Part shown: in pieces, positions 1-64,000 of the stretch
How positions within the stretch are numbered: position 1 is the first letter of the stretch
Layout: the number at the start of each line of letters is the position of its first letter
Source: an uncultured Planctomycetaceae bacterium
Lineage (GTDB): Bacteria; Planctomycetota; Phycisphaerae; SM23-33
Assembly (NCBI GenBank): GCA_964401835.1
Contig: CAYNZP010000006.1
Location: forward strand, 34,020-98,019
Reading direction: 5' to 3'
DNA length: 64,000 nucleotides
Notes under the pieces: model-generated
Database searches by the model: none
What the model was told of the DNA's origin: nothing
What the model saw: the letters and a program-made list of their open reading frames with translations, nothing else
Program-made: the position numbers and the translations under genes

Positions 1-2
1 AC

Positions 3-479
3 CATAGATTGAATATCGTACGGATAGAAGTTCCGCCACTGCGTAATCGGCCCGAAGATATTGAACCACTGCTGGACTTTTACCTGACCTTTTACGCTCA
101 GCAGTACAGCCTTGCTCGTCGTGAATTAGGGCAGCGATTGAGAAAACGTCTCACGGAATATCCCTGGCCGGGCAACGTGCGAGAACTCTGCGCTTATGTA
201 GAGCGGTTATATGCTACAAACCTGCCTCCCATGCCTCCGACCAGTAATTCCTGGAATAACGGCTATGTAAGCGAATCCAAGCCCATCGAGCCAGCGCCGG
301 GCCGGATGCCGCAGTTCGACAATTCGCCTGTTTGCTGTACTCTCGCCGAAGCGGAAGCTCAGACAATCCGCAACGCACTTGAGATGTCAGGCTATAACAG
401 ATCTGCCGCAGCCAGGGTCCTCAACATCCATAGAAGCACCTTAATCAGGAAGATTCGCCAGCTTGATATGGATGCCTGA
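3..479 (+). CDS. sigma-54-dependent transcriptional activator, C-terminal fragment (5' end lies outside the window)
   Basis: Translation carries the motif 'IEVPPLRNRPEDIEPLLDFYL', typical of the AAA+ sigma-54 activator domain. The C-terminus is a Fis-type HTH (AAARVLNIHRSTLIRKIRQL). The frame stays open to the window edge. Confidence 0.75.
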   Translation, partial: HRLNIVRIEVPPLRNRPEDIEPLLDFYLTFYAQQYSLARRELGQRLRKRLTEYPWPGNVRELCAYVERLYATNLPPMPPTSNSWNNGYVSESKPIEPAPGRMPQFDNSPVCCTLAEAEAQTIRNALEMSGYNRSAAARVLNIHRSTLIRKIRQLDMDA

Positions 480-816
480 TACGCAGCCGAAATCCTCGGA
501 CTGGTTTATTTACCTCGGGAGAAATTTGACACACACTTCTCCACAAAATGATATCCTGATTTGAACCATTGAGAAAATTTCCTAATCAAATCCAACCCAT
601 TCTTCCGAAATAATGCCAGTAACCTGCGGAAGATCACCGCGCCGTAACATGCGACACCCAGCGCCGCAAGCTGCAACAACAATTGTCGCCAAACGCGACA
701 CCTCAAAAGCATGCCAAAACCCGCCGAATCCTCCTCGATTTTTTTAAAAATTTATCTCCCTACAAAACAAGTAGTTAGGTTTTTATTTTTCAGAAAATCA
801 TCTTTAGGCACGCCCA

Positions 817-1317
817 TTGCTCTATATAAGGGCAGTTGAGGGAACTATATCGAGGAGCCTAATAGCTGTGGAACTACTGAGGGGTAGAAACACGGCGCGG
901 ATGAAGAGGTCTGCGCAGAGCGGTCTGTGCGTCGTAATGGCTTGCACGGACATGAGTGAAGCTGACCACGTCAGACGAGAGCTCTTAGAACTGAATACAG
1001 GATGCCTGGTTACCTACCGGCGGGCTGAAGATTTAATGCTTTATGCCCCGGCTGGAAAGGTAGCTCTGGTAATTCTCGCTACTAACGATACACCGGCTAA
1101 TTTGAGCCGGGTCCTCCAGTGGCTGCGGAATAAGTGGCGTCGTTGTCCGATTGCCGTAATAGGCAACGAGGGCGGAAACGATCACGAAGTTCTTGCACGC
1201 CAAGGTGGCGCGTTCTACTTGACTAGGCCGGTCGAACCTGAAACATGGTCCGCCCTACTCGCACACGTTTTGCGGGAGTCTGTCGAGCAGGAACAATTAA
1301 TAAGCCCAAAGGAGTAA
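817..1317 (+). CDS. hypothetical protein with a degenerate receiver-like (pseudo-receiver) fold
   Basis: Weak CheY-like layout (VVMACTD ... VALVILATND ... GGAFYLTRPV). The conserved phospho-acceptor Asp and Lys positions appear to be replaced. Start is uncertain. Confidence 0.3.
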   Translation: MLYIRAVEGTISRSLIAVELLRGRNTARMKRSAQSGLCVVMACTDMSEADHVRRELLELNTGCLVTYRRAEDLMLYAPAGKVALVILATNDTPANLSRVLQWLRNKWRRCPIAVIGNEGGNDHEVLARQGGAFYLTRPVEPETWSALLAHVLRESVEQEQLISPKE

Positions 1318-1701
1318 CTCGCTGCCGCTCGGTGGCGAGCTTATATGTTCATACGAGGAGCCTTAAAGGTGGTCACGCTTTGATGTGCTTGACTGCCAGG
1401 TAGCGACGAGCCTCACAGCAAAGGACGATTCATGGCGAAAAAAACAAGCGGAGTTGAGCGCCTGCTTGTCTTCATCCCCACTCCTCCTTGGGATGGATTT
1501 GTCATGGGTTCTTTGAGGTAGAGATCACTGTGAATTGCGAAAACCAGCGGAGATGAGCGCCCTCTGGTACTTTCTGATACTCCTCCATCAGATATTTCGC
1601 AACTTTTTGTCGAGCCTCACATTTGACAGAGGGGATCTCTACCAAGGCGAAGGGCGATGATGGTGCCTTGAGCAAGCAGCATCTCGCCCACTTTTATTCA
1701 A

Positions 1702-1741
1702 AAAGAAGGTCTTTCGTTCTCGCGGAAGGCCTTCTTTTTTT
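1702..1741 (+). terminator. rho-independent terminator-like hairpin (AAGAAGGTC...GGCCTTCTT followed by a T7 run); palindromic, so it could work on either strand
   Basis: Seen directly: ~9-bp GC-containing stem plus TTTTTTT, located 90 nt upstream of the pdxJ ATG. Confidence 0.5.
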
Positions 1742-1832
1742 GCGCATACAAAAATCATTTATGCTGACAATGCCCTCTGCTAAGTCTAAAATAACAGCCT
1801 TCTTACATGGAACACTTACAGGGATAATTTCT

Positions 1833-2558
1833 ATGGCAGGACTTGGTGTTAATATTGATCATGTTGCGACGGTTCGTCAGGCCCGCCAGACAGTTGAGCC
1901 GGACCCGGTATGGGCTGCGGCTGAGGCTGAACTTGGCGGTGCTGATTGTATCACCTTCCACCTACGCAAGGATCGCCGCCACATAAACGACCGCGATACG
2001 CGACTTCTGCGTCAAACGGTGAAGACAAAATTGAATATGGAAATGTCGATGGACGAGGAAATCGTCCAGATTGCCCTGGAAATAAAGCCTGACCAGGCCA
2101 CACTCGTCCCTGAAAAGCGCCAAGAGCTTACAACCGAGGGCGGCTTGGACTGTTTGGCAAATTTCGATCGGCTAGCGGAAGTGACAAAGGCACTTAAAGA
2201 TGCCGGAACTGTCGTAAGTGCGTTTATAGACCCCGTAGCGGAGCAAATTCAGGCCTCCAAGAAGGCCGGCTGCGATGCCATCGAGATACACACCGGCACT
2301 TATGCCAACGCAGCCGGAACGGCTGTACAGGAAACCATTGACGAAATAAGACAAGGCCTCGAGTTTGCCCTCTCAGAAGGCTTGATTGTACACGGCGGTC
2401 ATGGCCTTACCTATAACAACATTCACCCTATAGCAGCGATGCAAGGTTTTTGCGAATTCAATATCGGCCATTCGATAATTTCCCGAGCGGTCTTTGTTGG
2501 CATTCGCGAAGCCGTTGCCGAGATGAAAAGGCTGATAGAAAAGTCTGCAAAAGGCTAA
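1833..2558 (+). CDS. pdxJ: pyridoxine 5'-phosphate synthase
   Basis: N-terminus MAGLGVNIDHVATVRQARQTVEPDPV matches the canonical PdxJ N-terminus. Length is ~241 aa. The ORF-track start at 1623 is rejected because it runs through the terminator. An ATG at 1761 is an alternative start. Confidence 0.9.
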   Translation: MAGLGVNIDHVATVRQARQTVEPDPVWAAAEAELGGADCITFHLRKDRRHINDRDTRLLRQTVKTKLNMEMSMDEEIVQIALEIKPDQATLVPEKRQELTTEGGLDCLANFDRLAEVTKALKDAGTVVSAFIDPVAEQIQASKKAGCDAIEIHTGTYANAAGTAVQETIDEIRQGLEFALSEGLIVHGGHGLTYNNIHPIAAMQGFCEFNIGHSIISRAVFVGIREAVAEMKRLIEKSAKG

Positions 2559-2578
2559 AAAACGAAAGGTTCATATAA

Positions 2579-3469
2579 ATGGCAGAAAAGGTCCAATTCG
2601 AAGGTTCACTGGTAGCCCTGGTTACCCCCTTTAAAAATGGGGATATTGATTACGACGCTCTCAGAAAACTGATCGATTTCCAGATTGAAAATGGAACGCA
2701 AGGCATCGTTCCATGCGGCACGACGGGTGAATCTCCGACTCTGAATTACGAAGAGCACTACAAGGTTACCGAAGTAGTCGTCGAGCAGGCGGCCGGACGT
2801 GTTCCAGTTATTGCCGGTACAGGCAGCAATTCCACTGAAGAGGCTTTGCGTCAGACCAGGCACGCCAAAGAGGTCGGCGCTGACGGCTGCCTTTTAGTGA
2901 ACCCCTACTACAACAAGCCTACTCAACAGGGAATGTTCGAGCATGTCCAAACAGTAGCAGACGTGCACCTGCCAATTGTGCTTTACAACATACCCTCAAG
3001 AACCGGCATCGAGTTTGACGTCGAAACTGTTATCAGGATGTACGAGGAAATCGAGTTGGTCGTTGCCATTAAAGAGGCTACCGGCAAGCTTGACGTGGCC
3101 AGCGCCATAGCTGCCGGGTGTGACATAACAATTCTTTCCGGCGACGATTCACTCACACTGCCTATCTGCTCGGTCGGTGGTTCTGGCGTTATCAGCGTTC
3201 TTGCGAATATCCTGCCAGCCGAGGTCCGCAAGCTCTGTGACGCCATAAGTGCGTGGGACACGGCTGAGGCATGCCGGCAACACCTGAACCTGTTTCCACT
3301 TTTTAAAGGGATGTTTGTCGAGACAAATCCTATACCGGTAAAGGCTGCCATGGCGATGGCTGGCATGATCGAAAACGAACTCCGTCTGCCGATGACCCCA
3401 TTAAGCAATCAGTACAGAAAACCGCTCGCTGAGATGCTGAATAATTTCGGAGTAGAGGCCAAGGCTTAG
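2579..3469 (+). CDS. dapA: 4-hydroxy-tetrahydrodipicolinate synthase
   Basis: Motifs LVTPF, GIVPCGTTGE and active-site Lys in VVAIKEATG. SD-like AAAGG upstream of the ATG. Confidence 0.9.
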   Translation: MAEKVQFEGSLVALVTPFKNGDIDYDALRKLIDFQIENGTQGIVPCGTTGESPTLNYEEHYKVTEVVVEQAAGRVPVIAGTGSNSTEEALRQTRHAKEVGADGCLLVNPYYNKPTQQGMFEHVQTVADVHLPIVLYNIPSRTGIEFDVETVIRMYEEIELVVAIKEATGKLDVASAIAAGCDITILSGDDSLTLPICSVGGSGVISVLANILPAEVRKLCDAISAWDTAEACRQHLNLFPLFKGMFVETNPIPVKAAMAMAGMIENELRLPMTPLSNQYRKPLAEMLNNFGVEAKA

Positions 3470-3480
3470 ACAATCCTGTC

Positions 3481-5880
3481 TTATGCGCTTGTCGGTTCGC
3501 CGTTGAGGGCGGAGCTGCCGGACTGGTCGGCGGTTATCGACTGCTGCAAGGCCTGCCAGTCCTCAAGAGTCATGAGGCATTCTCTGGCTTGCGATCCCTT
3601 GTAGTCGCCAAGCAATCCTGAATCGGCCATCTGGTCGATTATCCTGCTGGCCCGGCTGTAGCCTATCTGCAAGCGCCGCTGCAATAATGAAACGCTGCCA
3701 CGCTGGCTGGCCAGGACTATTTCCACCGCCTTGTCGAACAGATCGTCTTTGTCCCCGCCAATCTCGCCGGATGGTCTGGAATTGAGCTTCATCAGTTCAA
3801 CGTTATATTGCGGATCACCGGCGGCGTTGCGCAGCTTCTTGACGACGGTGCGAATTTCCGAATCTTCCACGAATGTTCCCTGTGAACGGATAAGGTTGCT
3901 CGTGCCCGGCTGGAGGAAAAGCATATCGCCCTGGCCGAGAAGTACATCTGCTCCATTCTGGTCGAGTACGATTCGACTCTCCTGCCTCGATGCTACGCGG
4001 AAGCTAATTCGGCAAGGCATGTTGGATTTAATCAGGCCTGTAACCACGTTCACACTGGGCCGCTGCGTCGCAAGTACCAAATGTATGCCTACCGCACGTG
4101 CCTTTTGTGCGATTCTGATTATGTGCGACTCGACTTCCTTGCTGGAGGTCATCATCAGGTCGGCCAACTCGTCGATAATAATGATGTAATGCGGTATATG
4201 GAGCGGTATGCGGGCCTTTTCTTCGTCGGTCTCGGCATCGAACCGCTCATGAATTTCTTCCTTGTTGAGCTTGTTAAAACCGGCAATATTCCTGACGCCA
4301 GCTTCCTTGAATAACTCATAGCGCTCGTCCATCTTCGTCGCAGCCCATTCGAGAATTTCCTCTGCTTTGCGCATATCGTTGACAATCGGGCAAAGCAGAT
4401 GCGGCAGATTCTCGAACATGGCCATTTCGACCATCTTCGGATCGACCAGGATAAGCCGCACATCTTCGGGAGTCCTGGTCATCAACAGCGACATGATAAT
4501 CGCATTGATGCAGACACTCTTACCCGAACCGGTCGTGCCCGCGATAAGCATATGCGGCATGCCCCCAAGATCGGCGACAATCGCATCACCGCCGGCATCC
4601 TTGCCGAGGTAAAGCGGCAGGTACATCTGGGATTCCGACTGCGGGGACATATTCATCAGTTCTTTGATGCGGACCATTTCCTTGTCGAGGTTCGGAACCT
4701 CGATGCCGATGGTGTCCTTGCCCGGAATCGGCGAGACAATTCTAACAGCCGGCACGGCCAAACTACGGGCGATATCCGTTGACAGACTCGCTACATTGGC
4801 AACCTTGACGCCCGGTGAAACCGAAAGCTCGAAAAGCGTAATAACCGGGCCTGTCATGTGTCCGACAACTTCGGCTGCCACGTTAAAGTCGTTAAGCGTC
4901 TGCTGCAATACAGCCCTCTTTTCCAGGGCCTGGGCCTCCTGAAGCTCTTCGTAGCCGCCCTTCGGGTCGGCAAGTAAGTCGGCAGTAGGAAGCTCGTAAT
5001 TTTTCGCTCCCTTATTTTCAGGCTTTTTGACAATCTTCTTCTCAATCGGCCTGGGCTGAACTGGCTTGGGCCTGAGGCGTTGTGAAAGTTCCTTGACCTT
5101 TTCCTTCATGTCCAAGGCCGGCCTGGCAACTGGCTTGGGCTTGGCAACAGAGGTCGGAACGGCTGCGACCGCCCGGGGTGAAGCTGTCAGGTTGCGAGCA
5201 TCGGCAACGGCTGGGCTCTTTTCCCGCAGTTTTGAAAATATACTGGCCATTGATGGCAGATCGCTGCGCCGAGACCATACCTTCTTGCCAAAGCGCGGAA
5301 TTTGTAATACGAGATTCTCAGCTGTGAAAACCAGCCCAAGGCAAAAAGTAAGCGCTACAACTATCCACGCGCCCGGGCCAGCCAATTTTGAGAGCAAAAA
5401 CTCCCCTGACGCCGTTCCGAGTATTCCGGCAGGAAGAGCTGCGATATCGCCATTGCCGTCAGGGTTTTTCAGATAAAGTGCGGCACTGCCGGCAGCGATA
5501 AGCAGCGCCAAACCGACCACACGCCAAGTCAGATCTTTGATTCGTCCGCCAAGGACAAGGATAAACGAAGCAAAGCTGGCGAAAAGCAGTCCGATATAAA
5601 TACCGCTGCCCAGCCAATAACGAAGGAAATGCGAAATATAAGCACCAACCAAACCGGCTGCGTTGTCCACGGGACTTTGGGGCGGATATACGCTCTGCGA
5701 CGGCGGATCGGTCTGCGAAAATGTAAGCATACTCATCCAGACCAAAACCACCACCCCGGTTAGAACGAGGATAGAACAATAACGCCAGAATCGGCTACTG
5801 GCCTTTGGATGCTCAGCAGCGGTCTGTTTTACTTTTGCTTTTTTTGTTTCTCTTTTCGCCATCCCTAGCTTTTTCCTCAA
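3481..5880 (-). CDS. ftsK: DNA translocase FtsK (N-terminal TM region, Pro/Lys-rich linker, RecA-like motor, gamma domain)
   Basis: Walker [10 protein letters not shown], Walker [12 protein letters not shown], and a C-terminal winged-helix gamma domain ([23 protein letters not shown]). Confidence 0.9.
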
Positions 5881-6329
5881 ACTCCTGTATGACCAAATCC
5901 GCCCTTGCCGCGGTTGGTTTCGTCAAGCTTTTCCACCTGCACGACATCAGCCCGCGTTACCGGGGCAATTACCATCTGGGCAATTCTCATACCGCGTTTT
6001 ACAACAAAGGGCTCTCGCCCGACGTTACAGAGAATCACGCATACTTCGCCGCGATAGTCGGCATCAATCGTTCCCGGCGAGTTCGGCAGCGTAATTCCGT
6101 GCTTCAGTGACAGGCCGCTACGGGGCCTGACCTGCGCCTCATACCCGACCGGAATAGCCATGTAGAACCCGCAGGGAATAAGCTTTATTTCCCCAGGCTC
6201 GACAGGCACCTCAGCCTCGCAAGCGGCGCACAAATCCATGCCCGCCGCATGGTCGGACATATATTGAGGCAGCGGAACGTCCTCGCAGCCTTTCTTTTGC
6301 CTTATCTGTACTTTTATCGGACTGGCCAT
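5877..6329 (-). CDS. dut: dUTP diphosphatase
   Basis: Motifs [12 protein letters not shown] and [11 protein letters not shown]. The stop overlaps the ftsK start (ATGA). Confidence 0.9.
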
Positions 6330-6388
6330 CGATTTATCTCCATACTAAATGGCTATTGTTTGGAACCTGAATATGACAAATCACAATT

Positions 6389-7006
6389 CTAAAACAGGCC
6401 TACAATCGCTTCAGCCAGCTCTTTTTTATTGCGATTTGCCCAAGATAAAACTTCCTTTTCCTCTGAAAGGATACAAGCCTCGCTTTTTTCGCTGTCCATG
6501 GCAGCTGGAGTGTTTACTACTACGAAATCGGCGTTTTTGGTGGCCAACTCGGCCAGGGCCTTTTCTTCTATCTGCTCAAGCGAGCCATCTTCCACGCTGA
6601 AAGAGATAATTTTCTGATTAGCCTGTTTTTTCCTACCAAGGCCGGCCAGGATGTCGTCAGTCGGGAAAAGAGTAATTTGGACAGGCCCGCCGCTGCGGTG
6701 AAGCTTTGCGGGAAGAGTATTATCTACACGAAAATCCCCTACAGCAGCCGACATGACAAGCACATCGCAATCGTCGAAGAGTTTATCCAGCTCGCCGCCA
6801 AGATCATCGACAGTTACGAAAGGAACTACCTCGACACCATCGGGGGCTCGGCAGCTGCACTTGCCCAGCAGTAATGTTACCTCATGGCCGGCAGCGGAGG
6901 CAGCTGCGGCGACGGCGCAGCCCATCTGGCCGCTTGATGCATTGGAAATAAAACGCACAGTATCGATATACTCACGCGTTGGCCCAGCTGTAACGAGAAT
7001 CTTCAT
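6389..7006 (-). CDS. coaB: phosphopantothenate--cysteine ligase (CoaB domain) as a stand-alone ORF
   Basis: ILVTAGPTREYIDTVRFISNASSGQMG is the CoaB/DFP C-terminal domain signature. It is in the same frame as the upstream CoaC ORF but separated from it by two stop codons. Confidence 0.8.
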   Translation of the reverse strand: MKILVTAGPTREYIDTVRFISNASSGQMGCAVAAAASAAGHEVTLLLGKCSCRAPDGVEVVPFVTVDDLGGELDKLFDDCDVLVMSAAVGDFRVDNTLPAKLHRSGGPVQITLFPTDDILAGLGRKKQANQKIISFSVEDGSLEQIEEKALAELATKNADFVVVNTPAAMDSEKSEACILSEEKEVLSWANRNKKELAEAIVGLF

Positions 7007-7060
7007 GCAAATAGATTAACTTCTGGGCAAGTGGAGGTAAAAGAATTTCGGATTGCGGAT

Positions 7061-7651
7061 TTATCTTTTCTTTGGCGGGCGATTCAGAAGAATTGCCTTG
7101 ATAGCTTCGAATATGTCGGCTGGCTCGGACATTCTTCCCGGTCCAATGGTGCCGCAGGCAAGTCGGCCGGTTACCGGACCGATGGATTCGACGTTGACTT
7201 TATTGAGCCGTTCGAAATTTTCCTGCACAACCTGGCTGGACCACATGCGGGTATTCATCGCAGGTGCGATTAGTATCGGGCAGGCCCCGCTGGCCGAAAG
7301 TGCAAGCGTGCTGACAAGGTCGTCAGCCAATCCATTGGCCATCTTGCCGATGATGTTGGCTGTGGCTGGGGCGACGACCATGAGATCCGCTTGTTCCGTA
7401 AGCGAGACGTGTTGTGTGCTGTAGTCCTCAAGTGACTGCCACAAGCTTGTATGGACCGCCCTGTGCGTCACTGCCTGGAACGTCAACTGGCCGACGAACT
7501 TCTGAGCAGCCTCGGTCATCGCCACATCGACCTCGGCCCCGGCCTGGGTGAGCTTGCTGGCAAGGTCTGCAGACTTATAGCAGGCAACTCCACCCGTAAC
7601 GCAGAGCAGAACCCTGTATCCCGCAAGCGGCATGTTCGTTTTTTGGGCCAT
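7061..7651 (-). CDS. coaC: phosphopantothenoylcysteine decarboxylase (CoaC flavoprotein domain) as a stand-alone ORF
   Basis: YRVLLCVTGGVACYKSADLASKL is the flavoprotein/HFCD fold. It ends with TAA at 7061-7063. Confidence 0.8.
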   Translation of the reverse strand: MAQKTNMPLAGYRVLLCVTGGVACYKSADLASKLTQAGAEVDVAMTEAAQKFVGQLTFQAVTHRAVHTSLWQSLEDYSTQHVSLTEQADLMVVAPATANIIGKMANGLADDLVSTLALSASGACPILIAPAMNTRMWSSQVVQENFERLNKVNVESIGPVTGRLACGTIGPGRMSEPADIFEAIKAILLNRPPKKR

Positions 7652-7675
7652 GTTCTATTCTATTTCGCAGAAAAC

Positions 7676-7906
7676 CTACTTAAGGTCTTCAGGCCGAGGA
7701 ATGTCGGACTTTTCGTAATCGATGGCAATCTTGTCTTCCAGAATTTCCTGGATGACGATTTCCATGGTGGTCATGCCTTTGGGAACTTCGATAAGCGGCC
7801 TGGCACCCTGGATAATCTCGACCATACGTTTCTGGATTAAAGCGGTCAATTTGAATCTACCGCCGACCTTGTCTACGATTTCCTCGCTCTTTAGCGCTTC
7901 GATCAT
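7676..7906 (-). CDS. rpoZ: DNA-directed RNA polymerase subunit omega
   Basis: 76 aa with the omega-like motif [17 protein letters not shown]. Classic gmk-rpoZ adjacency. Confidence 0.8.
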
Positions 7907-8484
7907 ATCTTATTATACTCCTCGTTGATTATTTCAATTACTTGCCCGATTGCTTTTTCGAGCTCATCATTTACCACGTAAAACTCGTAAACACCGCTTT
8001 TTCTAGCTGTGTCGATTTCTTCCTGTGCTTTGTTCAGGCGTCTTTTCAGAGCTTCGGCATTTTCGCTTCCCCGGCCTCTCAGGCGGCTGGCAAGCTCGTC
8101 TACATCTGGTGCGACTATCATTATAAATTTTGCGTCAGGCTTTTTCTGGTGAACCTGAATGCCGCCCTGAACGTCAATGTCCAGCAAAACCGTCTTGCCG
8201 TCAGCGACTGACTCTTCGACAGATACCGCCGGCGTGCCATAATATTCGCCGAATACCTCAGCCCACTCCAGCATCTCGCCGTCAGCTATTCTTTTTTCAA
8301 ATTCGTCCCGGCTTACGAAATTGTAGTCTTTGCCATCCACTTCGCCTTTACGCTTGGGCCGGGTGGTAGCCGAAACGCTGAAAGTTGCGCCGCAGCGAGA
8401 GAGCACTTCTTTGACTATTGTGCTCTTGCCCACGCCGGATGGGCCGCTTATTACTACCAGTTTTCCCTTGCTACTCATTATCAT
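7903..8484 (-). CDS. gmk: guanylate kinase
   Basis: P-loop [10 protein letters not shown], plus [19 protein letters not shown]. Overlaps the rpoZ start. Confidence 0.9.
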
Positions 8485-8502
8485 TTAAAGCAGCCTGCCG
8501 GG

Positions 8503-9390
8503 CTACTCAATATTCTGCACTTGTTCTTTGATTCGATCGATGGCCGTCTTGATTTCCACGACCTTCTGGGCTATGTCGGCGTCATTGGCCTTGGAAGCTA
8601 TGGTATTTGCCTCCCGCAGCATCTCCTGGGCAATGAAGTCCAGCTTCCTGCCAGCCGGCTCGGAACCGTCAATCGCCTTACGCGCCTGTTTTATGTGCCC
8701 TGCCAGGCGGGAGAGTTCTTCGGCTATATCGCAACGCTCGGCGAAAATCGTAACCTCCCTGACAAAGCTATCGTGGTCTATATCTATCTTGCCGGCCCCG
8801 GTAAGGTCCTTCACACGAGCTACCAGACGGTCTTTATAATCCACGACTACCTGAGGGGCCAGCTTGGCGATGTCCGAGAGGTTTTCTTCTATGACCTTAA
8901 GGTTTTTCACCAAGTCAACCTCGACAGCCTTGCCTTCCTTGATCCGCATTTCGACGAGCTTATCCAGGGTCTCATCGATAAGCTTCAAAAGGCCCGAGCG
9001 TGTCTTTTCAACCACCTCTTCCATCGGCGGCGGCTCACAAACACCGGGCAACTGCAACAGCGAACCAAGATCTATGCGTAAAGTAGGGTTGGCCTCTATT
9101 TCGAGCGGACGCAGTTGGTCGATATAATTGCCCAGAGCAACCGCGTTGACCCGGTAGGAAGCCCGCTGGTCGGAGAATTTCATCTTCACGCCCAAAGTTA
9201 CAGTTCCGCGATAAAGCTTGCTGCGAAGTACTTTTTCTATCTCGCCCTCAGCCGAGGAGAAAAACTCAGGCAGCCTGATGGAAGCCTTGAAATAGCGATT
9301 GTTGACAGAACGGGCCTCGACAGCATATTCGACACCGTCGACTTCTCCCTGTGCGCTTCCGTATCCTGTCATAGATCGCAGCATATTCAA
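8503..9390 (-). CDS. yicC: YicC family stress-induced protein
   Basis: N-terminus MLRSMTGYG and overall YicC N/C domain layout. Sits in a conserved yicC-gmk-rpoZ context. Confidence 0.85.
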   Translation of the reverse strand: MNMLRSMTGYGSAQGEVDGVEYAVEARSVNNRYFKASIRLPEFFSSAEGEIEKVLRSKLYRGTVTLGVKMKFSDQRASYRVNAVALGNYIDQLRPLEIEANPTLRIDLGSLLQLPGVCEPPPMEEVVEKTRSGLLKLIDETLDKLVEMRIKEGKAVEVDLVKNLKVIEENLSDIAKLAPQVVVDYKDRLVARVKDLTGAGKIDIDHDSFVREVTIFAERCDIAEELSRLAGHIKQARKAIDGSEPAGRKLDFIAQEMLREANTIASKANDADIAQKVVEIKTAIDRIKEQVQNIE

Positions 9391-9411
9391 TGTCCCTTTA
9401 AAAAGTTGGTA

Positions 9412-9960
9412 TTATTCGCCTGTTTCGTCCGTTGCTGGCGTTTCCATTTCCGCTTCCGGTTCAGACTCAGCCGGCTTGGTTTCCGGCTGGCCATAGTAGC
9501 CCTCTGCAACCACACTGGGTTTCCAGTTGGGACGGAATCCACGCGCCTTCAGTGTCGTACCTTCGGTTATGCGTATGGCACTTTCGTAGGCTTTCGATTC
9601 CTCGGTCGGCTCGCTACCATCGAGAGTATAGAAAATATCAGCCCGCGGCGTGCCGGACTCGACCGTCACGAAGGCTTCGTCATCTTCAACAGGGCCGGGG
9701 GTGGGGTTAAAAACCGGCGCCATTACCGTGCCCGGCTCGGGCCTGTATGTAATCGAGGTGAAAACCGCAAGAATCAGGAACATCGCGGTTAAGACTATCG
9801 TCACCCAGGTAAGTACGTCACCCGTGCGTGTACCAAATGCACTGCTGCCGGCGCCGCCGAAAGCTGCACCAAGGCCGCCGCCTCTGCCCTTCTGCAGCAG
9901 GACGACAAGTACCAGCAGAACACATGTAATGATGAACAAAGTAAATAATGCGATATCCAT
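9412..9960 (-). CDS. secG: preprotein translocase subunit SecG with a ~110-aa C-terminal extension
   Basis: N-terminal SecG core (LLQKGRGGGLGAAFGG...FGTRTGD..LT) with two TM helices. Conserved secG-tpiA adjacency. The C-terminal tail resembles a chitobiase/hexosaminidase C-terminal beta-sandwich (FYTLDGSEPTEESKAYESAIRITEGTTLKARGF). Confidence 0.8.
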   Translation of the reverse strand: MDIALFTLFIITCVLLVLVVLLQKGRGGGLGAAFGGAGSSAFGTRTGDVLTWVTIVLTAMFLILAVFTSITYRPEPGTVMAPVFNPTPGPVEDDEAFVTVESGTPRADIFYTLDGSEPTEESKAYESAIRITEGTTLKARGFRPNWKPSVVAEGYYGQPETKPAESEPEAEMETPATDETGE

Positions 9961-10000
9961 AACTCAAACTCTCTCTATTTCAAATTCTATACTTTCCATA

Positions 10001-10762
10001 CTAAAAAGCTTTCGCGATCCCCGCAAAGTCATCTACCTTCAGGCTCGCTCCGCCGACAAGTGCGCCGTCTATATCTTCCTGTGACAAAAGCTCAGACGCG
10101 TTTGAAGGCTTGACCGAACCGCCATACTGAATTCTAACGCTCTGGGCAAGTTCTTCGTCGTACATATCAGTCAAAAGTCCGCGAATCATCGCGTGGATTT
10201 CCTGTGCCTGCTCGGGAGTCGCGGTAAGACCCGTGCCGATTGCCCATACAGGTTCGTACGCGATTGTTACGTTCATTGCGTCAGCCTTGCTGATGCCTTC
10301 CATGCCGACCTGAACCTGACGCTTGACAACTTCGATTGTCTGATTGGCCTCGCGCTCTTCCAGAAGCTCGCCTACACAGAGGATCGGCTTCAGGCCGTCA
10401 GCCAACGCCTTGGCAACCTTGCGGTTGATGAGTTCATCGGTCTCGCCGATTACATGCCGACGCTCGCTGTGACCAAGGATGACGTAAGTGCAGCCGACGT
10501 CTTTAAGCATCGCGGACGAAAGCTCGCCGGTAAATGCGCCGTTGTCCTCATAAAACATGTTCTGTGCGCCGAGGGCGATTTTGCTACTGTCGAGAGCCTG
10601 ACTTACTGATGCCAGATAAACCGCAGGCGGGCAGACAGCCAGATCTACCTCGTCAGTAAAGCCAAGCTGCTCCACGATAGCCTTGGCCAGCGACACTGCC
10701 TCGTCGCAGGACGTATTCATCTTCCAATTACCGGCAACAAACAACTTACGTGACATCTCCAA
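10001..10762 (-). CDS. tpiA: triose-phosphate isomerase
   Basis: Motifs AGNWKMN, ILGHSERR and AYEPVWAIGTG. Confidence 0.92.
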   Translation of the reverse strand: MEMSRKLFVAGNWKMNTSCDEAVSLAKAIVEQLGFTDEVDLAVCPPAVYLASVSQALDSSKIALGAQNMFYEDNGAFTGELSSAMLKDVGCTYVILGHSERRHVIGETDELINRKVAKALADGLKPILCVGELLEEREANQTIEVVKRQVQVGMEGISKADAMNVTIAYEPVWAIGTGLTATPEQAQEIHAMIRGLLTDMYDEELAQSVRIQYGGSVKPSNASELLSQEDIDGALVGGASLKVDDFAGIAKAF

Positions 10763-10785
10763 AAATCCTTTCAGCTTACTTTTTC

Positions 10786-11886
10786 TTAAACGGGCTCTGT
10801 CGCCTTGGGAAAACTTCCCAGAACGTGCATCTCACCACAATGGCTTCTCGCCGCTTCGAGGGCCTTGACGAAATTCTCGTCTTCAAAATGGCCGTCAGCA
10901 TCGACGAAGAAGTAATATTCCCAGTCGCGCCTCTTTGAAGGACGGGTATCGATATTCGTCAGATTAATTCCGAAACTTGCGAATACATTCAGAACATCCA
11001 CCAAGGCGCCTGACTTATGGGCTGTTGTGAACATAATCGCCGTCTTGTCATTACCGGTCCGTTTGGCAGGGGCCGGTGAAATGACAAAGAACCGCGTCAT
11101 GTTTTTCGGATTGTCCTCGATATTCGCAAAGACGGTCTTGAGTTCGTAAAGCTCTCCGGCCAGGCTTGAACCAATGGCGGCCAGTCCCTCATCAGCCCCG
11201 GCAGCGGCCATCTCGGCAGCCTTTGATGTACTGGCGACCGGAATAAGCTCAGCCTGTTTGAAGCTGGTCGAGAGCCAGTTTCGGCACTGGGCGAAAACTT
11301 CCGGCTTGGACGCTATAGACTTAATTTCCTCGGGTGCGCAATTAGCCAGGAGGTTATGATGAATCTCTACGATTACCTCGGCGTAGATATAAACGTGGGC
11401 GCCAATGAAAGAATCCAGCGTGTCAACCACGCCGCCGCCGACGTTGTTCTCTATCGGCACGAGCCCCAGGTCGCAATGGCCGCGGGCAACCTCTTCGAAA
11501 ACCGCCCTGATATCAGCCAGGGGACGGTACTCGACGGAGGCTCCAAATTTTTTCTGAGCTGCCAAGTTGGAAAAGCTACCTTCCGGGCCCAGATAACCTA
11601 TGCGAAGCGGTTTTTCGAGTGCAAACGAACCGCTCATCAGTTCACGGTAAATCGCCTGGAGTGTTTTTTGTGGAAGTGGGCCTTTATTGAGCTTGGCAAT
11701 CCTCTCGAACACGGCATGTTCCCGGTCGGGCGCGTAGATGGGCGCGTCGTTGGCGAGTTTAGTCTTGCCAACTTCGACAACTACATCCGCCCTGGCGTTG
11801 AGAAGCTCGACTATTTTTGCGTCCAACTCGTCGATTTTCTTCCGCAACTGCCCGAGGTCTTTATTCTTGCCTTTCTTATCGCTCAT
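10786..11886 (-). CDS. pheA: bifunctional chorismate mutase / prephenate dehydratase (P-protein)
   Basis: N-terminal CM helix (LRKKIDELDAKIVELLNARA), a PDT domain (IGYLGPEGSFS) and a C-terminal ACT-like region. Confidence 0.85.
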   Translation of the reverse strand: MSDKKGKNKDLGQLRKKIDELDAKIVELLNARADVVVEVGKTKLANDAPIYAPDREHAVFERIAKLNKGPLPQKTLQAIYRELMSGSFALEKPLRIGYLGPEGSFSNLAAQKKFGASVEYRPLADIRAVFEEVARGHCDLGLVPIENNVGGGVVDTLDSFIGAHVYIYAEVIVEIHHNLLANCAPEEIKSIASKPEVFAQCRNWLSTSFKQAELIPVASTSKAAEMAAAGADEGLAAIGSSLAGELYELKTVFANIEDNPKNMTRFFVISPAPAKRTGNDKTAIMFTTAHKSGALVDVLNVFASFGINLTNIDTRPSKRRDWEYYFFVDADGHFEDENFVKALEAARSHCGEMHVLGSFPKATEPV

Positions 11887-12013
11887 CGTTTTAGCTTCTT
11901 ATTTCCTAAGCGCAGGGAATTCCCGCAAATATAGACGGGTCTTTGTACCCGCGGTTGGCCTTTTGGTCAAGGTTTTTTGCAGCCCGAATGGGGCAAAAAC
12001 AGACCTAAAACGC

Positions 12014-14263
12014 CTAGACAAGGCTTATCGGGTCGACATCGGTGATAATCTCAGCCGGAATATGGCCGGTCAATTCAGCCATCCGAGGTGATATTATCTG
12101 CTGTACAAGGCCCGCCCTGGCGGACATCAGCATTATCTGGAAACGGAATTGCTTGCGAATCTTCAGGACGCCAGCCGGCATCGGGCCCATCATTGAAACT
12201 CCATCGGGCAGTAACTTTCTGAGCCGATCAGCCAGCATCTTGGCCCCCTCCTCGGCCCGTTCGATCTTTTCGTGGCGGATGACAAACCTTATCATGCGGG
12301 CAAATGGCGGTAAGTGCATTTGCTTACGAGGATTAAGCTCATAATTGGCAAAGCCGTCATAATCGTGATTCAAGGCGAATTGTATAGCCGGCTCTTCCTC
12401 ATGAAGCGTCTGGACGACAACCTCTCCGGGCACCTGTGCCCGCCCTGCCCGCCCGGCAACCTGGACTATCAGCTGGAATGTCCGCTCAGCCGCCCGGAAA
12501 TCGGGTATCGACAGTGAAGTGTCAGCTGAAACCACGCCGACGAGTGACACTCGCGGGAAGTCCAACCCCTTGGCAACCATCTGCGTTCCGAGCAAGATAT
12601 CCAGCTTGCCCTGAGAAAATTCCTCGAAGACCTTTTTGAATTGTTTCGGCGAGGTCATCGTGTCGCTGTCCATCCGGGCTACTTTCGCCTCCGGAAATTT
12701 GCGGTCAAGCTCATCCTCTATCCGCTGTATTCCCATGCCAAACAGCAGCAGCTTTCCTTTGCAGGCCGGGCAGTAATCCAGCAGAGTCTGCGTATGCTGG
12801 CAGTAGTGGCACATCGCCAACTGCGTCGCCTGGTGGAAAACCATCATCCGCGTGCAATGTTCGCACACCATCTCCCACTTGCACTTGGGGCAGAACACAT
12901 AGCTGGCGTAGCCGCGGCGGTTCATCAGCAGGATAATCTGCTCGCTACGATCCAGCGCGGCAGCCATCTTTTGCGTAAGCGTCCTGCCGATAAGTTCGAT
13001 CTTGCCCCGCTGGAGTTCCCTGCGAAGGTGCACTATCTGGAGCTTGGGCATCTCCAGGCCGCGGACACGTTTGGGCAGCCGCAGCATTTCGTATTTGTCG
13101 CTCTTGACATTTTGCAGCGATTCCAGCGAAGGCGTAGCCGAGCCAAGTACAATCGGCACGTCCGCAAGGGCTGCGCGTTTGACCGCGACATCTCTGCCGT
13201 GGTATCGCGGTGTGGTGTCCTGCTTGTAGGTCGGTTCGTGTTCCTCATCGACGATAATCAGGCCGAGTTTTCGTGTCGGCGCGAATATCGCACTTCTCGG
13301 GCCTACCACAACGCTTGCTCCCCCGCCGAGTATCTGCTGGTAATAGAAAGCCCGCTGTGCGTCGGTCAGACCACTGTGAAGCACCGCCACTCGAGGCAGC
13401 CGTTGTATGAGTCGTTCGAGTGTCTGGGTCGTCAGGGCGATTTCCGGCACGAGCAGAATTGTCTGTTTGCCGGCTGCAATCATTTTACGTATCGCACGAA
13501 TGTAAACTTCTGTTTTTCCGCTGCCGGTTACCCCATAAAGAAGTGATGCGGAAAAGCCGCCGCTGAGTTTCCCATCAAGTTCGGCAAGGACCTTTTGCTG
13601 GTCGCTATTAAGCTCGAATGAATCGCCCCCATCCTCATCGCTAAGTTCTGGAAGCGTTACAGGGTGGGTTTCCGTGCGGACAAGCTCTCTGCCGGAGAGG
13701 CGGCTGAAACTGTCACGCGATGCACCACTGTGCGAAAGCAGCTGTTCAAGAGTAAGCGGCTCGATTCCCTGTTTGCGGGCCTCGTAAAGCTCATCGAGAA
13801 TCTTTTTTTGCCGCAAACCAAGCCTCGCAGGCCAATCTTTGCGATTACTATCCAGAAATACGACGGTCTGATTTTTCGGGCCATGCCTGCCGACTGCCGA
13901 TGGGATCATAGCTGCCAGCGTCATTCCAGGCGGACTGATGTAATACCGGCTAATCCACTCGCCAAGTTCGAACAGCTGCGAATCGAGCTGAGCTTCCCTG
14001 TCGATTACCTCGCTGACAACTTTGAGCTTATGCCTGCCCGCCCGCCGGAGTGTATCTACGACAAAACCGAGCGTCTTGCGATTTGACCTGCCGAAAGGAA
14101 CGCGGACTCTCGCACCGACCTGTGGCTCGCCAAGTGCGTCAGGCCAAGCGTAGTCGAAGCTCTCCCAGACATTCGCAGCAACTGCTACCCCCACCACCCG
14201 CGCTTGTGAGGCCGGCTGGGACGCAGGAACATTCGAGTCCTTGTCTTCAAAAAGCACTCCCAT
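12014..14263 (-). CDS. priA: primosomal protein N' (replication restart helicase)
   Basis: Walker A GVTGSGKTEVY, DEEH box IVDEEHE, and a Cys-rich zinc-binding insertion (CPKCKWEMVCEHC...CHYCQ...CPACKG). Confidence 0.9.
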   Translation of the reverse strand: MGVLFEDKDSNVPASQPASQARVVGVAVAANVWESFDYAWPDALGEPQVGARVRVPFGRSNRKTLGFVVDTLRRAGRHKLKVVSEVIDREAQLDSQLFELGEWISRYYISPPGMTLAAMIPSAVGRHGPKNQTVVFLDSNRKDWPARLGLRQKKILDELYEARKQGIEPLTLEQLLSHSGASRDSFSRLSGRELVRTETHPVTLPELSDEDGGDSFELNSDQQKVLAELDGKLSGGFSASLLYGVTGSGKTEVYIRAIRKMIAAGKQTILLVPEIALTTQTLERLIQRLPRVAVLHSGLTDAQRAFYYQQILGGGASVVVGPRSAIFAPTRKLGLIIVDEEHEPTYKQDTTPRYHGRDVAVKRAALADVPIVLGSATPSLESLQNVKSDKYEMLRLPKRVRGLEMPKLQIVHLRRELQRGKIELIGRTLTQKMAAALDRSEQIILLMNRRGYASYVFCPKCKWEMVCEHCTRMMVFHQATQLAMCHYCQHTQTLLDYCPACKGKLLLFGMGIQRIEDELDRKFPEAKVARMDSDTMTSPKQFKKVFEEFSQGKLDILLGTQMVAKGLDFPRVSLVGVVSADTSLSIPDFRAAERTFQLIVQVAGRAGRAQVPGEVVVQTLHEEEPAIQFALNHDYDGFANYELNPRKQMHLPPFARMIRFVIRHEKIERAEEGAKMLADRLRKLLPDGVSMMGPMPAGVLKIRKQFRFQIMLMSARAGLVQQIISPRMAELTGHIPAEIITDVDPISLV

Positions 14264-14401
14264 GGATGCATAGTAATACAGAGCAGCAAAATTGCAAACA
14301 CGGCTCTGGCAAAGACTCGTCCCAAAAGCCGATAACCGCTGTTGCTATTCACATCTATCGAGGATAATCTTTATTGAGCCCCTGACAGGTCTTCCCGTGG
14401 T

Positions 14402-14650
14402 CGCGACGCTTGATTTTTTGGTCGCAGACAAGGAACGAGAAGGATAAGATGCCGAAGCATCATTGACTTTCGAGTGACGATGTATGCGGCCAAAAGGGCA
14501 TGCGTCCCTTCGCGTTGCAGCAAAAATCGGCGTCTACATTGTTGCGGCTCCTCACCATACCATCAAGGTATGGTGTCGTCGCCGACGCCTTGTATCCACT
14601 CGATTTTTGTTGCAACGCGGCTCACGCGAAGTCCTGTCAGGGGCTCTTGA
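14402..14650 (+). repeat. conserved ~250-nt intergenic element, copy A (putative structured RNA / 5'-leader element); its paralogue lies at 25589-25841
   Basis: ~80% nucleotide identity to copy B over ~250 nt. Contains a perfect hairpin CACCATACC-ATCAA-GGTATGGTG. The differences between copies are compensatory, as detailed in the findings. Confidence 0.6.
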
Positions 14651-14688
14651 GCACTGCATAACAGACACGGATGTAAGGAGAAGTTGAA

Positions 14689-15183
14689 ATGGCAGAAAAC
14701 ATAACGGGAAAACCGACAGGCCAGGAACCCCCTATCGAGGGCAGCAAGATACTGGTCGTTGACGACAACGCACAGAATCTCGAGCTAATCGTCGCTTATC
14801 TAGATACCATTGATTGCAAGATTTCCACCGCTGTCGACGGCGTCGAGGCTCTGGACAAAGTTCAAGCCGAGCAACCAGACCTTATCCTGCTTGATATCAT
14901 GATGCCTCGCATGAGCGGTTTTGAGGTTTGCCGCAAGCTTAAATCAGACCCGGCCACGCGGGATATCCCGATAATAATGGTCACTGCTCTGAACGAACTT
15001 GGCGATATCGAGCGAGGTGTCGAAAGCGGCACGGACGATTTTATTTCCAAGCCGGTAAATCGTCTCGAACTGCTTACACGCGTAAAGAGCCTGCTTCGCG
15101 TTCGCCACCTCAAGAGTGAACTCGACCGTACGCTCGCCTACCTCAATAGTGTTGAAAGCGAAAGCCAGCCATCAACCAACTGA
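14689..15183 (+). CDS. stand-alone CheY-like response regulator receiver protein
   Basis: ILVVDDN ... DLILLDIMMP ... KP receiver motifs. Strong SD AAGGAG 8 nt upstream. Confidence 0.8.
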   Translation: MAENITGKPTGQEPPIEGSKILVVDDNAQNLELIVAYLDTIDCKISTAVDGVEALDKVQAEQPDLILLDIMMPRMSGFEVCRKLKSDPATRDIPIIMVTALNELGDIERGVESGTDDFISKPVNRLELLTRVKSLLRVRHLKSELDRTLAYLNSVESESQPSTN

Positions 15184-15198
15184 TTTGGAGCAGCTCAT

Positions 15199-17925
15199 AT
15201 GAAACCCGGATTTTTTTTTGCGGCAATTCTAATCGCCTTCCTCGTTTTCGCCCCGCTATGCCTCGCTGATGCCCAGCCCTCAACCAAGCCGGCATCACTA
15301 GCCGTAGCAGAGACGCTCGTTTCTCAGCCGGGCCTGGTCGTAGCGAAACTGGAAAATGGGCTGACCGTGATTGTAAAACGCTCAGCCGGCACTGGAGTCG
15401 TTACTGTCCGAGGTTATGTGCGGGCTGGCAGCATTTTCGAAGATAAATGGCTGGGTTGCGGTGTAAGCCATCTGCTCGAGCACCTTGTCGCCGAAGGCGC
15501 CGAGCACGACGGCCAAGGCCCTACTGCTGATCAAGCAAAGAATGCGTCCTCGCGAGTTGCACAAATTGGCGGTCAGTCAAACGCCTATACATCGCTGAGC
15601 TATACCTGCTATTACATCTCCGCCGCTGCCGGAAAAACCGACGATTGCGTTGCGCTGGTGGCAGACTGGCTGGCCAGGCCGGAGATAACGAAAGAGGCTT
15701 TCGAGAGAGAACACGGGGTCGTGCAGCGCGAACTCGAGATGCGAAAGAACGAGCCCTCCCGACAAATATGGCAGGCCAACATGGCCAACGCCTTTGCCGG
15801 TCATCCCGCCGAAGTTCCGATCATCGGCTATCAAAGCCCCCTTTCAAAGCTTACACACGAAGACGTACTGGCTTACCACAAGAAAATGTACATCCCGCAG
15901 AATATGATCTTCTGCGTCGTCGGCGATATTGACCCTCGAAAAGTTTTGGAAAAGACCCGGCAGGAATTTGCAGGCATGGAACCGGGAAGAGTTCCCAGTC
16001 ATTCTCTGCCACAAGTTCCACCAATTTCCGGCGTCAAAAGAGCCCTGCGTCAAAGTCCAGCCATCAGTGAAATTATCGGGCGGATTAATTTCCGCACCAT
16101 CCCCCTTTTACATGAAGACCTGTATGCACTCGACGTGCTCTCGTACGTCCTGTCTGAAGGCAAATCCAGCCGCCTTTTCCGCAAAATACAGCGGGAAAAT
16201 AAACTGGTAACATCCATTAGCTCAGGTTCATGGACACCTGACTGGGGAAATGGGATATTTGTTGTTAGCTTCCGCGCAAAGCCCGAAAACGCAGACGCAG
16301 CAGAGGCTGCCATCATTGATGAGCTGAAAAAGATAGCCGCCGATGGCGTAACGGCTGATGAGCTCAAGCGGGCGAAGAGACAAAAAGTCGCCGACTTTGT
16401 TTATTCTCAACAGACAATCGAATCCCAGGCCCAAACACTCGCAGGCGATTTTCTTAGCACCGGCGATATAAACTTCAGCCAGGATTATACAGACAAAATC
16501 CAGGCTGTAACCGCCGAGCAGGTGCAAAAGGCTGCCAGGAAATATTTCACATTCGACAAGATGGCTGTAACGCTTATGGTGCCCAAGGCCGAAGCTCCTG
16601 CAACTCAGCCGACGACTCAAGCAGGCGAAAAAAACGAGGAAATCTCATTTGAGCTTCCAAATGGGCTCAGGGTCATCCTCCAGCCTACCAATGGCGGGCT
16701 GGTTTCCATGACCTTTGCGACCAAGGGTGGGCTGCTTCTGGAAGACGAGCGAACAAACGGCTTCGGCACATTGATGACCGCACTGAGTACCAAAGGCGCT
16801 GGCGAACTCTCGGCCGAGCAGATTGCAGAATTCTTCGACTCTGCCGGCGGGCAGATTGTGGCCAACTGCGGTAACAACACCTTCTACTGGCAGGCGACGG
16901 TCCTGGAAGATAGCTCCAGCCGCGCGTTGGATATCTTTGCAGACGTAATAATCCGGCCCACGCTTAGTGAAAAGGAACTGGAAATATTGCGGCCGGTGCA
17001 GCTGGCGAAGATAAGGATGGTCGATGAGAACTGGCAGTCGCAGTTGCAAAAGTTCTTCCGCAGCAACTTCTTTAATAATCCACAATACAAACTTCTTCCG
17101 GTCGGCAGCGAAGAGGTTGTCGCTTCGGCCACTGCCGAGCAGATAAAACAGTGGCACAAATCCATCCATGGTGGTGCAAGTGTACTGACAGTTTACGGGA
17201 AGTTTAATGCGGATGAAGCTCGCAAAAAGATAGAAACACTTTTCGAGGGCCTTCCCGCTGGGATGACAAAGCTGTCCGGACCGATTGAACCAAAAACTGT
17301 TCTGGTAGACGAAACTACAGTTCTCAAGACAAAAAATACCGTTGCGGGTGTGATAGTGGCCGTGCCTGGCATGACCCTGGATAACCTTGAGGACCGATTC
17401 GCGATCGACGTGTTGGATACAATAATAAGCGGCTATCATCTGCCCGATGGCTGGCTGCACAACGAACTACGCGGAAAGCAGCTGGTATATGTCGTCCACG
17501 CATATAACTGGATGGGGCTACTTCCAGGCGCATTTATTACCTATGCGGCCGGCCAGCCGGAAAACGTGGAAAAAGTCGTTGAGATAATCAAAGACAATCT
17601 CAGCAAGGCCTCCCAATACACGCCAACCCAGCAAGAGATTGACCGGGCGGTTAATGTGATTCTGACGGCTGAGCTTCTGGGCAACCAGGAGCTTTCGGCC
17701 AGAAGCCTTTCAGCGGCACTCGATGAGCTTTATTACGGTTTTAGTTTAAGAAGCAAACTCGAACAATATTATCGCAAGGTTACGCCGGCTGACGTCGCAC
17801 GTGTCGCGAAAAAATATCTTTCCGGGCCTTACGTTACAATCGTAACGAGCCCGCAGAATTTTGAGACGGAAGATTTGGAAGACAAAAATTCACAGGGGCT
17901 TCAAAAAGACGGCTCTTCAGAGTAA
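15199..17925 (+). CDS. secreted M16-family zinc peptidase (pitrilysin/insulinase-like, duplicated two-half architecture)
   Basis: Signal peptide. Inverted zinc-binding motif HLLEH in GVSHLLEHLVAEG. Two ~450-aa halves, each with the M16 fold (YGKFNADEARKKIETLFEGL in the second half). Confidence 0.85.
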   Translation: MKPGFFFAAILIAFLVFAPLCLADAQPSTKPASLAVAETLVSQPGLVVAKLENGLTVIVKRSAGTGVVTVRGYVRAGSIFEDKWLGCGVSHLLEHLVAEGAEHDGQGPTADQAKNASSRVAQIGGQSNAYTSLSYTCYYISAAAGKTDDCVALVADWLARPEITKEAFEREHGVVQRELEMRKNEPSRQIWQANMANAFAGHPAEVPIIGYQSPLSKLTHEDVLAYHKKMYIPQNMIFCVVGDIDPRKVLEKTRQEFAGMEPGRVPSHSLPQVPPISGVKRALRQSPAISEIIGRINFRTIPLLHEDLYALDVLSYVLSEGKSSRLFRKIQRENKLVTSISSGSWTPDWGNGIFVVSFRAKPENADAAEAAIIDELKKIAADGVTADELKRAKRQKVADFVYSQQTIESQAQTLAGDFLSTGDINFSQDYTDKIQAVTAEQVQKAARKYFTFDKMAVTLMVPKAEAPATQPTTQAGEKNEEISFELPNGLRVILQPTNGGLVSMTFATKGGLLLEDERTNGFGTLMTALSTKGAGELSAEQIAEFFDSAGGQIVANCGNNTFYWQATVLEDSSSRALDIFADVIIRPTLSEKELEILRPVQLAKIRMVDENWQSQLQKFFRSNFFNNPQYKLLPVGSEEVVASATAEQIKQWHKSIHGGASVLTVYGKFNADEARKKIETLFEGLPAGMTKLSGPIEPKTVLVDETTVLKTKNTVAGVIVAVPGMTLDNLEDRFAIDVLDTIISGYHLPDGWLHNELRGKQLVYVVHAYNWMGLLPGAFITYAAGQPENVEKVVEIIKDNLSKASQYTPTQQEIDRAVNVILTAELLGNQELSARSLSAALDELYYGFSLRSKLEQYYRKVTPADVARVAKKYLSGPYVTIVTSPQNFETEDLEDKNSQGLQKDGSSE

Positions 17926-17959
17926 GTTAGTTCAAAAGTCACCAGACAGGAGTAAAGAA

Positions 17960-18589
17960 GTGTCAGGAAACGAAGATATTCTTAATAAGTCCGTACGAGA
18001 ATTCGCCGCGGCTACCGCAGCCAAGAGCCCCACTCCAGGTGGCGGAAGTGTCGCAGGTGCAGTAGGTTCTCTCTCGGCTGCACTTGGTGAAATGTCGTTG
18101 AACTTCACGCGCGGCAAAAAGAAATACGCCGAGCACGAGGAATATTACGCACAGCTGGCCACCCGGCTGGAAAACGCCCGTAAGATGTTCGAAAACCTGG
18201 TCGCTGACGATATCCAGGCATATAAACTCTATCAGGAAGCGCAGAAGCAGGAAGACGGCCCAGACAAGCAGCAGGCCGTCCAGCTCGCCACAGCAGCGGC
18301 TATCGACGTTCCGCGCGAAACGACTAAGCTTTCGCTTGCCGTGCTGAAAGACCTCGAACAATTTGCCGACAAGTGTAACCCATGGCTGATTACCGACCTG
18401 ATGGCATCTGCGGCACTTGCCGTGGCAACAATTCAGCTTTCTGACTACAACGTCTGCGTAAACATACCGAGTGTTTCAGACAAGTCCGCTGCCGAAGAAA
18501 TCCTCCAAAGCTCCAAGGCCGACCTTGCAAAGGCGAAAGAGCTTTTCGAAATTATCGAAAAGGCCGGCTTTAAGATTCTCGGTTACTAA
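17960..18589 (+). CDS. FTCD_C-like cyclodeaminase/cyclohydrolase-domain protein
   Basis: PTPGGGSVAGAVGSLSAALGEMSLNFTRGKKKY matches the formiminotransferase-cyclodeaminase C-terminal (FTCD_C) signature. GTG start at 17960 with AGGAG 8 nt upstream. The ORF-track start at 17861 overlaps the M16 gene. Confidence 0.7.
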   Translation: MSGNEDILNKSVREFAAATAAKSPTPGGGSVAGAVGSLSAALGEMSLNFTRGKKKYAEHEEYYAQLATRLENARKMFENLVADDIQAYKLYQEAQKQEDGPDKQQAVQLATAAAIDVPRETTKLSLAVLKDLEQFADKCNPWLITDLMASAALAVATIQLSDYNVCVNIPSVSDKSAAEEILQSSKADLAKAKELFEIIEKAGFKILGY

Positions 18590-18597
18590 AAACTAAA

Positions 18598-19104
18598 ATG
18601 GCAAAAGAATATAGCGTTAACAAAACGGCTGGGCAGTGTTGTAACTGCGAAAAGCAGCTCGAAGTCGGTGTGGAATTCGTCGCCACGCTGAAAGAAGCGT
18701 CGGAAGAATTTCTTCGCGAAGACTTCTGCCTCTCTTGCTGGGAAAATCACAAAGACAACTGTCAGCCAGGCATGCTTGGCTTTTGGCACAGTAAAGTTGC
18801 ACAGCCGCAGGAAAAGAAAAAGTTATTTGTCGATAACGAGCTTTTAATAAACTTTTTTGAGCGATTGGATGGCTCGGAAGAACCGGCTAAGATTAATTTC
18901 CGTTTCGTTCTGGCTTTGATATTGATGCGAAAAAAATTGCTGGTTTATGAAGGCAGCTCAAAAATGGATGATGGCCGAGACACCTGGACGATGCACCTCA
19001 AGGGCAGCGAGGAAAAACACCAGGTTATCGACCCGAAGATGGACGATGAGAAAATTTCGCAGGTGAGCGAACAACTGAGCGAAATTCTGGAAGGTGAGTT
19101 TTGA
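18598..19104 (+). CDS. hypothetical Cys-rich cytoplasmic protein (CxxC ... CxxC zinc-ribbon-like N-terminus)
   Basis: QCCNCEK ... CLSCWENH. No recognisable family. Lies 9 nt after the FTCD_C gene. Confidence 0.5.
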   Translation: MAKEYSVNKTAGQCCNCEKQLEVGVEFVATLKEASEEFLREDFCLSCWENHKDNCQPGMLGFWHSKVAQPQEKKKLFVDNELLINFFERLDGSEEPAKINFRFVLALILMRKKLLVYEGSSKMDDGRDTWTMHLKGSEEKHQVIDPKMDDEKISQVSEQLSEILEGEF

Positions 19105-20030
19105 TAATCATTCGCAACATCGCGATATCAGCCCTGCTAATTCTGGCGGCGGTTTTCACCGGCTGCGAGTCGACCTGTCCGCCGGCAGAGACCATTATTT
19201 CCCGTCCGCAACTCGTCACGGAATACAACGCCAACGCAGCAGCCGTGCCACGTCTTTGGGCAAGAGCAAAGGTCAAGGTAAGCCTTAAAGGTTTAAGCTG
19301 GGGTTCGACAAGCCCCCTCTCGCCGCCTAACGGCCTGATGCTTTTGGCTAAAGGCAACGACAAACAAGGACCGCACGATTTCCTGCTCAAAGCCGGCGAA
19401 ATGGCTTCTATAGATTTATTCCGCCTGGGCAGCAATACAGAACCCGGCATCTACTATCTCCAATATCAACTTGGCGAGCAGGGCCAAGCCTGGTGGGGCT
19501 GGAATCATCTGGCCGGGGCGCCCGGAGTAGATATTCCAATCGACCCAAATCAGTTACTCGAAGTTTTGGGGATTTTCGAACTGCCAGACGACTTTACCAA
19601 ACTGCCCACAGTCGAAGTGACCATGAGCTGCAATCCGTGTGCTTATGTGCTGACCTATCTCGACACCCAGCCGATAAGCGGCAACATTGGTTTTAAGCGA
19701 GAGGTTTATATCAATTGGGACACAGCAAAACCTCGTCGGCCTTTCATGGTTAACTTCTTCGGCCCGGACGGCAGGAGAATCATGACCGCAAAGTTAAAAG
19801 ATTATAAACCGATCGACACGACCGGAATGGACAATCCGCCGGCAAGCCCGCCAATAATGCCGACCGATATCGAAATAGCTTGGCCGGAAAAGAAGACTTC
19901 CGTCCATATCATGCTATCCGAAATGACCACCGAAGAAAAATGGATGCGAGAGGCCTGCCAATTCAAGCCCGGCAACCTGCCACAGGTGCATGTAGACAGA
20001 GCCTTAATGGACGGAGGCGCAGCTAAGTGA
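19101..20030 (+). CDS. hypothetical lipoprotein
   Basis: Lipobox LLILAAVFTGC. TTG start overlaps the upstream stop (TTGA). No recognisable family. Confidence 0.5.
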   Translation: MIIIRNIAISALLILAAVFTGCESTCPPAETIISRPQLVTEYNANAAAVPRLWARAKVKVSLKGLSWGSTSPLSPPNGLMLLAKGNDKQGPHDFLLKAGEMASIDLFRLGSNTEPGIYYLQYQLGEQGQAWWGWNHLAGAPGVDIPIDPNQLLEVLGIFELPDDFTKLPTVEVTMSCNPCAYVLTYLDTQPISGNIGFKREVYINWDTAKPRRPFMVNFFGPDGRRIMTAKLKDYKPIDTTGMDNPPASPPIMPTDIEIAWPEKKTSVHIMLSEMTTEEKWMREACQFKPGNLPQVHVDRALMDGGAAK

Positions 20031-21646
20031 AAAACCAACGCCTCCTGATTACATTGGCCATACTGGGCATTCTTTTAACTATCCACAGCAGCGCAATTGC
20101 CGGACCGAATTCTCTTATGATCTCAGGCGAAGAAAAAGGTCTGTGGTTAGTCCGCAACAATCTGGCCCAAAATAATTTTGACGTTGTATTCAGGCCGACT
20201 GGCGAAGACTGGAAATGGATAGACAAAGGCCGAACAGGCCGACCGTCAGCCATCACGGCAATTGCTGGCCAGTTGCATGTCCTGCTCGAACCGGCAGGTT
20301 ATCTGATATTTGATCCGAGCTCAAAAAATAAGCCCACACCTTCTCTGACGCCAAATGCGCCGAATTGGCCCGCCGGTGTTGGTGCGTTGGCAGTGTGTGA
20401 CGCAAGCGGTCTGAATGGAAACCAAAACCTTGCTCTTTTGGCTATAGCAGCAATGGAAGAAAAGGTTGATACGGACCAGGTTCGGCAAGTGAAGCTGGGG
20501 GTTTTTGAGTATTCAGACGCCCAATGGCAATTTTTAACACAACTCGACGGCGTCACACTTCAAGCGGATAGTAAAATTCGGGCCGCGACCTTCAAGGGCA
20601 AGCTTTACGTGGCAATTTCTCCTTCCGAGAAAGATAAAAACCGCCTCTTGGTTTGGGATAAAGAAAAATGGCTGGACAAGGACCTGCCCGCCCAAGCCGC
20701 CACGGCAAAAGTGCTGGCCACGATGAACCTCAACGACGACTTGATCATCGCCCTGGCAAATGAGATTTCTCCCGACAAATATAAATTCTCACTCGCTGCC
20801 CTCAGCGACAGCGAAAAATTTATCCTCAAGCCGGTATTCTCTGACGATACAGTGCCGGAGCGAACTTTCGATTTTCCACCACTGGCGGGGAGACTCTCAA
20901 AAAGAATAGCGTTCCTGTGGCAACAGGAAGAAATTTTGGAACTAGCATCATGCGACCTTAACGGCCAAATGGTGATTCCATCGGAAGTGAACATCTTCAA
21001 GAAACCTCCGCTCAAGGGCGGCGGCGAAAAGATATTTGAATACTTCATGTTCGGCCTGATCATTGCGGTTTTTGTCCCGATGTTCGTCATTCGGCCGCGC
21101 AGACCTATTAAACCCCTCACGCTTCCTGAGACAATGAAACCAGCGCACCTTCTCAAAAGGCTCGCGGCAGCTATTATCGACCTGATTCCATTTTTAATCC
21201 TGATGAGCTTAATTTTCCTGTTTTCCCTGCCACCCATACCCGAAGGTGAGTTCGAATACCTTAAGCTTTTTGTTAAGCTTTTATTCACTCAACAAGCAGG
21301 TCCCGCAAGCGCCGCCTATGCGAAAATCGTGGGCATGGTGCTTTATGCGGTTTACTGCATAATCACGGAAAAACTCTTTAATGCCACGCCGGGTAAGATG
21401 CTGCTAAAGCTGCGAGTCGTGGCAGATGAGGGAAACCGGCCTCACCTGAGAGAGATTCTGCTGCGAAATTTTGTCAAGCTGATCGAGCTTTTTCAAATCA
21501 CCTTGCTGCCATTACTGGCTGCTTTTGTAATTATTACACGAAAGCATCAGCGACTCGGTGATATGGTAGCCAGGACGGTTGTTGTCGAAGAGAATAAGAC
21601 CCCTCCCAAAAAACCTCAAAAAAACGACGACAAAGCAAATTCGTAG
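20027..21646 (+). CDS. secreted/periplasmic domain protein with a C-terminal RDD-family membrane domain
   Basis: N-terminal signal peptide and a ~330-aa soluble region. The C-terminus has 3 TM helices with the RDD signature (LKRLAAAIIDLIPFLIL ... RLGDMVARTVVV). GTG start overlaps the upstream stop (GTGA). Confidence 0.6.
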   Translation: MKNQRLLITLAILGILLTIHSSAIAGPNSLMISGEEKGLWLVRNNLAQNNFDVVFRPTGEDWKWIDKGRTGRPSAITAIAGQLHVLLEPAGYLIFDPSSKNKPTPSLTPNAPNWPAGVGALAVCDASGLNGNQNLALLAIAAMEEKVDTDQVRQVKLGVFEYSDAQWQFLTQLDGVTLQADSKIRAATFKGKLYVAISPSEKDKNRLLVWDKEKWLDKDLPAQAATAKVLATMNLNDDLIIALANEISPDKYKFSLAALSDSEKFILKPVFSDDTVPERTFDFPPLAGRLSKRIAFLWQQEEILELASCDLNGQMVIPSEVNIFKKPPLKGGGEKIFEYFMFGLIIAVFVPMFVIRPRRPIKPLTLPETMKPAHLLKRLAAAIIDLIPFLILMSLIFLFSLPPIPEGEFEYLKLFVKLLFTQQAGPASAAYAKIVGMVLYAVYCIITEKLFNATPGKMLLKLRVVADEGNRPHLREILLRNFVKLIELFQITLLPLLAAFVIITRKHQRLGDMVARTVVVEENKTPPKKPQKNDDKANS

Positions 21647-22248
21647 AATCACCAGAAGACCCTTAACTAGAACCTGTTAAGCACACGCCATAAAACCACC
21701 CTGGAATTTTTTGCATAAAAAAGAGGGCGGCTGCCAAGCCAATGCGCGGGGGGAGACGCATCGACAAAGGCGAACCGCCCTCAATATCATGCATAAAAGA
21801 CACTTATACACTTAGAAAATCAAAGTGTCACAATCAGACCGGCCAACCGGAAAGACAGGAAACAAACAGGTGTAACTTATTGCAAACAATGGACTTTCCT
21901 GCTTAATCAAGCCTGAGTTTTGCTTGATCGGCGCTTCTAAAATTAAATAGGGCACCGTTGTGTAGCCGCGTCGAGGCCCGCCAAGGGCCCCCCCCATGGC
22001 ACACACAGACGGTGCCCAATATTGTTACATTGGGTACACCATTCCACGGCGGTCCGGGGAAGCTGATACTTGGCGGTTTTGACGCGGACGCCAAACAAAA
22101 AACCTTAACTCTATTCACTTGTAGGACACATACTCTATCAACCAACACAGAAAGGTCAAGGCTGTTGATGTTAATCCACAAAATTCTTTTGGGGAAAGTT
22201 TGATGGTTTGAAAGAACACGAATCTGACAGAATAAAGATTTTGCCACC

Positions 22249-22281
22249 CAAAATGGCCCGCAGTCTAAAGAGCTGGGGGCC
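22249..22281 (-). terminator. putative intrinsic terminator downstream of ppiB
   Basis: On the minus strand, a GGCCC...GGGCC stem is followed by a short U run (AUUUU). It lies just past the ppiB stop. Confidence 0.4.
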
Positions 22282-22317
22282 ATCGTGAAAGTGTCTGTAA
22301 TTTCTTAATCGAGACCT

Positions 22318-22752
22318 TTATTCCTCAGTTACAGTAACTTTTTCCATAACATCGCCCTGCTCGATAGTATCGACGACATCCTTGCCTTCCAAAACCTTAC
22401 CGAACACGGCATGTTTACCGTCAAGCCAGTCGCATACAACATGGGTGATAAAGAACTGCGAGCCATTTGTGTTCGGGCCTGCGTTGGCCATCGAAAGTAC
22501 ACCCGGGCCATCGTGTTTCAGGTCGGGATGAAATTCATCTTCAAATTTATAGCCAGGCCCGCCGGTTCCGTCACCTTTGGGACATCCGCCCTGGATCATA
22601 AAATCGGGGATAACGCGATGAAACTTCAGGCCGTCATAGAAGCCCTCGCCGGCCAACTTCTCAAAATTCGCACAGGTCTTCGGTGCTTTGTCGTCATGTA
22701 GCTGAATGCGTATGTTGCCTTTTGGAGTAACTATGGTTGCGACTTTCATCAA
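22318..22752 (-). CDS. ppiB: peptidyl-prolyl cis-trans isomerase, cyclophilin type
   Basis: Motifs [12 protein letters not shown] and [11 protein letters not shown]. Confidence 0.9.
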
Positions 22753-22884
22753 TTTTCCTTTCGCAAAACTTTTTCAAAATTTTTGCCAAAAAACGCCTTT
22801 CGGTCATTATCCGACTTTCTAGTTATTTTGAATCATACACTTTTCCAACTGGAAATGTCCAATAAGAGACTTAAGATTTAATCC

Positions 22885-23529
22885 ATGGCAACAAATTTAT
22901 GGGAATGGATAAACTCCGACACCGGCCTATTGGCCCGCATATTGACAGGTGTTGTCATATTCTCTGCATTTGCGATTTGGGATATTGCAAAAAACGGCAA
23001 AAACGCCCAGCGTTGGAGGGAGTATATATTCCTTCTTAGTGCCGTTGCGCTAGCTCTGGGTTATGGTATCCTGAACGATCAGGTTACAGTTTCGATCTCC
23101 TGGGAATATTTTCTTTTTGGTAAGGGCTTGGCTGACAAAATCGGCTACGAAATTCCTCCAGATTTCTCCATTTTGCGACTGGAGGCTGTCAAGATCGGAA
23201 TGAAGGCAACCTGGTGGGTAGGATTAATATTGGGTGTAGCCGTTTTGTTTGCCAATAACCCCAGAAGGAAATGTCTGAGGCTTCCTTATCGAAGTCTTTA
23301 CAGCCTTTTACCTTTACCAATTTTAATTGCGACATTATGGGCTGTAGTGCTTGGACTAGCCGGCTGGTTTGGAGCTTATGACGGTTTTATCCAAGCAGAA
23401 TTCATGCGCCCAAGGCACTTCGCCTGTGTATGGGGAATACATATTGGCGGTTATATCGGGGGTTTATTAGGCGGAATTACGACGGTATGGATAATCATTC
23501 GAAAACGATCTGCAAAGGCCTGTAAATAA
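22885..23529 (+). CDS. hypothetical integral membrane protein
   Basis: Multiple hydrophobic helices. No recognisable family. Confidence 0.5.
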   Translation: MATNLWEWINSDTGLLARILTGVVIFSAFAIWDIAKNGKNAQRWREYIFLLSAVALALGYGILNDQVTVSISWEYFLFGKGLADKIGYEIPPDFSILRLEAVKIGMKATWWVGLILGVAVLFANNPRRKCLRLPYRSLYSLLPLPILIATLWAVVLGLAGWFGAYDGFIQAEFMRPRHFACVWGIHIGGYIGGLLGGITTVWIIIRKRSAKACK

Positions 23530-23723
23530 ACCGACGTATTTTCGCCAAAAAAACAATTCCTCTGAAACAAACCCATGTTCTGTGCGTCTAATTAAACAGA
23601 GGATATGAACCTGAGACTTTTTGGGTTTTCCAGGCACACCGCGGCGCTTGGGGATTTCCGGGAGCGCCGCGTGTGCGGGGGGCAAAGACCGTCCCCTTGC
23701 ATGGGCAATAAGGTATGTCAGGA

Positions 23724-24920
23724 TTATTCGGCAGCAGTTTCAGCTTCCAAGGCTTTTTCCTCAACTGGCTGACCTCGGATAATCCGGTAAATATCGGTGT
23801 TATCCAACTGGCCGGAGACTTTTTCTGCATCTGCTCCCCAGCCGTAGAGAGTGACCGGCACAGGTGTGTGGTGGCCATTTTCCCAGGAAACTGTGGGGAA
23901 CTTGTTCTCGCCGTTATTTTTGAGCACCTTCAGACCGCCGGTTTCGTGGTCGGCTGTGACTAATATCAGCGTATCATCTCGCATCTTGGCCCACTGCCAG
24001 GCAACGCTGATAGCGGTATCGAATTCGATAGTCTCAAAGACAGCCGCAGCCAAATCGTTATCGTGGCAGGCATGGTCTATCCGCCCACCCTCAACCAGAA
24101 GGAAAAAGCCATTTTCACTGGCTGATAAAAGCTCCAAAGCTTTAGCCGTCATCTCCGAAAGGTGCGGCAGAGAGTCATAGGCTTTGTCCTGGCCCATCGA
24201 ATAATAAAATTCATACGGCATGTTACCTCTGCCGAACTGACCGCTGACGTGTTTGTCGACACCAGCCTGCAAGGCCTTCAATTGCTCGCGGTTTTCCACA
24301 ACGACATAGCCAGCCGCCCGGGCAGCTTTTTTCGTCATTCCCCCACCATTAGCATCTGCCCCGCCAAAAAGCAGATTCGGCCGCGTGCGAGAAAGGTAAT
24401 CCGATGCAATTTCTGAATAATTCCCTCGGCTGTCGGTATGGGCTCCAAATGCAGCTGGTGTGGCATGTGTAATATAAGCGGTTGTAACCAGCCCTGTCAT
24501 TCTGCCGGCTGCCTTGAATTGCTCCAGTACAGTCTCCAGATCCTTTTCGTCTCCTGGGATCGCCTTGCTTATAACGCCATTGGCAACCTTTTGTCCAGTA
24601 GCCATCGCCGTAGCGGCGGCAGCGGAATCTGTAACCTGTCCTTCAAGTGCGGTGTGATTTGTAACGACAGCTTGATATGGAAACGACTCGAAAAAAAGCG
24701 TCCCTTCCTCCCAGTAAGCAAACATACCGGCGGCCTTGACCTGCTCTGTCCCCATGCCGTCGCCGATAAAAAGGATCACATTTTTCGGTCCTTTGAGTTC
24801 TGTCGAGTCGCCTTTTACGGCCCCGCATCCCGGCAAAAAGGCCAACATCACCAGAATTGACAGGGAAATGATAACTGCAAACCTCTTCCGGCCAGCCCAG
24901 CATTTAAAACGACTCAACAT
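23724..24920 (-). CDS. phoA: alkaline phosphatase (PhoA family), secreted lipoprotein-like
   Basis: ILFIGDGMGTEQV and the active-site Ser region VTDSAAAATAMATGQK. Signal peptide with a Cys lipobox. Confidence 0.85.
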   Translation of the reverse strand: MLSRFKCWAGRKRFAVIISLSILVMLAFLPGCGAVKGDSTELKGPKNVILFIGDGMGTEQVKAAGMFAYWEEGTLFFESFPYQAVVTNHTALEGQVTDSAAAATAMATGQKVANGVISKAIPGDEKDLETVLEQFKAAGRMTGLVTTAYITHATPAAFGAHTDSRGNYSEIASDYLSRTRPNLLFGGADANGGGMTKKAARAAGYVVVENREQLKALQAGVDKHVSGQFGRGNMPYEFYYSMGQDKAYDSLPHLSEMTAKALELLSASENGFFLLVEGGRIDHACHDNDLAAAVFETIEFDTAISVAWQWAKMRDDTLILVTADHETGGLKVLKNNGENKFPTVSWENGHHTPVPVTLYGWGADAEKVSGQLDNTDIYRIIRGQPVEEKALEAETAAE

Positions 24921-24996
24921 AGTTCTCCTTGTCTGATTACAGGTTTGATGGTATTTTGCTTTATTCTCTTGGGTAATTGCAAGGAGAACCAGAAGT

Positions 24997-25557
24997 ATGA
25001 GTATAAAAGCAATCGAACTTCGTCGCGGGATGGCAGTTAATTACAAGGACGGAATCTGGGTCTGCCAGGAAAACGAAAAGGTCGCAAAGGGCAAGGGTCA
25101 GAGCTATCAGTCAATTTCCCTGAAGAATATCAAGACTGGCCAACTAATAAACGAAAGATTCCGCACGACAGCGGATTTTGAACAGGCAATCGTTGACCGC
25201 AAGCAGATGGAATACCTCTATTCCGACGGTTCGAATCATATTGTCATGGACAACGAATCATATGAGCAGTTCGAGCTGCCTGCCGAGTTAATTGGCGATA
25301 AGTCTGTCTACCTGACCGAAAATATCCAGATTGAGGTAACTTTCGTGGAAGGTCAGGCAGTCTCAGCAGAGTTACCCAATACTGTCGAGTTGGAAGTCGA
25401 AGATACGCCGCCCCAGGTCAAAGGGGCTACAGCTACAAACCAGCTTAAAGACGCCATCTGTGTCGGCGGTGCCAGGATAAAGGTTCCACCTTTTGTCGAA
25501 AATAGTGAAAAGGTCAAAGTCGACACGCGAACTGGCGATTATCTCGGCCGAGCCTGA
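24997..25557 (+). CDS. efp: elongation factor P
   Basis: KGKGQSYQSISLKNIKTGQ in the EF-P KOW domain. SD AAGGAGA upstream. Confidence 0.9.
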   Translation: MSIKAIELRRGMAVNYKDGIWVCQENEKVAKGKGQSYQSISLKNIKTGQLINERFRTTADFEQAIVDRKQMEYLYSDGSNHIVMDNESYEQFELPAELIGDKSVYLTENIQIEVTFVEGQAVSAELPNTVELEVEDTPPQVKGATATNQLKDAICVGGARIKVPPFVENSEKVKVDTRTGDYLGRA

Positions 25558-25588
25558 TTTTGAACCCCTAACAAAAACCTCCCGCGGA

Positions 25589-25841
25589 CGCGACGCCTGA
25601 TTTTTTGCTCGCAGACAAGGAGCGAGGAGGATACGATGCTTGTGGCATCATTGACGACGAGCGACGCCGTATGCGGACAAAAGGGCGGCGTCCCGAAGGG
25701 TTTTGCCGAAAATCGGCGTCTGCGGTGTTGCGGCTTCTCGCCATACCATCAAGGTATGGCATCGTCGCCGACGCCTTGCAGCCATCCGATTTCGGGCAAA
25801 ACGCGGCTAGCGCGAGATTTTTGTTTGGGGCTCTTGAAAAA
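25589..25841 (+). repeat. conserved ~250-nt intergenic element, copy B (paralogue of 14402-14650); it ends 4 nt before the kdsB ATG
   Basis: Aligns with copy A end to end and has the same hairpin (GCCATACC-ATCAA-GGTATGGC). The ORF-track N-terminal extension of kdsB (25605-25841) runs through it. That extension is considered non-coding because nucleotides, not amino acids, are conserved between copies. Confidence 0.6.
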
Positions 25842-26576
25842 ATGAGCACTATCGCGATAATTCCTGCACGCTACGCGTCAACTCGCCTGCCGGGCAAGCC
25901 CCTGCTGGACGAGACCGGAAAGACGCTGATCCAGCATGTGGTCGAAAACGCGAAACAATCCGCCAGCCTCGATCGCATTATCGTCGCGACCGACGATGAT
26001 CGCATTTTCAAAGCTGTCGAAACTTTTGGTGGCGAAGCCGTGATGACCGGCCAGTCCTGCAGGACCGGCACCGACCGGCTGGCTGAAGCTGCCCAAAAAC
26101 TCCAACTCGCACCAGACGACTTTATCGTCAACGTTCAGGGCGATGAACCGGACATCCCTCCTGCCTGCATCGATGAGCTGGTTAATCTGATTACAAGCTC
26201 CCAAGCCCCAATGGCCACGCTGGCAACCCATCTGCCAAATGACCAGGCTGGCGACCCGAACAAGGTAAAGGTCGTTCTGAACGGCAGCTCCAACGCCCTG
26301 TACTTCTCGCGTGCAAAGATCCCCCACCCGCGCGACGAAGAGGAAGTTACTTATCTTCTCCATCTCGGTATTTACGCTTACCGGGCTGAGTTTCTCCAGC
26401 AATTCACCACCCTGCCGTCAACACCGGCTGAGCAGGTGGAAAAACTCGAGCAACTTCGGGCCCTCGAGCATGGTTACAAAATCGCCGTAGCTGTCGTCGA
26501 ATACGAAGGAGGCGGCATAGACACACCCGAAGATTACGCGGAATTCGTCGATAAAATAAAAAATTTCCCAAAGTAA
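25842..26576 (+). CDS. kdsB: 3-deoxy-manno-octulosonate cytidylyltransferase (CMP-Kdo synthetase)
   Basis: IAIIPARYASTRLPGKPL ... VATDDDRI ... QGDEP. ~244 aa from the ATG at 25842. Confidence 0.85.
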   Translation: MSTIAIIPARYASTRLPGKPLLDETGKTLIQHVVENAKQSASLDRIIVATDDDRIFKAVETFGGEAVMTGQSCRTGTDRLAEAAQKLQLAPDDFIVNVQGDEPDIPPACIDELVNLITSSQAPMATLATHLPNDQAGDPNKVKVVLNGSSNALYFSRAKIPHPRDEEEVTYLLHLGIYAYRAEFLQQFTTLPSTPAEQVEKLEQLRALEHGYKIAVAVVEYEGGGIDTPEDYAEFVDKIKNFPK

Positions 26577-26716
26577 ATACGGAGCACTTACCGCGGCAAC
26601 TGTTTACTACAGTTGCCCCACGGTTGTCCGTAAAAAATTAAAAAAAACTCAAATTTGAATAAATGATACAACACTGCTCTTGTATAGGAGCGGAATATTC
26701 TGTAAATTTGGGGCCC

Positions 26717-28435
26717 ATGAGCAAAGCCATGGATTTATTGCGATCTGTAAAGGACCGCACAGACGAAACGGAATTCTACACCCCCCTTCCCGACGGATAT
26801 AAGGTCGGGTCCACCAAATACGTCGTTGTTCTCGGTACGGTCATGAGCGGACTCGGTAAAGGGATATTCTCTAGCAGTCTGGCCAAGATTCTAAAAGACA
26901 AAGGGCTGAATGTATCCGCAATTAAACTAGAGGGTTATCTCAATATCGACTCGGGAACACTCAATCCATTTCGCCACGGCGAGGTATTCGTCCTCGACGA
27001 CGGTATGGAAACCGACATGGACCTGGGCACCTACGAACGAATGCTGGATCAGGACCTAAGCCGGGCCAATTTCGCCACGAGCGGCCAAATTTTCTCGTCC
27101 ATCCTCACCAAGGAACGCGCCGGCAGCTATCTTGGCAGAGATGTCCAGATGATTCCGCACGTTACCGGAGAGGTCAAGCTTCGCCTGCGGGAGTTAGCTG
27201 TTAAAGACAAAGCCGACGTTGTCTTCGTTGAAGTCGGAGGCACGGTCGGCGACCTGGAAAATGCATTTTACATCGAAGCACTTCGCGAACTCTTCCATGA
27301 AGAAGGCGAAGGCTCGGTAGTCTTTGTCGCCCTTACCTACATCCTCTCCCCGCCGGCTCTTGGAGAACAGAAGTCAAAGGCAGCCCAGCTGGGCATAAAA
27401 AGGCTGATGGAATGCGGCATCCAGCCGGACATAATCGCCTGCCGTGCAGAGTCCAAGGTTACAGATAAGGTCCGCCAGAAGATATCGGTCTACACAAACG
27501 TTCCGATGGAACGCGTATTTTCAATGCACGACCTTCCGAGTATCTATCTGCTGCCCGAAATTATGCGAGAAGGCGGCATAGATAACGAAGTTGTCCAGCT
27601 TCTGAGTCTAGGCGGGAAGGTTAACTCCGCACAAGATGCACGAGCAGCCCAGCAGTGGTCAAAATTCGCTTCAAAGATTGGCAAGGCCAAAAAAACGGTT
27701 TCTATCGGCATTACGGGCAAATACACATCTCTGCGTGACAGCTACGCCAGCATAATCAAGGCACTTGAACACGCAGGAGTCGCCAACAACGCCAACGTCG
27801 AAGTCAAATGGATAGATACGACCGACATTACCGACAAAAACGCAGCCCAGGTGTTGGCCAGCGTCGATGGAATTATCGTGCCCGGCGGTTTTGGTGTCCG
27901 TGGTACGGCAGGCAAGATTGCGTGCATAAGGTATGCACGTGAAAAAAAAATGCCCTATCTGGGAATCTGCCTGGGCTTCCAGATGGCTGTTATCGAGTTT
28001 GCCCGTAGCGTTTGCGGCCTAGCCGATGCCGACAGCACGGAAATCAAACCAGATTGCAAAAACCCGGTCATAGATATCCTCCCTGAGCAGAAAAAGATCG
28101 AAGGTTTGGGCGGAAATATGCGTCTGGGCGGACAGGATATCGAACTCACTGCCGGTACGATGGCGAGCGAGATGTTTGACAATGAGAAAAACATACGTAT
28201 GCGTTTCAGACATCGTTATGAAGTTGATCCGAAGTACATTGAGACCCTGGAAAAGGCGGGCTTGATTTTCTCAGGCCGCCATCCGGAGCATCCTATAATG
28301 CAGATACTCGAACTACCGCGCGACCAGCACCCATACTTCGTCGGCACGCAGGCACATCCGTGCCTGACAAGCAGGCCCCTGCGGCCCCAGCCGATGTTCG
28401 TCGAACTCGTCGCAGCAGCACTCAAGGGAAAGTAA
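26717..28435 (+). CDS. pyrG: CTP synthase (glutamine hydrolysing)
   Basis: KYVVVLGTVMSGLGKGIFSSSLA ... GEVFVLDDGMETDMDLGTYER. GATase domain GICLGFQMAVIEFAR. The N-terminus is ~30 aa longer than typical. Confidence 0.9.
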   Translation: MSKAMDLLRSVKDRTDETEFYTPLPDGYKVGSTKYVVVLGTVMSGLGKGIFSSSLAKILKDKGLNVSAIKLEGYLNIDSGTLNPFRHGEVFVLDDGMETDMDLGTYERMLDQDLSRANFATSGQIFSSILTKERAGSYLGRDVQMIPHVTGEVKLRLRELAVKDKADVVFVEVGGTVGDLENAFYIEALRELFHEEGEGSVVFVALTYILSPPALGEQKSKAAQLGIKRLMECGIQPDIIACRAESKVTDKVRQKISVYTNVPMERVFSMHDLPSIYLLPEIMREGGIDNEVVQLLSLGGKVNSAQDARAAQQWSKFASKIGKAKKTVSIGITGKYTSLRDSYASIIKALEHAGVANNANVEVKWIDTTDITDKNAAQVLASVDGIIVPGGFGVRGTAGKIACIRYAREKKMPYLGICLGFQMAVIEFARSVCGLADADSTEIKPDCKNPVIDILPEQKKIEGLGGNMRLGGQDIELTAGTMASEMFDNEKNIRMRFRHRYEVDPKYIETLEKAGLIFSGRHPEHPIMQILELPRDQHPYFVGTQAHPCLTSRPLRPQPMFVELVAAALKGK

Positions 28436-28436
28436 G

Positions 28437-28835
28437 ATGACTGAGGAAAAAAAAGAAAAACCGAAAATAATCGTCGATGACGACTGGAAGACACAAGCCC
28501 AGGCCGAAAAGGAAAAACTCGAGGAAGAAGTTGAAAAAAGCGCCGAGCAGCAGCAAGCAGGACCAAGGGAAATACCCCCTGCCAGCTTGGTAACACTAAT
28601 CAGTTCGCTCGTTACCCAAATATTCATGGCACTTGGTGGCTATGAAGACCCCAAAACCAAGAAACGATACGTCGACCTGGAACTTGCCAAACATCACATA
28701 GATACGCTGTCCGTCCTGGAAGAAAAAACCAAGGGCAACCTGAGCGACGAAGAAAAGAAAATGCTCGACCAGGCCATCTATGAAGTTCGCATGCAATACG
28801 TCCAGATAGCCCAAAACGCAACAAAAAGCTCTTAG
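28437..28835 (+). CDS. DUF1844 domain protein
   Basis: Lys/Glu-rich N-terminus plus a conserved core (PASLVTLISSLVTQIFMALGG ... LEEKTKGNL). The ATG lies 1 nt after the pyrG stop codon. Confidence 0.6.
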   Translation: MTEEKKEKPKIIVDDDWKTQAQAEKEKLEEEVEKSAEQQQAGPREIPPASLVTLISSLVTQIFMALGGYEDPKTKKRYVDLELAKHHIDTLSVLEEKTKGNLSDEEKKMLDQAIYEVRMQYVQIAQNATKSS

Positions 28836-28948
28836 CCTCGAAGGCCCTCGTATCGGAAAATAATTCTGAAGATTTTCGAACAATTCTCATCCGAGATACG
28901 AACTAATAAAAATGAAAATAACAGGGCCTCCCTGATGAGCTCAAAATG

Positions 28949-28991
28949 AACCGGCGTTGGTTTTTCCTCCTTTCCCTCGCCGGTTTTTTTA
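28949..28991 (+). terminator. intrinsic terminator for the pyrG-DUF1844 transcript
   Basis: AACCGGCG ... CGCCGGTT stem followed by TTTTTTTT. Confidence 0.55.
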
Positions 28992-29003
28992 TTGCCAAAT
29001 CAT

Positions 29004-29034
29004 AAAAAAAGCGGCAGCCCTTCCAGACCGCCGC
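29004..29034 (-). terminator. intrinsic terminator for the convergent lipoprotein gene
   Basis: On the minus strand, a GCGGC ... GCCGC stem is followed by U7 (the A7 run at 29004-29010 on the plus strand). Confidence 0.5.
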
Positions 29035-29066
29035 ATTACTTCTCAAAATCTAAAAGAAATCCCTTG

Positions 29067-30047
29067 TTACTGCCCTGACAACTCCCCAATACGCCGCCTG
29101 GCGGTTGCTGCGTTGCCCAGCCGCGGAGGGTCCTGCTCCAGCGAAAGCTTGTAACATTCAAGAGCTTTTGTGTAATTGTGCAGCCGTATATCGTATATAG
29201 TTGCCGCCTGGAATCTTGCAGCCTCGGAAATATTTGGAGCCCACTGCCACGCGCGTTGATACCAGTGAACCGCCCGAACATTTTCGTTGAAGTATTCTTT
29301 GTAAATCTCCGCAATATAGTAAGCGGACATAGCGCTTTTCGTACTGTCGGGATACTTGTTGACCAATTCCAGAAAGAGCATCAAGGCTTCACGCTGCTTT
29401 TGATAATCTGTCACGCCGGGCAAGGGCTTGCCGAACATATAAAGCCTATACGCTTTTGTATAAAGCTCGTCGGCCTCAGATATAACCTTTGTGGGCTTAT
29501 AATCGGGGCCAGGAATTTCAGCATCCAGGAAGTACATGTAGGTACGGACCGGATCGAACCTCTTTTGCATATTCCCGATGAGTTTCGCCTTGAATTGGAG
29601 GTCTTCTCTCTCATAGAAGCCGGCAAGGGCTTCGAGATTCTTGTTGTACTGATTTCTTGCAGAAACCGCATATTCCGCCAGCAGCCGTTCGTCGGCACCT
29701 TCAAGTGACTCCGCGGCTGGCGGGACGATCTTGGGCATGTTGTCCCACTCGAATACTCGAGTCGCATTGAGATTCTTAATTTCCCGCTCTGACCAGCGAT
29801 GCTTATCCAGATTGCCGATTTTCAAATAGTAGTCCCGAAGAACCTTCAGGCGGAACATGTAGTTGACCCTTGCGGTTTCCATTGCTGTTACCGCATCGAG
29901 CTCAGCTGTGTTGTTTGGAGAAACCGCAACCACCCTGGCAATCTTGCCGTCAGCAGTCTTGGGGGGTTCAGGCGGCATATCGCAGCCTGAAATAACCAGT
30001 GAAATCAAAACGAAAAGACCTGTTGAACCGGAAAGAATCCTTCCCAT
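29067..30047 (-). CDS. TPR-like repeat lipoprotein (hypothetical)
   Basis: Lipobox LISLVISGC. The C-terminal half has TPR-like helical repeats (AYYIAEIYKEY...ALECYKLSLEQDP). Confidence 0.55.
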   Translation of the reverse strand: MGRILSGSTGLFVLISLVISGCDMPPEPPKTADGKIARVVAVSPNNTAELDAVTAMETARVNYMFRLKVLRDYYLKIGNLDKHRWSEREIKNLNATRVFEWDNMPKIVPPAAESLEGADERLLAEYAVSARNQYNKNLEALAGFYEREDLQFKAKLIGNMQKRFDPVRTYMYFLDAEIPGPDYKPTKVISEADELYTKAYRLYMFGKPLPGVTDYQKQREALMLFLELVNKYPDSTKSAMSAYYIAEIYKEYFNENVRAVHWYQRAWQWAPNISEAARFQAATIYDIRLHNYTKALECYKLSLEQDPPRLGNAATARRRIGELSGQ

Positions 30048-30189
30048 GGCGTCGCTCCTTACCCAAAAAAACCGTCAATTGGTGCTCAGGTATTATGCTC
30101 AACAGCTTGAATAGTTGCAAGGATTTCAAGGGGAATATGTTTAAGTAAATACAGAGAAGGCGTTCGGGTGAAACGGCCTGTGTCGGGTT

Positions 30190-31185
30190 TTATTGGGAAG
30201 GCTTTTTTGCTTTTCTCGCCAGTGGGTGCGTCTCGTCGTAAATTTCCTTGAGGCGGCTGGTGGACAGGTGCGTATAAATCTGTGTTGTAGAAAGGCTTTC
30301 GTGGCCGAGCATCTCCTGGAGGCTTCTGAGGTCGACTCCGGCATTGAGCATGTGGGTTGCAAAACTATGACGCAGCGCATGGGGGCTGATGTGGATGGGA
30401 ATGCCGGCAATCATCAAATATTTATCTAGCATCCTGCGAACGGACCTGTCCGAGAGTCGCTGTGATGATTTGTTAATGAACAGCGGTCCCCTCTTGGTCG
30501 AGCCCAGAATCCCCCGCCGCTTTTCAAGATAAGCCTCAATGGCTTCAACCGCCTTGTTACCAAGCGGAACAATACGCTCCTTTTTGCCCTTGCCGCGAAT
30601 CCTCAAGGCTTCTGCAAATTCGTCAAGATCCTCGATATTAAGCGATACGAGTTCACTGATTCGCAACCCTGCCGAATAAATCGTCTCCAGTATCGCCTTG
30701 TCACGAGCACCCAGAATTGTCGCGGTATCGGGAGCCTCCAACAATGCTGCTACCTGGTCAACATCCAGGCACTTCGGCAGGCGTTTATCCTGGCGAGGGC
30801 TCCGAATCGCACTGGCAGGCGATGCCTGCAGAAATTCGACACGAACCAGGAATTTGTAAAAACTCCGCAAGGTTGCAAGTTTCCTGGCGATTGTAGCCTT
30901 GGAATAATTACTGTTCCGCATTATCGCGAGATAGCCGCGAATTTCAGTCGGCGTCACCGCCAGCATCATCTTCTCTACCTTGCTGACGGGAAGTTCCACA
31001 TCGGGAAGATCGCCGGCTGTTACTTCAGAAAGGTCGCCCGGACCTTCTTCCATGATGCCGAAAGACGCGATAAATTGAACAAATTGAGTCAGATCCGCTG
31101 AATACGATTTGACAGTATGCGCGGAAAAGTTCCGTTCGCTTTCGAGGTATTCAAGAAATCTGGAAATAACAGGTAAAATGTGCAT
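30190..31185 (-). CDS. tyrosine site-specific recombinase, XerC/XerD type
   Basis: C-terminal catalytic box HALRHSFATHMLNAGVDLRSLQEMLGHESLSTTQIYTHL (R..H..R..Y). XerC/D-like N-terminal core-binding domain. Confidence 0.85.
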   Translation of the reverse strand: MHILPVISRFLEYLESERNFSAHTVKSYSADLTQFVQFIASFGIMEEGPGDLSEVTAGDLPDVELPVSKVEKMMLAVTPTEIRGYLAIMRNSNYSKATIARKLATLRSFYKFLVRVEFLQASPASAIRSPRQDKRLPKCLDVDQVAALLEAPDTATILGARDKAILETIYSAGLRISELVSLNIEDLDEFAEALRIRGKGKKERIVPLGNKAVEAIEAYLEKRRGILGSTKRGPLFINKSSQRLSDRSVRRMLDKYLMIAGIPIHISPHALRHSFATHMLNAGVDLRSLQEMLGHESLSTTQIYTHLSTSRLKEIYDETHPLARKAKKPSQ

Positions 31186-31227
31186 CCAACTTTCCTGGAA
31201 TTCTGAAACAGTCAGAGAATCTCGGCT

Positions 31228-31467
31228 TTAGTCCTGAAAATCTCGTGAACTATTGGTCGGCTCGGGACAAATTACATCCAAGCCATCAATCGCGGCTGTA
31301 TGGGCTACTTGCAGACCAAGCTTGGCCGCATCAAGCCAGTCCAGACCGCTTTGTGGGTCTTTTGCGCTTGAAACGACTTGTTCCATGACCTCGTCTTCAC
31401 AGCCGGAAATGTATTCAAAGACAAATTCCTGCTTGCCCTTACCGAGCCTTATCGTGCGTTTTGACAT
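31228..31467 (-). CDS. hypothetical small protein
   Basis: 79-aa ORF 43 nt upstream of the recombinase on the same strand. No family recognised. Confidence 0.3.
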   Translation of the reverse strand: MSKRTIRLGKGKQEFVFEYISGCEDEVMEQVVSSAKDPQSGLDWLDAAKLGLQVAHTAAIDGLDVICPEPTNSSRDFQD

Positions 31468-31760
31468 AAAGAACCTTTAAGCAATCCAATAACTCATTAA
31501 GTACAAAGCGACCTTGGGGTTATAAAGTAATCACAGGTTGCAATATGGTTATCGGACTAATGGGGCGAAAACTTCAGTAGCAATTTGAGAAAGCGAACAG
31601 CTTTTTTGACATGGAGTTGAGCTAATAGCCTCTATTTTGTATACTTAGAGCCTGTCCTGATAACAATGCGGCTCCGCGTGGTTATTAGGAAACCTGCTAA
31701 CCTATCAGCAGCAAAGTGGAGCAGTTGATTCGGGCATTTCTTTTTTATAAGGGTGAAAAC

Positions 31761-32615
31761 ATGAAACGTCTTATCCGAAAAATTATCTTCCTGATCCTGG
31801 GTGTAATAGTTCTGGTCGGGGCGGTTTCCTGGCTGTTTATCGATCCAATAGCAAAAGCTGGTGTTGAAAAAGGTGCCGGTTTCGCCCTTGGCGTAGAAAC
31901 AAGTGTCGATGATCTCGACCTGAGCCTAATCAGCGGAGACTTGACCATGGACGGATTGACCATCAGCAATCCGGAAGGTTTCAAGAGCCCCCACCTGATG
32001 CGCTACGAGCATTTCGAGTTAAACCTCCAGCCGGGGAGTGTCTTTTCTGACACCATCGTACTAGAAAAGTTCCAGATGGACGGGCTCGAAGTAAATATCG
32101 ATCAAAAGCTGACAAAAAATAACATTTCCGTGATTCTCGACAACCTGAAGAAGTTCGAAAGCGAGGATAAGGAAAAAAGCCCCTCGCAAAAGAAACTCCA
32201 ATTGGACCACCTCTTGATAAACAATGTTGTTGCCAACGTTCACGTGCTCTCTGGAAGAGAAGACTCCAAGCCAATAACAATTAAGATCGACAAGATTGAG
32301 TTAAAAGACGTAACTACAGGCCAGGATGACGGCATTTTGATAAGCGACCTGACGGCCAAGATAGTTGTGGCTGTTATCAATGCGATTGTCGAAAACGGAG
32401 AGGTAAACATTCCTGATGATCTTAATAAAAGCCTGAAGGCCGGCTTGGCCGACACAAAAAAGGCCCTGGAGTCCGCCGCTGACGATTTATTAAAGAAGGC
32501 ATCAGCTGAACTGGAAAAATACAAACCCAAAGAAGGCGAAGATGCCGAAAATGCCGAAAAGTCCCCCGCCGGTGGTTTGTTCGATATACTTGGCGGCTCG
32601 AAGGACGAAGAATAA
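31761..32615 (+). CDS. hypothetical N-terminally membrane-anchored protein
   Basis: MKRLIRKIIFLILGVIVLVGAVSW is a TM anchor. The C-terminus is acidic and low-complexity. Confidence 0.45.
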   Translation: MKRLIRKIIFLILGVIVLVGAVSWLFIDPIAKAGVEKGAGFALGVETSVDDLDLSLISGDLTMDGLTISNPEGFKSPHLMRYEHFELNLQPGSVFSDTIVLEKFQMDGLEVNIDQKLTKNNISVILDNLKKFESEDKEKSPSQKKLQLDHLLINNVVANVHVLSGREDSKPITIKIDKIELKDVTTGQDDGILISDLTAKIVVAVINAIVENGEVNIPDDLNKSLKAGLADTKKALESAADDLLKKASAELEKYKPKEGEDAENAEKSPAGGLFDILGGSKDEE

Positions 32616-32710
32616 GGCAAACACCAGTATCCAGTAGCCTGTAGTTATAATTTACATTGGTACGATATGCGAAGATAGTTGTGGACGAATATTAGTAAGG
32701 AGACAGAAAA

Positions 32711-32950
32711 ATGCGTTTAAGCTTTGGTGATAAGAGGGAAAAAATACGCCTTTTATGTTTGCTGCTTTTGGGGATTTTGTGGTTTGTTCTATATTTACTT
32801 GAAGTCAAAATGATATTTCATCTTATTGCAGTATTAGGTGTATGTGCTTATTTTGCTTCTTTTATCCTATTGCCACCCAAAAAGCATAGGCATCATCTAG
32901 GCAAAAGTGGCGATGATGAAAAAAAGGCGTGTGGAATGGAGATTAGGTGA
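32711..32950 (+). CDS. hypothetical small membrane protein (in the AT-rich island)
   Basis: Two predicted TM helices. Local GC is much lower than the surroundings. Confidence 0.3.
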   Translation: MRLSFGDKREKIRLLCLLLLGILWFVLYLLEVKMIFHLIAVLGVCAYFASFILLPPKKHRHHLGKSGDDEKKACGMEIR

Positions 32951-33122
32951 GGGATCACCACGAAGCAGTGAGTAGGCCATGCAACTTGCCACATGGCAAC
33001 AAAACATTACGACAGATACCGCATTATTGCGGGAAGATGCGATTTGTTATGCAACGAGTTGCATAACCTACAAACTGCCGTTCTCATGGACGATAGTGCA
33101 AGGGGAATAGTTCGGGACAGTT

Positions 33123-33764
33123 ATGAATAAAATGCCTAAAAACCCTCGACTAATGGAAGTTTTAATTAATAACTTACCAAAACCACCCAAGGGTGTTTAC
33201 TTTAGGTACATAGCTCGGAAGAAACAGCTTTACATAAAAGCTGGCATACACCCTCATATTCTCTTTGCATGCCTACTTTGGGTATGGGTACCTATCTATT
33301 TGTTTCTTATGGTACCCTGTGGGGGCAAGGATCTGCTTTTTAAACTTGTTGATGTTATTGTTAATCCAATAGCCTCATATCTTTCTACCTCATCCCTTGT
33401 TATTATAGATATCATTGTGTCCTTGACGCTGCTTTGTCTATCTGTGGCGATTTTGGGTTTACCACTTATTTTCATCATCCGCTTTTTTCGGGCAAGACTC
33501 TGTATCGCGGATTCAAGTCTAAGTATTTCAGGAATTCGTACCCAACGATGGGATTGGAATAGGAACAGAACGATCCAACTTGTTCGGGCAAATAAGAGAA
33601 GGGGTGGCGCGAAAACTATTGCTCAACCCGAGAACACATCAAGAGAAGAACTCGTGATTAATGTAGGCAAAATGAGAATTAATTCCGACCAACTCGAATG
33701 GATTAATAACGTTTTAGTTGAACTTGCTAAACTGTCGCAGGGCAATACGGGGACGGAGCACTAA
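33123..33764 (+). CDS. hypothetical membrane protein (in the AT-rich island)
   Basis: 3-4 hydrophobic helices. AT-rich codon usage unlike the neighbouring genes. Confidence 0.4.
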   Translation: MNKMPKNPRLMEVLINNLPKPPKGVYFRYIARKKQLYIKAGIHPHILFACLLWVWVPIYLFLMVPCGGKDLLFKLVDVIVNPIASYLSTSSLVIIDIIVSLTLLCLSVAILGLPLIFIIRFFRARLCIADSSLSISGIRTQRWDWNRNRTIQLVRANKRRGGAKTIAQPENTSREELVINVGKMRINSDQLEWINNVLVELAKLSQGNTGTEH

Positions 33765-34420
33765 TAAGGGAACATCCCAACGCACTAAAACCCGCCACGA
33801 AACAGAATAACCAAGAAAGCAATTTAAGCAGCATTTCAAATAACCAAAAGGGCAGCTGACTTCTATAAAAGCTTGGCTGCCTTTCCATAGCTCGAATATT
33901 TTGCAAAAATTCTAGGTTTTCGCGCCCTTCGACCTCGCAGGGCAGATCTTTGACAATTGAATATGGGTTAAAATCCGGTACATAGTAGCCCGTGGCCGGT
34001 AGTCAGTAGTCTGGCCGACGTGACAGCGTGGATGAAAGCGGCGGGTGGCATGGCTAGCTTGCAAGCCATGTTCTCGATTCAGGCAACACGCCTTGCGAGC
34101 AAGACGTGCCACACAAAAATCCCAAAAATTTCGGCATAGCGTGCCAACCCGGCGGTGTTTTTCAACGTCGATTGATAGAGCACAGCGTTTAAATGCGGTG
34201 TTAAAAATTTCGAAAAATTCTTCTCATGGCCCGGCCGGGGTTTAGATGCACTGCCGAATTTTTACGTTACCGCTTTGCGCGCGAAGTGGGGGTTTGGGCA
34301 GGTATATATGGAAGGACTATCTTTCCCGAAAAACTTCAGCATTTTTCGTTTTTTGACAATTAAATAGGCGATTTTGAACTCAAGTCCATCAACAGCCACG
34401 GCTTAAGCCATTTAAAAACT

Positions 34421-34520
34421 GGGCAGTTTTGGGCAGAATCGGGCACATTTGGGCAGAACTGGGCAGAACTGGGCAGTATTGGGTAGATTTGGGCAGAATT
34501 GGGCAGTTTCGGGCAGCTTT
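34421..34520 (+). repeat. 10 tandem copies of a 10-bp unit GGGCAGNNNY (perfect 10-bp phasing)
   Basis: Read directly: gggcagtttt gggcagaatc gggcacattt gggcagaact gggcagaact gggcagtatt gggtagattt gggcagaatt gggcagtttc gggcagcttt. Confidence 0.9.
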
Positions 34521-34584
34521 CGGCAAAGAGGCAGCTCGGTTTCGCTGGAGGCTAGGCCGTGGCCAGGGTTCAAAATACAAAAAA

Positions 34585-35991
34585 CTAAATAACCTCAGCC
34601 AGCGTCGTTTTGCCGAGAGATTCACGGGCCAGGCCCTCTACTCGTGATATCCGTTGCGATATCTGCAAATCGAAATTTTCGACAGATAGATCCTTTTCGA
34701 CCGTGCTGATTTCCATCAGTTCCAGCAGCGATATCTTCTCAGCCGGGCGGGCAAGGACGTATGCCTCCTGCAGGTCCGATTCCACTGGATAGACAATTCC
34801 GATGGCCCGCAGTCGTGTCATAATCTTCCCGACCGACGATTCAGGCAAATCAAGCGCGGCAGCTATTTGCTCCATGCTCACCGGCCCGCTACCCTGGCTG
34901 TATGGCTGGGCGACAGCGAAAGCTGCTCCGAGCAACCGGGAATAACTGACTGGCTCTCCCTCTTCGACTGCGTGAATATTCATCCCGGATAAACTTATTG
35001 CGGCATGGGCAAGCTCCGCACCAAAAAGGAATATCAGCCATGAGAGGTTCAGATACAGTAAAAATATTGGAAGCAGGCCCAACGCTCCATACAGGCTGTT
35101 CTTGCCGACCTCGCTGACATAAAGCCCGAACCCCCACCGCGCGACCAGCCAAAGTGGAAGCGCCACAATCGCACCGCCGGCTGCAGCGCGAAATGGTACG
35201 CGAGTGTTTGGCATCAGAGAGTAAATCGCCGCAAGCAAAATCAATCCGATAATCACAGGCCCGATCCATATGGCTGCGGAAACTATCCAGGATACTCCGT
35301 CGTTATCCTCTATCCCGCCCATTATCTGCTTGCCAGCGTAAATCGCACCAGCCATCGCCACCGGTACCAGTGTCAAAACGGACCAATAGACCAAAATCCT
35401 CCGCACAAGAGACCTGCTGCGTGGAGCGGCAAAAATCCGGTTAAGCGACCTTTCTATTGTGGTCAACAAGGTAAGCGCCGTCCAAATCAACAAGACAACG
35501 CCGATGGGACCGATTTTTCCAAGAGTGAGTTTTCGCTCGATCTTCTTTACGAGTTTTTCAATGTGGCCGGATACGGTTATCACATCATTTTCTCTGCGGC
35601 GTCTCCTTGGCCTTTGAGTTTCCTGCTCACCCAGCTGGGATGTTGAAGCATCTTTAAAAGATTCTCTTGCAGGTCGCTTTTCGGTCACGATCTGTATCTG
35701 CGAAAAGCCAACTCCCTCCAGAATATCGCTGAGACGTATATCGCTTTTTTCCACAACACCTACAGATTTCAGCACAAGCAGCGATAGCACAAGAACAGGA
35801 ATCATCGCAAAAAGTGTTCTGAACGAAAGCGCCGCGCTCATCGCCATGGCGTTATGCTCATGAAGCCGCCGGCCACAGAGTCGCCAGAGTTGGATATTAA
35901 TCTTTACAAGCTTTGCCCATCGGCCTAACTCGTCTCCTGGTGCGGTAAGAAGTGTTCTTATACGTTGGCGGAGCTTGCTGATTATTTTCAT
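34585..35991 (-). CDS. YihY/BrkB (virulence factor BrkB / RNase BN-like) family membrane protein with a C-terminal extension
   Basis: Six TM helices with the YihY signature (MSAALSFRTLFAMIPVLVL ... NLSWLIFLFGAELAHA). Confidence 0.75.
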   Translation of the reverse strand: MKIISKLRQRIRTLLTAPGDELGRWAKLVKINIQLWRLCGRRLHEHNAMAMSAALSFRTLFAMIPVLVLSLLVLKSVGVVEKSDIRLSDILEGVGFSQIQIVTEKRPARESFKDASTSQLGEQETQRPRRRRRENDVITVSGHIEKLVKKIERKLTLGKIGPIGVVLLIWTALTLLTTIERSLNRIFAAPRSRSLVRRILVYWSVLTLVPVAMAGAIYAGKQIMGGIEDNDGVSWIVSAAIWIGPVIIGLILLAAIYSLMPNTRVPFRAAAGGAIVALPLWLVARWGFGLYVSEVGKNSLYGALGLLPIFLLYLNLSWLIFLFGAELAHAAISLSGMNIHAVEEGEPVSYSRLLGAAFAVAQPYSQGSGPVSMEQIAAALDLPESSVGKIMTRLRAIGIVYPVESDLQEAYVLARPAEKISLLELMEISTVEKDLSVENFDLQISQRISRVEGLARESLGKTTLAEVI

Positions 35992-38900
35992 TCCGGCTTT
36001 TCCTTTTTGTCTTCGTCTTCAAGTGTGCCGCGAAGAATATCAAATATTGTATCGCCAATATCCTTGTCTTTGGAAGGACGCTTTTGGGGTTTATCTTCGC
36101 CTGGCGGAAGTTGGGAAGGAGATTCTCCGCCGGGAATTTTGAAAATGTCGCCGACCTCCCCGGCTTGTTCGAGAATTAATATTTGAATCGCCCGCCTGAT
36201 AAGACCATCAACATTGACCCGCACAAAGTCCAGAACTGGATTGAGGCGGCTGCCGACAATTGGTATGTCTATCCGCGTTCCATTCAGCACGCGCGCATAA
36301 TCGATAACAGGCCCGCCCACACCAAGTTTATCCAGAAGCTCCGGGCTGATTGGCAGTGAGACGACCAGGTTAACCGTGTCGTCGAAACCGACCGAACCGT
36401 AAAACTTCATATCGAAATCATCGCTAAGTCTCATGACGAAGTTGTCATACTGAATTCGGCCGTTCCTTATCACAAAGTCGACACCGTCAACTTCGACAGT
36501 CTGTTTTTCCTGGCTGGAAAGCGTGCTTAAAAGCAACAGCTGCCTGAAAAGGCCGGTCGGCTGAATCTTCAGATTCCTTAAATCCATATATCCCCTGCCC
36601 CCGCCACCTTGCTTGATGCTTTCACCCAGCGGCAGCGATATATCCCAAGTCTTTAGCGAGACCTTGCCTTCAATTTCCGCCTGACGTGCAAAAATGGGGT
36701 TTATCCTGCTTAATAATTCATCAGCCAGCTCACGGTTGATTTCGACATCTTCCATAACCTGCACGACCCCCGGCAACTGATAGCGAGGCTCGGTCGGCTG
36801 AAAGTCTACCAGGCCCCCCATACGCAACTTTCCGCCCGAAGCGGCAACCGCCGAAACTGGAATGTTGACTCGGCCATCGTCCAGCTTCGCTTCCAGTGTC
36901 GCCCGGCCAAGATTCAGGCCATAAAGCCTGCCGCTATCCCAGCCGAAATTGCTTTGAGCATCGAGACCTTTAAAACCAGGCCTGACGTCTTGCTGACTTG
37001 TCGGGCCGGTCGCACTGAAACTGCTGTTGCGAGAACCCGTGAAGCTGATATTGTCGGCCATCGAAGGGGAAAACTCGCCAAGAAGAGTGGAAAGGCGGTC
37101 CATGTTAACCGTGTAATTTCCGGTAAGTTCGACGATGCGGTCCGTGTCATAGCGCTTTAAATTTCCCGACATTTTTCCGCTTACGAGCCTGGAATTCACC
37201 TCTGCTCTTCGCAGCACAAGGGATTTTTCCTGCTGGTCCAACTCAGCTTCGTAACTAAATTGTGCTTTGGGCTCGCTGAATTGCTTTTCCTCTCCGATGA
37301 CAAAGTTTGCGATTTCGCCTCTGCCGGTGCTGGTAACGGCAGAACCTTTTGAATCAAAGCGACCCGTCCATTGCAGCTCGCCTTCTATAGCAGGCTGCTT
37401 CTTTAGTTCCAAGGTTTTCTTGATTGCGGGCATCGCTTTGCTTAGGTCGCTGTTAATATCGAACGTACCGTTAAGGCTGAGTGGTTCTGTCAGCTTGCAA
37501 TTGATTCCCCGAAAATCGACCCTGGCAACATCACTATCGACAGAGGCCTGTGGAATCTTCAGAGTCTTGTGTTTCCGGGCAAAAGTACTCTCAGCCATAT
37601 TAAAAAGGATATTCCTTTGCGTCACATTCTGGCCATTTACCCGCAGGTCCTCTATTCGCCCGTTTGCGGAAACTGTGATTATCTCTTTCAGAGAAGCCTT
37701 GCCGACTTTCGCATCTGCGGCCAAAATGCCTGAATACTTTTTCAAACCCTCCATACCAAAATAGTCTGCCCGTCGGCCGAGGTAGGCAATTTCGGATGTA
37801 AGTTTTGCGTCGCCTTCAAAAGTCTTCTGCTTGAAATCGTACCAGCCGTCGCCGGAGACAAAAACCGACTCATCAATGCCAAGCTCATTTTCGCTGGCGA
37901 TATACCGCACGGGCTTTTTGTCTTTCAAAACCAGATTGCCTTTATGGCTGAAATCCGCTTTGGCAAAATCCAGATCCCGCTTAGGTGTTTCATATCTGAA
38001 TGAAGAAATATTTGCTTTAACCGCAAAATCAAGCCGGTCTTTTTGAGGGCGGATCACATCAAGTCTTCCTGTCAGATCACCCCAGAGCCGCCCGTCAGTA
38101 AGCTCGAAAATTTCGCCAAATTGCCTGTCAAGTTGCTCAAGGTTCAGGCTGAAATCCGTAGTCATATTATCTGCGGACGCATTTACCTCCGCATTTCCGA
38201 ATCCGGTTTTGATATCCCCGAAAAGTAACACGCCCCGCTGCTCTTGGGAATCGGCGGAGATTCTCAAGACAATAGGCTCGGAGCGGATTATTCTGCCGGC
38301 TTTGGTAGCCTGCAAATCTTTTAGTTCCACTCTCGCTTTGGCAGTCGGTGTTTCACCGCCAATGACAAGGAATTCCGAAATATCCAAGCGCCCCTGTTGA
38401 ATATCAACGTCTCGTTTGAGTTTCATAACAGCCGGAATCGAATCGCCAAGAGTAGGAAGATCGATTTTCCCGGACGCCTCAAGATTGAACTCAGACAATT
38501 CAAGATGCTCGCCAGCCATGGCCGCTGAGGCAATCTTGTCCGCCTTGAACTTCGGAAATCCCTTATCACGCGGATAGATGAGCAAGGCCTGGAATTCACC
38601 CGCCCTACTGGCAACGGAAAGCTCACCTTTGACATTTGACTCATCCGGCAAAAGCCTGCCGACAACTGAAACATCTATAGGCTTTATTTCTACCGCCCCA
38701 TCGCGCGGGGTGTGAAGATCGGTTATCGTGGCATCAAGGTTGCCAGTTAGCTGCCGGCCTTGCTTGAGGGTCGCGTCAATTTCCAGACTCAGCTTGCCGG
38801 CTACCACGGCATCTTCCAGTGCGAACTCTGTCAACGACGCCAGGTCGATATTGTAATCGCTGAAGACCCTCACCTCCCCGTTGGCCCGGTCAGGGGTTAA

Positions 38901-39641
38901 TTTGCCGTCCTGCAAAAGCTCCCTTATCTCGAGCTCGCCGCTCAGAACCCCCTGCTGGCCAAGTTTTGCCTTCAGACCGCCAGTGATTTCGTTGAGCGTA
39001 TTGAGCTCAAATCCACCGTTGATATCACGAACGTCATAACTCCGCCCATCTTCTCTGACAAGTTGAACATTCATATCCCGCAGAATCAATTTGCCTTTGG
39101 GTTGGGGCATGGGTTCGTCGTGGTCGTAAGGTTTTGGTTTGCTTGGCTCTAGCGCCTGAACTAATGATATTCCGCCGTCATCAGAGATATGAAGAACCGC
39201 ACTGGAATCATCAAGGTTAACCTGTTCAAAATTTTCGACTTCTGTAACAGCTCTCCAGACACCGCCAGCCCAGCTTATATTCTCAACTTCCAGAACATTC
39301 CGACCGCCGACGTCCTTTACGCTCAAGCTGTTAATCTTTGTAGGTCCAAGCCACGAAATTGAAAGGTCTTCGGCCTCGATGTCTCCCTTTACCTGCCCGC
39401 TGAGAATTGAAAAGGCCAAACTTGTTCCGGGCCCGGTGGAAATCAAATATGGCAGGATGAAAACGAGCATCGTGAGGAACACCGATAAAGAAACAATCCA
39501 AATCAATCGCCTGTGTTTGCGCTTTTTACTAACGGTAGCTTTTTTTATACCGTGTTTCATAGCCCGCCTCCCCATTAAGAAATGACCCCTACAAGGGCCA
39601 AACGTAAGCCAGAATTCTTCATAACATTCTATCAACGACAC
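35988..39641 (-). CDS. AsmA/TamB-like giant envelope protein (1217 aa)
   Basis: N-terminal TM anchor followed by a long beta-rich region with an AsmA/TamB-like N-terminus. Overlaps yihY by 4 nt. Confidence 0.7.
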   Translation of the reverse strand: MSLIECYEEFWLTFGPCRGHFLMGRRAMKHGIKKATVSKKRKHRRLIWIVSLSVFLTMLVFILPYLISTGPGTSLAFSILSGQVKGDIEAEDLSISWLGPTKINSLSVKDVGGRNVLEVENISWAGGVWRAVTEVENFEQVNLDDSSAVLHISDDGGISLVQALEPSKPKPYDHDEPMPQPKGKLILRDMNVQLVREDGRSYDVRDINGGFELNTLNEITGGLKAKLGQQGVLSGELEIRELLQDGKLTPDRANGEVRVFSDYNIDLASLTEFALEDAVVAGKLSLEIDATLKQGRQLTGNLDATITDLHTPRDGAVEIKPIDVSVVGRLLPDESNVKGELSVASRAGEFQALLIYPRDKGFPKFKADKIASAAMAGEHLELSEFNLEASGKIDLPTLGDSIPAVMKLKRDVDIQQGRLDISEFLVIGGETPTAKARVELKDLQATKAGRIIRSEPIVLRISADSQEQRGVLLFGDIKTGFGNAEVNASADNMTTDFSLNLEQLDRQFGEIFELTDGRLWGDLTGRLDVIRPQKDRLDFAVKANISSFRYETPKRDLDFAKADFSHKGNLVLKDKKPVRYIASENELGIDESVFVSGDGWYDFKQKTFEGDAKLTSEIAYLGRRADYFGMEGLKKYSGILAADAKVGKASLKEIITVSANGRIEDLRVNGQNVTQRNILFNMAESTFARKHKTLKIPQASVDSDVARVDFRGINCKLTEPLSLNGTFDINSDLSKAMPAIKKTLELKKQPAIEGELQWTGRFDSKGSAVTSTGRGEIANFVIGEEKQFSEPKAQFSYEAELDQQEKSLVLRRAEVNSRLVSGKMSGNLKRYDTDRIVELTGNYTVNMDRLSTLLGEFSPSMADNISFTGSRNSSFSATGPTSQQDVRPGFKGLDAQSNFGWDSGRLYGLNLGRATLEAKLDDGRVNIPVSAVAASGGKLRMGGLVDFQPTEPRYQLPGVVQVMEDVEINRELADELLSRINPIFARQAEIEGKVSLKTWDISLPLGESIKQGGGGRGYMDLRNLKIQPTGLFRQLLLLSTLSSQEKQTVEVDGVDFVIRNGRIQYDNFVMRLSDDFDMKFYGSVGFDDTVNLVVSLPISPELLDKLGVGGPVIDYARVLNGTRIDIPIVGSRLNPVLDFVRVNVDGLIRRAIQILILEQAGEVGDIFKIPGGESPSQLPPGEDKPQKRPSKDKDIGDTIFDILRGTLEDEDKKEKPE

Positions 39642-39966
39642 TATTGATGGGCTAATTATTCAGCATTGAATTTCAGAAAATACAGAAGTTAGCCCTGCTT
39701 GAGCCAGGAGCTCCCTAGTATTTTTTCCTATAAGAAAGACGTCCATTTTAGGGTTTAAAATCCTGTCCGGAATTTGGGTTAGCGAATTTTGCATGGATAT
39801 AATTAACACGGAAAAGGTCACTTCCCTATGGGCTTCTATTGTATCAGGGGACTTTGCAGGCAACTTAATAGGGATTTCCGGGGAACAAGCATTTCGGGAA
39901 AGAATTGTAAATTTGGTCAGGACGTATCCTGATTCTATTTGGCTTTCTTTTTAAAGGGGTGTAAAA

Positions 39967-42240
39967 ATGAACAGTCACACAAGAACAATTCTGATTGCAA
40001 TGGCACTGCTCAGCTGTGCAATGTTTGTGGGATGTCGCGAGCACATGCCGCATTCATTCACGGTGGCGACAGGTGACCTGCAACGGGTACACGCCGAACC
40101 TGCCGAAGGGGGCTACTATACAAATTGGGACCCCTACGCAGCTGAGGTGGAAGTTAAACCCGTCGTGGACACCAATCCGGTCATGACACAGCACGTCCTT
40201 ATAGCTACTGTCAGGGACAAGGACGGCAAGCCGCTGCCCAACAGGAGAGTTGAGTGGATACTCACGGGCGATAGCGTTGGGACAATTGTCGAGGTGGATG
40301 AAAGCGGTTGGCGTGCCAGTAGAGGCTACAAGATTGACGACCACTACGCGGTCACGCACACGAACAACTTCGAACACGTCCTGACTCGTGGCAACGACGA
40401 CCCCGATGACGACATCTATCTCGAAGTCGGCCAGACATGGTGCGTAATCTCCTCGCCGACAGAAGGTGCCAGCCATGTCGTTGTTTATGCGCCAGGAATA
40501 TACAACTGGGACAAACATAAAGTCTTTGTGACAAAGAACTGGTACGACGTGACCTGGGATTGGCCCGGTGCTGCGACAAACCGCGTCGGCTCCGACCACA
40601 CCTTTACGACGAAGGTCATGAAGTACTCCGATAGTACACCCCTTCAAAATTACGAAGTAACATATAAAATCTCCGACGGCCCGGCGGCAAGTTTTGCCGG
40701 GAGCAACTCGACTACTCAAATGGTCAAGACCAACTCACAAGGCCTGGCAACTGTAACACTCAGGCAGGCCTCGGCCGTCGAAGGTACCAACAATGTCGAG
40801 ATCCAGATTGTCCGGCCTGGCAATATCCCATGCTGCGAAGATCCAGCGCTTATAGCTACCGGATATACCAGGAAGACCTGGGTAGCCCCTCAGCTGTCGT
40901 TGACCAAGTCTGCACCGGCCACGGCGAGGATAGGCGATACGTTCAGCTATGACATGCAGGTAGGCAACCCGAGCAACACCTACGCAAGCAATGTCATGGT
41001 CACGGACGATCTGCCAGATGGTCTGGAATATGTCTCCAGCAGCCCGAATGCCCAAATGAGAGGACGTCAGCTGACTTGGTCGCTCGGTTCGATGGATCCC
41101 AACGAAACCAGGACCATCAATGTTACCGTCAAAGGAAACTACACAGGCAAGTTTGACAACTGTGCGATTGCCAGAGCTGACCTGGGCCTTGAAGATACGG
41201 CTTGTGCTTCAACGGTTATATCCGCACCAGCACTTGCCCTGAGTAAGGAAGCTCCGTCTGAAATACTCATCTGTGACCAGATTCCTTACACCATTACCAT
41301 CACGAATACCGGGGATGCCTCAGCGACAAATGTCGAAATTCGCGACGACTTCCCATCTGGCATGAAGACCCTCGAAGGCCAGGAAGGCAAGAAGTTCGCG
41401 ATCGGCACCTTGAATCCGGGCGAGTCGCGGCAGGTCACATTCAACACCACGGTGTCCGATACGGGACGATACGTCAACACCGCGATGGCTTCATGTGATT
41501 TGGCACGCTCGAATGAGGCGAGTGCCAAGACGATGGTACGCCAGCCTATGCTGGTAATGACAAAGATGGGCCCGCAACAGAGGTACCTCGGCCTGCCTGC
41601 TTCGTTTGAGATATCGCTGACCAATAAGGGCGACACGGCAGCACGTCAGGTACAGATAGTAGATTCACTGCCAAGCGGCATGACGTTCATCTCTGCCGAT
41701 CAGGGAGGAACACTCTCCGGCAGCGATGTGATCTGGAATATTGGCGATCTCGCCATCAACCAGACCAAGACTGTCAGCGTCAAGGTGCGTGTGGATAAGG
41801 TTGGCACATTACATAACACCGCAAGAGCAAGCGGTGTCTGTGCTGATGCCGCCACAGAAGTAACCACCGCCGTTACCGGCATACCGGCAATTTTGCTGGA
41901 GTGCATCGATACCGCCGACCCGATCCTGGTTGGCGAAAACGAGACTTATATCATCACCGTTACCAACCAGGGAACGGCTGAAGATACAAATATCGTTATC
42001 CAATGCATGCTGCCAGCCGAGCAGGAGTTTGTCTCAGGCAGAGGCCCGACAGACATCAAGGCTGAAGGCAGGAAGGTATGGTTCGCTCCTCTTTCGAGGT
42101 TGGCGCCTAAAGACAAGGCAACCTTCCATGTGGTCGTCAGAGGTAACAGGACCGGCGACGTTCGGTTCGGCGTGAAACTGACCAGCGACCAGATGACATC
42201 GCCAGCCAGCGAGACGGAGAGCACGAGAATTTACGAATAG
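39967..42240 (+). CDS. DUF11 (conserved repeat domain) surface protein
   Basis: Signal peptide. At least five repeats of the DUF11 pattern (LSLTKSAP...GDTFSYDMQVGNPSNTYASNVMVTDDLPDGLEYVSS, and others). Confidence 0.75.
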   Translation: MNSHTRTILIAMALLSCAMFVGCREHMPHSFTVATGDLQRVHAEPAEGGYYTNWDPYAAEVEVKPVVDTNPVMTQHVLIATVRDKDGKPLPNRRVEWILTGDSVGTIVEVDESGWRASRGYKIDDHYAVTHTNNFEHVLTRGNDDPDDDIYLEVGQTWCVISSPTEGASHVVVYAPGIYNWDKHKVFVTKNWYDVTWDWPGAATNRVGSDHTFTTKVMKYSDSTPLQNYEVTYKISDGPAASFAGSNSTTQMVKTNSQGLATVTLRQASAVEGTNNVEIQIVRPGNIPCCEDPALIATGYTRKTWVAPQLSLTKSAPATARIGDTFSYDMQVGNPSNTYASNVMVTDDLPDGLEYVSSSPNAQMRGRQLTWSLGSMDPNETRTINVTVKGNYTGKFDNCAIARADLGLEDTACASTVISAPALALSKEAPSEILICDQIPYTITITNTGDASATNVEIRDDFPSGMKTLEGQEGKKFAIGTLNPGESRQVTFNTTVSDTGRYVNTAMASCDLARSNEASAKTMVRQPMLVMTKMGPQQRYLGLPASFEISLTNKGDTAARQVQIVDSLPSGMTFISADQGGTLSGSDVIWNIGDLAINQTKTVSVKVRVDKVGTLHNTARASGVCADAATEVTTAVTGIPAILLECIDTADPILVGENETYIITVTNQGTAEDTNIVIQCMLPAEQEFVSGRGPTDIKAEGRKVWFAPLSRLAPKDKATFHVVVRGNRTGDVRFGVKLTSDQMTSPASETESTRIYE

Positions 42241-42388
42241 TCTCGTAAAAAACTGAAGAAAAGTTCCCCGAGTTTTGTCGGGGGTTGAAAAAGAGGTGGC
42301 TGCTGGTTTGGGGGTTTAAGCGGCCACCTCACTTTTATGCGCTCTTTGGCCATCAGTTACGCGAACATTTGCTGAATATGCTTTTAAA

Positions 42389-43009
42389 TCAAGTGCCATT
42401 ACATTCCTTGTTTCTGCAAACCAATTCGCCTTTGCCAATTGGAACAATCAAGGAATCGACTCTTTCGTCGCTCAATGCCCGGTTCAGCATCGGCTGGAGT
42501 GTTTCGGCGTGGTTGATTGCATTGTCGGCCACAAGGATTCCCCCGGGGACAAGCTTGGGGACGACGGCTTCATAGCAGTCGGCGTAGACATCCTTCTCGG
42601 CGTCGAGAAAACAGAAGGAGATTCCCTCAATATTGCCCAGGTGCTTACGGGCATCGCCGACAATAAGCTCCACCACGTCATCCACGCCCGCTAGCTTGAA
42701 GGTCTCGCGGGCCAGCGTTGCTTTCTCTTCCAACACCTCGAACGTCGTAAGCTTTCGACTTACTTCTCGGCAGGCAATGGCAAGCCAAAGAGCTGAATAT
42801 CCCGCACTTGTGCCGATCTCGATGTATTTTCCCTCCGGGCCGCTTGCGGCCAGCAGCGCCAGGAACTTTCCCGTTTCCGGGGGGATTTGACGTAGCCGTT
42901 GCATGCGTTCCGTTCCGTCGGCCCTATCGCGGGCGTCCATCTCTTCCAATTGCCGCATGCGATTCAGGATTTTTTCAGGTATTTCGCGAAACATTATTGG
43001 TGCTTTCAT
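42389..43009 (-). CDS. class I SAM-dependent O-methyltransferase (family 3, caffeoyl-CoA OMT-like)
   Basis: [25 protein letters not shown] and GGILVADN. Confidence 0.8.
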
Positions 43010-43510
43010 TATTGACTGTTGCTGGCTTGTATTTAAGTAAATTCATTGCGAATAAAGTATTTTTTCTCGCCCCGATTCGCCTACCACCGGTCCAAATCGT
43101 ACCTTTTCTCTGCAGGAAAAAAACCGGAGGAATTGTACTTTGCGGGATTGGATTACCCCAAATAAAGCGGTCGTTATCATTCTTGCAGTTATGCTGGGTT
43201 CGGTTTGCTATATTGCCAGGATGACCCACCAGGCAGCTAGGGCAGCTGATTCTCAGCAGGACAGCGTCGGTCATGTCGAACGTGTAAACATGGCCCTTAG
43301 CGAGGCTGAGCAAACTTTCGCAGGCAATTAATCTGCAAGATTTTCACTTTTAACACATCCCATTTACCATTGCGGCTAAGCTGCCGGATTGGCAATTTCA
43401 CTATGACTGCAGTTCATTCTGGCAGACAACATCGCTAACAAACCTGTTTTTTACAAAGACTTACAATCAAGGGCATATCCATTGCATATTATAATTATGG
43501 AGAGATTATT

Positions 43511-46135
43511 ATGCGATTAGACAAACTGACAGTCAAAGCACAGGAAGCAATCGTTACCGCCCAGGCAACAGCTGCAGAGAAAGGCCATGCGCAGATGACG
43601 CCGCTTCATCTGCTCGACGCCCTCTTGAAGCAGGAGAACGGCCTGGCCGAGCCGATTTTGGAAAAAATCGGCGTATCGGCTGAGAGAATCCGTTCTATCG
43701 TCGATTCAGAACTTTCCCGTCTGCCGAGTCAGTCAGCCCAGGCTGGACTGGCACCCGACGCCCAGTTGGTTGCTGTGATGACCCGAGCCGGCAAAGAGGC
43801 AAGCGACCTCAAGGACGAATATATTTCCGTTGAGCATTTCCTGCTTGCCCTGGCCGAGGAATCTTCAACGGCCAAGGAGGTTCTGTCCGCGCTGGGTGTA
43901 ACCCCCGAAACCATTATGTCTGCCCTTAAAGAAATACGCGGTTCCCAGCGAGTTACCGACCAAAGCCCGGAAGATAAGTATCAGGCGCTCGAACGCTATG
44001 GCCGGGATTTGTGCGAAATGGCCAAACAGGGCAAGCTCGACCCTGTTGTCGGAAGAGACGACGAAATACGCCGCTGCATGCAGGTACTCAGCAGGCGGAC
44101 AAAAAACAACCCGGTACTTATCGGCCTGCCGGGGGTTGGTAAGACGGCTATCGTAGAAGGCCTAGCCCAGCGGATAGTAAACCGCGACATACCGGCGGGC
44201 CTGAGCGGAAAAACGGTAATCGCGCTGGATATGGGCGCCCTGCTTGCGGGCGCGAAATTCCGCGGCGAATTTGAAGACCGCCTGAAAGCTGTCCTTAAGG
44301 AAGTAACCGAATCCGACGGACAGATAATTCTGTTTATCGATGAGCTTCACACGGTTGTCGGCGCCGGCGCTGCCGAGGGTGCGATATCGGCTGGCAATTT
44401 AATCAAACCCGCCCTGGCCCGCGGCGAGTTGCGTTGTATCGGCGCAACAACTCTCGACGAATACCGCAAGCATGTCGAAAAAGATGCAGCCCTGGAACGA
44501 CGCTTCCAGCCTGTACTTGTCGACGAGCCAACCGTTGAAGATACGATAGCTATACTTCGCGGCCTCAAGCCCCGCTACGATGCACACCATGGCGTGCGTA
44601 TCCAGGACGCCGCCCTCGTAGCTGCCGCTACGATGAGTCACCGCTACATCTCGGACAGATTCCTGCCTGACAAGGCAATCGACCTTATAGACGAGGCTGC
44701 CTCGCGACTGAGGATCGAAAACGATTCAATGCCGGCAGAGCTCGACGAAATGAAACGCCGGATAATGCAACTTCAGATCGAACGGGAAGCATTGCGCAAA
44801 GAAACCGACGAACCAAGCAAAGAGCGGCTCGGAATTCTTGAAAAACAGTTGGCGGATTTACAGAGCCAGTTCGATTCCCTTTTTGCCCGCTGGGAAAGCG
44901 AACAGAGCTCGTTGAAGAATATAAAACAGCTCAAGGAGCAGATAGAGGCTAAGAATACGGAATTCGAACAGGCCCAGCGCGATGGGGATTTGGAAAAGGC
45001 TGCCCGCATACAGTACGGTGAACTTACCGAGCTTGAAGGCAAGCTCCAAAGTCTCGAGCAGGAACTTGCAAATCGTCGAAGCGAAGGAGGCATGACCAGC
45101 GAAGAGGTAACGCCTGAACAAATCGCCGAAGTTGTAGCAAAATGGACCCACATCCCGGTCGCCAGATTGATGGAATCTGAACGCGAAAAACTTTTGTGCA
45201 TGGAAGAGAGATTGCAAAATCGCGTTATCGGACAGGACGACGCCTTACGGGTGGTCAGCGAAGCGGTACGTCGCAACCGTGCCGGCTTGGGCGACCCGCG
45301 CAGACCTATCGGCAGCTTTATATTCCTCGGCCCAACAGGTGTCGGAAAGACTGAGTTGTGCAAGGCACTGGCTGAACTTCTGTTCGATAGCGAAGATGCG
45401 ATGATACGCATTGATATGAGCGAGTTCATGGAACAACACTCGGTTGCCCGACTTATAGGCGCCCCTCCCGGATACGTCGGCTACGAAGAAGGCGGCCGCC
45501 TGACCGAGGCTGTCCGCCGCAAACCATATTCGGTTCTCCTCTTTGACGAAGTCGAAAAAGCTCATCGCGATGTGTTCAACGTACTGCTGCAGGTTCTTGA
45601 CGACGGCAGACTCACTGACGGCCAGGGCCGAACTGTCGACTTTAAAAACACCATAATCGCAATGACCAGCAATATAGCTTCTCAGTATATTCACGAACTG
45701 ACCGAACACGAGGCTGAGGACTGGGAAATTGAGGTCAAACTCAATGAAGCTCTCAAGACAAAGTTCCAGCCGGAGTTCCTCAACCGCATCGACGAGATTG
45801 TTATCTTCCACACCCTCAGCAAGGAAAACCTCGCCTCGATTGTCGATATCCAGATGGGCGAGCTTGCTAATCGTTTGGCGGACAGAAAAATATCTATCGC
45901 GGTAACTGAAGCTGCCAAGGCTCTTGTAGCAGAGCTGGGTTACGACCCTAGCTTCGGCGCAAGACCTTTAAAACGGCTGATACAGCAGAAACTCGAAAAC
46001 CAGATTGCTTCCAAAATACTCAAAGGGGAAGTGCCTGACGGTTCAAGCGTATCAGTTGACGCAAGCGGCAAGAGCTTTATTTTTTCCGTAATGCCTGACA
46101 AATCGGAAGATATTGAAGGTGAGGGCGAAGAATAA
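43511..46135 (+). CDS. clpB: ATP-dependent chaperone ClpB
   Basis: Clp N-domain, two AAA+ modules ([15 protein letters not shown]; [15 protein letters not shown]), and the long coiled-coil middle domain typical of ClpB. Confidence 0.95.
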
Positions 46136-46192
46136 CCTCATAAGGCTCCATTCATAAATTAATGCCATATAATTTAGCCTGCATATAATTAG

Positions 46193-46564
46193 TTGGAATT
46201 TAAGATTCCAGTTTATTTAAAACTGGGGGCTATTATGGCTACTTCATTAACGGCTACGAAATGGCGCAGCGTAACCGCGGGGATTCTTTCGGGTTTTGGT
46301 TTGCTGCTATATCTGCTTGGTCTCGTAGCTGGAAATACCCAAGGCGGCATTGCTCTTAAGGTGGCGGCGGGAGTTTGTCTTGGGCTGGCACTTTTATCGC
46401 TTGGGTGGGCCTTGCTCGCAGAATTCAGGCGAAAATCAGTCAGAAACGAACTCAAAGCCTACGCTTGCCCGCAATGCGGATACGCACCGACTGTCAAAGA
46501 TATGGAAACCAAGGAAGCTTTTCCCTGCCCTCGTTGCGGCCAACCGATTTACAGGGAAGATTAG
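46193..46564 (+). CDS. hypothetical membrane protein with a C-terminal zinc ribbon
   Basis: Two TM helices, then CPQCGY ... CPRCGQ. Confidence 0.5.
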   Translation: MEFKIPVYLKLGAIMATSLTATKWRSVTAGILSGFGLLLYLLGLVAGNTQGGIALKVAAGVCLGLALLSLGWALLAEFRRKSVRNELKAYACPQCGYAPTVKDMETKEAFPCPRCGQPIYRED

Positions 46565-46578
46565 ACCCGCGCTTAGAG

Positions 46579-47865
46579 CTAATCGTAGCGGCATATTATG
46601 AGCGTGTCGTTCTGCCCGCCGAAGCCGAAACTGTTCGACATAACCACATCGACCTTAGCCTTGCGAGGCTCGTTGGGAATGTAATCCAAATCGCATACCG
46701 GATCGGGTGTGCTGTAGTTTGTCGTAGGCGGTAGTATCTGGTCGCGAATTGCCATAATGCCAGTGATTAGTTCAGTTGCACCAGCTGCCGCAATCAGGTG
46801 GCCCAGCATGCTCTTGACGCTGGAAATCGGGACCTTTGTGGCGAACTCACCAAAGACCTGCTTGACAGCCTTCGATTCCACTTCGTCGTTCTGCTGCGTG
46901 CTCGTGCCGTGCGCTGAGATATAATCAATATCTTCCGGTTTGACCTTGGCATCGGCCAGGGCTGCTCTCATGCTCGCAGCTGCACCATCGCCCTGTGGGT
47001 CCTGGTCGGTAATACGGAAGGCATCTGCACTTGAACCGAAGCCGATGATTTCGGCCAGGATATTTGCTCCGCGAGCTTTGGCCAGTTCGTAATCTTCGAG
47101 AATAATTATGCTCGAGCCCTCGCCGAGGACGAAGCCGTCTCGCGTTAAATCGAACGGCCGTGATGCCGTTTCAAAGCCCTCATTGCGGGTCGAAAGCGCG
47201 TTGAGGCGGTTAAAGCCCGTAACGCCGTATGGATGGATCATGCTGTGCGCGCCGCCGGAAATAATCGCGTCACAATCGCCATGACGGATCTGCATCGCTG
47301 CTTCGCCAAGGGCCTGCGTGCTGGCGGCACAGGCTGTGAGTACATTAAAGGCCGGCCCCTTTGCGCCGAACTGGCCGGCGATGTGGGCCACGACCATATT
47401 GGACTCCTGGGCGATTTCGCGATAAACGTCCATACGCTCCAAGGCCAGGTCAGCCCAGACCTTTGTATCCACCTTGCCGTCATTCCAAGCGTCCACCATC
47501 AACGAGGTGAAGTTGTCGAAGTCGAGACTTCCTTCACCGCTGCCGAGATAGACGCCCAACCGGGAGTAATCCAACTTGTCATATTCACCAAGACCCGATT
47601 GCATCCACGCTTGATGACCGGCTGCCAATGCAAATGTGCAGTGTCGGCCAGCGTGCTTGTGTTGTTCGGCGTTAGGAAAATGATCTTTAAGGTCGAAATT
47701 TTTTACGTTCGCACAAAAAGTCGTCGGGAAATGGCTGGCGTCGAACAGCTGGTTCTTGTTGACCCCGCTCTTGCACTCGAGCAGCGCAGCCCAGGTGCCT
47801 TCCACATCATGGGCGAGTGGATTAACCGTTCCAATTCCCGTTATGACTACGCGTCTTTTTGCCAT
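46579..47865 (-). CDS. beta-ketoacyl-ACP synthase (KAS I/II type) with a canonical catalytic triad
   Basis: Active-site Cys in LTACAAS, His in AHGTSTQQND, and His in SVKSMLGHLIAAAG. Confidence 0.85.
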   Translation of the reverse strand: MAKRRVVITGIGTVNPLAHDVEGTWAALLECKSGVNKNQLFDASHFPTTFCANVKNFDLKDHFPNAEQHKHAGRHCTFALAAGHQAWMQSGLGEYDKLDYSRLGVYLGSGEGSLDFDNFTSLMVDAWNDGKVDTKVWADLALERMDVYREIAQESNMVVAHIAGQFGAKGPAFNVLTACAASTQALGEAAMQIRHGDCDAIISGGAHSMIHPYGVTGFNRLNALSTRNEGFETASRPFDLTRDGFVLGEGSSIIILEDYELAKARGANILAEIIGFGSSADAFRITDQDPQGDGAAASMRAALADAKVKPEDIDYISAHGTSTQQNDEVESKAVKQVFGEFATKVPISSVKSMLGHLIAAAGATELITGIMAIRDQILPPTTNYSTPDPVCDLDYIPNEPRKAKVDVVMSNSFGFGGQNDTLIICRYD

Positions 47866-47872
47866 TTTTTTC

Positions 47873-49186
47873 TTAGTTAACTTTTTTAAATACGCACGCG
47901 GCGCTCTGTCCGCCGACGCTGAATGCGGCGGTCACTATATGATTAATTTCGCACTTTCGAGGCTCGGATGAGAAGTTCAGGTTGCATCCATCCGCCGCAG
48001 AAGTGAAATTCACTGTCGGCGGTACGGCTTGAGCTTCCATCGCCTTTGCTGCAACAGCCATCTCAACACCACCTGCACCGGCAAAGAGCGAACCAATCGA
48101 GCCGGTAATGCAGACAGCCGGAATTTTTTCTGCCGCGTCCCCAAGAGCCACCTGCCAGGCCTTCGCCTCGCAAATGTCTTCGCCAGCCACGCCCGTGCCG
48201 TGAGCAATAATCATATCTACCTTGTCTGGTGTTATCTTCGCTTCGGTCATCGCCTTTGCAACAGCCAGGTCCAACGAGCCGGCGTTCGATTTGGTGATAT
48301 CGAAGCCTGTCGGATCACAGGCTGCACCAAAGCCAGCCATTTCGGCATATATTTTCGCACCGCGCGATTTAGCACGGTCCATATCTTCGAGAATTAAAAG
48401 TCCCCCACCTTCACCGACAACAGTTCCATCATGATCGGCATTGAAAGGTCGGCATGCAGTTTCGGGGCTTTCGTTTCGGCTTATACAAATTCGTTTGAGA
48501 AGCAACTGGCGAAGCAGCACCATCGGGTTGACCTTGCTCTCGGCTCCGCCGGCAATAGACACATCCGCATCGCCCCGCTGAATGACCCTCGCACCCTCTC
48601 CGACCGAGAGGTGCCCTGAAGCGTCGCCGCAGGTAATGGTATTGCTGGGCCCTTCGGCTCCATGAATAATCGTAACGTGGCAGGAAAGCATGTTCGGCAG
48701 ATACTTCAAAAGCCAAAGCGGTGTGAGATTGCTACTTCCTGTATGGCCCCACGCCTTGATATCAAATTTGCCGTCAACAACAGCCGTGTTGACAGCCATG
48801 CCTAGTTCATCGAGGTCGGTACAGATAAGCCCCGCCCCAATATTGCAACCCAGACGGCCGGGCTCGATATCCATCTCGCCATCCATGCCGTGAGTTGTAA
48901 TTCCTGAATCTTTAAATGCGAAGTCCGCAGCGGCTACGGCGAGTTCTATATCTCTGGCCATGACCTTGACCGACTTGCGGTAAGTTTTGGGGACAAACTT
49001 GCGGGCGGAAAAATTATCTATCTGTCCGCCTGCGTGGCATGGAAAATGACTTGGATCGAACAGGTCGATCGTTTTGACACCCTGGTGAGAGGATAAAAGT
49101 GCCTCCCAAAGAGCATCAATGCCGAGCCCGGAAGGCGTAACTACCCCAAGGCCTGTAATAGCAACTCGGCGTTCAGCCATTGCCAC
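47873..49186 (-). CDS. beta-ketoacyl synthase-like protein, partly degenerate (chain-length-factor-like partner)
   Basis: KS fold with a Cys (ITCGDAS) and the first His (AHGTG). The second catalytic-His motif reads GSIGSLFAGAGG, not GHxxGAAG. Lies 8 nt upstream of the canonical KS. Confidence 0.75.
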   Translation of the reverse strand: MAMAERRVAITGLGVVTPSGLGIDALWEALLSSHQGVKTIDLFDPSHFPCHAGGQIDNFSARKFVPKTYRKSVKVMARDIELAVAAADFAFKDSGITTHGMDGEMDIEPGRLGCNIGAGLICTDLDELGMAVNTAVVDGKFDIKAWGHTGSSNLTPLWLLKYLPNMLSCHVTIIHGAEGPSNTITCGDASGHLSVGEGARVIQRGDADVSIAGGAESKVNPMVLLRQLLLKRICISRNESPETACRPFNADHDGTVVGEGGGLLILEDMDRAKSRGAKIYAEMAGFGAACDPTGFDITKSNAGSLDLAVAKAMTEAKITPDKVDMIIAHGTGVAGEDICEAKAWQVALGDAAEKIPAVCITGSIGSLFAGAGGVEMAVAAKAMEAQAVPPTVNFTSAADGCNLNFSSEPRKCEINHIVTAAFSVGGQSAACVFKKVN

Positions 49187-49649
49187 CCTCCACGAATGGC
49201 GCTATCAGCCGTTCGAACTGGCCGGTAAAGACGAAATTTTCTTCGGGGAATTTGATTCCAGCCTGGTTCTGGTCAACATGCGAGAACATCAGGTCTATCT
49301 GACCTATCTGCTGGCCGTTTTTCTCGACGATGCCCTTGGTAGATGCAGCCTGTTCGCTGACTACGTCTATCTCTGCCTTGTAAAGAATCTGATCGCCTGG
49401 GACGACGATATCATCAATTTGGGCCTTGGTAACTTTTGCCAGGACTACCTTTTCCTCGAAATTACGAGCCTGTCCGACAAGAATTCCAGCAGTCTGTGCC
49501 ATGCCCTCTATCATCAGTGACATAGGCATTATCGGATACGCTTCCCAATGGTCATGAAGATGCTCCTCAGCGAGGGAAACGTTCTTTACCGCCACGGCCT
49601 TTTTACCGGGCTCGAACTGCTCAAATCGGTCAATCCAAATCCAGCGCAT
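49173..49649 (-). CDS. FabZ/FabA-like hot-dog 3-hydroxyacyl-ACP dehydratase
   Basis: HLHDHWEAYPIMPMSLMIEGMAQTAG. Overlaps the KS-like gene by 14 nt. Confidence 0.8.
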   Translation of the reverse strand: MRWIWIDRFEQFEPGKKAVAVKNVSLAEEHLHDHWEAYPIMPMSLMIEGMAQTAGILVGQARNFEEKVVLAKVTKAQIDDIVVPGDQILYKAEIDVVSEQAASTKGIVEKNGQQIGQIDLMFSHVDQNQAGIKFPEENFVFTGQFERLIAPFVEGGNG

Positions 49650-49754
49650 AGTGATTCTCGATTAGCTAGTGACGAAAAATCTTTTGTGGGAATTGCCCCT
49701 AACGGCGCATTGCATCCGGCCACAACCGACAATTCGTCAATCGACAATAAACAA

Positions 49755-50141
49755 TTAGCCAACTTTGCCAACGACATAGTTGACGATTGTCTGGACCTTG
49801 AACAACTCGGCCATCTTGTTGATGTCCGGGTCCTGCTCAAAATCGCTGAAGTCGGCGTGGGGCATCTTTTCCTTCAGTTCGGCCAGGCCTACATCGGTAA
49901 GTTTGCCATCCTGAACGAATTCCGGATTATTAAGAATGTTGTCCGGGAAAAGCTCGCCTCTGGGGATCTTAATGTCGAAGGCTTTTTCAAGCCTGAAGAC
50001 GATGTCCAAAAAGTCGATGGACTCGGCGCCAAGGTCACCTGTCAGAGTCGCTTGGGGGGTGACTTCGTCGTCGTCAACACCCAGAGCCTCAACCAGAGTT
50101 TCCTGAACTTTCTCGAAGACTTCTGCTTCGCTCATCGGCAT
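49755..50141 (-). CDS. acyl carrier protein (extended, 128 aa)
   Basis: Phosphopantetheine attachment motif DLGAESIDFLD. Confidence 0.75.
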   Translation of the reverse strand: MPMSEAEVFEKVQETLVEALGVDDDEVTPQATLTGDLGAESIDFLDIVFRLEKAFDIKIPRGELFPDNILNNPEFVQDGKLTDVGLAELKEKMPHADFSDFEQDPDINKMAELFKVQTIVNYVVGKVG

Positions 50142-50280
50142 AACCTGCTATCTCCTCTATTTTTTCCAAATCTAGCTTCCGGCCCTGTCTTCCATGTGCA
50201 TCGCCGGAGTCATATGTATAGGAATTTAACCGTCAAAAGTCAACTTTACAAAAACCTTTAAGGCGGACTTTAAGACTTTC

Positions 50281-50775
50281 TCAAGCTTTGCAAGCCTCCA
50301 GGGCCTCGGGGCCGCCGGCCAGCTTGAAGTTGTCTTTAAGCTGCTGGATTATCTTCTCGTCAGCCCAAGCGAGCTTGGGATCACGATCAGCCAGATTAAA
50401 ACTCTCAAGTTCCAGCCTTGCCGAAACGGTCTGGGCATCGCCAACATAGGCTGCAGCTTTGAACTTTGCGCCGCTTTCATCGATCGACATTGCCTCAATT
50501 TCACAGCGCATCATATCGCCCGGCTTGACAAAATTCGCATAACGTGCATTTCTGACTGCTTTTAGCTTCACGATGCTCTTGGCAAAATCCTGCTCAACTC
50601 GAACCAACCAGGCCGCGGACTGAACCATAGCCTCGATCATCATCACCCCCGGCAAGACAGGAAAAGCCGGAAAATGGTCGGCCAGATACTCCTCGGCAAG
50701 CGACAGCGCCTTGGTGGTCACTATTCCCTTACCGGGTTCGATAGATTCAATTTTATCTACCAGAATAAATTTCAT
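50281..50775 (-). CDS. FabZ/FabA-like hot-dog dehydratase (second copy)
   Basis: LADHFPAFPVLPGVMMIEAMVQSAAWL. Confidence 0.8.
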   Translation of the reverse strand: MKFILVDKIESIEPGKGIVTTKALSLAEEYLADHFPAFPVLPGVMMIEAMVQSAAWLVRVEQDFAKSIVKLKAVRNARYANFVKPGDMMRCEIEAMSIDESGAKFKAAAYVGDAQTVSARLELESFNLADRDPKLAWADEKIIQQLKDNFKLAGGPEALEACKA

Positions 50776-50880
50776 TTTTTGCCCTGTAAATAATTTGGAT
50801 TTGGGGCCTTTTATTCACTTTTTGCCCTTTATGCAAGACTTTTTTGTTTTCACAGGTCCTAATTTAGCCTGGCAAAAGGG

Positions 50881-51996
50881 TTAAGACGCCAAATCGACCA
50901 GGATATCCAACCCTTCGGCGAGTTTCTCATCGCTCGTTGCATACGATATCCTGAAGTGGCTGTCCTGCTTGGAAAATACATTCCCGGGAATTACCAAAAC
51001 ATTCTTCTCTATTGCCTTTTTGACGAAATCAGTGGCATTTCCGCCCGGAGCCGGAACAAAGGAATAAAACGCCCCGCCGGGTTTTGTAAGCCCAAAGGCC
51101 GGACTCAGCTTTTCGAATACCATGTCACGTTTTCTCTTATAGTCCCCCACCTGCTTCGACATATCTGTATTGAGAGCTACCACCCCTGCCGGCTGGGCCA
51201 TGCTCGGAGCACAGACAAAGCTGTACTGTTGCAGCATGGTCATCTTTTCGATTATCGGCCTGGGCCCGGTGCACCAGCCAAGCCGCCACCCCGTCATGGC
51301 ATAACTCTTCGAGAAGCCTCGCATCAGCAATGTATTCTCGTATATCGATGCCATGGAGACAAAGGGCTCGTCGTAACAAAAAAGATTGTATATTTCGTCG
51401 GAAATAACTAGCAGGTCGTGGGTGGCTGCGATCTCGGCGATTGCCCTCAGCTCATCCTCGCTATAAATAGCACCGGTCGGGTTGGCAGGTGAGTTTACTA
51501 TCAGCATTCGGGTCTTGTCAGTGATTGCGGCCTCGATTTTTTCCGGGCTCGGCCTGAAGTCCGGATAAGTGTCCACCGGAACCGGCACACCGCCAGCAAG
51601 ATTGACCAGGTGAGAGTACATCACGAAATACGGATCGGCGAATACGACCTCCTGGCCGGGATCGACCAGTGTCAGCATCGCCAGCATCAACGCTCCACTG
51701 ACTCCGGAGGTTATCAGGTAAGGCCTTTCATTATCCCAGCCAAACTCTTGTCCGCACGCTTGTGCGATGGCTTGACGAAGTTCGAGAGTTCCCTGAGTCT
51801 GCGTATAGCGGTTCTCGCCACGCCTGATCGCCTCAATTGCCTCGTCTTTGATACCTTGGGGCACTTCAAAGTCAGGCTGACCGATAGAAAGATTTATCGG
51901 ATCTTTCATCTTCGTAGCCAGATCAAACACCTTGCGTATGCCAGAGGCGTCAATCAGATTCATTCGATTCGATATTGAATTGATCTTTTCGCTCAT
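50881..51996 (-). CDS. class I/II PLP-dependent aminotransferase (AspAT-like)
   Basis: NPTGAIYSEDEL. PLP-Lys region GFSKSYAMTGWRLGW. Confidence 0.85.
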   Translation of the reverse strand: MSEKINSISNRMNLIDASGIRKVFDLATKMKDPINLSIGQPDFEVPQGIKDEAIEAIRRGENRYTQTQGTLELRQAIAQACGQEFGWDNERPYLITSGVSGALMLAMLTLVDPGQEVVFADPYFVMYSHLVNLAGGVPVPVDTYPDFRPSPEKIEAAITDKTRMLIVNSPANPTGAIYSEDELRAIAEIAATHDLLVISDEIYNLFCYDEPFVSMASIYENTLLMRGFSKSYAMTGWRLGWCTGPRPIIEKMTMLQQYSFVCAPSMAQPAGVVALNTDMSKQVGDYKRKRDMVFEKLSPAFGLTKPGGAFYSFVPAPGGNATDFVKKAIEKNVLVIPGNVFSKQDSHFRISYATSDEKLAEGLDILVDLAS

Positions 51997-52097
51997 TGGA
52001 CGAGATTTTTACGGCACGTTTTGGGCTAAGAAAACCGCCCGTCCCAATGGGACGAGCGGAACTGTCGAAATATCTTTATTCAGGCAGCGGAATTATT

Positions 52098-52370
52098 TTA
52101 TTCAGCTTTTTCCTCAGCAGGTGCTTCCGCAGCTTCTGCTCCTTCTACACCTTCTGCAGCTTCGGGGGCTGCTTCTTCGGCGGCGGCCTTCTTGGATTTG
52201 CTGCCAGCCTTGGATTGGCGCACCTTTGTCTTCTGCAGGCCTATAGGAGAGTCCTTGTCCGGGTCAAACTTACCTTCTTCTGTCATCATGGCAATCCGCT
52301 CCGCACGCGTCAGTACGCTACGAACCCCTTTAAGCCCGCCATGAACCTTCAATGTTCTGTCAATCGACAT
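52098..52370 (-). CDS. small basic protein (Planctomycetes-type 'Sbp'-like), 90 aa
   Basis: N-terminus MSIDRTLKVHGGLKGVRSVLTRAERI, followed by a Lys/Ala/Glu-rich tail. The family assignment is from memory only. Confidence 0.5.
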   Translation of the reverse strand: MSIDRTLKVHGGLKGVRSVLTRAERIAMMTEEGKFDPDKDSPIGLQKTKVRQSKAGSKSKKAAAEEAAPEAAEGVEGAEAAEAPAEEKAE

Positions 52371-52414
52371 CTTTTAAACTCCGAAAATAATAAAGTTAAA
52401 CTTCTTCTCTCTTA

Positions 52415-53161
52415 TTAGTTATGTGGAAGATACCAGGGATTTTCTGGATCGTTCTGCTTAAAATTGTAAGTCCTGAATTTCTTAAAATAAAGTTTCCCGA
52501 CATTTTCAATCAGCCCGGCATGCTCAAGAGCACCATCACTACTGCCAGAGTCGAATCCAGTCAAAGACCAGACAGCGACTTTCTTACGCCTTGGAAATTC
52601 AACTACGTCGGCATACTCACCATGCTGCTTACAGAAATCTACGATTCTCCAAGCCTCAGCCTGATCCTGCGGGCTGTTGCCTTTGAGTTCCTGTATTACA
52701 AGGTACCATTTACCTGTTTGTCTTACGCCGCCAGCAGAGGAACCTGCAGCTTCCGAGGCTGATGCATTGCCAGCATCACCCATCAGGTCCGTGTTCAGTG
52801 CCGCGTCCAGGCTGTCGGTAACTGGCGCCGAAGGCTGGGCAGTTTTACGTCCCAACATAAAAGCAGCCGCTATTACCAGCACCAATACAACTGCAATGAC
52901 GGTTCCGCCTGTATAACTCAGCGACAATTGTAACCGACCCTCGGTTGTAGATACAACAGGTGCAGAACCTTCCTTCTGCTGGCTCGACACGCCGCCGAGG
53001 GGTTTCAATTTCGGCCGGGCTGTCGGCTCGAGGCTCGCAGCACTTTCGTCATTTTTATTGTCCATCCACCCCGGAACGTCAAGTCCAGACTCCGAGTCAG
53101 ACTGTCTTGCCTTCGAGATGACCTCGAACAAGGCTGCTGAGTCTTTTCTCTTAGCCACCAT
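52415..53161 (-). CDS. hypothetical membrane-anchored protein with a possible SPOR-like C-terminal domain
   Basis: One TM helix mid-protein. The C-terminal ~80 aa has a beta-alpha-beta-beta-alpha-beta-like pattern (GKWYLVIQELKG...VAVWSLTGF). Weak. Confidence 0.45.
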   Translation of the reverse strand: MVAKRKDSAALFEVISKARQSDSESGLDVPGWMDNKNDESAASLEPTARPKLKPLGGVSSQQKEGSAPVVSTTEGRLQLSLSYTGGTVIAVVLVLVIAAAFMLGRKTAQPSAPVTDSLDAALNTDLMGDAGNASASEAAGSSAGGVRQTGKWYLVIQELKGNSPQDQAEAWRIVDFCKQHGEYADVVEFPRRKKVAVWSLTGFDSGSSDGALEHAGLIENVGKLYFKKFRTYNFKQNDPENPWYLPHN

Positions 53162-53366
53162 TGCGCTCCTCTCTGCCTGACCGGCAGCAATTTAAGGTAA
53201 CCTGTAAACCAAGGGAATCTAACCAACAAGCCCCGAACTGTCAAGGTTTCTGTGTTCTTTACTTGCCCCCCTTGACGCTGATGGCAGGGTAAACTAGACT
53301 TGGCGTTTGAGTAGTTTAGCAAGACTTTTATATCGGCTTAAGGGCCGAGTTAAGGAAAACCAGGCA

Positions 53367-54143
53367 ATGGCAAATGGCTTCATAGGTGATTTCAGGAGAT
53401 TCTTTGTCCGCGGGCTTGCGGTCGTACTACCTCCGCTGCTTACAATTGTTATCCTGGTCTGGATTTTCAGATGGGTAAATAATTACATAGCCCAATATAC
53501 CAATATCGCCGCCCAGTGGGTTGTCGTTCAGTATCTGGCAATAATGGAAAAGGTACCCTTCAGCCTGGCTGGAAAAAATGAACTTTGGGATGCTACAAAA
53601 GCTCTCTGGGAACAATACCATCTTTGGTGGATAGGCTTTATTTTAGCATTTGCAGGCATTTATGTGCTTGGCAAATTCATGGCTTCCTTCCTCGGCAGAG
53701 GCACATGGCGGATTATCGAACGAACTTTCTTCAGTCTGCCCGGAATCAAGGCGATATATCCATATGTCAAGCAAGTAACAGACTTTCTGTTATCTGAGCA
53801 GCGAGTGGAATTTTCCCGCGTTGTTGCTGTAGAATATCCACGTAAGGGACTTTGGTCGATCGGGCTCGTAACCGGCCCCGGCATGCGGAAATTAAGGAGC
53901 GCCGCAAACAGCGATTTGCTGACAATTTTTATTCCATCAAGTCCTACGCCGGTTACCGGGTATACAATTACAGTGAAGAAGGATGAAGTTATCGACCTGC
54001 CAATAACCATTGAAGAAGCACTTAAATTCACGGTTAGCGGGGGCGTGATTATGCCAATAAATCAAATGTTGAGCGAAGCGGAAATAGACAAGGCCAGACA
54101 GGGCGTATTTCCCGCTTCTCAGCGAAAGGAGACGCAAGAGTGA
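53367..54143 (+). CDS. DUF502 family membrane protein
   Basis: LAVVLPPLLTIVILVWIF ... SRVVAVEYPRKGLWSIGLVTG ... IPSSPTPVTGYTITV. ATG at 53367 with an AAGGA SD. The ORF-track start at 53307 is less likely. Confidence 0.7.
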   Translation: MANGFIGDFRRFFVRGLAVVLPPLLTIVILVWIFRWVNNYIAQYTNIAAQWVVVQYLAIMEKVPFSLAGKNELWDATKALWEQYHLWWIGFILAFAGIYVLGKFMASFLGRGTWRIIERTFFSLPGIKAIYPYVKQVTDFLLSEQRVEFSRVVAVEYPRKGLWSIGLVTGPGMRKLRSAANSDLLTIFIPSSPTPVTGYTITVKKDEVIDLPITIEEALKFTVSGGVIMPINQMLSEAEIDKARQGVFPASQRKETQE

Positions 54144-54493
54144 ATATTAACCTAAAGTGCCGTCACATGGACGTCACGGCAGCAATGAAAGAGTACGCTG
54201 AAACAAAGATTTCAAAGCTGACAAAGTACTACGATAACCTCCATTCCGTCGAGGTTATTTTTGATATCGAGGCAGAGCAACCCCTTGTAGAAATAATCGT
54301 AACTGCTTCCCGCAAAGCAACTTTCGTCGCCACCCATCGAAACGATGACCTGTATGCCTGTATTGATGTCTGCTCAGATAAGATATCCCAGCAATTAAGG
54401 CGTCATAAGGATAAGGTCAGAAACCGCCATAGCGCACCCCTGAGTGAGACGAGCATGTCCCAAAGCAAAACGCTCGAGTCAGAAGGCGAATAG
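54140..54493 (+). CDS. hpf: ribosome hibernation promoting factor (HPF/RaiA, sigma-54 modulation protein family)
   Basis: MNINLKCRHMDVTAAMKEYAETKISKL ... YACIDVCSDKI. GTG start with AAGGAG 8 nt upstream. Overlaps the DUF502 stop (GTGA). Confidence 0.85.
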   Translation: MNINLKCRHMDVTAAMKEYAETKISKLTKYYDNLHSVEVIFDIEAEQPLVEIIVTASRKATFVATHRNDDLYACIDVCSDKISQQLRRHKDKVRNRHSAPLSETSMSQSKTLESEGE

Positions 54494-54702
54494 GTAGTAT
54501 TCCGGCATATTATCGCCAGCATCCACTAGCGGGGAAGAAGGAAAAAAGTTAAACTCTTATCCGTCAAGCTGTACACTTTGGGCGCCTGTATATGTTTGGA
54601 CAAGGCCAGGTGGTTTCATGAAAACGTCCAAAACCTGTGGCTGCAGGTAATGAAAAAGAAAATTAGTTGAGAATAAACCATAGATAGTAGCAGGAGTAAC
54701 GA

Positions 54703-55170
54703 ATGAAACTTTCGGATATTGTGGTAGCTGACGCCATTGTGCCAGAACTCGATTCAAAAAACCGTAACGAAGCAATTACAGAGCTTATCGGGGCCTTGGC
54801 CTCTGCCGGTGCGATTGCAAAGAAAAATGTCCCGGAGATAACCAAGGCTGTTTTGTCAAGAGAATCTCAGGCGACAACTGGCATTGGTAAAGGCGTAGCC
54901 CTTCCGCACGCAAAGATGAAGGGAATCAAAAAACCAATTTGCACCTTTGGCCGCAGCTCAGAGGGAATTGACTTTTCGGCTTTGGATTCCAAGCCGGTCT
55001 ATTCTGTTATCCTTCTTCTCTCGAGCCCCGATAATCCGGATGAGCACCTCCAGGCTATGGAAACGATATTTAAGCACGTTCAGCGGGATATCTTCAGAAA
55101 ATTCCTTCGCCAGAGCGAAACCAAGGAAGCTATCGAAGATCTTATTAAGGAAGCTGACGAACAGAGTTAA
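54703..55170 (+). CDS. ptsN: PTS EIIA(Ntr)-type protein
   Basis: GKGVALPHAKMKG ... SVILLLSSP is the EIIA-fructose/nitrogen fold. AGGAG SD. Confidence 0.8.
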   Translation: MKLSDIVVADAIVPELDSKNRNEAITELIGALASAGAIAKKNVPEITKAVLSRESQATTGIGKGVALPHAKMKGIKKPICTFGRSSEGIDFSALDSKPVYSVILLLSSPDNPDEHLQAMETIFKHVQRDIFRKFLRQSETKEAIEDLIKEADEQS

Positions 55171-55233
55171 TAAAAACCGGGCCTGACTTGCCTGAATTGG
55201 TAAAGCGGCTTGGAAATAAATCGGTATGAACAA

Positions 55234-55515
55234 TTGGCTACTGTCGAATGCGAAGTAAAAATTCCGAATAAATACGGCCTGCATGCAAGACCTGCGATGC
55301 AGCTTGTTGAAATTGCGAATCAGTTCAATAGCAAAGTTGAAGTTAGTACGGATGCGTTGACTGTTGATGCCAAGAGCATTATGTCTGTAATGAGGCTCGC
55401 TGCGACGAAGGGAACCGTATTAAAAATCGTTGCTGACGGGAGCGACTCTGAGCAGGCTGCCAAGGCCTTGGCGAAGTTGATAAAAGCCGGCTTCGGGGAA
55501 ATGGAAGACGAATAG
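55234..55515 (+). CDS. ptsH: HPr/NPr phosphocarrier protein
   Basis: VKIPNKYGLHARPA carries the His phosphorylation site. Start is uncertain between TTG at 55234 and TTG at 55210. Confidence 0.75.
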   Translation: MATVECEVKIPNKYGLHARPAMQLVEIANQFNSKVEVSTDALTVDAKSIMSVMRLAATKGTVLKIVADGSDSEQAAKALAKLIKAGFGEMEDE

Positions 55516-55601
55516 TTTTCCAGGACATTTCGGCGTTTATCGGCATTTGTCAGAAAAATAGCATTCGCCCCGGCAGAATCGGGCAATTGGAATAAAATTT
55601 T

Positions 55602-57344
55602 ATGAAAATCAAAAAGGGCATCGGCGTTTCACCGGGCGTGGCATTCGGCCCCGCCGTGGTGCTGGATACTGAGGAGTTTGAAATTCCTCAGCGTCATGTG
55701 CCCGTTGACCATGCCCAGGCTGAATTCACTCGACTGAAAAAAGCCATTTCCGTATCCAAGAGCGAGATCAAGGACCTTCAAAAACGTAGTGCTGAGAGAC
55801 TTGGCAAGGAAACCGCGAGGATTTTTGATTTCCACCTCGGCATGCTCGATGACAAAGACCTTCAGAAAAAGTTCTCCGAGACGATACTTGGCGGAAATGT
55901 TACTGCTGAATATGCGGTCGCTACGGTACTGAGAGGTTATGCTAAAGAATTTCACACAATGCCGGACTACTTTGCGGACCGCGTAAAGGACGTCTACGAT
56001 ATAGAAAAACGTCTTCTCAGGAATCTAATCGGCCAGCACCGCCAGTCTCTCTCGCATCTCAAGCAGGATGTTGTCGTGTTGGCTCACGATATGACTCCTT
56101 CTCAGGCGGCGGCAATGGACAGAGGGCACATCAATGCCATTGCAGTGGATGCCGGCGGTGCGACGTCTCATACCGCAATTGTCGCCCGTGCCCTGGGCAT
56201 CCCCGCCGTTGTCGGCCTAAATGACGTAACCACCGAGGCATCAGCCGGTGATACAGTCATTATTGACGGTAATCGCGGGATAGTCGTTGTTGACCCGGAT
56301 GAAAGCACCCTTGAAGAATATCGCAGCTATGCTAAACAGCAGGTCGAATTCATACACAGCCTGGACGCACTGCGAGACCTACCGGCGGTCACTCGTGACG
56401 GACATGAGATTACGCTTCTGGGCAATATCGAATTTCCCGATGAAGTGCACACCGTCATAGATAAAGGCGCCTTGGGAGTCGGGCTTTATCGTACGGAATT
56501 CCTCTATATCGGGGCTGATACCGAGCCCTCAGAAGAAGACCACTACAATGCTTACAAAAAGGTGGTCGAAACGTGTCAGAATCGGCCGGTGGTTATCCGC
56601 ACGCTAGACCTGGGTGCAGACAAATATACACAGTCGCGGGCACGAGAACCCGAGAGAAACCCGTTTTTGGGTTGCCGCAGTATCAGATTCTGTTTGCAGA
56701 ACCTTCCCATGTTCAAAACGCAGATAAGAGCAATTTTGCGGGCAAGCGTTGACGCCAACACTTCCATGCTTTTCCCGTTGATAACAAATATCCTGGAACT
56801 GCGTCAGGCCAAGACAATTGTCCGCGATGTCATAGAAGACCTCGAAGAAGAAGGAATCGAGCATCGCAACGACGTGCCGATTGGAATGATGGTCGAGGCG
56901 CCTTCAGCGGCGCTTCAGTGCGGTTCTTTCGCACAGGAGGTCGACTTCTTCTCCATAGGAACAAATGACCTCATCCAGTACACACTGGCTGTCGACAGGG
57001 GCAATGAAAGGGTCGCGTCATTATTTTCAGCCGCCCATCCGGCGGTTTTGAAGCTTATTAAAGATATTATTCGCGCAGGCCAAAGGTATGATGTGCCGGT
57101 CAGCTTGTGCGGCGAAATGGCTGGTGATCCTCAATTCACCCTGCTGCTGCTTGGTATGGGCCTGAGGGTTTTCTCATGCGCCCCGCCGGCCGTACCTGAA
57201 ATTAAGAAAGTTATCCGCTCGGTGACCCTCAAGCAGGCAATGGAGGTCGCCCGGCGTGTTATGAGCTTTGATTCGGACAACGAAACAATCAATTTCCTGC
57301 GGGCCGAGACTCGCGAACTGTTACCGGAAGTCTATCTGGAATAG
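55602..57344 (+). CDS. ptsI: phosphoenolpyruvate--protein phosphotransferase (Enzyme I)
   Basis: GGATSHTAIVARALGIPAVVG is the phospho-His domain. C-terminal PEP-utilising TIM barrel (CGEMAGDP). Confidence 0.9.
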   Translation: MKIKKGIGVSPGVAFGPAVVLDTEEFEIPQRHVPVDHAQAEFTRLKKAISVSKSEIKDLQKRSAERLGKETARIFDFHLGMLDDKDLQKKFSETILGGNVTAEYAVATVLRGYAKEFHTMPDYFADRVKDVYDIEKRLLRNLIGQHRQSLSHLKQDVVVLAHDMTPSQAAAMDRGHINAIAVDAGGATSHTAIVARALGIPAVVGLNDVTTEASAGDTVIIDGNRGIVVVDPDESTLEEYRSYAKQQVEFIHSLDALRDLPAVTRDGHEITLLGNIEFPDEVHTVIDKGALGVGLYRTEFLYIGADTEPSEEDHYNAYKKVVETCQNRPVVIRTLDLGADKYTQSRAREPERNPFLGCRSIRFCLQNLPMFKTQIRAILRASVDANTSMLFPLITNILELRQAKTIVRDVIEDLEEEGIEHRNDVPIGMMVEAPSAALQCGSFAQEVDFFSIGTNDLIQYTLAVDRGNERVASLFSAAHPAVLKLIKDIIRAGQRYDVPVSLCGEMAGDPQFTLLLLGMGLRVFSCAPPAVPEIKKVIRSVTLKQAMEVARRVMSFDSDNETINFLRAETRELLPEVYLE

Positions 57345-57402
57345 TCAGAAAAATTCAAAAATTCTCGGCCGGGGAGATTGGCAAAACTTGGAAAGGCAGA
57401 AT

Positions 57403-58086
57403 TTGTCACAGAGATGGGGTATATGGTTGGCCATTGAGGGCGACCTGCGTTTTTTGTCGCATCATGATACAATTCGTTTAATCGAACGTATCACCTCGAG
57501 GGCACAGATAGCGGTCAAGTATTCTCAGGGGTTTAATCCCCGGCCGATCTTTTCGTTAGCATCTCCTCGCTCGGTCGGAATAGCAACTGAGGGCGATTTA
57601 TTGGTGATTTCCCTCAACGAACCGCTCGAAAGCGACAAATCCCCCGAATTACTGCAACGCCTGAATGAGCAGGCGCCCAGGGGCCTGCGATTTCTGCAAG
57701 CCAGGCCCATAACAGCCAAACCTACCCCCCGCCCACGGCGGAGTTTCTATGAAATCGAACTTTCGCCGGAAAAACTGTCTGCGGTGAGTAAGAAGATCGA
57801 ACAGCTCACCAATCTGGATCTCTGGGAAATCCAACGACAAAAACCATCAAAAAAACGTGGCCGGTCTATAATGACTCGGCATATAAATTTAAAGCCGCTA
57901 GTTGAGCAACTCAAAATCGACGGAAATCTGCTTCGTATTACACTTATCCCTCAAGGCGACCTTTGGGCCCGCCCGGGAGAAGTGCTAAGGCTTCTGGGCC
58001 TGGACGAACAGACAGATCTGGCGAATGTAATTCGCTCAGAAGTCGACTACGGCTTAGGCAATGAAAACTTGGCAGCAACTGCTTAG
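57403..58086 (+). CDS. DUF2344 (TIGR03936-like) protein, often found next to RNase E/G
   Basis: LAIEGDLRFLSHHDTIRLIERITSRAQIAVKYSQGFNPRP. The start is uncertain: there is no in-frame ATG and it is probably TTG at 57403 or 57427. The track ORF overlaps ptsI. Confidence 0.55.
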   Translation: MSQRWGIWLAIEGDLRFLSHHDTIRLIERITSRAQIAVKYSQGFNPRPIFSLASPRSVGIATEGDLLVISLNEPLESDKSPELLQRLNEQAPRGLRFLQARPITAKPTPRPRRSFYEIELSPEKLSAVSKKIEQLTNLDLWEIQRQKPSKKRGRSIMTRHINLKPLVEQLKIDGNLLRITLIPQGDLWARPGEVLRLLGLDEQTDLANVIRSEVDYGLGNENLAATA

Positions 58087-58105
58087 TAGGATGCGAGATT
58101 AAAGT

Positions 58106-59974
58106 ATGACAAAGGAAATGTTAATAGATACGGTAAAGGGGTTTGAAAGCCGAATAGCTATCGTCATTGACGGGGTGCTGGAGGAGCTTTACATAGAAAG
58201 AGCCTCAAACGGATACAACGTCAGCAACATCTACAAGGGAAAGGTTACGAACGTCGAGCCATCGATACAGGCTGCTTTCGTAGACTTCGGGCACGGCAAA
58301 AACGGCTTTCTGCATATATCAGACCTCAGCCATCAGTATTTCCCCAAGGCCCAGCAAAAGACCGAACCGGTCGGCCGGAAAAGATCCCACAGGGAAAGGC
58401 CCCCTATCCAGGAGTGTCTGCGCCGTGGGCAGGAAGTTGTCGTTCAGCTGACAAAAGAAGGAATCGGCACCAAGGGCCCGACACTTACGACATATCTTTC
58501 CGTACCGGGCAGATTGTTAGTGATGATGCCGGGAATGACCAAGCTCGGAATTTCGAGAAAAATCGAAGACGAAGAAGCCCGCCTTAAAAGCAGGAAGCTA
58601 CTTGGCGAACTGAAGCTACCGCCGGACATAGGCTTTATTGTTCGAACAGCGGGAATCGACAAGAGCAAGAGAGAGCTTCAGCGAGACCTGAATTACCTGC
58701 TTCGTTTGTGGAAAGGAATCAAGAAACGCATCAAGAGCTGCCCCGCTCCATGCGAAATTTACCGCGAATCCGATCTGGTCATCCGCACCAGCCGCGATAT
58801 CTACAACTCCGACATCGACAGAATTATATGCGATAACGAATCAGTGGCGCGCCGCGTCAAGGAATTTCTCGATGCCGCCATGCCACGAAGCAAAAACCTT
58901 GTCGAAGTCTATAAAGGCAGGGAAGGTCTCTTCCACGATTACGGTCTGGAAGGCGAAATCGAAAAAATCTACTCGCGTCGAGTTGAATTGCCCTCGGGCG
59001 GTTCTTTGGTTATCGACCAGACTGAAGCTCTCGTCGCCGTGGACGTCAACTCCGGGAAATACAGAGAACATTCCGACGCCGAAACTACTGCGCTAAAGAT
59101 CAATACCGAAGCTGCTAAAGAAATCGCACGACAATTGAGGCTTCGTGACCTTGGTGGTGTCGTCGCCATGGATTTCATCGATATGCGGGAGGAAAAAAAC
59201 CGCCGTACTATCGAAAAAACCGTCCGGGAAGCGATCAAGAAAGACCGTGCAAAGAGCAAGGTCCTAAAGATGAGCAGCTTCGGAATAATCGAAATGACAC
59301 GCCAGCGGGTCAGGCCGTCTCTGAAACACAGTTTCTATGAAACCTGTAATTACTGCAAAGGGTCAGGGTTGATAAAATCCGAGGAATCGCAATCGCTAGC
59401 TGTTATGAGATGCCTGAGGCGAGCGTGTGCCCATGAAGATATCCAGAATATTGAGATAGTGGTAACCCCAGCGGTTCAGAATTATCTGGTAAACGATCAA
59501 AGGCAGGAGATCGGCCGGCTGGAAGATGAGTCTGGAAAAAAGATTATGATCCGTTCCGATATGAGCCTTGGCGGTGATGATATTCGTGTGACTTGTCGAA
59601 ACGCTCGCGGTTCGAAAGTTACTTGCGAGCATCCCGAGCCTAAAACTAAGGGGCAAATTGAAGTTGAGACTGTCGATATAAGAGATATTCCGGAAACACC
59701 CGAGCCGTTATCCGAACAAAAAACGCCAGAGAAAACCAAAGCAGAAACAAAACCAAAAGCAAAAAAGATGAGGAAAAGAAGCAGACGGTCATCGAAGAAA
59801 CAGGGAAAGGCAACTCAGGAAGAAACAAAGCCCAAAAGCAAAGACCTAGTCGAAAAAAAGCAAGAGGAAGCAAAAAAGTCTGCCCCGAAAAAAGCTAAAA
59901 GAGGTCCCAGAAGAAGGTCTAGACGAACCAAGCCCAAAGCCCAGGGCAAAGACAGAAAAAAAGCCGAAGATTAA
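58106..59974 (+). CDS. ribonuclease E/G family endoribonuclease
   Basis: S1 domain (GKVTNVEPSIQAAFVDFGHGKNGFLHISDL), RNase E/G catalytic core, and a Lys-rich C-terminal tail. Confidence 0.85.
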   Translation: MTKEMLIDTVKGFESRIAIVIDGVLEELYIERASNGYNVSNIYKGKVTNVEPSIQAAFVDFGHGKNGFLHISDLSHQYFPKAQQKTEPVGRKRSHRERPPIQECLRRGQEVVVQLTKEGIGTKGPTLTTYLSVPGRLLVMMPGMTKLGISRKIEDEEARLKSRKLLGELKLPPDIGFIVRTAGIDKSKRELQRDLNYLLRLWKGIKKRIKSCPAPCEIYRESDLVIRTSRDIYNSDIDRIICDNESVARRVKEFLDAAMPRSKNLVEVYKGREGLFHDYGLEGEIEKIYSRRVELPSGGSLVIDQTEALVAVDVNSGKYREHSDAETTALKINTEAAKEIARQLRLRDLGGVVAMDFIDMREEKNRRTIEKTVREAIKKDRAKSKVLKMSSFGIIEMTRQRVRPSLKHSFYETCNYCKGSGLIKSEESQSLAVMRCLRRACAHEDIQNIEIVVTPAVQNYLVNDQRQEIGRLEDESGKKIMIRSDMSLGGDDIRVTCRNARGSKVTCEHPEPKTKGQIEVETVDIRDIPETPEPLSEQKTPEKTKAETKPKAKKMRKRSRRSSKKQGKATQEETKPKSKDLVEKKQEEAKKSAPKKAKRGPRRRSRRTKPKAQGKDRKKAED

Positions 59975-60837
59975 CGTCCGCAATAATCGATTAATCGAGC
60001 AAGCTCGCTTCGAAGTTCTTTGCGATGGACTATCATATCTATGAAGCCATGCTCTACCAGGAACTCCGCCCTTTGGAATCCATCAGGCAATTCAGTCTTG
60101 ATAGTATTTGCGATCACACGCTGGCCTGCAAAACCGATAATGGCTCCAGGTTCGGCCATTATGATGTCGCCCAGCATTGCAAAACTCGCGGTCGTTCCTC
60201 CCGTGGTCGGATCAGTCAGAAGCGAAATATAAAATCCGCACTCCTCGTCGAACTTACCCAAGGCTGCGGACGTCTTAGCCATTTGCATCAGGCTCAATGC
60301 TCCTTCGTGCATTCTTGCGCCACCCGAAACACAAACGATGATCAACGGCAACTTCGATGACGTTGCTTCTTCGATAATCAGGGTGAGTTTCTCTCCGAGC
60401 ACCGATCCCATCGAGCCCATCAGAAAATCACCGTCCATTACACCAAGTGCGACACGGCGGCCCTTGATATAGGCTATGCCGGTCAACACAGCTTCGGTCT
60501 GGCCGGTTTTGTCCTGCTCTTTACGAATTCTCTGGGAATACTCCTGCCCAAGCCATTTGAAGTCCAACGGATCGGCTGGCGCTATATCAGCAAAATGTTC
60601 CTCAAAGCTGTCCGGGTCCGTCAGGAGTTCTATCCTCTTTCGAGCATTAATCCTGAAATGATACTCGCACTTCGGGCATACGCTGATGTTTTCCTCAACC
60701 GCTTTGCGATAGAGCATTTCTTCGCAGCCCGGACACCTCAGCCACAAACCGTCGGGAATATCCCTCTTTTGACGTTGGGCTGGTCCTTCGAATACTGAAG
60801 AATCAAACGGGCTTGTTGCTGGGTTCGTCTCTGCCAT
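59971..60837 (-). CDS. accD: acetyl-CoA carboxylase carboxyltransferase subunit beta
   Basis: N-terminal zinc ribbon CPGCEEMLYRK...CPKCEYHF plus the CT-beta domain. Start placed at MAETNP (ATG at 60835-60837), which is preceded by GGAGATAAAA. The longer track ORF overlaps the upstream gene. Confidence 0.85.
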   Translation of the reverse strand: MAETNPATSPFDSSVFEGPAQRQKRDIPDGLWLRCPGCEEMLYRKAVEENISVCPKCEYHFRINARKRIELLTDPDSFEEHFADIAPADPLDFKWLGQEYSQRIRKEQDKTGQTEAVLTGIAYIKGRRVALGVMDGDFLMGSMGSVLGEKLTLIIEEATSSKLPLIIVCVSGGARMHEGALSLMQMAKTSAALGKFDEECGFYISLLTDPTTGGTTASFAMLGDIIMAEPGAIIGFAGQRVIANTIKTELPDGFQRAEFLVEHGFIDMIVHRKELRSELARLIDYCGR

Positions 60838-60865
60838 TTTTATCTCCGGCTCCGACATCAGCTTG

Positions 60866-61435
60866 TCAGAGCGATTTTGAGTCTGCCTCGTAGCTGGCCC
60901 ATACCATCGGCTGGCTAACATTTTTCCAAAGGCTGCTTATTGAATCTCGTTTCAGCAAACAAAGAGCCAATCCAAGTGCGACCGGTCTTAGTGTAAGCAA
61001 AATTGCCTCATCCTTATGTCGCTTGAGAATATCACGCAAAGCCAATTTCAAGCGATCAGCGGCCTGCTCAAGCGTCTCGCCACCCGGGGGCTTGGCGCTG
61101 GCGGGGTCGTCCTGCCATTGCCTGTAGACTTTTGGTTGACGATGCTTGATCTCTTTTAAAGTCAGTCCCTGCCATAGACCGTAGTCAATTTCTCTCAGGC
61201 CGGCCCTTTTCTTCACTTTTAGCTTAAGCGATTTGCCCAGAAGCCTGGCTGTTTCAATTTCAGCCTCGCCCGTTCCTGCATAAACCGCCCTGATTTCATG
61301 TCGCTGCAAATCCCTAGCCGCTGCTTTTACCTGCTTGACTCCCTGCTCGCTCAAAGGAGCACCTGAAGAAGATTCCACACGCTGATCCTTTTCCCAGGTA
61401 GTCTCACCGGTCCGAATTATGAAAAGCTTGGCCAT
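60866..61435 (-). CDS. histidine phosphatase family protein (phosphoglycerate-mutase-like)
   Basis: LFIIRTGETTWE carries the catalytic His-motif (RHG variant). Start is uncertain between ATG at 61435 and TTG at 61453. Confidence 0.7.
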   Translation of the reverse strand: MAKLFIIRTGETTWEKDQRVESSSGAPLSEQGVKQVKAAARDLQRHEIRAVYAGTGEAEIETARLLGKSLKLKVKKRAGLREIDYGLWQGLTLKEIKHRQPKVYRQWQDDPASAKPPGGETLEQAADRLKLALRDILKRHKDEAILLTLRPVALGLALCLLKRDSISSLWKNVSQPMVWASYEADSKSL

Positions 61436-61460
61436 AACCAGGATTCGCACCAAAAAACCA

Positions 61461-62150
61461 CTATTGGCTTATCGCGTCACGTAAGTTACTTACCGCTTTA
61501 GAGATATCGCCCGAACCAAAAATATTTTCGCCGGCTACAAAAACATCTGCGCCCGCCTGGAAACACTTGCGGGCAGTAGCCGGGTTTATTCCGCCATCAA
61601 CCTGAAGTCGTTGATTGTCATTAAGCATACCACGCACAGTAGCAATCTTGTCCAGCATATTTTCCATAAAGCCCTGACCGCCAAAACCGGGCTCTACCGT
61701 CATTATAAGCACCATATCCACATCTTTTATAACCGGCTCCAGGGTCTGGGCCGACGTGCCGGGCTTCAAAGTAACTGCGGCACCTAATCCAAGTTGCCTC
61801 AATCGCTCAATCAACTTTTGGGGTTCTTTGGTCGCCTCGATATGGAAGTTTATGCTGTCAGCACCAGCCTCTGCAAATCGCTCAAGATAAAATGCCGGGT
61901 CATCGACCATCAGATGTACGTCAAGCACGGCATCGGTATATTGGCGTATCTTTTTAGCAAAGCCAGGACCCACAGAAAGGTTCGGCACGAAATGGGCATC
62001 CATTATGTCCACATGAAGGACATCCGCGCCGGCAGCGAGAACTTCGTCTATCTGCTCGCCGGCTCGGGCAAAATCGACAGCCAACAGCGAAGGGGCTATA
62101 AGAGCGCCTTTCGGCAATTGGCCCCACGGATTTTTTCCTTTAACTCTCAT
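61461..62150 (-). CDS. rpe: ribulose-phosphate 3-epimerase
   Basis: IAPSLLAVDFARAGEQIDEV, HVDIMDAHFVPNLSVGP and MTVEPGFGGQ. Confidence 0.9.
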   Translation of the reverse strand: MRVKGKNPWGQLPKGALIAPSLLAVDFARAGEQIDEVLAAGADVLHVDIMDAHFVPNLSVGPGFAKKIRQYTDAVLDVHLMVDDPAFYLERFAEAGADSINFHIEATKEPQKLIERLRQLGLGAAVTLKPGTSAQTLEPVIKDVDMVLIMTVEPGFGGQGFMENMLDKIATVRGMLNDNQRLQVDGGINPATARKCFQAGADVFVAGENIFGSGDISKAVSNLRDAISQ

Positions 62151-62165
62151 TTTGTTTGGAACTTT

Positions 62166-63374
62166 CTATTTTTGGTCTAGTATTTCAATCGGCGGCATGG
62201 GCTTGCCTTCCAGGTAAGTCAAAGACGCACCACCACCGGTGGAAACGTGAGTCATCCTGTCGCCGAGTTTCATCAGCTCGACAGCTGCGGCCGAATCGCC
62301 ACCGCCTATCACGCTTACTGCCCCGCCGTCAGTAGCCTTTGCAACAGCTTCGGCTACCGCTTTTGTTCCAGTAGCATATTGCTCTTTCTCAAATACACCC
62401 ATCGGGCCGTTCCAGACAACCGTGCCCGCTGAAGCAATCTGAGAGCTGAATTGCTCGACGCTCTTTGGGCCAATGTCCATTCCCATCAAATCTGCGGGAA
62501 TGTTCACGTCTTTGACATTGGTCGGCACTCCTGCCGCGAAATCGTCAGTAGCAACATGGTCGCATGGCAGCATTATCTTATCTCCCGCCTTTTCAAGCAG
62601 GGCCTTCATTTCCTCGACCTGATCTTCTTCTACAAGGCTCTTGCCAACTTCCACGCCCCTGGCCTTTAGAAGAGTATATGCCATTGCCCCACCGATAAGA
62701 ATGCGGTCAACCTTATCCAGCAAACTCGAGATGAGTTTGATCTTATCGGAGACCTTTGCCCCACCGAGAATAGCTACGAAAGGCTGAGCGGGCTGGGCTA
62801 CTGCCTCGTGCAGATACCTGATTTCCTTTTCAACCAGACAGCCCGCAACTGCATCGCCGCCTTTTTCCTTTATAACCTGAGGAACGCCCCACATGCTGGC
62901 GTGCTTGCGGTGACAGGTTCCGAACGCGTCATTTACATAAACGTCAGCCATCGCACTAAGAGCCCTAGCCAATTCCATTACCTCGGCTTCGTCTTTGCTG
63001 TCCTCACGCTTATCGAAGCGGACGTTTTCCAGCAGCACTACATCGCCCGAGCCAAGTTCATCGGCCAACTGTTTTGCCTCGTCGCCTGCAACGTCTGTCG
63101 GACCAAGCTTGATTTGCTTACCCAGAAGCTCAGATAGCCTGTCGGCGACGGGCTTGAGCGAGAATTCCATATTGGCCTGGCCCTTTGGCCTGCCGAGATG
63201 GCTGGCGAGTACTAGCTTGCCTTCGCCTTCGATAACCTTTTTTATGCTCGGCAAGGCTGCGACGATACGCTTGTCATCGGTAATCTTCCCGTTGGATAAA
63301 GGAACGTTAAAGTCAACCCGCATGAATACTTTCTTTCCAGCAACGTTAATGTCTGCAATGGTCTTTGTGGCCAT
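62166..63374 (-). CDS. pgk: phosphoglycerate kinase
   Basis: [20 protein letters not shown] and GGGASL. Confidence 0.95.
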
Positions 63375-63481
63375 AAATTTTAAATCCCTTACAAATTTCC
63401 ATCAGTAAAAAGGCCTGGCCACATCAAAGTGACCAGGCCGGATATTTTCAGCGAATATCGCCTTATTTTCAAGCTTGCAGC

Positions 63482-64000
63482 TTAAAGTGCAGCCAGCTTT
63501 TCGATGAGATCGGCTGTGCGGTTCGAATAACCCCATTCGTTGTCGTACCACATGGTTACCTTGGCCAGGTCGCCATCGATAACCATAGTGTTGTTTGAAT
63601 CGAAGATCGAGCTGTACGGGTTGTGAACGACGTCAGACGAAACAATCGGGTCGGTGACATACTCAATGATACCCTTCATCGGGCCTTCGGAAGCAGCCTT
63701 GATAGTCTCGTTAATCTCTTCGATGCTGGTCTTCTTGGTGAGGTTAATTGTCAGGTCGGTAATCGAACCAACCGGAACAGGAACGCGAAGAGCAAAGCCG
63801 TCGAGCTTGCCATTGAGTTCCGGAAGAACTTTGCCGACCGCAACAGCAGCACCGGTGGATGTCGGAATGATATTGACTGCAGCTGCACGTGCACGAGGCT
63901 TATCAGCGTGTACCAGGTCGAGAATCTTCTGGTCGTTGGTGTAACCGTGACATGTGGTCATCAGGCCTTTGACGATGCCAAATTTCTCGTGCAGGATCTT
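63482..64000 (-). CDS. gap: glyceraldehyde-3-phosphate dehydrogenase (type I), C-terminal part; the N-terminus lies beyond the window
   Basis: [26 protein letters not shown] and [11 protein letters not shown]. The ORF continues to the window edge. Confidence 0.9.

Follow-up and report, generated by a model that had tools for sequence, protein, structure and literature searches.

A large structured RNA family of the Phycisphaerae that accompanies a sigma-54 activator and a pseudo-receiver gene

Background

In a 64-kb stretch of Phycisphaerae DNA (64,000 nucleotides, analysed as a whole and called the window below) the gene pdxJ is preceded by a region that folds as RNA and ends in an intrinsic terminator, which raises the question of the genes to which this RNA belongs. 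A sequence-only reading had taken it for a cis-acting leader or riboswitch of pdxJ-dapA, with a trans-acting small RNA carrying C/U-rich seed loops as the alternative. We have compared the region with its homologues, and it is the alternative that the evidence favours: rather than being a vitamin B6 riboswitch of pdxJ, the RNA belongs with the sigma-54-controlled regulator genes that precede it. To our knowledge almost no regulatory RNAs have been described for Planctomycetota, and for Phycisphaerae in particular, and a literature search for regulatory RNAs of such a kind in this phylum found none. The clear genetic address of the RNA beside a sensor-less activator offers a regulatory circuit that is concrete and open to test, in a phylum still little studied.

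Architecture of the RNA

Between 1354 or 1403 and 1741 the window encodes a non-coding RNA with extensive structure, some 300-390 nt long (~340 nt) and specific to Phycisphaerae. The predicted transcript extends in the 5' direction at least to 1403 and probably to 1354. From 5' to 3' its parts are:

1354-1362, plus strand: leader motif CGAGGAGCC, probable 5' region of the RNA
1403-1417, plus strand: 5' anchor motif GCGACGAGCCUCACA, family consensus GCGAUGAGCCUCAC
1420-1514, plus strand: domain 1, with a closing helix 1420-1439/1498-1514 that encloses hairpins A1 and B1 (MFE fold)
1444-1469, plus strand: hairpin A1, arms ACAAGCGG / CUGCUUGU, loop AGUUGAGCGC
1473-1495, plus strand: hairpin B1, arms CAUCCC / GGGAUG, loop CACUCCUCCUU, which contains CUCCUCC
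1517-1643, plus strand: domain 2, with the long-range helix 1517-1526/1634-1643, an inner helix 1535-1542/1595-1602 and hairpins A2, B2 and C
1543-1568, plus strand: hairpin A2, arms ACCAGCGG / CCUCUGGU, loop AGAUGAGCGC
1574-1591, plus strand: hairpin B2, arms CUGAU / AUCAG, loop ACUCCUCC
about 1610-1633, plus strand: hairpin C, within domain 2, carrying GAGCCUCAC
1644-1660, plus strand: near-invariant AAGGCGAAGGGCGAUGA, running into the terminal hairpin (segment 1644-1699)
1652-1689, plus strand: conserved terminal hairpin with loop UGAGCA, then a weak U tract ACUUUUAUUC
1700-1745, plus strand: second, strong intrinsic terminator, 17-nt arms and U7, then the conserved GCGC of the family

The fold of 1420-1760 on the plus strand reached -128 kcal/mol, with z = -5.6 against dinucleotide shuffles, and the minus strand of the same segment gave z = -4.4 against shuffles of the same type. 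The two modules are direct repeats at an offset of 99 nt, 83% identical between 1441-1469 and 1540-1568, and they share a second block with 80% identity (1480-1494 vs 1579-1593). The long-range complement, 1517-1526 with 1634-1643, is perfect over its 10 bp. By the window alone the loop motif lacks significance, with 2 matches vs 0.67 expected and 12 of 100 shuffles reaching 2; proof against chance comes from homologues with the same architecture and compensatory changes.

At the 3' end, the terminal hairpin at 1652-1689 is weaker than the strong terminator and lies just upstream of it, and it is the former that corresponds to the conserved 3' hairpin of the family. The strong terminator occupies 1700-1741 up to the end of its T7, in a region that holds the single occurrence of TTTTTTGCGC in the window, and the pdxJ ATG (1833) follows 92 nt downstream, very near the ~90 nt first proposed. 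The sequence-only reading had placed the hairpin modules, the long-range helix and the terminator with errors of only 1-3 nt; it had missed the hairpin at 1652-1689, the further 5' extent, a sigma-70-like match at 1764-1792 and a sigma-54 promoter at 806-821, the last two of which are described below.

Conservation and covariation

The same architecture was found in about 100 other Phycisphaerae contigs, all from Phycisphaerae MAGs, with compensatory changes in every helix. Searches with nhmmer gave 134 matches in 103 loci, each of them co-oriented with the upstream gene, and 67 non-redundant homologues (<88% identity) were aligned with MAFFT. A pattern search of metagenomes also returned 18 chance matches inside GC-rich coding sequence (e.g. 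EF-G, alaS), which had no nhmmer match and were removed. In the alignment of 67 sequences 88.4% of the cells were paired, vs 43-49% when the partners were slid, and double compensatory changes were counted in 340 cells vs 42-102 in the slid controls. Double changes are carried by 36 of the 44 pairs, and none of 500 shuffles reached the observed values. There are also many G-U pairs (e.g. 14 at columns 53/207), compatible with the plus strand only. The proposal of a non-coding structured RNA on this strand, made of two duplicated modules whose stems differ by compensatory changes, is thus borne out by the homologues.

Among the individual helices (67 sequences), the long-range helix is 93.9% paired with compensatory changes in all 10 of its pairs, which upholds the long-range complement noticed in the window, and within domain 2 pairing was 95.7% for A2, 86.8% for B2, 71.8% for the inner helix and 70.8% for hairpin C. 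Hairpin A1 covaries as well (83.8% paired vs 39-50% slid; 88 double changes vs 12-31). It was the only part of domain 1, whose lengths are variable, that global MAFFT plus RNAalifold resolved, and the shapes of single-sequence folds were used instead: the shape [[][]] was recovered independently in 32 of the 67 homologues and, with an extra 5' hairpin, in 13 more. For the terminal hairpin pairing was 90.4%, with covariation in the upper stem.

The invariant positions lie in loops and single-stranded segments, and the stems are free to vary. Across the 67 sequences GGCnAAGGGCGA is invariant or nearly so, the two AGAUGAGCGC loops of the A-type hairpins are invariant in the family, and loop B2 always shows CUCCUCC, which is common also in the less conserved loop B1. 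The plus strand of the 64 kb has CUCCUCC at these two places alone, 1481 and 1580. The 5' anchor motif recurs in 48 units, where it keeps a fixed spacing of 137-163 nt from module 2 downstream, and in the consensus of the 5' domain the GCC of CCGAGGAGCCU contains one invariant column. A kissing interaction of loop A (GGAGA/U) with loop B ((A/U)CUCC) was considered and found unsupported, the A/U position showing by eye no covariation with the base before CUCC.

In most homologues U6-8 and GCGC come directly after the terminal hairpin, which acts as the terminator; four or more T follow it in 99 of 129 pattern matches, the 129 including the 18 chance loci. Tandem terminators like those of the window are found also in the loci L137, L124 and L096. 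Several genomes contain 2-3 tandem copies of the RNA, and in these arrays only the last copy is followed by a T run, the internal copies having none, which fits a single transcript. At the gathering threshold Rfam gave zero matches over the whole 64 kb, and a scan of 1200-1900 at E <= 10 gave nothing beyond chance matches to the terminator. The RNA is therefore a new family, well supported by about 100 examples and by covariation in every helix, and its novelty, suspected from the window alone, stands.

Relationship to pdxJ

Control of read-through into pdxJ-dapA by a riboswitch or transcription attenuator (e.g. PLP-sensing) is suggested by the RNA terminator, which the window and a minority of relatives have 90-200 nt ahead of pdxJ, and by a possible 5-bp alternative pairing of loop A (CGCCC) with the 5' arm of the terminal hairpin (GGGCG). 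This reading is already contradicted by synteny. At 46 non-redundant loci found without reference to pdxJ the next gene is pdxJ in 4, an araB-like kinase in 13 and some other gene in 29, counted by tblastn since longest-ORF picks gave antisense artefacts in high-GC DNA; some of the downstream genes are a metallophosphoesterase or convergent genes on the opposite strand, e.g. murD. Seen from the side of pdxJ, the 4 kb before pdxJ show no copy of the element in about 70 of the 80 closest pdxJ loci, so the claimed role as a pdxJ leader effectively fails among the orthologues, and at L007, L012 and L082 whole genes intervene between the RNA and pdxJ. The tandem RNA copies would make no sense for a leader. 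The space between terminator and pdxJ also contains a promoter-like site, another point against attenuation:

1764-1792, plus strand: sigma-70-like promoter match CTGACA-17-TAAAAT, 10 of 12 consensus matches, marking the boundary and lying outside the RNA

Three pdxJ-adjacent homologues (L030, L018, L031) have TTGACC-17-GACAAT at the same place, a consensus match seen by eye, and pdxJ probably has a separate promoter. The GGGCG/CGCCC pairing, the only candidate competitor of the terminator, was set aside as an anti-terminator: it has 5 bp, lacks covariation support, involving invariant positions where covariation is uninformative, and the GAGCACC variants are uncompensated. A tempting false lead is thus removed, and nothing here so far speaks for a PLP/vitamin B6 riboswitch.

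The upstream activator and pseudo-receiver genes

The conserved partners of the RNA are the genes on its other side, which in the window are arranged as follows:

9-479, plus strand: 3' end of a sigma-54 activator (bEBP) gene, Pfam AAA_lid_14 (AAA+ lid) and HTH_8 (Fis-type HTH)
806-821, plus strand: canonical sigma-54 promoter AGGCACGCCCATTGCT (GG-N10-GC), upstream of the pseudo-receiver gene
851-859, plus strand: CGAGGAGCC, strong Shine-Dalgarno of the pseudo-receiver gene, the same 9-mer as at the 5' end of the RNA
868-1317, plus strand: pseudo-receiver gene ('up166'), starting at GTG 868, ATG 901 or ATG 952

The activator gene, upstream of the RNA in most loci, codes in full on the source contig for 334 aa with Sigma54_activat and HTH_8 only and no receiver domain. 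As expected for a sigma-54-dependent regulatory RNA, a GG-N10-GC promoter is found upstream and the syntenic bEBP has the GAFTGA motif, which was seen as KGAFTGA in the L082 homologue (346 aa). The promoter at 806-821 is the only match to GGCAC-N5-TTGCW in the 64 kb. An equivalent one was located 70-130 nt upstream of the homologous pseudo-receiver gene in 55 of 77 loci, the other 22 having no canonical match at the threshold used.

The pseudo-receiver has no Pfam match, and its homologues (n=101) are all unannotated or loosely named response regulator. The AlphaFold2 model (pLDDT 90.8) matched receiver domains in Foldseek with TM 0.7-0.8, and VALVILAT and YLTRPV replace the Asp and Lys sites (alignment A3); according to the model, this protein is a CheY-like fold without the phospho-acceptor Asp. 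Its gene is directly upstream of the RNA and on the same strand in 69 of 74 loci. In these 69 a median of 116 nt separates the stop codon from the RNA core, a GAGGAGCC-like motif is present in the gap in 43, and none of the gaps has a terminator-like site; in the window a weak hairpin with a poor T tract follows the stop codon (1318-1339). The leader motif starts as close as 5 nt after the stop codon. The window has two copies of CGAGGAGCC only, at 851 and 1354, and the motif is conserved in the pseudo-receiver gene leaders of the homologues. A small ORF in the leader of the RNA was rejected: in the window GAGGAGCC is followed by GTG-VTL-stop and in L089 by a longer ORF, and the frames over the conserved motif differ.

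In three divergent lineages (L119, L130, L145) a canonical sigma-54 promoter stands directly before the RNA leader, 95-170 nt upstream of the leader motif. Neither the window nor most of the loci have such a promoter at this place, and a consensus scan of the window revealed no recognisable promoter between 1318 and 1403, so that expression would rest entirely on read-through from 806-821. The candidate TGGTCACGCTTTGATG at 1370-1385 has the wrong spacing and no GC, and was left as a possible decayed sigma-54 site.

Possible function

The best reading, which we consider about equally likely to be right or wrong, is a sigma-54-dependent non-coding RNA located in the 3' region of the pseudo-receiver gene, with its own terminator and with anti-SD loops; it most likely acts in trans. 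It would form the distal part of a three-piece module, together with the receiver-less sigma-54 activator and the sigma-54-dependent pseudo-receiver gene. Most likely it is co-transcribed with the latter from 806-821 as a 3'-UTR RNA, maybe processed, with its own sigma-54 promoter in some lineages, and transcription would stop at its own intrinsic terminator or terminators before pdxJ. When the activator fires, the RNA would accumulate, and its two exposed CUCCUCC loops would pair with the few strong GGAGG/GAGGAG ribosome-binding sites of the genome and reduce their translation. Putative targets include the CGAGGAGCC of the pseudo-receiver mRNA, whose gene is among only 9 ORFs of the window with a strong SD. 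The duplexes of cognate leaders and loops are no better than non-cognate ones (-20.56 vs -20.55 kcal/mol, permutation p about 0.48), and so they give no sign of a specific co-evolving target site. The remaining invariant elements may contribute to folding, to stability or to the binding of a protein partner. Anti-SD pairing uses about 7 nt of the roughly 340-nt RNA and leaves the AGAUGAGCGC loops, AAGGCGAAGGGCGAUGA and the GCGC after the U tract unexplained.

Somewhat unlikely, in our estimate, is a protein-binding RNA (a sponge, scaffold or RNP) working through repeated invariant purine-rich motifs. These would be the two AGAUGAGCGC loops, CGAGGAGCC, GCGAUGAGCCUCAC, the GAGCCUCAC of hairpin C and the UGAGCA of the terminal loop, about six GAGC-type sites, with GGA in the leader and at the foot of both loops A1 and A2, and a repeated unit that by eye is GA(G/U)GAGC. 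The role of the RNA would be to bind and titrate either an RNA-binding protein, perhaps one with a further site at CGAGGAGCC on the pseudo-receiver mRNA, or the pseudo-receiver itself, by a logic analogous to that of CsrB/RsmZ with CsrA, CrcZ with Hfq/Crc and CcaF1 with CcsR. The restriction of invariance to loops and single strands, with stems free to vary, suits such a role, as do the 2-3 tandem copies, typical of titrating RNAs, the zero cognate-specific base-pairing signal, and the 9-mer CGAGGAGCC, whose only two copies in the 64 kb are on the ribosome-binding site of the gene and at the RNA 5' end. However, no candidate RNA-binding protein was identified, the pseudo-receiver is a plain CheY-like fold without known RNA-binding module, the motif repeats were read by eye, and there are no Rfam matches to the CsrB, Rsm or CrcZ families. 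We regard as unlikely that this large RNA forms a dedicated RNP or sensor with the orphan sigma-54 module and is not a simple base-pairing sRNA. In one version of this idea the six GAGC-type motifs would bind the pseudo-receiver or another protein and gate the receiver-less activator; if true, the RNA would be one component of a new kind of signalling unit, composed of activator, pseudo-receiver and RNA and restricted to Planctomycetota.

Quite improbable is a purely cis-acting 3'-UTR element without a separate trans RNA, which would stabilise the pseudo-receiver transcript or mask its own CGAGGAGCC with a CUCCUCC loop in a translational feedback. The RNA does follow the gene directly, on the same strand and without an intervening terminator, and the SD of the gene is complementary to the loops. 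Nevertheless, the RNA has its own sigma-54 promoter in L119, L130 and L145, at 95-330 nt from the gene, the 1.2 kb of upstream sequence available for L145 contain no homologue of the pseudo-receiver, a cis element does not readily account for arrays of 2-3 copies, and the cognate-specific complementarity of leader and loop was not found. We give little credit to an independent sRNA gene with a non-sigma-54 promoter in the 1318-1403 gap, for which the upstream synteny would be inherited gene order only: a TTGACT hexamer is present at 1389-1394 and some spacer always separates stop codon and RNA, but no acceptable -10 element follows the hexamer, the promoter scan of the gap was empty, the 5-20 nt between stop codon and leader motif in some loci are too short for a promoter, and the recognisable promoters are of the sigma-54 type. 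The riboswitch of pdxJ, in view of the synteny given above, has next to no chance of being correct.

Comparison with known systems

Terminator-type riboswitches also combine a multi-helix junction with an intrinsic terminator ahead of a biosynthetic gene, the arrangement seen in the window. The Phycisphaerae RNA differs in that its downstream gene is not conserved, it follows a gene and occurs in tandem arrays, and alternative pairing is without support. With CsrB/RsmZ and CrcZ it shares a short invariant motif repeated in the loops and single strands of a variable scaffold, one copy of the motif on a ribosome-binding site and an amplified number of RNA genes, although its motif resembles GA(G/U)GAGC and differs from A(N)GGA and from the A-rich CA motif, and there are no Rfam matches.

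Sigma-54-dependent sRNAs beside activator genes include Qrr (LuxO), GlmY (GlrR/QseF) and CrcZ (CbrB). Like them, the Phycisphaerae RNA adjoins a bEBP gene, with a GG-N10-GC promoter and an intrinsic terminator, and would be the output of a signalling module. There is no homology to them (no Rfam matches), the Phycisphaerae activator is devoid of receiver or sensor domain, the pseudo-receiver ORF between activator and RNA carries the promoter in most lineages, and the sigma-54 dependence is suggested here by motifs only.

The closest analogues are the alphaproteobacterial cuckoo/CcsR RNAs (RF02344 ar14; CcsR1-4 of Rhodobacter sphaeroides; NfeR1 of Sinorhizobium). Both groups have C/U-rich anti-SD hairpin loops (CCUCCUCCC in cuckoo/CcsR, CUCCUCC in the Phycisphaerae RNA), modular stems that diverge by compensatory change, tandem gene copies, and synteny on one side only, beside a small protein gene of unknown function. 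Furthermore, the Rhodobacter CcsR RNAs are co-transcribed with the neighbour gene and cut from its 3' UTR (PMC4615179, PMC8034643). The differences are nonetheless many. There is no sequence or covariance-model similarity (RF02344 is absent at E <= 10 over 1200-1900), the phylum is another one, and the Phycisphaerae RNA is much larger, with two multi-helix domains closed by long-range helices. It adds the invariant AGAUGAGCGC loops and AAGGCGAAGGGCGAUGA, so that every second hairpin (A1, A2) carries AGAUGAGCGC and not an anti-SD loop, its partner is a pseudo-receiver, not DUF1127, and the promoter is of the sigma-54 type, not RpoHI/HII. The Phycisphaerae RNA seems to have arrived independently at the cuckoo/CcsR design, with anti-SD loops, tandem copies and a location in the 3' UTR of a small gene.

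An RNA with tandem modules downstream of the pseudo-receiver gene

All the features listed by a previous sequence-only reading, that is, the hairpins in tandem modules, the 10-bp long-range complement and the terminator, are present, with small shifts in coordinates, in the gap of 515 nt that separates the stop codon at 1317 from the pdxJ ATG at 1833. The two modules are direct repeats spaced 99 nt apart (identity 83% and 80%), and the fold energy of 1420-1760 on the + strand was -128 kcal/mol (z = -5.6).

Features of the RNA and its upstream neighbour in the window
9-479, activator gene, 3' end, truncated by the window edge (AAA+ lid and Fis HTH)
1444-1469, + strand, hairpin A1, loop AGUUGAGCGC
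1473-1495, + strand, hairpin B1, loop CACUCCUCCUU
1543-1568, + strand, hairpin A2, loop AGAUGAGCGC
1574-1591, + strand, hairpin B2, loop ACUCCUCC
1517-1526 with 1634-1643, long-range helix, 10 bp, perfect
1535-1542 with 1595-1602, inner helix
1700-1741, strong terminator

The Rfam scan that this reading had proposed (Rfam 15, gathering thresholds) gave no match across the whole 64 kb, and at E <= 10 only chance matches to the terminator appeared over 1200-1900, so that the RNA is new to Rfam.

Conservation and covariation

We retrieved the 80 closest pdxJ loci, one genome per species (best pdxJ identity 79%, the close ones all from Phycisphaerae or other Planctomycetota MAGs). In only nine of these did a search with the gap sequence (nhmmer) give + strand matches ahead of pdxJ, and in two loci, L007 and L012, the match lay 1-2.6 kb from pdxJ. 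Three others (L030, L018 and L046) carry the RNA in three tandem copies. In an alignment of 11 sequences three segments were invariant, GGAnnUGAGCnCC (loop A), CUCCUCC (loop B) and GGCnAAGGGCGA (ahead of the last hairpin), and the stems varied freely. A gapped pattern made from these invariants retrieved 112 metagenome stretches, 18 of which were chance matches within GC-rich coding DNA and were set aside. The remaining 94, with the window and the 8 genome loci that match the pattern exactly, yielded 134 profile hits in 103 loci, always in a single orientation.

Covariation was analyzed in 67 units below 88% identity, with the 3' domain aligned by MAFFT, blind to structure. RNAalifold recovered the long-range helix, A2, B2 and the terminal hairpin, with double compensatory changes in 28 of its 31 pairs. 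When the inner helix, hairpin C and the base of the terminal hairpin were added afterwards (44 pairs), 88.4% of cells were paired versus 43-49% with partners slid by 1-3 columns, double-change cells numbered 340 versus 42-102 in these controls, and none of 500 shuffles matched the observed value on any of five measures. In the long-range helix first noticed in the window, 93.9% of cells were paired and each of the ten positions had compensatory changes. G-U pairs were frequent and compatible only with the + strand. In domain 1, hairpin A1 also covaries (83.8% paired versus 39-50% when slid), and independent single-sequence folds gave a closing helix enclosing two hairpins in 32 of the 67 units, plus 13 with an extra 5' hairpin.

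Many relatives have two or three tandem paralogous units (L030 3021-3875, L018 3042-3902, L099, L103, L135, L156, L181, L184). The internal units stop at the conserved hairpin, with no U tract after it, and those of the L030 group are devoid of the AGAUGAGCGC loop in their first module.

The upstream module

As shown by tblastn with the window proteins, the constant neighbours of the RNA are on its upstream side. A homologue of the 868-1317 ORF lies directly upstream on the same strand in 69 of 74 non-redundant loci with enough flank. This ORF has no Pfam match and 101 unannotated homologues. The AlphaFold2 model of its product (pLDDT 90.8) matches CheY-like receiver domains (TM 0.7-0.8). In the alignment, Thr, Ser or Ala occupies the position of the phospho-acceptor Asp (VALVILAT), and the conserved Lys is replaced by Arg (YLTRPV); we therefore consider the protein a pseudo-receiver. 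A canonical sigma-54 promoter, AGGCACGCCCATTGCT, is found at 806-821, and the 64 kb contain no other such match; in 55 of 77 loci an equivalent promoter precedes the pseudo-receiver gene by 70-130 nt.

On the source contig (L193) the full-length activator (334 aa) comprises Sigma54_activat and HTH_8 but lacks a receiver domain; GAFTGA is present in its L082 homologue. The arrangement of a sensorless activator, AAA+ and HTH only, followed by a separate sigma-54-dependent pseudo-receiver gene (window 9-1317, L193 4524-6366) recalls PspF/PspA-type feedback, and by this analogy of layout the pseudo-receiver may be an anti-activator. Divergent from the activator, at L193 1459-4081, there are a HAMP-HisKA-HATPase histidine kinase and a receiver-GGDEF response regulator, probably outside the conserved module since L082 has a different upstream neighbour. 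The pseudo-receiver leader (851-900) and its homologues contain conserved purine motifs, GAGGGA ... CGAGGAGCC ... GAGGGA, and in many homologues a small hairpin displays the start-codon region (CGAUGAGG-like loop), which suggests post-transcriptional control of this gene.

Transcription and 3' end

Between the stop codon of the pseudo-receiver gene and the RNA core there is a median of 116 nt, and the conserved leader motif CCGAGGAGCCU (window 1354-1362) begins a median of 47 nt past the stop (minimum 5 nt). None of 69 stop-to-RNA gaps contains a terminator-like hairpin with a T run, the gap ahead of the RNA in the window has no credible promoter, and in tandem arrays the U tract is confined to the last copy. 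Furthermore, three divergent lineages (L119, L130, L145) have a canonical sigma-54 promoter 95-170 nt ahead of the CGAGGAGCC leader of the RNA, after the pseudo-receiver gene where that gene exists. Taken together, these data speak for an RNA that depends on sigma-54 in every lineage, mostly as the 3' portion of the pseudo-receiver transcript, and for a transcript that includes the leader motif; we consider sigma-54 dependence with co-transcription fairly likely. At 1370-1385, TGGTCACGCTTTGATG resembles a sigma-54 promoter with the spacing off by one base and without the GC dinucleotide, and judging from its sequence may be an internal promoter that is weak or has decayed; TGGGAACGGCTTTGCG is found at a comparable position in L089, L097 and L166.

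The predicted end of the RNA is a conserved terminal hairpin with U6-8, after which comes a conserved GCGC. The U tract that follows this hairpin in the window is weak (ACUUUUAUUC), and a second, strong terminator with U7 and GCGC is located at 1700-1745; tandem terminators are also found in L137, L124 and L096. The GCGC right after the U tract (window 1735-1745, column 270 onward in the 3'-domain alignment) is family-wide, and TTTTTTGCGC occurs once in the 64 kb. Its conservation past the expected 3' end could reflect a later RNA end or a DNA-level signal.

Possible modes of action

Loop B2 is invariantly CUCCUCC, an anti-Shine-Dalgarno (anti-SD) sequence with just two + strand occurrences in the 64 kb, at 1481 and 1580. 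Strong SDs are rare in the window, with nine ORFs having a correctly spaced GGAGG or GAGGAG, among them the pseudo-receiver (CGAGGAGCC, then GTG at 868), ACP and FabF genes. In the simplest model the RNA would act in trans to repress strong-SD mRNAs, possibly including, as feedback, that of the pseudo-receiver itself. A trans-acting sRNA, which the earlier reading had kept as its alternative, is the interpretation that we favour, with the anti-SD mode put forward tentatively. If it holds, the mRNAs of the acyl carrier protein (50141, -) and the FabF-like protein (49180, -) are candidate targets.

Most of the invariant sequence has no place in the anti-SD model: this applies to the AGAUGAGCGC loops, to AAGGCGAAGGGCGAUGA and to the GA(G/U)GAGC-like motifs, which recur and in one case form the SD of the pseudo-receiver gene itself. 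Leader-loop complementarity also gave no cognate-specific signal. For these reasons we retain a protein-binding or sponge RNA as a rather unlikely explanation and a purely cis-acting 3'-UTR element as a still less likely one.

Genes downstream of the RNA

Selecting loci by the RNA pattern alone gave 46 non-redundant loci, a set therefore unbiased with respect to pdxJ. Of these, 4 have pdxJ as the next gene, 13 have an araB-like sugar kinase and 29 have some other gene, in some cases a convergent one (murD, for example). L082 and L007 carry an araB-araD pair between the RNA and pdxJ. A sigma-70-like promoter match (1764-1792) separates the terminator from pdxJ in the window, and TTGACC-17-GACAAT is found at the equivalent place in three pdxJ-adjacent relatives. 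With the constant neighbours upstream, these observations count against the proposed pdxJ-dapA attenuator on its own terms, and a pdxJ/PLP riboswitch is scarcely credible; what stands of that proposal is a structured RNA with a terminator. We are highly confident that the RNA is genuine and conserved and has no part in the control of pdxJ.

The araB-like ribulokinase directly follows the RNA in 13 of the 46 unbiased loci (14 of 55 overall), more commonly than pdxJ (L007 1515 onward; L082 4780-7174, there followed by an araD-like epimerase), probably a gene order inherited inside one subclade. The public pdxJ call (262 aa) starts at ATG 1770 and would overlap the promoter-like site; homologues align from ATG 1833 (MAGLGVNIDH).

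Comparison with known RNAs

The RNA represents a new family of multi-hairpin RNAs with anti-SD loops, linked to an activator gene and probably regulatory and carried in a 3' UTR. A close precedent for these loops, the tandem copies and the proposed 3'-UTR origin is found in the cuckoo/CcsR RNAs of Alphaproteobacteria, which have CCUCCUCCC loops, occur in tandem copies and are processed by RNase E from the 3' UTR of a small-protein gene (PMC4615179, PMC8034643). The RNA described here falls outside that family, with no model hit, another host, another partner gene and a more complex fold.

Follow-up and report, generated by a model that had tools for sequence, protein, structure and literature searches.

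The bcr1 repeat of the Bacillus cereus group is a mobile element of about 155 bp that is flanked by direct repeats of 5 bp and is transcribed (PMC3184786). Its cruciform-like fold is built of two stem-loops and preserved by compensatory changes; single copies become less stable (PMC3184786). Long RNA hairpins that are processed or that alter mRNA stability are known from the Correia/NEMIS elements of Neisseria and the ERIC/IRU elements of enterobacteria (PMC3184786). Planctomycetes are among the bacteria for which REP families have been described (PMC3733652).

The element described here was present in two copies, A and B, in the window, i.e. the whole stretch of 64,000 nt that was analysed and to which unprefixed coordinates refer. 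It is best explained, with fair probability, as a small non-autonomous MITE-like mobile element in the manner of bcr1, with a three-way-junction fold, and not as a regulatory switch shared by its neighbours. It is apparently a new and undescribed member of the structured MITE-like intergenic repeats. The hosts are Planctomycetota, probably Phycisphaerae-like organisms; the homologues of the EF-P protein were named Planctomycetota or Phycisphaerae, the nearest being 79% identical.

Copies A and B were aligned by blastn (78.2% identity over 280 aligned nt, E 2e-57) and by MAFFT. The duplication at about 80% identity noted in the first-pass annotation was thereby borne out. The flanks of the two copies could not be aligned, and the similarity ended at the element ends. 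Copy A extends from 14376 to 14646 on the plus strand (271 nt, GAGCCCC to GGGGCTC; covariance-model match of 304 bits), and copy B from 25562 to 25833 on the plus strand (272 nt; 288 bits), where it fills the efp-kdsB spacer. The coordinates first assigned (14402-14650 and 25589-25841) delimited sequence that is indeed duplicated, but the element is longer: the sequence gained at the 5' side makes up one of the two arms of a terminal inverted repeat. The unit is thus about 271 bp in size with terminal inverted repeats beginning GAGCC. In A these read GAGCCCCTGACAGG...CCTGTCAGGGGCTC and match perfectly (14/14 nt); in B they read GAACCCCTAACAAAAACC and TTTTTGTTTGGGGCTC, with compensated changes relative to A, and imperfect equivalents of A's repeats were found in B, C, D and L009 (the further copies are introduced below). 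Both copies lie directly 5' of a gene start, as had been noted before: A ends 42 nt before the ATG of a response-regulator gene (14689), and B starts 4 nt past the efp stop codon and ends 8 nt short of the kdsB ATG (25842). A third copy was detected neither by nhmmer nor by the covariance model in the 64-kb window.

Further copies were identified by protein and nucleotide searches. A full HMMER search with the 93-codon pseudo-ORF of copy B returned five deposited "proteins" that are translations of other copies (P0133-P0137). Two of them led to copy C (L057:9950-10221, minus strand, on scaffold_383), located 16 nt upstream of the pheT start, and to copy D (L059:9918-10188, minus strand, on scaffold_88), located between dxr and rseP, 16 nt from the stop codon of the former and 18 nt from the start codon of the latter. 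The other three, P0133-P0135, differ from one another in their flanks; they stand for a third subfamily, of which only these spurious ORFs are known. Copies A and B both reside on scaffold_221, and C and D on other scaffolds from the same metagenome sample; from the shared sample and the similar GC content (0.50-0.51) we infer that scaffolds 221, 383 and 88 belong to one genome. A scan of the metagenome collection with the 19-mer CCATACCATCAAGGTATGG of the hairpin tip yielded three true relatives (L009, L013 and L018) and seven chance matches. Each of the three relatives occupies a different locus, all on GC-rich contigs; L009 is complete, and L013 and L018 are cut by contig ends. The same 19-mer scan of the genome collection gave three chance matches only. 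Nothing was found in a protein search with the L009 pseudo-ORF, nothing related in viral contigs searched with three patterns, and no match in the plasmid collection by blastn with A and with L009. Likewise, no further copy was present in about 17 kb past both window ends or in the relatives' loci of 18-20 kb.

In total, at least seven sequenced copies at unrelated loci and three loci seen only as spurious ORFs were obtained. Copies B, C and D are 90-92% identical among themselves and 79-80% identical to A; L009, L013 and L018 share 93-96% identity, and the window type and the L009 type 58-63%. Identities of 90-96% within lineages versus 58-63% between them form a pattern of lineage-specific amplification. 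The apparent copy number is low, with two copies over some 81 kb of contiguous sequence, which speaks against a MITE.

Among the chance matches to the hairpin tip, three AT-rich contigs (L010:1283-1314, L012:679-710 and L017:190-224) have a conserved region in common that contains the hairpin GAATGCCATACCATCAAGGTATGGCATTC. The 19-nt core of this hairpin is that of the element tip, and the rest of the sequence is unrelated; the hairpin is probably convergent or a chance product.

Every full copy was predicted to fold into the same three-way junction, consisting of a closing stem of about 28 pairs and two long imperfect hairpins of about 100 nt (hairpin 1) and 103 nt (hairpin 2). Between the hairpins lies a 7-nt junction, in which a 3-bp mini-hairpin is possible in most copies. 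In copy A, the 5' arm of the closing stem (helix 1; 14376-14404, plus strand) pairs with the 3' arm (14617-14646, plus strand), the outer 14 nt perfectly, and the two arms form the terminal inverted repeat. Hairpin 1 of A (helices 2 and 3; 14405-14506, plus strand) carries a conserved CAAGG, tandem G.A loops (CGAG/CGAG) and CAAAAG, and hairpin 2 (helices 4-6; 14514-14616, plus strand) has its tip CCATACC-ATCAA-GGTATGG at 14555-14573. In copy B, all on the plus strand, the 5' arm (25562-25591) pairs with the 3' arm (25803-25833) with compensated changes relative to A, and hairpins 1 and 2 span 25592-25692 and 25700-25802, the latter with the conserved tip at 25741-25759. The hairpin-2 tip was identical in six of the seven aligned copies; the loop of copy C reads ATTAAA.

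The predicted RNA structures had energies of -120 to -150 kcal/mol. Compared with shuffled controls, folding z scores were -12.9 and -11.0 for the plus and minus strands of A, -4.9 and -6.7 for those of B, and -10.4 for the plus strand of L009; A folded as single-stranded DNA scored -10.0. The plus strand folded better than its complement by 7-11 kcal/mol in A, C and D, and the minus strand was slightly better in B and L009. This strand bias in A, C and D hints at selection at the RNA level. Each copy contained 9-13 G.U pairs versus 1-5 A.C mismatches, an excess of G.U that follows in part from having predicted the structure on the plus strand; together, these counts and the folding energies would suggestively favour the plus strand in A, C and D.

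The junction mini-hairpin reads CCCTTCGGG in the L009 type (L009:1164-1172) and is the exact inverse, CCCGAAGGG, in B, C and D (25693-25699 in B). Such an exact loop inversion points to template switching at the DNA level. In copy A, the mini-hairpin of the junction (14507-14513) has decayed to CCCTTCGCG. The motifs GACGC/GCGTC occur five times in A (14405-14409, 14478-14481, 14502-14506, 14531-14535 and 14582-14586), so that alternative pairings are possible; the recurrent motifs could be either a conformational switch or merely repeated palindromic building blocks.

Base pairing was evaluated in a MAFFT alignment of seven sequences. Over a consensus of 106 pairs, 92.6% of the cells formed standard pairs, and 37 of the 106 pairs showed double changes, compared with 17.3±2.8 in column shuffles (none of 500 shuffles reached 37). 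When the partners were slid by 1-3 columns as a control, only 4-8 pairs had double changes. The covariation included the closing stem, with double changes in 14 of the 28 pairs of helix 1, and an earlier alignment of three sequences had given the same picture. Many of the double changes were transversions (G-C to C-G, A-U to C-G), for which no G.U intermediate is possible. The compensatory stem changes between A and B that the first-pass annotation had described were confirmed and extended to all helices. One of its examples, the change from A-U to G-C at the base of the CCAUACC-AUCAA-GGUAUGG hairpin, was recovered in columns 191/212. In the other, the helix GACGAUG/CAUGCGUC, the compensation is real, but this local helix competes with a better-supported long-range pairing of GACGC (14405-14409) with GCGTC (14502-14506).

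The covariation differed with the age of the comparison. Consensus pairs were formed to 96-97% in each of A, C and D (97% in A), to 91% in B and to 88% in L009. Between subfamilies, stem differences were compensated in 12-13 cases (A versus B, C or D) and in 32 cases (A versus L009). Among close copies, lost pairs outnumbered compensated ones: 10 versus 1 for B and C, 13 versus 2 for B and D, 5 versus 2 for C and D, and 6 versus 0 for L009 and L013. Pair-breaking differences of this kind would be unexpected were each copy a selected regulatory RNA. Since recent copies differ mostly by broken pairs and subfamilies by compensated ones, the fold appears to have been selected in the propagating lineage and not at each locus. 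At the same time, the terminal repeats were the most variable part and the internal hairpin tip the most conserved, which counts against a MITE: variable ends with a conserved internal tip are the reverse of what is seen in a classical transposase-bound MITE and more like a functional RNA or a single strand recognised by its hairpin.

The insertion sites were compared with orthologous loci of relatives. A distant relative (L019, GCA_964427875.1) is syntenic at site A, with pheA and priA on one strand and the response-regulator gene, an M16 peptidase gene and, further on, an RDD protein gene on the other; the response regulators are 76% and the RDD proteins 30% identical. The priA-response regulator spacer comprises 425 nt in the window and 155 nt after removal of the element and one TT, compared with 154 nt in L019. 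In the alignment of this element-free spacer with that of L019, blocks on either side are conserved, and TTGAG occurs once where the element is inserted. At site B, efp is directly followed by kdsB in L036 and L037 (EF-P 78% identical), where a spacer of 84 nt without the element was found; the spacer of the window (284 nt) consists of the element and only 12 further nt. These empty-site comparisons rest on distant relatives, and no strain-level polymorphism was seen. A promoter-like motif, TTGCTATTC-N13-GGATAATCT (14342-14370, plus strand), is conserved with L019:3760-3790, and copy A follows immediately downstream. Its form common to the window and L019 is TTGCTATTC-N13-GGATARTCT, located upstream of the response-regulator operon; judged from the sequence, it is a putative promoter.

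Short direct repeats were present at the flanks. The TT left of A (14374-14375) recurs at 14647-14648, as part of TTGAG at 14374-14378 and 14647-14651; the TT left of B (25560-25561) recurs at 25834-25835, as part of TTGAA at 25560-25564 and 25834-25838. In element orientation, the left and right flanking triplets are ATT/TTG for A, TTT/TTG for B, TAA/TGA for C, TTT/TTT for D and TTA/TTA for L009; for L013 and L018 only the right triplet, TTA, is available. Target-site duplications are thus not clean, which weighs against the MITE reading: matches were found at 11 of 15 triplet positions, a non-significant number when the T-rich flanks are allowed for (p about 0.1). A duplication of 5 bp (TTGAG, TTGAA) was considered and discarded, as it fits A and B and fails for C, D and L009. 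The preference for T/A-rich targets is clear, and it would explain why copies are located beside stop codons and in short spacers ahead of start codons.

In the window organism, all four copies are in sense orientation relative to the downstream gene, whose start follows 8-42 nt after the end of the copy. In the other lineage, all three copies are antisense to the adjacent gene: L009 lies antisense within an operon of a serC-like gene and serA, and convergent arrangements with nadE and an ftsI-like PBP gene are seen for L013 and L018. A uniform orientation within each lineage would arise by chance in about 1 of 32 cases. The neighbouring genes, i.e. the response-regulator gene, kdsB, pheT, rseP, serA, nadE and the ftsI-like PBP gene, are functionally unrelated.

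These results bear differently on the proposals made at first sight. A small structured repeat family had been suggested, and this is supported by at least seven sequenced copies at unrelated loci and by strong covariation. That kdsB and signalling genes receive a common regulatory input had also been considered conceivable; this is not supported, in view of the unrelated neighbours, the antisense copies, the empty orthologous sites and the pair-breaking changes. A shared orientation 5' of genes, which was to be looked for in other copies, applies to the four copies of the window organism and not to the three antisense ones. The additional copies were dispersed at unrelated loci, and none was found inside a gene. 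Regarding copies in random orientation inside genes or with target-site duplications, which had been named as signs of a MITE-like repeat, the observations largely agree: orientation varies, orthologous sites are empty and the copies are flanked by short direct repeats, with no copy inside a gene. Taken as a cis-regulatory RNA, the element keeps no fixed orientation beside related genes, is absent from the response-regulator site of L019 and the kdsB sites of L036 and L037, and has lost 5-13 pairs as against 1-2 compensated ones among B, C and D. Taken as a MITE, it agrees in size (up to about 400 bp), in being non-coding, and in its terminal inverted repeats, dispersed copies and empty sites.

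Known families and coding potential were examined as well. Against Rfam 15, no match of the window was obtained at gathering thresholds, and at permissive thresholds A and L009 gave only chance-level matches (E>2). The window contains no tRNA or tmRNA genes. No promoter-like site was detected within A or B in the scan, and no terminator-like site is conserved, the sole one in A (tip of hairpin 1) not being kept in other copies. No insertion sequence with matching ends was seen within the window or the fetched loci. All six reading frames lacked codon-position periodicity, and non-synonymous differences far exceeded synonymous ones; the element is therefore non-coding, in agreement with the initial view that the constraint is not on protein.

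Independent genes for small RNAs or small proteins, duplicated as a family within the genome, are hardly credible on this evidence. Every copy accommodates ORFs of 50-93 codons, and some of these have been entered by gene callers as proteins (P0133-P0137), but frame, start and length of the ORFs vary between copies, periodicity is missing and non-synonymous changes dominate in all six frames. Neither an internal promoter-like site nor a conserved terminator-like site was detected in A and B, and the 4 and 8 nt that B leaves to the flanking genes give no room for signals of its own. A palindromic repeat acting purely at the DNA level, with no role as RNA and with compensated stem differences that stem from hairpin-templated mutation (template switching in quasi-palindromes) or from HUH/Y1-type recognition of folded single-stranded DNA, is rather improbable. 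It would account for the folding of both strands far beyond shuffled sequences (z = -10 as single-stranded DNA), for the inverse mini-hairpins CCCTTCGGG (L009 type) and CCCGAAGGG (B, C, D), which are typical of template switching, for the many transversions barred from a G.U intermediate, for an internal hairpin as the best-conserved part, as in hairpin-recognised elements, and for assemblies breaking at the element. Unlike IS200/IS605-type elements, however, the element has genuine inverted repeats at its termini and short direct repeats at its flanks; no Y1 or RAYT gene was found at any of the loci, and template switching alone leaves unexplained why old subfamilies are 88-97% paired while young copies are mismatched.

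Unlikely, too, is a cis-acting RNA module that has spread by mobility and has since been domesticated, the copies now functioning in leaders or between cistrons under host selection, e.g. as an RNase III/RNase E processing site, an mRNA stabiliser or a protein platform. The four copies of the window organism would suit such a role by their sense orientation 8-42 nt upstream of a start codon, and A would be transcribed because it lies just after the conserved promoter-like motif. The strand bias also fits, with the plus strand folding better in A, C and D and the minus strand of L009, which is the one read by the flanking operon, slightly better; the plus strand is, however, not favoured in B and L009. 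The G.U pairs (9-13 versus 1-5 A.C per copy) point the same way, but their excess stems partly from predicting the structure on the plus strand. Conserved unpaired elements (CAAGG, the CGAG/CGAG tandem G.A and CAAAAG, and the AUCAA loop in all copies but C) and the 96-97% of pairs kept in A, C and D would be expected of a functional RNA. Against this stand neighbour genes without a common function, orthologous sites of relatives without the element, mostly pair-breaking differences among B, C and D, and the absence of an Rfam match. A related reading is fairly unlikely, though it retains some weight: the fold itself could be the unit of an undescribed kind of mobile element, in which folded RNA or single-stranded DNA is recognised at the CCAUACC-AUCAA-GGUAUGG hairpin and not by a transposase at the terminal repeats, or else the element could have been taken over by the host to serve, just upstream of start codons, as an intercistronic RNA module with a specific orientation. 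It is kept alive by the near-invariant internal hairpin with variable ends and by the uniform orientation within each lineage.

According to the preferred reading of a MITE-like mobile element, insertion would take place into short T/A-rich intergenic spacers beside stop and start codons, and from its position an inserted copy would be carried passively in the neighbouring transcript. Copy A would thus be part of the 5' leader of the response-regulator operon, and copy B would form the efp-kdsB intercistronic spacer. Only well-folded copies would spread, and inserted copies would then decay. The structure would be needed for mobility, or for the element to be tolerated, and not for a task common to the neighbour genes; effects on these genes would presumably be side effects of a very stable RNA, such as processing, stabilisation or uncoupling of cistrons.

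Several observations concern assembly and annotation. Independent assemblies break inside or at the element, namely L007, L008 and L022 from the same strain and L013, L018 and L054 from the other lineage; the Logan contig L022, for example, runs from position 234 of A to a point about 80 nt inside B. Such breaks are typical of repeats or strong hairpins and are a practical cause of fragmented MAGs. The kdsB gene has been extended by gene callers 39 codons into copy B, giving a product of 283 aa instead of 244 aa (25725-25841; L021:15699-16550). Spurious proteins of 109-160 aa derived from element copies have been deposited (P0133-P0137).

A second repeat family was noticed, with a length of about 330 nt and 10-12 head-to-tail copies of the 10-nt unit TGGGCAGNNN, which corresponds to one helical turn. 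In the window it occupies 34208-34525 (array 34410-34535), between an ORF without Pfam match (33123-33764) and a BrkB/Rrf2-like gene (34585-35991, minus strand), and it is 81% identical to L057:10310-10636, about 85 nt from copy C. The array could be a phased binding array for a protein. A tyrosine recombinase gene (30190-31185, minus strand; Phage_integrase with a SAM-like N-terminal domain, XerC/D-like) is located 4.4 kb downstream of B; no connection of this gene with the element was noticed.

By a standard pipeline, the covariation would be taken for the sign of a novel cis-regulatory RNA ahead of kdsB and the response-regulator gene. Recognition of a mobile-repeat origin guards against over-calling riboswitch-like motifs from paralogues within one genome, and it would explain the assembly breaks, the mis-annotated N-terminus of KdsB (39 residues) and the spurious proteins in public databases. 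The contrast between compensated changes among subfamilies and broken pairs among recent copies provides a simple test to distinguish selection for propagation from selection for host function. Furthermore, a structured repeat family is hereby documented in the poorly sampled Planctomycetota.

The element was finally compared with described mobile elements. IS200/IS605-type elements and their derivatives are not known to have either terminal inverted repeats or flanking direct repeats; they carry subterminal hairpins at the two ends and insert 3' of a fixed tetra- or pentanucleotide. Descent from them was rejected on account of the true inverted-repeat ends; the left flanks vary (TT, TT, AA, TT, TA), and TTGAR is present only in A and B. 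REP and REPIN sequences, which are mobilised by RAYT proteins, resemble the element in being palindromic and intergenic with a preserved hairpin, and REPs are recognised as folded single-stranded DNA. They differ from it in their units of 20-40 nt (about 100 nt in REPINs), a GTAG or CGTC tag and a usually high copy number near a RAYT gene; an identity with REP/REPIN was rejected, since the element is a composite of 271 nt, far larger than a REP unit, and is bounded by terminal inverted repeats, and a RAYT gene was not seen. As a possible parent we consider the IS5 family (IS1031/IS427 type), to which we ascribe GAG ends and T/A-rich duplications of 2-4 bp (TNA/TTA). L009 (TTA/GAG...CTC/TTA), D (TTT/TTT) and C (TAA/TGA) would fit this type, whereas A and B have no clean 3-bp duplication, and a transposase gene with such ends was found at none of the loci.

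Correia and ERIC elements share with the present one the terminal inverted repeats, the lack of a transposase gene, insertion in intergenic regions or at operon junctions, and presumably co-transcription with the neighbours. They are, however, single hairpins of 100-160 bp that are flanked by duplications of TA or of a sequence containing TA and that number from tens to hundreds in a genome, whereas the element described here forms a three-way junction, has ends that are more variable than its internal hairpin, and occurs at low copy density. With bcr1 the differences concern size and host (about 155 bp in Firmicutes versus 271 bp in Planctomycetota), the direct repeats, which are consistently 5 bp in bcr1 and short and inconsistent here, and transcription, which is demonstrated for bcr1 and deduced from position here; the likeness is one of description, and a relationship in sequence is not expected. 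In this sense bcr1 is the closest analogue: both are small non-coding intergenic repeats with short direct repeats and an uneven distribution among relatives, and both combine a closing stem and two stem-loops with compensatory upkeep of the fold and decay of individual copies.

Follow-up and report, generated by a model that had tools for sequence, protein, structure and literature searches.

The cluster described here, in the 64,000-nucleotide stretch of DNA that was analysed (the window), comprises genes for a stand-alone response regulator (RR), a secreted M16B zinc peptidase, a protein of the FTCD_C family, a small cytoplasmic protein (gene 4), a lipoprotein (gene 5) and an RDD-domain membrane protein (gene 6). 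With moderate confidence, we interpret it as a genuine, conserved operon of the Phycisphaerae core genome that is made of separable modules, and not as one dedicated 'peptidase plus FTCD_C' system.

Layout of the six-gene cluster

The six genes lie on the + strand in the order RR (14689-15183), M16 peptidase (15199-17925), FTCD_C protein (17960-18589), gene 4 (18598-19104), gene 5 (19101-20030) and gene 6 (20027-21646), with successive gaps of 15, 34, 8, -4 and -4 nt. The last two junctions are overlaps of 4 nt (TTGA between genes 4 and 5, GTGA between genes 5 and 6), and the same gene calls are present in public assemblies for the cluster genes. The tightly spaced, same-strand cluster proposed in the initial annotation was therefore borne out, also by the order kept in relatives (see below), except that the interval between the FTCD_C gene and the next gene is 8 nt rather than 9. 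Around the cluster, the window consists of housekeeping core genome, including pdxJ, dapA, ftsK, priA, efp, kdsB, pyrG, clpB, fabF and pgk.

No convincing + strand terminator was found between the cluster genes, terminator-like sites numbering 13 against 12.4 expected. Sigma-70-like matches before the FTCD_C gene (17861-17889) and before gene 4 (18570-18599) were weak and of background frequency in a scan run without a Planctomycetota promoter model. Features by which operons are recognized, namely a common strand, short or overlapping junctions and an order kept across genomes, were found here, and we infer that the six genes are co-transcribed.

A structured element of about 270 nt (14376-14646, + strand) separates priA from the RR gene. 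It comprises inverted repeats that form a basal 24-bp stem and two long hairpins, with a minimum free energy as RNA of -153 kcal/mol. The structure noted earlier upstream of the operon is thus real (z -10.1), but it did not qualify as an operon leader: a second copy is present in the window (25550-25847; 12 compensatory pairs, 0 broken), and a covariance model of the element gave no match in related loci totalling 1.2 Mb, the relatives lacking it at this place. It had no match in Rfam. The element is a dispersed repeat.

Conservation of the cluster in Phycisphaerae

Conservation was surveyed in 83 loci, 77 of which were informative for the FTCD_C position upstream of gene 4. The order RR-M16-FTCD_C-gene 4-gene 5-RDD recurred in dozens of species-level genomes, which takes the cluster beyond chance, and all six genes kept this order in a Tepidisphaeraceae locus (L078) at 34-39% protein identity. 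The check on neighbourhood conservation that had been proposed for this cluster was thus passed widely. Furthermore, the boundaries from RR to RDD were fixed while the flanking genes varied between loci. Between the window and L003, synteny also covered the block priA-pheA-tpiA-secG-yicC-gmk, and part of the conservation of the cluster may therefore reflect general synteny.

In 52 of the 77 informative loci, the gene immediately before gene 4 was FTCD_C. At least 4.5 kb of upstream sequence was available for 47 of these FTCD_C-positive loci, of which 43 contained RR and 36 the M16 peptidase; seven had RR without the peptidase and four had neither. Downstream sequence was sufficient in 46 FTCD_C-positive loci, and gene 5 and the RDD gene were each present in 45 of them. 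The adjacency of FTCD_C and genes 4-6 was kept where RR and M16 were missing (L017, L037, L045 and L049), and in a rearranged locus (L018) the FTCD_C gene is convergent and sits just downstream of the RDD gene, still adjoining the trio. Gene 4 had no FTCD_C gene immediately before it in 25 of the 77 loci, mostly of the Sedimentisphaerales type, in which a helix-hairpin-helix protein fills the FTCD_C position. Homologues of gene 5 and of the RDD gene were detectable in 8 of the 21 such loci with enough downstream sequence, and in several loci of the Sedimentisphaerales type (L056, L068, L064 and L066), which lack FTCD_C, gene 4 is followed by an RDD or lipoprotein gene that could be detected. 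FTCD_C is not an obligatory partner of gene 4, and genes 4-6 are the oldest part of the cluster.

The spacing also differed along the cluster. The median estimated gap was -4 nt both between genes 4 and 5 and between gene 5 and the RDD gene (about 60 loci), about 20 nt between FTCD_C and gene 4, and about 98 nt between RR and M16. Gaps of more than 150 nt were observed between RR and M16 in 9 of 34 loci and between M16 and FTCD_C in 8 of 40.

The response regulator

RR (164 aa) is a stand-alone receiver domain with no output domain. Its sole Pfam match is Response_reg (E 1.3e-29), and the acidic pocket (D25/D26), the phospho-acceptor D69, T99 and K121 are all present, which confirms the receiver-only assignment made previously. 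With 63-84% identity across loci, it is better conserved than any other protein encoded in the cluster. Its best solved relative is the first receiver domain (Rec1) of Caulobacter PleD (114.6 bits, residues 19-145), from which it differs by the lack of a GGDEF output domain; DivK is likewise a stand-alone single-domain regulator, and the phospho-acceptor residues are all present in RR. Neither the large ORFs of the window nor the neighbours of the operon included a cognate kinase.

The M16 peptidase has a single catalytic half and is facultative

The fused peptidase (908 aa) contains two Peptidase_M16 and two M16_C domains (Pfam), and its N-terminus reads as a signal peptide (MKPGFFFAAILIAFLVFAPLCLADA). 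The N-terminal half carries the motif H91-L-L-E-H95 (H91, E94 and H95) and a downstream E171. No HxxEH motif is present in the second half, and the enzyme therefore has a single catalytic half. A secreted protein of 908 aa with an HLLEH site and two complete halves had been described; size, signal peptide and doubled domains stand, but HLLEH is confined to the N-terminal half. When compared with PDB relatives, the N-terminal half matched the active subunit 3amj_C (1.9e-48) and the C-terminal half matched the zinc-dependent peptidase chains 5hxk_A and 7v4y_B. Further matches were the inactive subunit 3amj_B, which aligned best over query residues 105-459, and PqqL (6ofs).

The peptidase resembles Sph2681/Sph2682 of Sphingomonas sp. 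A1 (3amj), which is secreted and combines one active HxxEH...E half with an inactive one, and E. coli PqqL (6ofs), a secreted, fused protein of about 900 aa with active and inactive halves. Unlike these, it follows a stand-alone RR and is dispensable to its cluster: it was absent from 11 of the 47 informative FTCD_C-positive loci, the cluster being otherwise intact there. In L001 it is split into two genes, and in L002 a melibiase gene lies between it and FTCD_C. The M16 peptidase is thus facultative in the cluster.

The FTCD_C protein keeps the motifs of its enzyme family

The third gene encodes a cytoplasmic protein of 209 aa that belongs to the cyclodeaminase/cyclohydrolase family. FTCD_C (PF04961) is its only Pfam domain (E 2.8e-42; 145 bits for a cut-off of 24.5) and the match runs from profile position 1 to 179 of 182. 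An AGGAG sequence 8 nt upstream speaks for the GTG start at 17960, as does the length of the homologues (202-232 aa, mostly 206-212), and public assemblies contain a called gene with precisely this 209-aa product. The FTCD_C-only protein with a GTG start and a good Shine-Dalgarno sequence was therefore correctly recognized. With the NCBIfam model for FchA (NF045657), the protein scored 105 bits, below the equivalog cut-off of 275. As judged from this score, it is a member of the family but not an FchA equivalog.

Its PDB relatives are Thermotoga maritima TM1560 (1o5h; 1.2e-23), Methylobacterium extorquens FchA (7vg4; 2.5e-21) and the C-terminal domain of rat FTCD (1tt9; 2.3e-10). All have a similar length (about 210 aa) and the same Pfam domain nearly end to end, though the identity with the present protein is only about 30%. 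The motifs that recur in the solved members (PGGG loop, NxT.GKK, D..A(F/Y), VP, N..(S/T)D and NV..N) are all kept; in fuller form, the four proteins have in common PTPGGG, N(F/L)T.GKK(K)Y, D..A(F/Y), VP, N....(S/T)D and NV..N. The conserved positions correspond to F15, PGGG, AL, M45, T50, D84/A87/Y88, VP, N140/D146 and NVxxN. Across 35 clade members, almost all of these motifs show no or hardly any variation (N140 not being among the listed columns), and the mean column identity of the clade alignment is 71%. The retention of family-wide enzyme motifs argues for a normal folate enzyme over a novel role, and the protein looks like an ordinary, predicted folate enzyme. Its setting differs from that of its relatives, as it heads a zinc-ribbon/LolB-like/RDD trio and has no folD, fhs, ftcD or hut gene next to it. 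Folate, histidine-utilisation and purine genes (folD, fhs, formiminotransferase, hut) were not found in the cluster, its flanks or the scanned large ORFs of the window.

Genes 4, 5 and 6

Gene 4 encodes an uncharacterised cytoplasmic protein of 168 aa with four invariant cysteines (C14, C17, C44 and C47), which probably form a zinc ribbon, and an invariant motif, FRFVLALxLMRKKLLVYD. The fusions of gene 4 that were found join it to unrelated domains only.

Gene 5 (TTG start) encodes a 309-aa lipoprotein. Its lipobox has the consensus L-x-G-C, in which C22 is invariant and G21 nearly invariant in 38 homologues. The predicted fold contains an open beta-barrel of the LolA/LolB superfamily. There was no Pfam match at E <= 0.01, the protein fell outside the LolB, LolA and DUF4292 profiles, 1 of the 38 homologues matched DUF4292 (E 0.46), and a PDB search gave no sequence match. 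From the model, we consider gene 5 to encode a putative LolB-like outer-membrane lipoprotein. It has no detectable sequence similarity to the LolB-like protein of P. gingivalis (9tpm, PMC13103446), Bacteroidota LolB (PMC11885536) or E. coli LolB (1iwm), is about 70-100 residues longer than these receptors and differs from them in the translational coupling of its gene to those for the zinc-ribbon and RDD proteins. Neither paper mentions Planctomycetota.

Gene 6 (GTG start) encodes a membrane protein of 539 aa with a C-terminal RDD domain (PF06271; residues 372-515, 5.8e-21, 75.7 bits for a cut-off of 24.1), in which R378, D385 and D512 do not vary among 20 orthologues. At the N-terminus, a signal peptide or anchor is followed by an extracytoplasmic domain of about 310 aa, for which we obtained only insignificant hints of a beta-propeller lectin, BamB or Kelch. 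These residues, one Arg and two Asp, are the conserved ones of the RDD family, to which the RDD Na+(Li+,K+)/H+ antiporter of Halobacillus andaensis (PMC5996927) also belongs; gene 6 differs from it by its extra N-domain. Contrary to the initial annotation, none of the downstream proteins is a recognized secretion component, gene 5 being LolB-like by predicted fold and gene 6 an RDD membrane protein.

Discussion

In the modular interpretation, genes 4-6 form a first module, in which a four-cysteine protein of the cytoplasm is combined with a LolB-like lipoprotein of the outer membrane and an RDD protein of the inner membrane that has a large extracytoplasmic domain. Their translational coupling through 4-nt overlaps implies matched production, and they may act jointly in cell-envelope or lipoprotein handling. 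FTCD_C would be a second module, a cytoplasmic folate one-carbon enzyme with predicted activity as 5-formimino-THF cyclodeaminase or 5,10-methenyl-THF cyclohydrolase, which would have joined the head of the trio in one large subclade and be co-transcribed with it. No mechanistic coupling between FTCD_C and the trio would be necessary; by analogy, proteobacterial lolB is always beside ispE and hemA, i.e. unrelated genes (PMC13103446). The third module would consist of the PleD-Rec1-like RR, which presumably works through phosphorylation-dependent protein-protein contacts with its kinase encoded elsewhere, and of M16 as an optional periplasmic M16B clamshell, degrading or trimming small unfolded peptides.

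We considered the possibility that FTCD_C, as a catalytic protein or a moonlighting adaptor, gene 4, the RDD protein and the LolB-like lipoprotein form one trans-envelope pathway controlled by RR. The adjacency of FTCD_C to the trio where RR and M16 are missing, its persistence after the rearrangement in L018 and the short gap to gene 4 speak against the modular interpretation and hint at functional linkage over passive co-location; the unusual constraint on the FTCD_C clade, its distinctness from FchA equivalogs and the lack of folate-pathway genes in the flanks and the scanned large ORFs of the window point in the same direction. Yet, gene 4 lacks a directly upstream FTCD_C in about a third of the informative loci, several of which keep the lipoprotein or RDD gene, a helix-hairpin-helix protein can take the FTCD_C position, the enzyme-family motifs of FTCD_C are all intact and no supporting fusion was found. 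An integrated pathway thus appears unlikely. That the six genes are mere neighbours in a slowly rearranging housekeeping region, with several promoters and no shared function, would be in line with the syntenic priA-gmk block, the sigma-70-like matches and the wide gaps that some loci show around M16. This is quite improbable, however, given the fixed boundaries of the cluster between differing flanks, the conserved overlaps in genes 4-6 and the survival of the gene order in L078.

It had also been proposed that the peptidase processes a secreted substrate made or handled by the downstream proteins, in one maturation or export unit. The M16 gene is on the same strand as FTCD_C and close to it, is present in most informative loci, and shares an extracytoplasmic location with genes 5 and 6. 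M16B clamshell peptidases, however, usually break down a broad range of small peptides, and the cluster contains neither a small precursor-peptide gene nor a biosynthetic enzyme. Since the peptidase is facultative, as indicated by its absences, its split in L001 and the melibiase gene in L002, it is unlikely to be dedicated to a substrate linked with the downstream proteins, and we regard the proposal as a whole as very doubtful.

Starting from the modular operon that we favour, a further step can be envisaged, which we consider decidedly improbable. Genes 4-6 could be an unrecognised Phycisphaerae machinery for outer-membrane lipoprotein insertion or envelope assembly, with FTCD_C and the PleD-like RR as its dedicated cytoplasmic partners. 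If this were true, the role of FTCD_C would extend beyond folate metabolism.

Organization of the cluster and its surroundings

The initial annotation had described a tightly spaced, one-strand group of six genes headed by a response regulator (RR), an M16 zinc peptidase and a formiminotransferase-cyclodeaminase C-terminal-like protein (FTCD_C). This was confirmed by the ORF listing and by Pfam/NCBIfam scans of the window, which place on the plus strand the RR gene (14689-15183; 164 aa, receiver domain only), the M16 gene (15199-17925; 908 aa, with two Peptidase_M16 and two M16_C matches), the FTCD_C gene (17960-18589; 209 aa, FTCD_C as sole domain), gene 4 (18598-19104; 168 aa) and gene 5 (19101-20030; 309 aa), neither assigned to a family, and gene 6 (20027-21646; 539 aa, with a C-terminal RDD domain). 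The first three junctions are 15, 34 and 8 nt long and the last two are 4-nt overlaps, TTGA and GTGA.

The cluster is preceded by a divergent priA and followed, after about 670 nt, by a convergent cyclophilin gene on the opposite strand. The intervening stretch (21647-22317) holds short unsupported ORFs only, with no convincing gene, tRNA or Rfam match; a permissive Rfam search covering 13500-23000 gave no relevant hit in this stretch or in the leader, and a tRNA scan of the window found none.

The remaining window carries core housekeeping genes (pdxJ, dapA, ftsK, yicC, pheA, priA, efp, kdsB, pyrG, xerC/D-like, clpB, fabF, ptsI, RNase E/G, accD and pgk). Neither folate genes nor a histidine kinase were seen among its large ORFs. 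The block at about 8500-14263 (minus strand) is syntenic with positions 1-7179 of the related locus L003 (gmk, yicC, a secG fusion, tpiA, pheA, priA). Two minus-strand ORFs had no Pfam match at E ≤ 1e-5, one of 1217 aa (35988-39641) and one of 326 aa (29067-30047), the latter adjoining a XerC/D-type integrase gene (30190-31185). Metagenome scaffolds of SAMN10231893 are identical to the window, and the named homologues come from Phycisphaerae or Planctomycetota MAGs.

Conservation and modularity of the cluster

A gene 4-anchored scan of a one-genome-per-species collection gave 267 encoding stretches, of which 80 loci were kept; loci L001, L002 and L003 were found by an FTCD_C-anchored look-up. 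Presence was counted by searching all 83 loci with the six window proteins (tblastn). Greedy ORF calling was kept out of the counts because it produced spurious antisense ORFs in GC-rich loci.

FTCD_C lies directly upstream of gene 4 in 52 of the 77 loci with at least 800 nt of upstream sequence. RR is present in 43 and M16 in 36 of the 47 FTCD_C-positive loci whose upstream sequence extends to 4.5 kb or more; seven have RR without M16 and four have neither, and in those lacking both that were checked the upstream genes are unrelated or unidentifiable. Where 3.5 kb or more of downstream sequence is available (46 FTCD_C-positive loci), genes 5 and 6 are each present in 45. The estimated median gaps across loci are -4 nt for both gene 4/gene 5 and gene 5/gene 6, about 20 nt for FTCD_C/gene 4, about 28 nt for M16/FTCD_C and about 98 nt for RR/M16.

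The comparison of neighbourhoods across genomes suggested in the initial annotation thus showed that the cluster order recurs, down to a Tepidisphaeraceae locus (L078) which keeps the complete order with M16, FTCD_C and gene 4 at 34-39% identity. L003 has the order priA<>RR-FTCD_C-gene 4-gene 5-RDD, without M16, and its cluster proteins are about 29-75% identical to those of the window (RDD about 29%, FTCD_C 61%, regulator 75%). In L002 a melibiase-family gene (L002:6398-7879) sits between M16 and FTCD_C (priA<>RR-M16-melibiase-FTCD_C-gene 4-gene 5-RDD). L001 has RR, M16, FTCD_C and gene 4, with RDD further downstream, past extra genes; its M16 is split into two genes encoding separate active and inactive subunits (L001:5125-7927). 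In L018, FTCD_C (L018:9861-10445) has switched strand and moved past the RDD gene, remaining adjacent to the cluster. Loci of the Sedimentisphaerales type have gene 4 without FTCD_C, RR or M16; its upstream neighbours there encode a GH10-like and a helix-hairpin-helix (ComEA-like) protein, and gene 4 is followed by a lipoprotein gene whose product has a GC...CP...EYxAN N-terminus and often by an RDD gene.

From the recurring order and the locus counts we conclude that the cluster is real and conserved, and also modular. Its most widespread part is gene 4, joined by the lipoprotein and RDD genes wherever these can be detected; FTCD_C is a subclade-wide addition and M16 is optional.

The regulator, the peptidase and the FTCD_C protein

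The regulator has the acidic pocket D25/D26, the phospho-acceptor D69, and T99 and K121, and no other cluster protein is as conserved (63-84% identity across species; 61-72% for PriA). Its closest solved relative is the first receiver domain of PleD (114.6 bits for that domain), a likeness much greater for the cluster regulator than for other receivers. No kinase gene was found among the operon's neighbours or the large ORFs of the window.

The M16 peptidase has a signal-peptide-like N-terminus and the zinc-site residues H91LLEH95 and E171. Of the two complete halves initially ascribed to it, both are matched by the domain models, but the second is without HxxEH, which makes the protein an M16B enzyme in which an active and an inactive half are fused. 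Among solved structures it is closest to the Sphingomonas A1 heterodimer and to PqqL.

The GTG start proposed for the FTCD_C gene held up: it is backed by an AGGAG 8 nt upstream and by the lengths of the homologues (202-232 aa, mostly 206-212), and the identical 209-aa product is also a called gene in public assemblies. The distance to the next gene is 8 nt rather than the 9 nt first reported. The protein matches Thermotoga TM1560 (1o5h; 1.2e-23), Methylobacterium extorquens FchA (7vg4; 2.5e-21) and rat FTCD (1tt9; 2.3e-10). All positions common to these three structures are kept (F15, PGGG, A41-L42, M45, T50, D84/A87/Y88, V117-P118, N140/D146 and N164-V165..N168), and almost all are invariant or nearly so among 35 clade members, for which mean column identity is 71%. 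The score against the FchA equivalog model, 105 bits, is far below the cut-off of 275. The simplest reading of these sequence comparisons is that FTCD_C would be a functional folate cyclodeaminase/cyclohydrolase of unassigned specificity.

Genes 4 to 6

Gene 4 encodes four invariant cysteines and an invariant helical motif, FRFVLALxLMRKKLLVYD. Its family comprises 1438 homologues, and 2203 clusters at 50% identity. Sequence and profile searches gave no Pfam, NCBIfam or PDB match, and the AF2 model (pLDDT 78.8) matched no known or solved fold (best Foldseek E value against the PDB, 0.12). The protein is probably an uncharacterised zinc-ribbon protein. Fusions in longer members (a xylose-isomerase-like TIM barrel and a DUF58 fragment) were judged unrelated and uninformative.

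Gene 5 encodes a protein with an invariant lipobox cysteine and a confidently predicted structure (pLDDT 92.3), by which it is a LolB-like lipoprotein and a candidate LolB analogue. No similarity to LolA, LolB or DUF4292 was found at the sequence level. Profile comparison with the Sedimentisphaerales lipoproteins gave weak scores only; their common GC...CP...EYxAN N-terminus suggests that they may be distant homologues of gene 5. For a long time LolB was considered an exclusively beta- and gamma-proteobacterial protein, and its discovery in Bacteroidota is recent (PMC11885536, PMC13103446); the new publications describing LolB beyond the Proteobacteria make no mention of Planctomycetota.

Gene 6 keeps the RDD signature (R378/D385/D512) and additionally encodes an extracytoplasmic N-terminal domain of unknown fold, whose matches to propeller lectins, BamB and Kelch were all insignificant. 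The sole characterised RDD member that we found in the literature is a cation/proton antiporter (PMC5996927).

The structured element upstream of the regulator gene

A structured element (14376-14646, plus strand) lies between priA and the regulator gene and folds much more stably than shuffled controls (z of -10.1). A second copy, 78% identical, lies between efp and kdsB (25550-25847, plus strand); the two differ by 12 compensatory pairs and no broken pair. A covariance model scores about 340 bits on the plus strand and about 70 bits on the minus strand. This family of about 280 nt has no Rfam match. An apical-hairpin scan of metagenomes revealed three more copies, one full length and two ended by a contig edge (L084:1022-1318; L088:977-1219, minus strand; L093:1-128), on contigs without homologues of the operon genes, efp or kdsB. 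In a four-sequence alignment, 28 of 74 pairs are compensatory.

We considered the element as a leader of the operon and rejected this, given the copy between efp and kdsB and its absence from related loci by sequence and covariance-model searches (the latter over 1.2 Mb, 83 loci). It belongs to a dispersed structured repeat family and is not a conserved operon leader; candidate identities are a novel small RNA or a MITE-like repeat.

Discussion

The evidence best fits an operon that belongs to the conserved core genome and was put together from modules. Genes 4 to 6 would form an envelope-related, translationally coupled trio including the candidate LolB analogue, to the head of which a normal folate enzyme, FTCD_C, would have been recruited in one large subclade, with a stand-alone regulator upstream accompanied by an optional, putatively periplasmic M16B peptidase. 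Proteobacterial lolB adjoins ispE and hemA (PMC13103446), a precedent for a LolB-type gene next to functionally unrelated housekeeping genes. The main rival is a genuine functional link between FTCD_C and the trio. It stays alive because FTCD_C persists beside the trio without RR and M16, and despite the L018 rearrangement. The housekeeping block is syntenic even with the diverged L003; long-range gene order is therefore generally well kept in this lineage, which calls for caution in inferring function from adjacency. Least supported is the proposal of the initial annotation that M16 processes a secreted substrate of the downstream proteins, because many clusters that are otherwise intact lack M16 or have it split or displaced. 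Taken as a whole, the observation of the initial annotation holds and its interpretation is supported in part.

RR, M16 and FTCD_C belong to known families, and their arrangement is undescribed and unexplained; literature on the context of stand-alone FTCD_C, on COG3404, and on RDD or LolB in Planctomycetes yielded nothing about this cluster. Since these three genes come from well-known families, the operon head itself is unsurprising; more promising leads are offered by the LolB-like lipoprotein and by the uncharacterised family of gene 4. The cluster map distinguishes an old trio present throughout the class from FTCD_C, the regulator and the optional M16, which were added later, and it places the gene 4 family (about 2,200 clusters) in a genetic context. 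The predicted LolB-fold lipoprotein, found across Phycisphaerae, would be a concrete candidate for outer-membrane lipoprotein placement in these planctomycetes.

Follow-up and report, generated by a model that had tools for sequence, protein, structure and literature searches.

A conserved, translationally coupled trio of Phycisphaerae genes for a zinc-ribbon protein, a lipoprotein with a probable LolA/LolB-type fold and an RDD-domain membrane protein

Within the 64,000-nucleotide window analyzed here, from an uncultured member of the Phycisphaerae (Planctomycetota), we found three genes, P1, P2 and P3, that are transcribed together, coupled at the level of translation and retained as a group class-wide. 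P1 encodes a predicted cytoplasmic protein with a zinc ribbon, P2 a lipoprotein that very probably has a LolA/LolB-type fold, and P3 a membrane protein with an RDD domain and a putative periplasmic propeller. We tentatively suggest, as something quite possible rather than probable, that the trio constitutes a cell-envelope module of the Phycisphaerae, built round the LolB-type lipoprotein and concerned with lipoprotein or lipid handling.

Gene organization and conservation

A preliminary description of this DNA reported three open reading frames with 4-nt overlaps, and both the frames and the two junctions are found at the positions listed in Table 1. The same P1, P2 and P3 genes were called independently on two public contigs. 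As read from the sequence, the internal starts of P2 and P3 are preceded at 5-10 nt by Shine-Dalgarno-like motifs (GAAGGTGA and GGAGG), with GGAGG situated 9 nt 5' of the P3 start codon. The overlapping start of P2 is forced, since its TTG is the sole ATG, GTG or TTG codon upstream of the lipobox. A promoter and terminator scan within the trio identified no convincing internal promoter or terminator, terminator-like sites being at the level expected from shuffled sequence, and an Rfam scan of the region 12-26 kb yielded no RNA element.

Table 1. Features of the trio and its upstream neighbors (positions in the window).
Feature	Position	Strand	Basis and details
Stand-alone receiver-domain response regulator	14689..15183	+	Pfam Response_reg, E 1.3e-29
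Exported double M16 (pitrilysin-type) metallopeptidase	15199..17925	+	Pfam Peptidase_M16/M16_C, twice; 908 aa
FTCD_C gene (cyclodeaminase/cyclohydrolase-type)	17960..18589	+	Pfam PF04961, E 2.8e-42; gene call
P1	18598..19104	+	ORF list; ATG start, 168 aa
P1, N-terminal C4 zinc ribbon	18637..18738	+	C14, C17, C44, C47; two CxxC knuckles
P1/P2 junction (TTGA)	19101..19104	+	Sequence; TTG start of P2 overlaps TGA stop of P1
P2	19101..20030	+	ORF list; TTG start, 309 aa
P2, lipobox Cys (C22)	19164..19166	+	
P2/P3 junction (GTGA)	20027..20030	+	Sequence; GTG start of P3 overlaps TGA stop of P2
P3, inner-membrane protein	20027..21646	+	ORF list, hydropathy; GTG start, 539 aa
P3, periplasmic domain	20105..21031	+	aa 27-335; putative Kelch-like propeller, ~six repeats of ~50 aa
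P3, RDD domain	21140..21571	+	aa 372-515; Pfam PF06271, E 5.8e-21

At least 532 species-level genomes contain a relative of P1. Out of 67 independent loci, i.e. loci from different species with sufficient flank, 62 have the order P1-P2-P3 in collinear form, and P3 homologues with 20-40% identity likewise adjoin P2 in 62 of 67. The P1/P2 junction permits an NTGA overlap in 60 of 75 related loci and the P2/P3 junction in 53 of 71, or about 75-80%. This pattern lies far beyond chance expectation. In a few lineages P3 is absent beside P1-P2, and among the lineages examined the P2/P3 pair was found in Phycisphaerae-type lineages only, not phylum-wide. The trio also appears as a block in other neighborhoods, namely in Sedimentisphaerales and in one further locus (L092).

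The genes surrounding the trio are of the housekeeping kind. The FTCD_C gene ends 8 nt before P1 and is located directly 5' of it in 52 of 64 loci; this adjacency recurs in two distant lineages, one of them represented by a Ca. Brocadiia MAG lacking P2 and P3. Further upstream, the M16 peptidase, whose translation displays an N-terminal signal sequence and an HLLEH motif (HxxEH), is present in 42 of 64 loci and belongs to the conserved cluster of most relatives outside the Sedimentisphaerales. The response regulator is the first gene of the conserved cluster (48 of 64 loci) and also its most conserved member, with a median identity of 78%. A mobile or defence element is ruled out by the core housekeeping neighborhood and the vertical synteny.

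Properties of the three proteins

The translation of P1 contains the two CxxC pairs (C14-x-x-C17 and C44-x-x-C47) and the acidic tail (..SEILEGEF) attributed to it earlier. The N-terminal part is a C4 zinc ribbon with two CxxC knuckles on beta-hairpins, and is followed by a basic linker (EKKKLFVD) and a C-terminal alpha-beta-beta-beta-alpha domain with the motif FRFVLALxLMRKK. Pfam and NCBIfam gave no match above noise for the window protein and 30-40 homologues, and a profile search of PDB sequences gave no match either. With 2188 sequence clusters, the P1 family is far broader than those of P2 and P3, and P1 is not exclusive to the trio: elsewhere in Planctomycetota it precedes a PKD giant protein and ComEC, precedes a polytopic membrane protein, or stands alone. 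Because the P1 family has various other exported or membrane proteins as its partners elsewhere in the Planctomycetota, P1 is likely to partner or regulate the membrane component from the cytoplasmic side rather than to be specific to P2. A role for P1 as a Tat-type signal-peptide chaperone was considered and rejected, as the P2 signal peptides have no conserved twin-arginine motif.

P2 was described at first as a lipobox lipoprotein, and this is confirmed by the lipobox VFTG-C22, whose Cys is invariant (40 of 40 homologues), with Gly at position -1 in 37 of 40 and a hydrophobic signal sequence in front. These features, which P2 has in common with LolB, clearly mark it as an exported protein with a predicted N-terminal lipid anchor. 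The predicted fold starts with an N-terminal helix, which leads into an antiparallel sheet of the beta-barrel type. This corresponds to the helix and unclosed barrel of LolA and LolB, and P2 very probably has the acyl-chain-binding fold of this superfamily. The initial view that P2 has no recognizable domain consequently holds for Pfam and NCBIfam, where no match was obtained at E<=1, and fails at the level of the fold. When 40 homologues were compared with Pfam, one DUF4292 match (E 0.46) and one LolA_like match (E 0.038) appeared, both at noise level; by sequence, P2 belongs neither to Pfam LolB (PF03550) nor to DUF4292 (PF14125), and its profile matched no Lol protein among PDB sequences.

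The protruding beta3-beta4 loop of LolB exposes a hydrophobic residue, Leu68 in E. coli and Leu74 in LolB1 of F. johnsoniae (PMC11885536). P2 has a loop between predicted strands (residues 84-92), in which position 89 is Leu in 28 of 40 homologues and Gln in the window protein, and a second conserved loop, WGSTSPLAxPNG, with Leu73 in 27 of 40. Residues 73 and 89 are candidates for the loop tip.

For P3, the three parts named in the preliminary description were recovered: a signal peptide, located at residues 5-26 (AIA/G), an extracytoplasmic domain, measured here as about 310 aa, and a C-terminal RDD module. The RDD match scores 75.7 bits (cut-off 24.1) and covers positions 1-136 of the 137 in the model (Pfam PF06271), and the domain was matched in 34 of 35 P3 homologues. 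Hydropathy indicates four TM-like segments (335-358, 374-407, 428-447 and 482-506). The hallmark of the domain, an Arg before the first TM helix together with two Asp, is present: across the alignment of P3 homologues, R378, D385 and D512 hardly vary, and R480 and R509 do not vary at all. The ectodomain has no recognizable domain in Pfam and NCBIfam, with no Kelch model at a useful E-value in the former, but this does not hold at the profile level. Here, the P3 family profile gave weak matches to several mutually unrelated Kelch propeller proteins of the PDB (5a10, E 2.1e-4; 6n3h, 5.1e-4; 5gq0, 2e-3; overall E 2e-4 to 3e-3) and also, weakly, to a PLL lectin propeller (2.6e-3). Self-comparison with hhalign produced off-diagonal shifts of ~47-56 and ~99-105 residues (probability 48-78%), in agreement with the tandem repeats of about 45-55 residues typical of Kelch proteins. 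From these weak profile matches we infer that the ectodomain may be a Kelch-like beta-propeller.

Comparison with described systems

P2 differs from all LolB proteins compared. With those of Bacteroidota, i.e. LolB-PG of Porphyromonas gingivalis (PGN_0994, DUF4292, PDB 9tpm) and LolB1 of Flavobacterium johnsoniae, it shares only 11% identity; it is also ~70 residues longer, matches neither the DUF4292 nor the LolB model of Pfam, and is coupled to zinc-ribbon and propeller-RDD genes, partners that we did not find described for Bacteroidota LolB. To the LolB of E. coli, Vibrio and Xanthomonas (PF03550; PDB 1iwm, 8cm1, 8orn_D), P2 has no sequence similarity and is larger, the window protein has Gln at the candidate tip, and the proteobacterial lolB-ispE context differs from the trio.

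P3 has a genuine RDD domain, including the conserved Arg and the pair of Asp, in common with the RDD proteins SppI/YteJ of B. subtilis, the Halobacillus andaensis antiporter, VanZ-RDD fusions and Mam1B of M. tuberculosis. Its gene has an exported peptidase gene nearby, as sppI, which lies beside sppA, does (PMC7568657). The putative periplasmic propeller, the LolB-like lipoprotein partner and the zinc-ribbon partner set P3 apart, none of these having been found reported for described RDD proteins. SppI regulates a membrane protease (PMC7568657), and the RDD module has been proposed to contain a binding site within the membrane, oriented toward the cytoplasm (PMC12419801). Since the functions reported for RDD proteins mutually disagree (cation/H+ antiport, protease inhibition, unknown), the family offers little mechanistic guidance.

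Proposed role and its alternatives

We hypothesize that P2 and P3, possibly with P1, form a physical complex with a role in lipoprotein trafficking. In the periplasm, P2 would bind acyl chains, whether of lipoproteins or of another lipid, and could be either the outer-membrane lipoprotein acceptor and inserter of the class, like LolB of Proteobacteria and Bacteroidota, or a dedicated carrier. The P3 propeller may offer P2, or the cargo of P2, a place to dock in the periplasm, and the RDD module may connect what happens there with the inner membrane and the cytoplasm, P1 being presumably made in a fixed ratio with P2 and P3.

The fold does not fix the function of P2, because LolA/LolB-fold proteins also include sensors (RseB/MucB), enzyme activators (GerS) and lipid carriers (LppX). 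The trio might accordingly be a sensor of envelope stress or trafficking and not a transporter, in which P2, like RseB/MucB, NlpE or RcsF, would monitor intermediates of lipoproteins or lipids in the periplasm and signal through the P3 propeller and RDD module to P1, perhaps with the co-encoded response regulator and exported M16 peptidase as further outputs. The sigma-E sensors RseB and MucB have in common with P2 the LolA-type lipid-binding fold, and with the trio a partnership with a membrane protein signaling to the cytoplasm; the trio contains neither a two-domain soluble periplasmic protein nor an anti-sigma factor partner of their kind, and we regard a sensor as rather unlikely. The envelope-associated machine or stress module envisaged in the preliminary description is partly supported.

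Alternatively, the operon could comprise independent housekeeping genes, with P2 alone LolB-like, P1 and P3 performing unrelated jobs, and the overlaps reflecting compact operon architecture; P1 would then be a cytoplasmic protein of the Planctomycetota at large, with a possible tie to the FTCD_C gene. The breadth of the P1 family and the unrelated genes that it precedes elsewhere favor such an arrangement, as do the FTCD_C-P1 adjacency that persists in Ca. Brocadiia, the housekeeping neighborhood, and the precedent of lolB-ispE in Proteobacteria, where synteny is conserved without shared function (PMC9963962). However, the P1-P2-P3 order and both 4-nt overlaps persist where P3 is only 20-30% identical, the trio relocates as a block, and the coupling of P1 to an exported or membrane protein in the contexts examined points to a role connected with the envelope and not to chance adjacency, which leaves independence unlikely. 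An outer-membrane tether or spacer, in which the propeller of inner-membrane-anchored P3 grips outer-membrane-anchored P2 and so joins both membranes, would suit a lipoprotein paired with an inner-membrane protein that has a large periplasmic domain, and a survey in which Planctomycetes showed none of the known tethering systems raised the possibility of a novel one (bioRxiv 10.1101/2021.05.31.446380), but it is highly improbable given that Pfam scans detected no peptidoglycan-binding or coiled-coil spacer domain, that a LolB-type fold is a ligand-binding barrel and not a structural tether, and that, among the lineages examined, the P2/P3 pair was seen only in those of the Phycisphaerae type.

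Outer-membrane lipoprotein insertion in diderms beyond the beta- and gamma-Proteobacteria is an open question. LolB-type proteins in Bacteroidota were recognized only in 2024-2026, our literature search found no paper on LolB in Planctomycetota, and the phylum is also without a recognized outer-membrane tether. The locus provides a class-wide LolB-fold candidate (P2) together with two conserved partner genes. It also offers a functional way into the RDD domain, a large family without agreed function, and draws attention to P1 as a member of an unannotated zinc-ribbon family of >2000 clusters, which seems to accompany exported and membrane proteins across Planctomycetota. A bolder version of the lipoprotein-handling module, speculative and in our estimate improbable, is a trans-inner-membrane complex of P1, P2 and P3 peculiar to Planctomycetota, in which the propeller would hold the LolB-fold lipoprotein and the cytoplasm-facing site of the RDD module would, with P1, gate or report lipoprotein or lipid flux. 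Should such a complex exist, outer-membrane lipoprotein sorting would have a new kind of architecture at its last step or in its quality control, the RDD domain would gain its first mechanistic role, and P1-family proteins would serve a variety of envelope systems in the phylum as general adaptors on the cytoplasmic side.

Organisation and conservation of the trio

The preliminary description proposed a translationally coupled trio, possibly an undescribed envelope system, and its three same-strand ORFs with 4-nt TTGA and GTGA overlaps were reproduced to the exact coordinate in the ORF list and the sequence (see table). P1 ends in ..GAG TTT TGA, overlapping the TTG of P2, and P2 in ..GCT AAG TGA, overlapping the GTG of P3. 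Shine-Dalgarno-like motifs, GAAGGTGA and GGAGG, lie 5-10 nt 5' of the internal starts, within the preceding gene. Only the overlapping TTG keeps the P2 signal peptide, as no other ATG, GTG or TTG precedes the lipobox. Gene calls on two public contigs with the identical region (JGI 3300009128 Ga0118727_1000120 and one ENA assembly) yield the same three genes.

Features of the window and of loci carrying P1-family genes (L087-L093; coordinates within each locus)
Feature	Location	Strand	Description
P1	window 18598-19104	+	ORF, ATG start, 168 aa
P2	window 19101-20030	+	ORF, TTG start, 309 aa
P3	window 20027-21646	+	ORF, GTG start, 539 aa
Response regulator	window 14689-15183		receiver-only
Intergenic stretch	window 21647-22317		670 nt, no called gene
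BrkB-family protein	window 34585-35991	-	C-terminal Rrf2-like stretch
Large protein	window 35988-39641	-	1217 aa
Repeat protein	window 39967-42240		757 aa
Tandem FabF/FabB-like genes	window 46579-49186	-	beta-ketoacyl synthases
Putative lipoprotein	L087:7483-7893		136 aa, 5' of trio
Putative lipoprotein	L087:11048-12103		351 aa, 3' of trio, opposite strand
P1 fusion	L088:1858-4320		fusion 491 aa, then P2-like lipoprotein
Distant P1 member	L089:5001-10093 (with repeat protein)		
Distant P1 member	L090:1832-6162 (with repeat protein)		
FTCD_C, P1, membrane protein	L091:5346-8268		membrane protein 585 aa
Cys-rich ORF	L092:5693-5938		81 aa

A word-indexed protein search returned 1438 homologues of P1, the best 120 of which share 42-64% identity (all but one at least 53%) and carry no functional name; the few organism labels among them are Phycisphaerae or Planctomycetota MAGs. 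For P2, more than 200 homologues share 41-58% identity with it, and relatives of P3 are only about 30% identical. A scan of one genome per GTDB species placed P1 relatives in at least 532 genomes; from it, 80 loci were taken and scored by tblastn and profile HMMs built from alignments. Among 67 independent loci that extend at least 2.9 kb 3' of P1, P2 was present in 65, and all three genes were collinear within 4.5 kb in 62. The exceptions are Sedimentisphaerales-type loci, which keep the pair of P1 and lipoprotein and have an unrelated gene at the place of P3. In 60 of 75 loci the sequence permits an NTGA overlap of 4 nt between P1 and P2; for P2 and P3 this holds in 53 of 71. Given this collinearity and the possible overlaps, the genes are clearly not sporadic and never together, the pattern named beforehand as speaking against a system, and we firmly conclude that, across Phycisphaerae, the three are inherited and expressed together.

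The trio closes a longer cluster that begins with the response regulator, continues with an exported double-M16 peptidase and an FTCD_C protein, and ends in P1, P2, P3; it is complete in 42 of the 64 loci that reach far enough upstream. The peptidase alone is missing from six loci, four retain FTCD_C alone of the upstream genes, and 12 have none of these three. Within the cluster, conservation is highest for the response regulator (median identity 78%, range 63-93% across species), ahead of all others, PriA included; no cognate kinase was found nearby. One of the 12 loci lies on a complete Sedimentisphaerales chromosome (L087) and carries all three trio genes in a neighbourhood unlike that of the window, with different envelope neighbours. 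ORF translations there give two putative lipoproteins, the longer followed by a putative sigma-70-family gene.

The remaining window is core housekeeping, and the region is not a mobile or defence island. Pfam identified PdxJ, DapA, FtsK, CoaBC, Gmk, YicC, TpiA, PheA, PriA, cyclophilin, alkaline phosphatase, EF-P, ClpB and FabF-like proteins, and the translations of two more ORFs read like KdsB and PyrG. Between P3 and the convergent cyclophilin gene, the intergenic stretch gave no Rfam hit that reached the gathering thresholds, and such ORFs as it contains, on either strand, are short and probably spurious. The 1217-aa protein matches DUF748 only weakly (E 3e-5, below cut-off) and is possibly AsmA/TamB-like; its gene overlaps that of the BrkB-family membrane protein by 4 nt, and the two could form a further envelope-related pair. 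The 757-aa repeat protein, which carries four DUF11 repeats, DUF7507 and a Chlamydia OMP6-like stretch, probably belongs to the cell surface or cell wall. The tandem FabF/FabB-like genes, the second with a weaker C-terminal domain, resemble KS/chain-length-factor-like pairs of polyunsaturated or unusual lipid pathways.

The P2 lipoprotein and the P3 membrane protein

P2 was described as a lipobox lipoprotein with no recognisable domain. In its lipobox, VFTG-C22, the Cys is invariant and preceded by Gly in 37 of 40 sequences. Sequence methods indeed gave no family match, but the AlphaFold2 model, built with 40 homologues, is confident (pLDDT 92.2, pTM 0.87) and has a LolA/LolB fold, in which a helix at the N-terminus precedes about 13 beta-strands. 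Its structural matches were 9tpm_A (a DUF4292 protein, LolB from Porphyromonas gingivalis; score 15.7 over 215 aligned residues), the putative outer membrane lipoprotein-sorting protein 3bk5 (15.2), a DUF1329 protein (14.2), P. gingivalis LolA3 (13.2), LolA proteins (8-12), LolB of E. coli (1iwm; 11.3) and V. cholerae (11.0), and RseB/MucB (6.1-6.8). Cys26 and Cys180 tend to co-occur (both in 19 sequences, neither in 14), which fits a periplasmic disulfide, as would be expected. LolB function needs an exposed Leu on the protruding beta3-beta4 loop (PMC11885536); in the candidate counterpart of this loop in P2, between predicted strands 78-83 and 93-99, residue 89 is Leu in 28 of 40 homologues and Gln in the window. 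P2 is firmly predicted to be a lipidated LolA/LolB-fold protein. It is termed LolB-like rather than LolB, since anchor and fold are supported whereas P2 falls outside the LolB sequence family, its loop is a candidate feature and a LolB activity would be putative. LolB was previously held to be confined to beta/gamma-Proteobacteria (PMC9963962), and the P. gingivalis structure was published in April 2026 (PMC13103446); our literature search found no paper linking Planctomycetes with LolB.

Hydropathy and Pfam give P3 a signal peptide of the cleavable type, then some 310 residues outside the cytoplasm and four hydrophobic segments, with an RDD module at residues 372-515 (Pfam E 5.8e-21), broadly in line with the preliminary description. 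The module is a canonical RDD domain in which R378, D385 and D512 hardly vary. By the positive-inside rule the loop after the first transmembrane segment (RPRRPIKPLTLPETMKPAHLLKR) is cytoplasmic, so the N-terminal 310 residues are placed in the periplasm. This ectodomain has no Pfam match. Profile self-comparison gave internal repeats at offsets of about 50 and 100 residues (probability 68-78%), and the family profile matched thiocyanate-forming protein (E 2.1e-4), IVNS1ABP (5e-4) and epithiospecifier protein (2e-3), all Kelch, and the PLL lectin propeller (2.6e-3) in the PDB. From the repeats and the matches to several unrelated Kelch propellers we infer a Kelch-like, roughly six-bladed propeller. 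P3 is thus firmly predicted as an inner-membrane RDD protein, with a probable propeller.

The P1 family beyond the trio

P1 has the two CxxC pairs and acidic C-terminus first described, the pairs lying at 14-17 and 44-47 and the protein ending in SEILEGEF, and it has neither signal peptide nor transmembrane segment. In its AlphaFold2 model (pLDDT 79) a linker joins the zinc-ribbon region, a beta-hairpin, to a C-terminal alpha-beta-beta-beta-alpha domain that is well predicted and built round an invariant FRFVLALxLMRKK helix. An exhaustive profile search gave 2188 clusters at E<=1e-3, only 109 of them at E<=1e-30, and showed the family to be far larger than the trio.

In L088 one protein joins an N-terminal P1 domain to a xylose-isomerase-like TIM barrel (AP_endonuc_2), and the next gene encodes a P2-like lipoprotein (P2 HMM E 8e-11). 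Distant members with intact CxxC...CxxC in L089 and L090 overlap by 4 nt a gene for a 1245-1467-aa protein with signal peptide and K319L-like PKD/Big_9 repeats (and C-terminal HEAT in L089), with ComEC 3' of it; their PSCyt1/PSD1/DUF1501 neighbours have a Planctomycetia-type look. FTCD_C-P1 adjacency is kept outside Phycisphaerae in L091 (Ca. Brocadiia MAG, GCA_035389845.1), before a polytopic membrane protein whose paralogue is encoded on the other strand; two genes away lies a gene for an exported protein of PF17131 (LolA_like/TP_0789-like). In L092 the order is FTCD_C, Cys-rich ORF, P1, P2-like lipoprotein, RDD protein; this ORF (..CCHVYG..CPSCG..) precedes a P1 homologue without zinc-ligand cysteines of its own, and might be a split-off zinc ribbon or spurious. 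P1 stands alone in L093. As a phylum-level protein, P1 tends to couple translationally to exported or membrane proteins, often after FTCD_C, and in view of these varied contexts it is not a dedicated subunit of P2 and P3.

A possible envelope function

The most economical scheme, which we favour tentatively, is that in the periplasm P2 would bind lipoproteins or lipids by their acyl chains, serving as an acceptor/inserter of the LolB type or as a carrier; the P3 propeller would dock P2 or its cargo, the RDD module would link docking to membrane and cytoplasm, and P1 would act on the cytoplasmic side. The RDD literature is thin and inconsistent: RDD proteins include a Na+/H+ antiporter in Halobacillus (PMC5996927) and B. 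subtilis SppI, a binding partner and inhibitor of the membrane protease SppA (PMC7568657); RDD is often fused to VanZ, and a cytoplasm-facing binding site within the membrane has been proposed (PMC12419801); RDD is also present in Mce-associated Mam1B. That the same architecture serves as a sensor is rather unlikely, and functional independence of the three genes within their conserved operon slightly more so. An outer membrane tether is very improbable.

One component is of a known kind; neither its combination with Kelch-RDD and zinc-ribbon proteins nor its occurrence in Planctomycetota was found in the searched literature. If the three proteins form one machine, it would bear on lipoprotein sorting outside Proteobacteria and on the function of RDD proteins.
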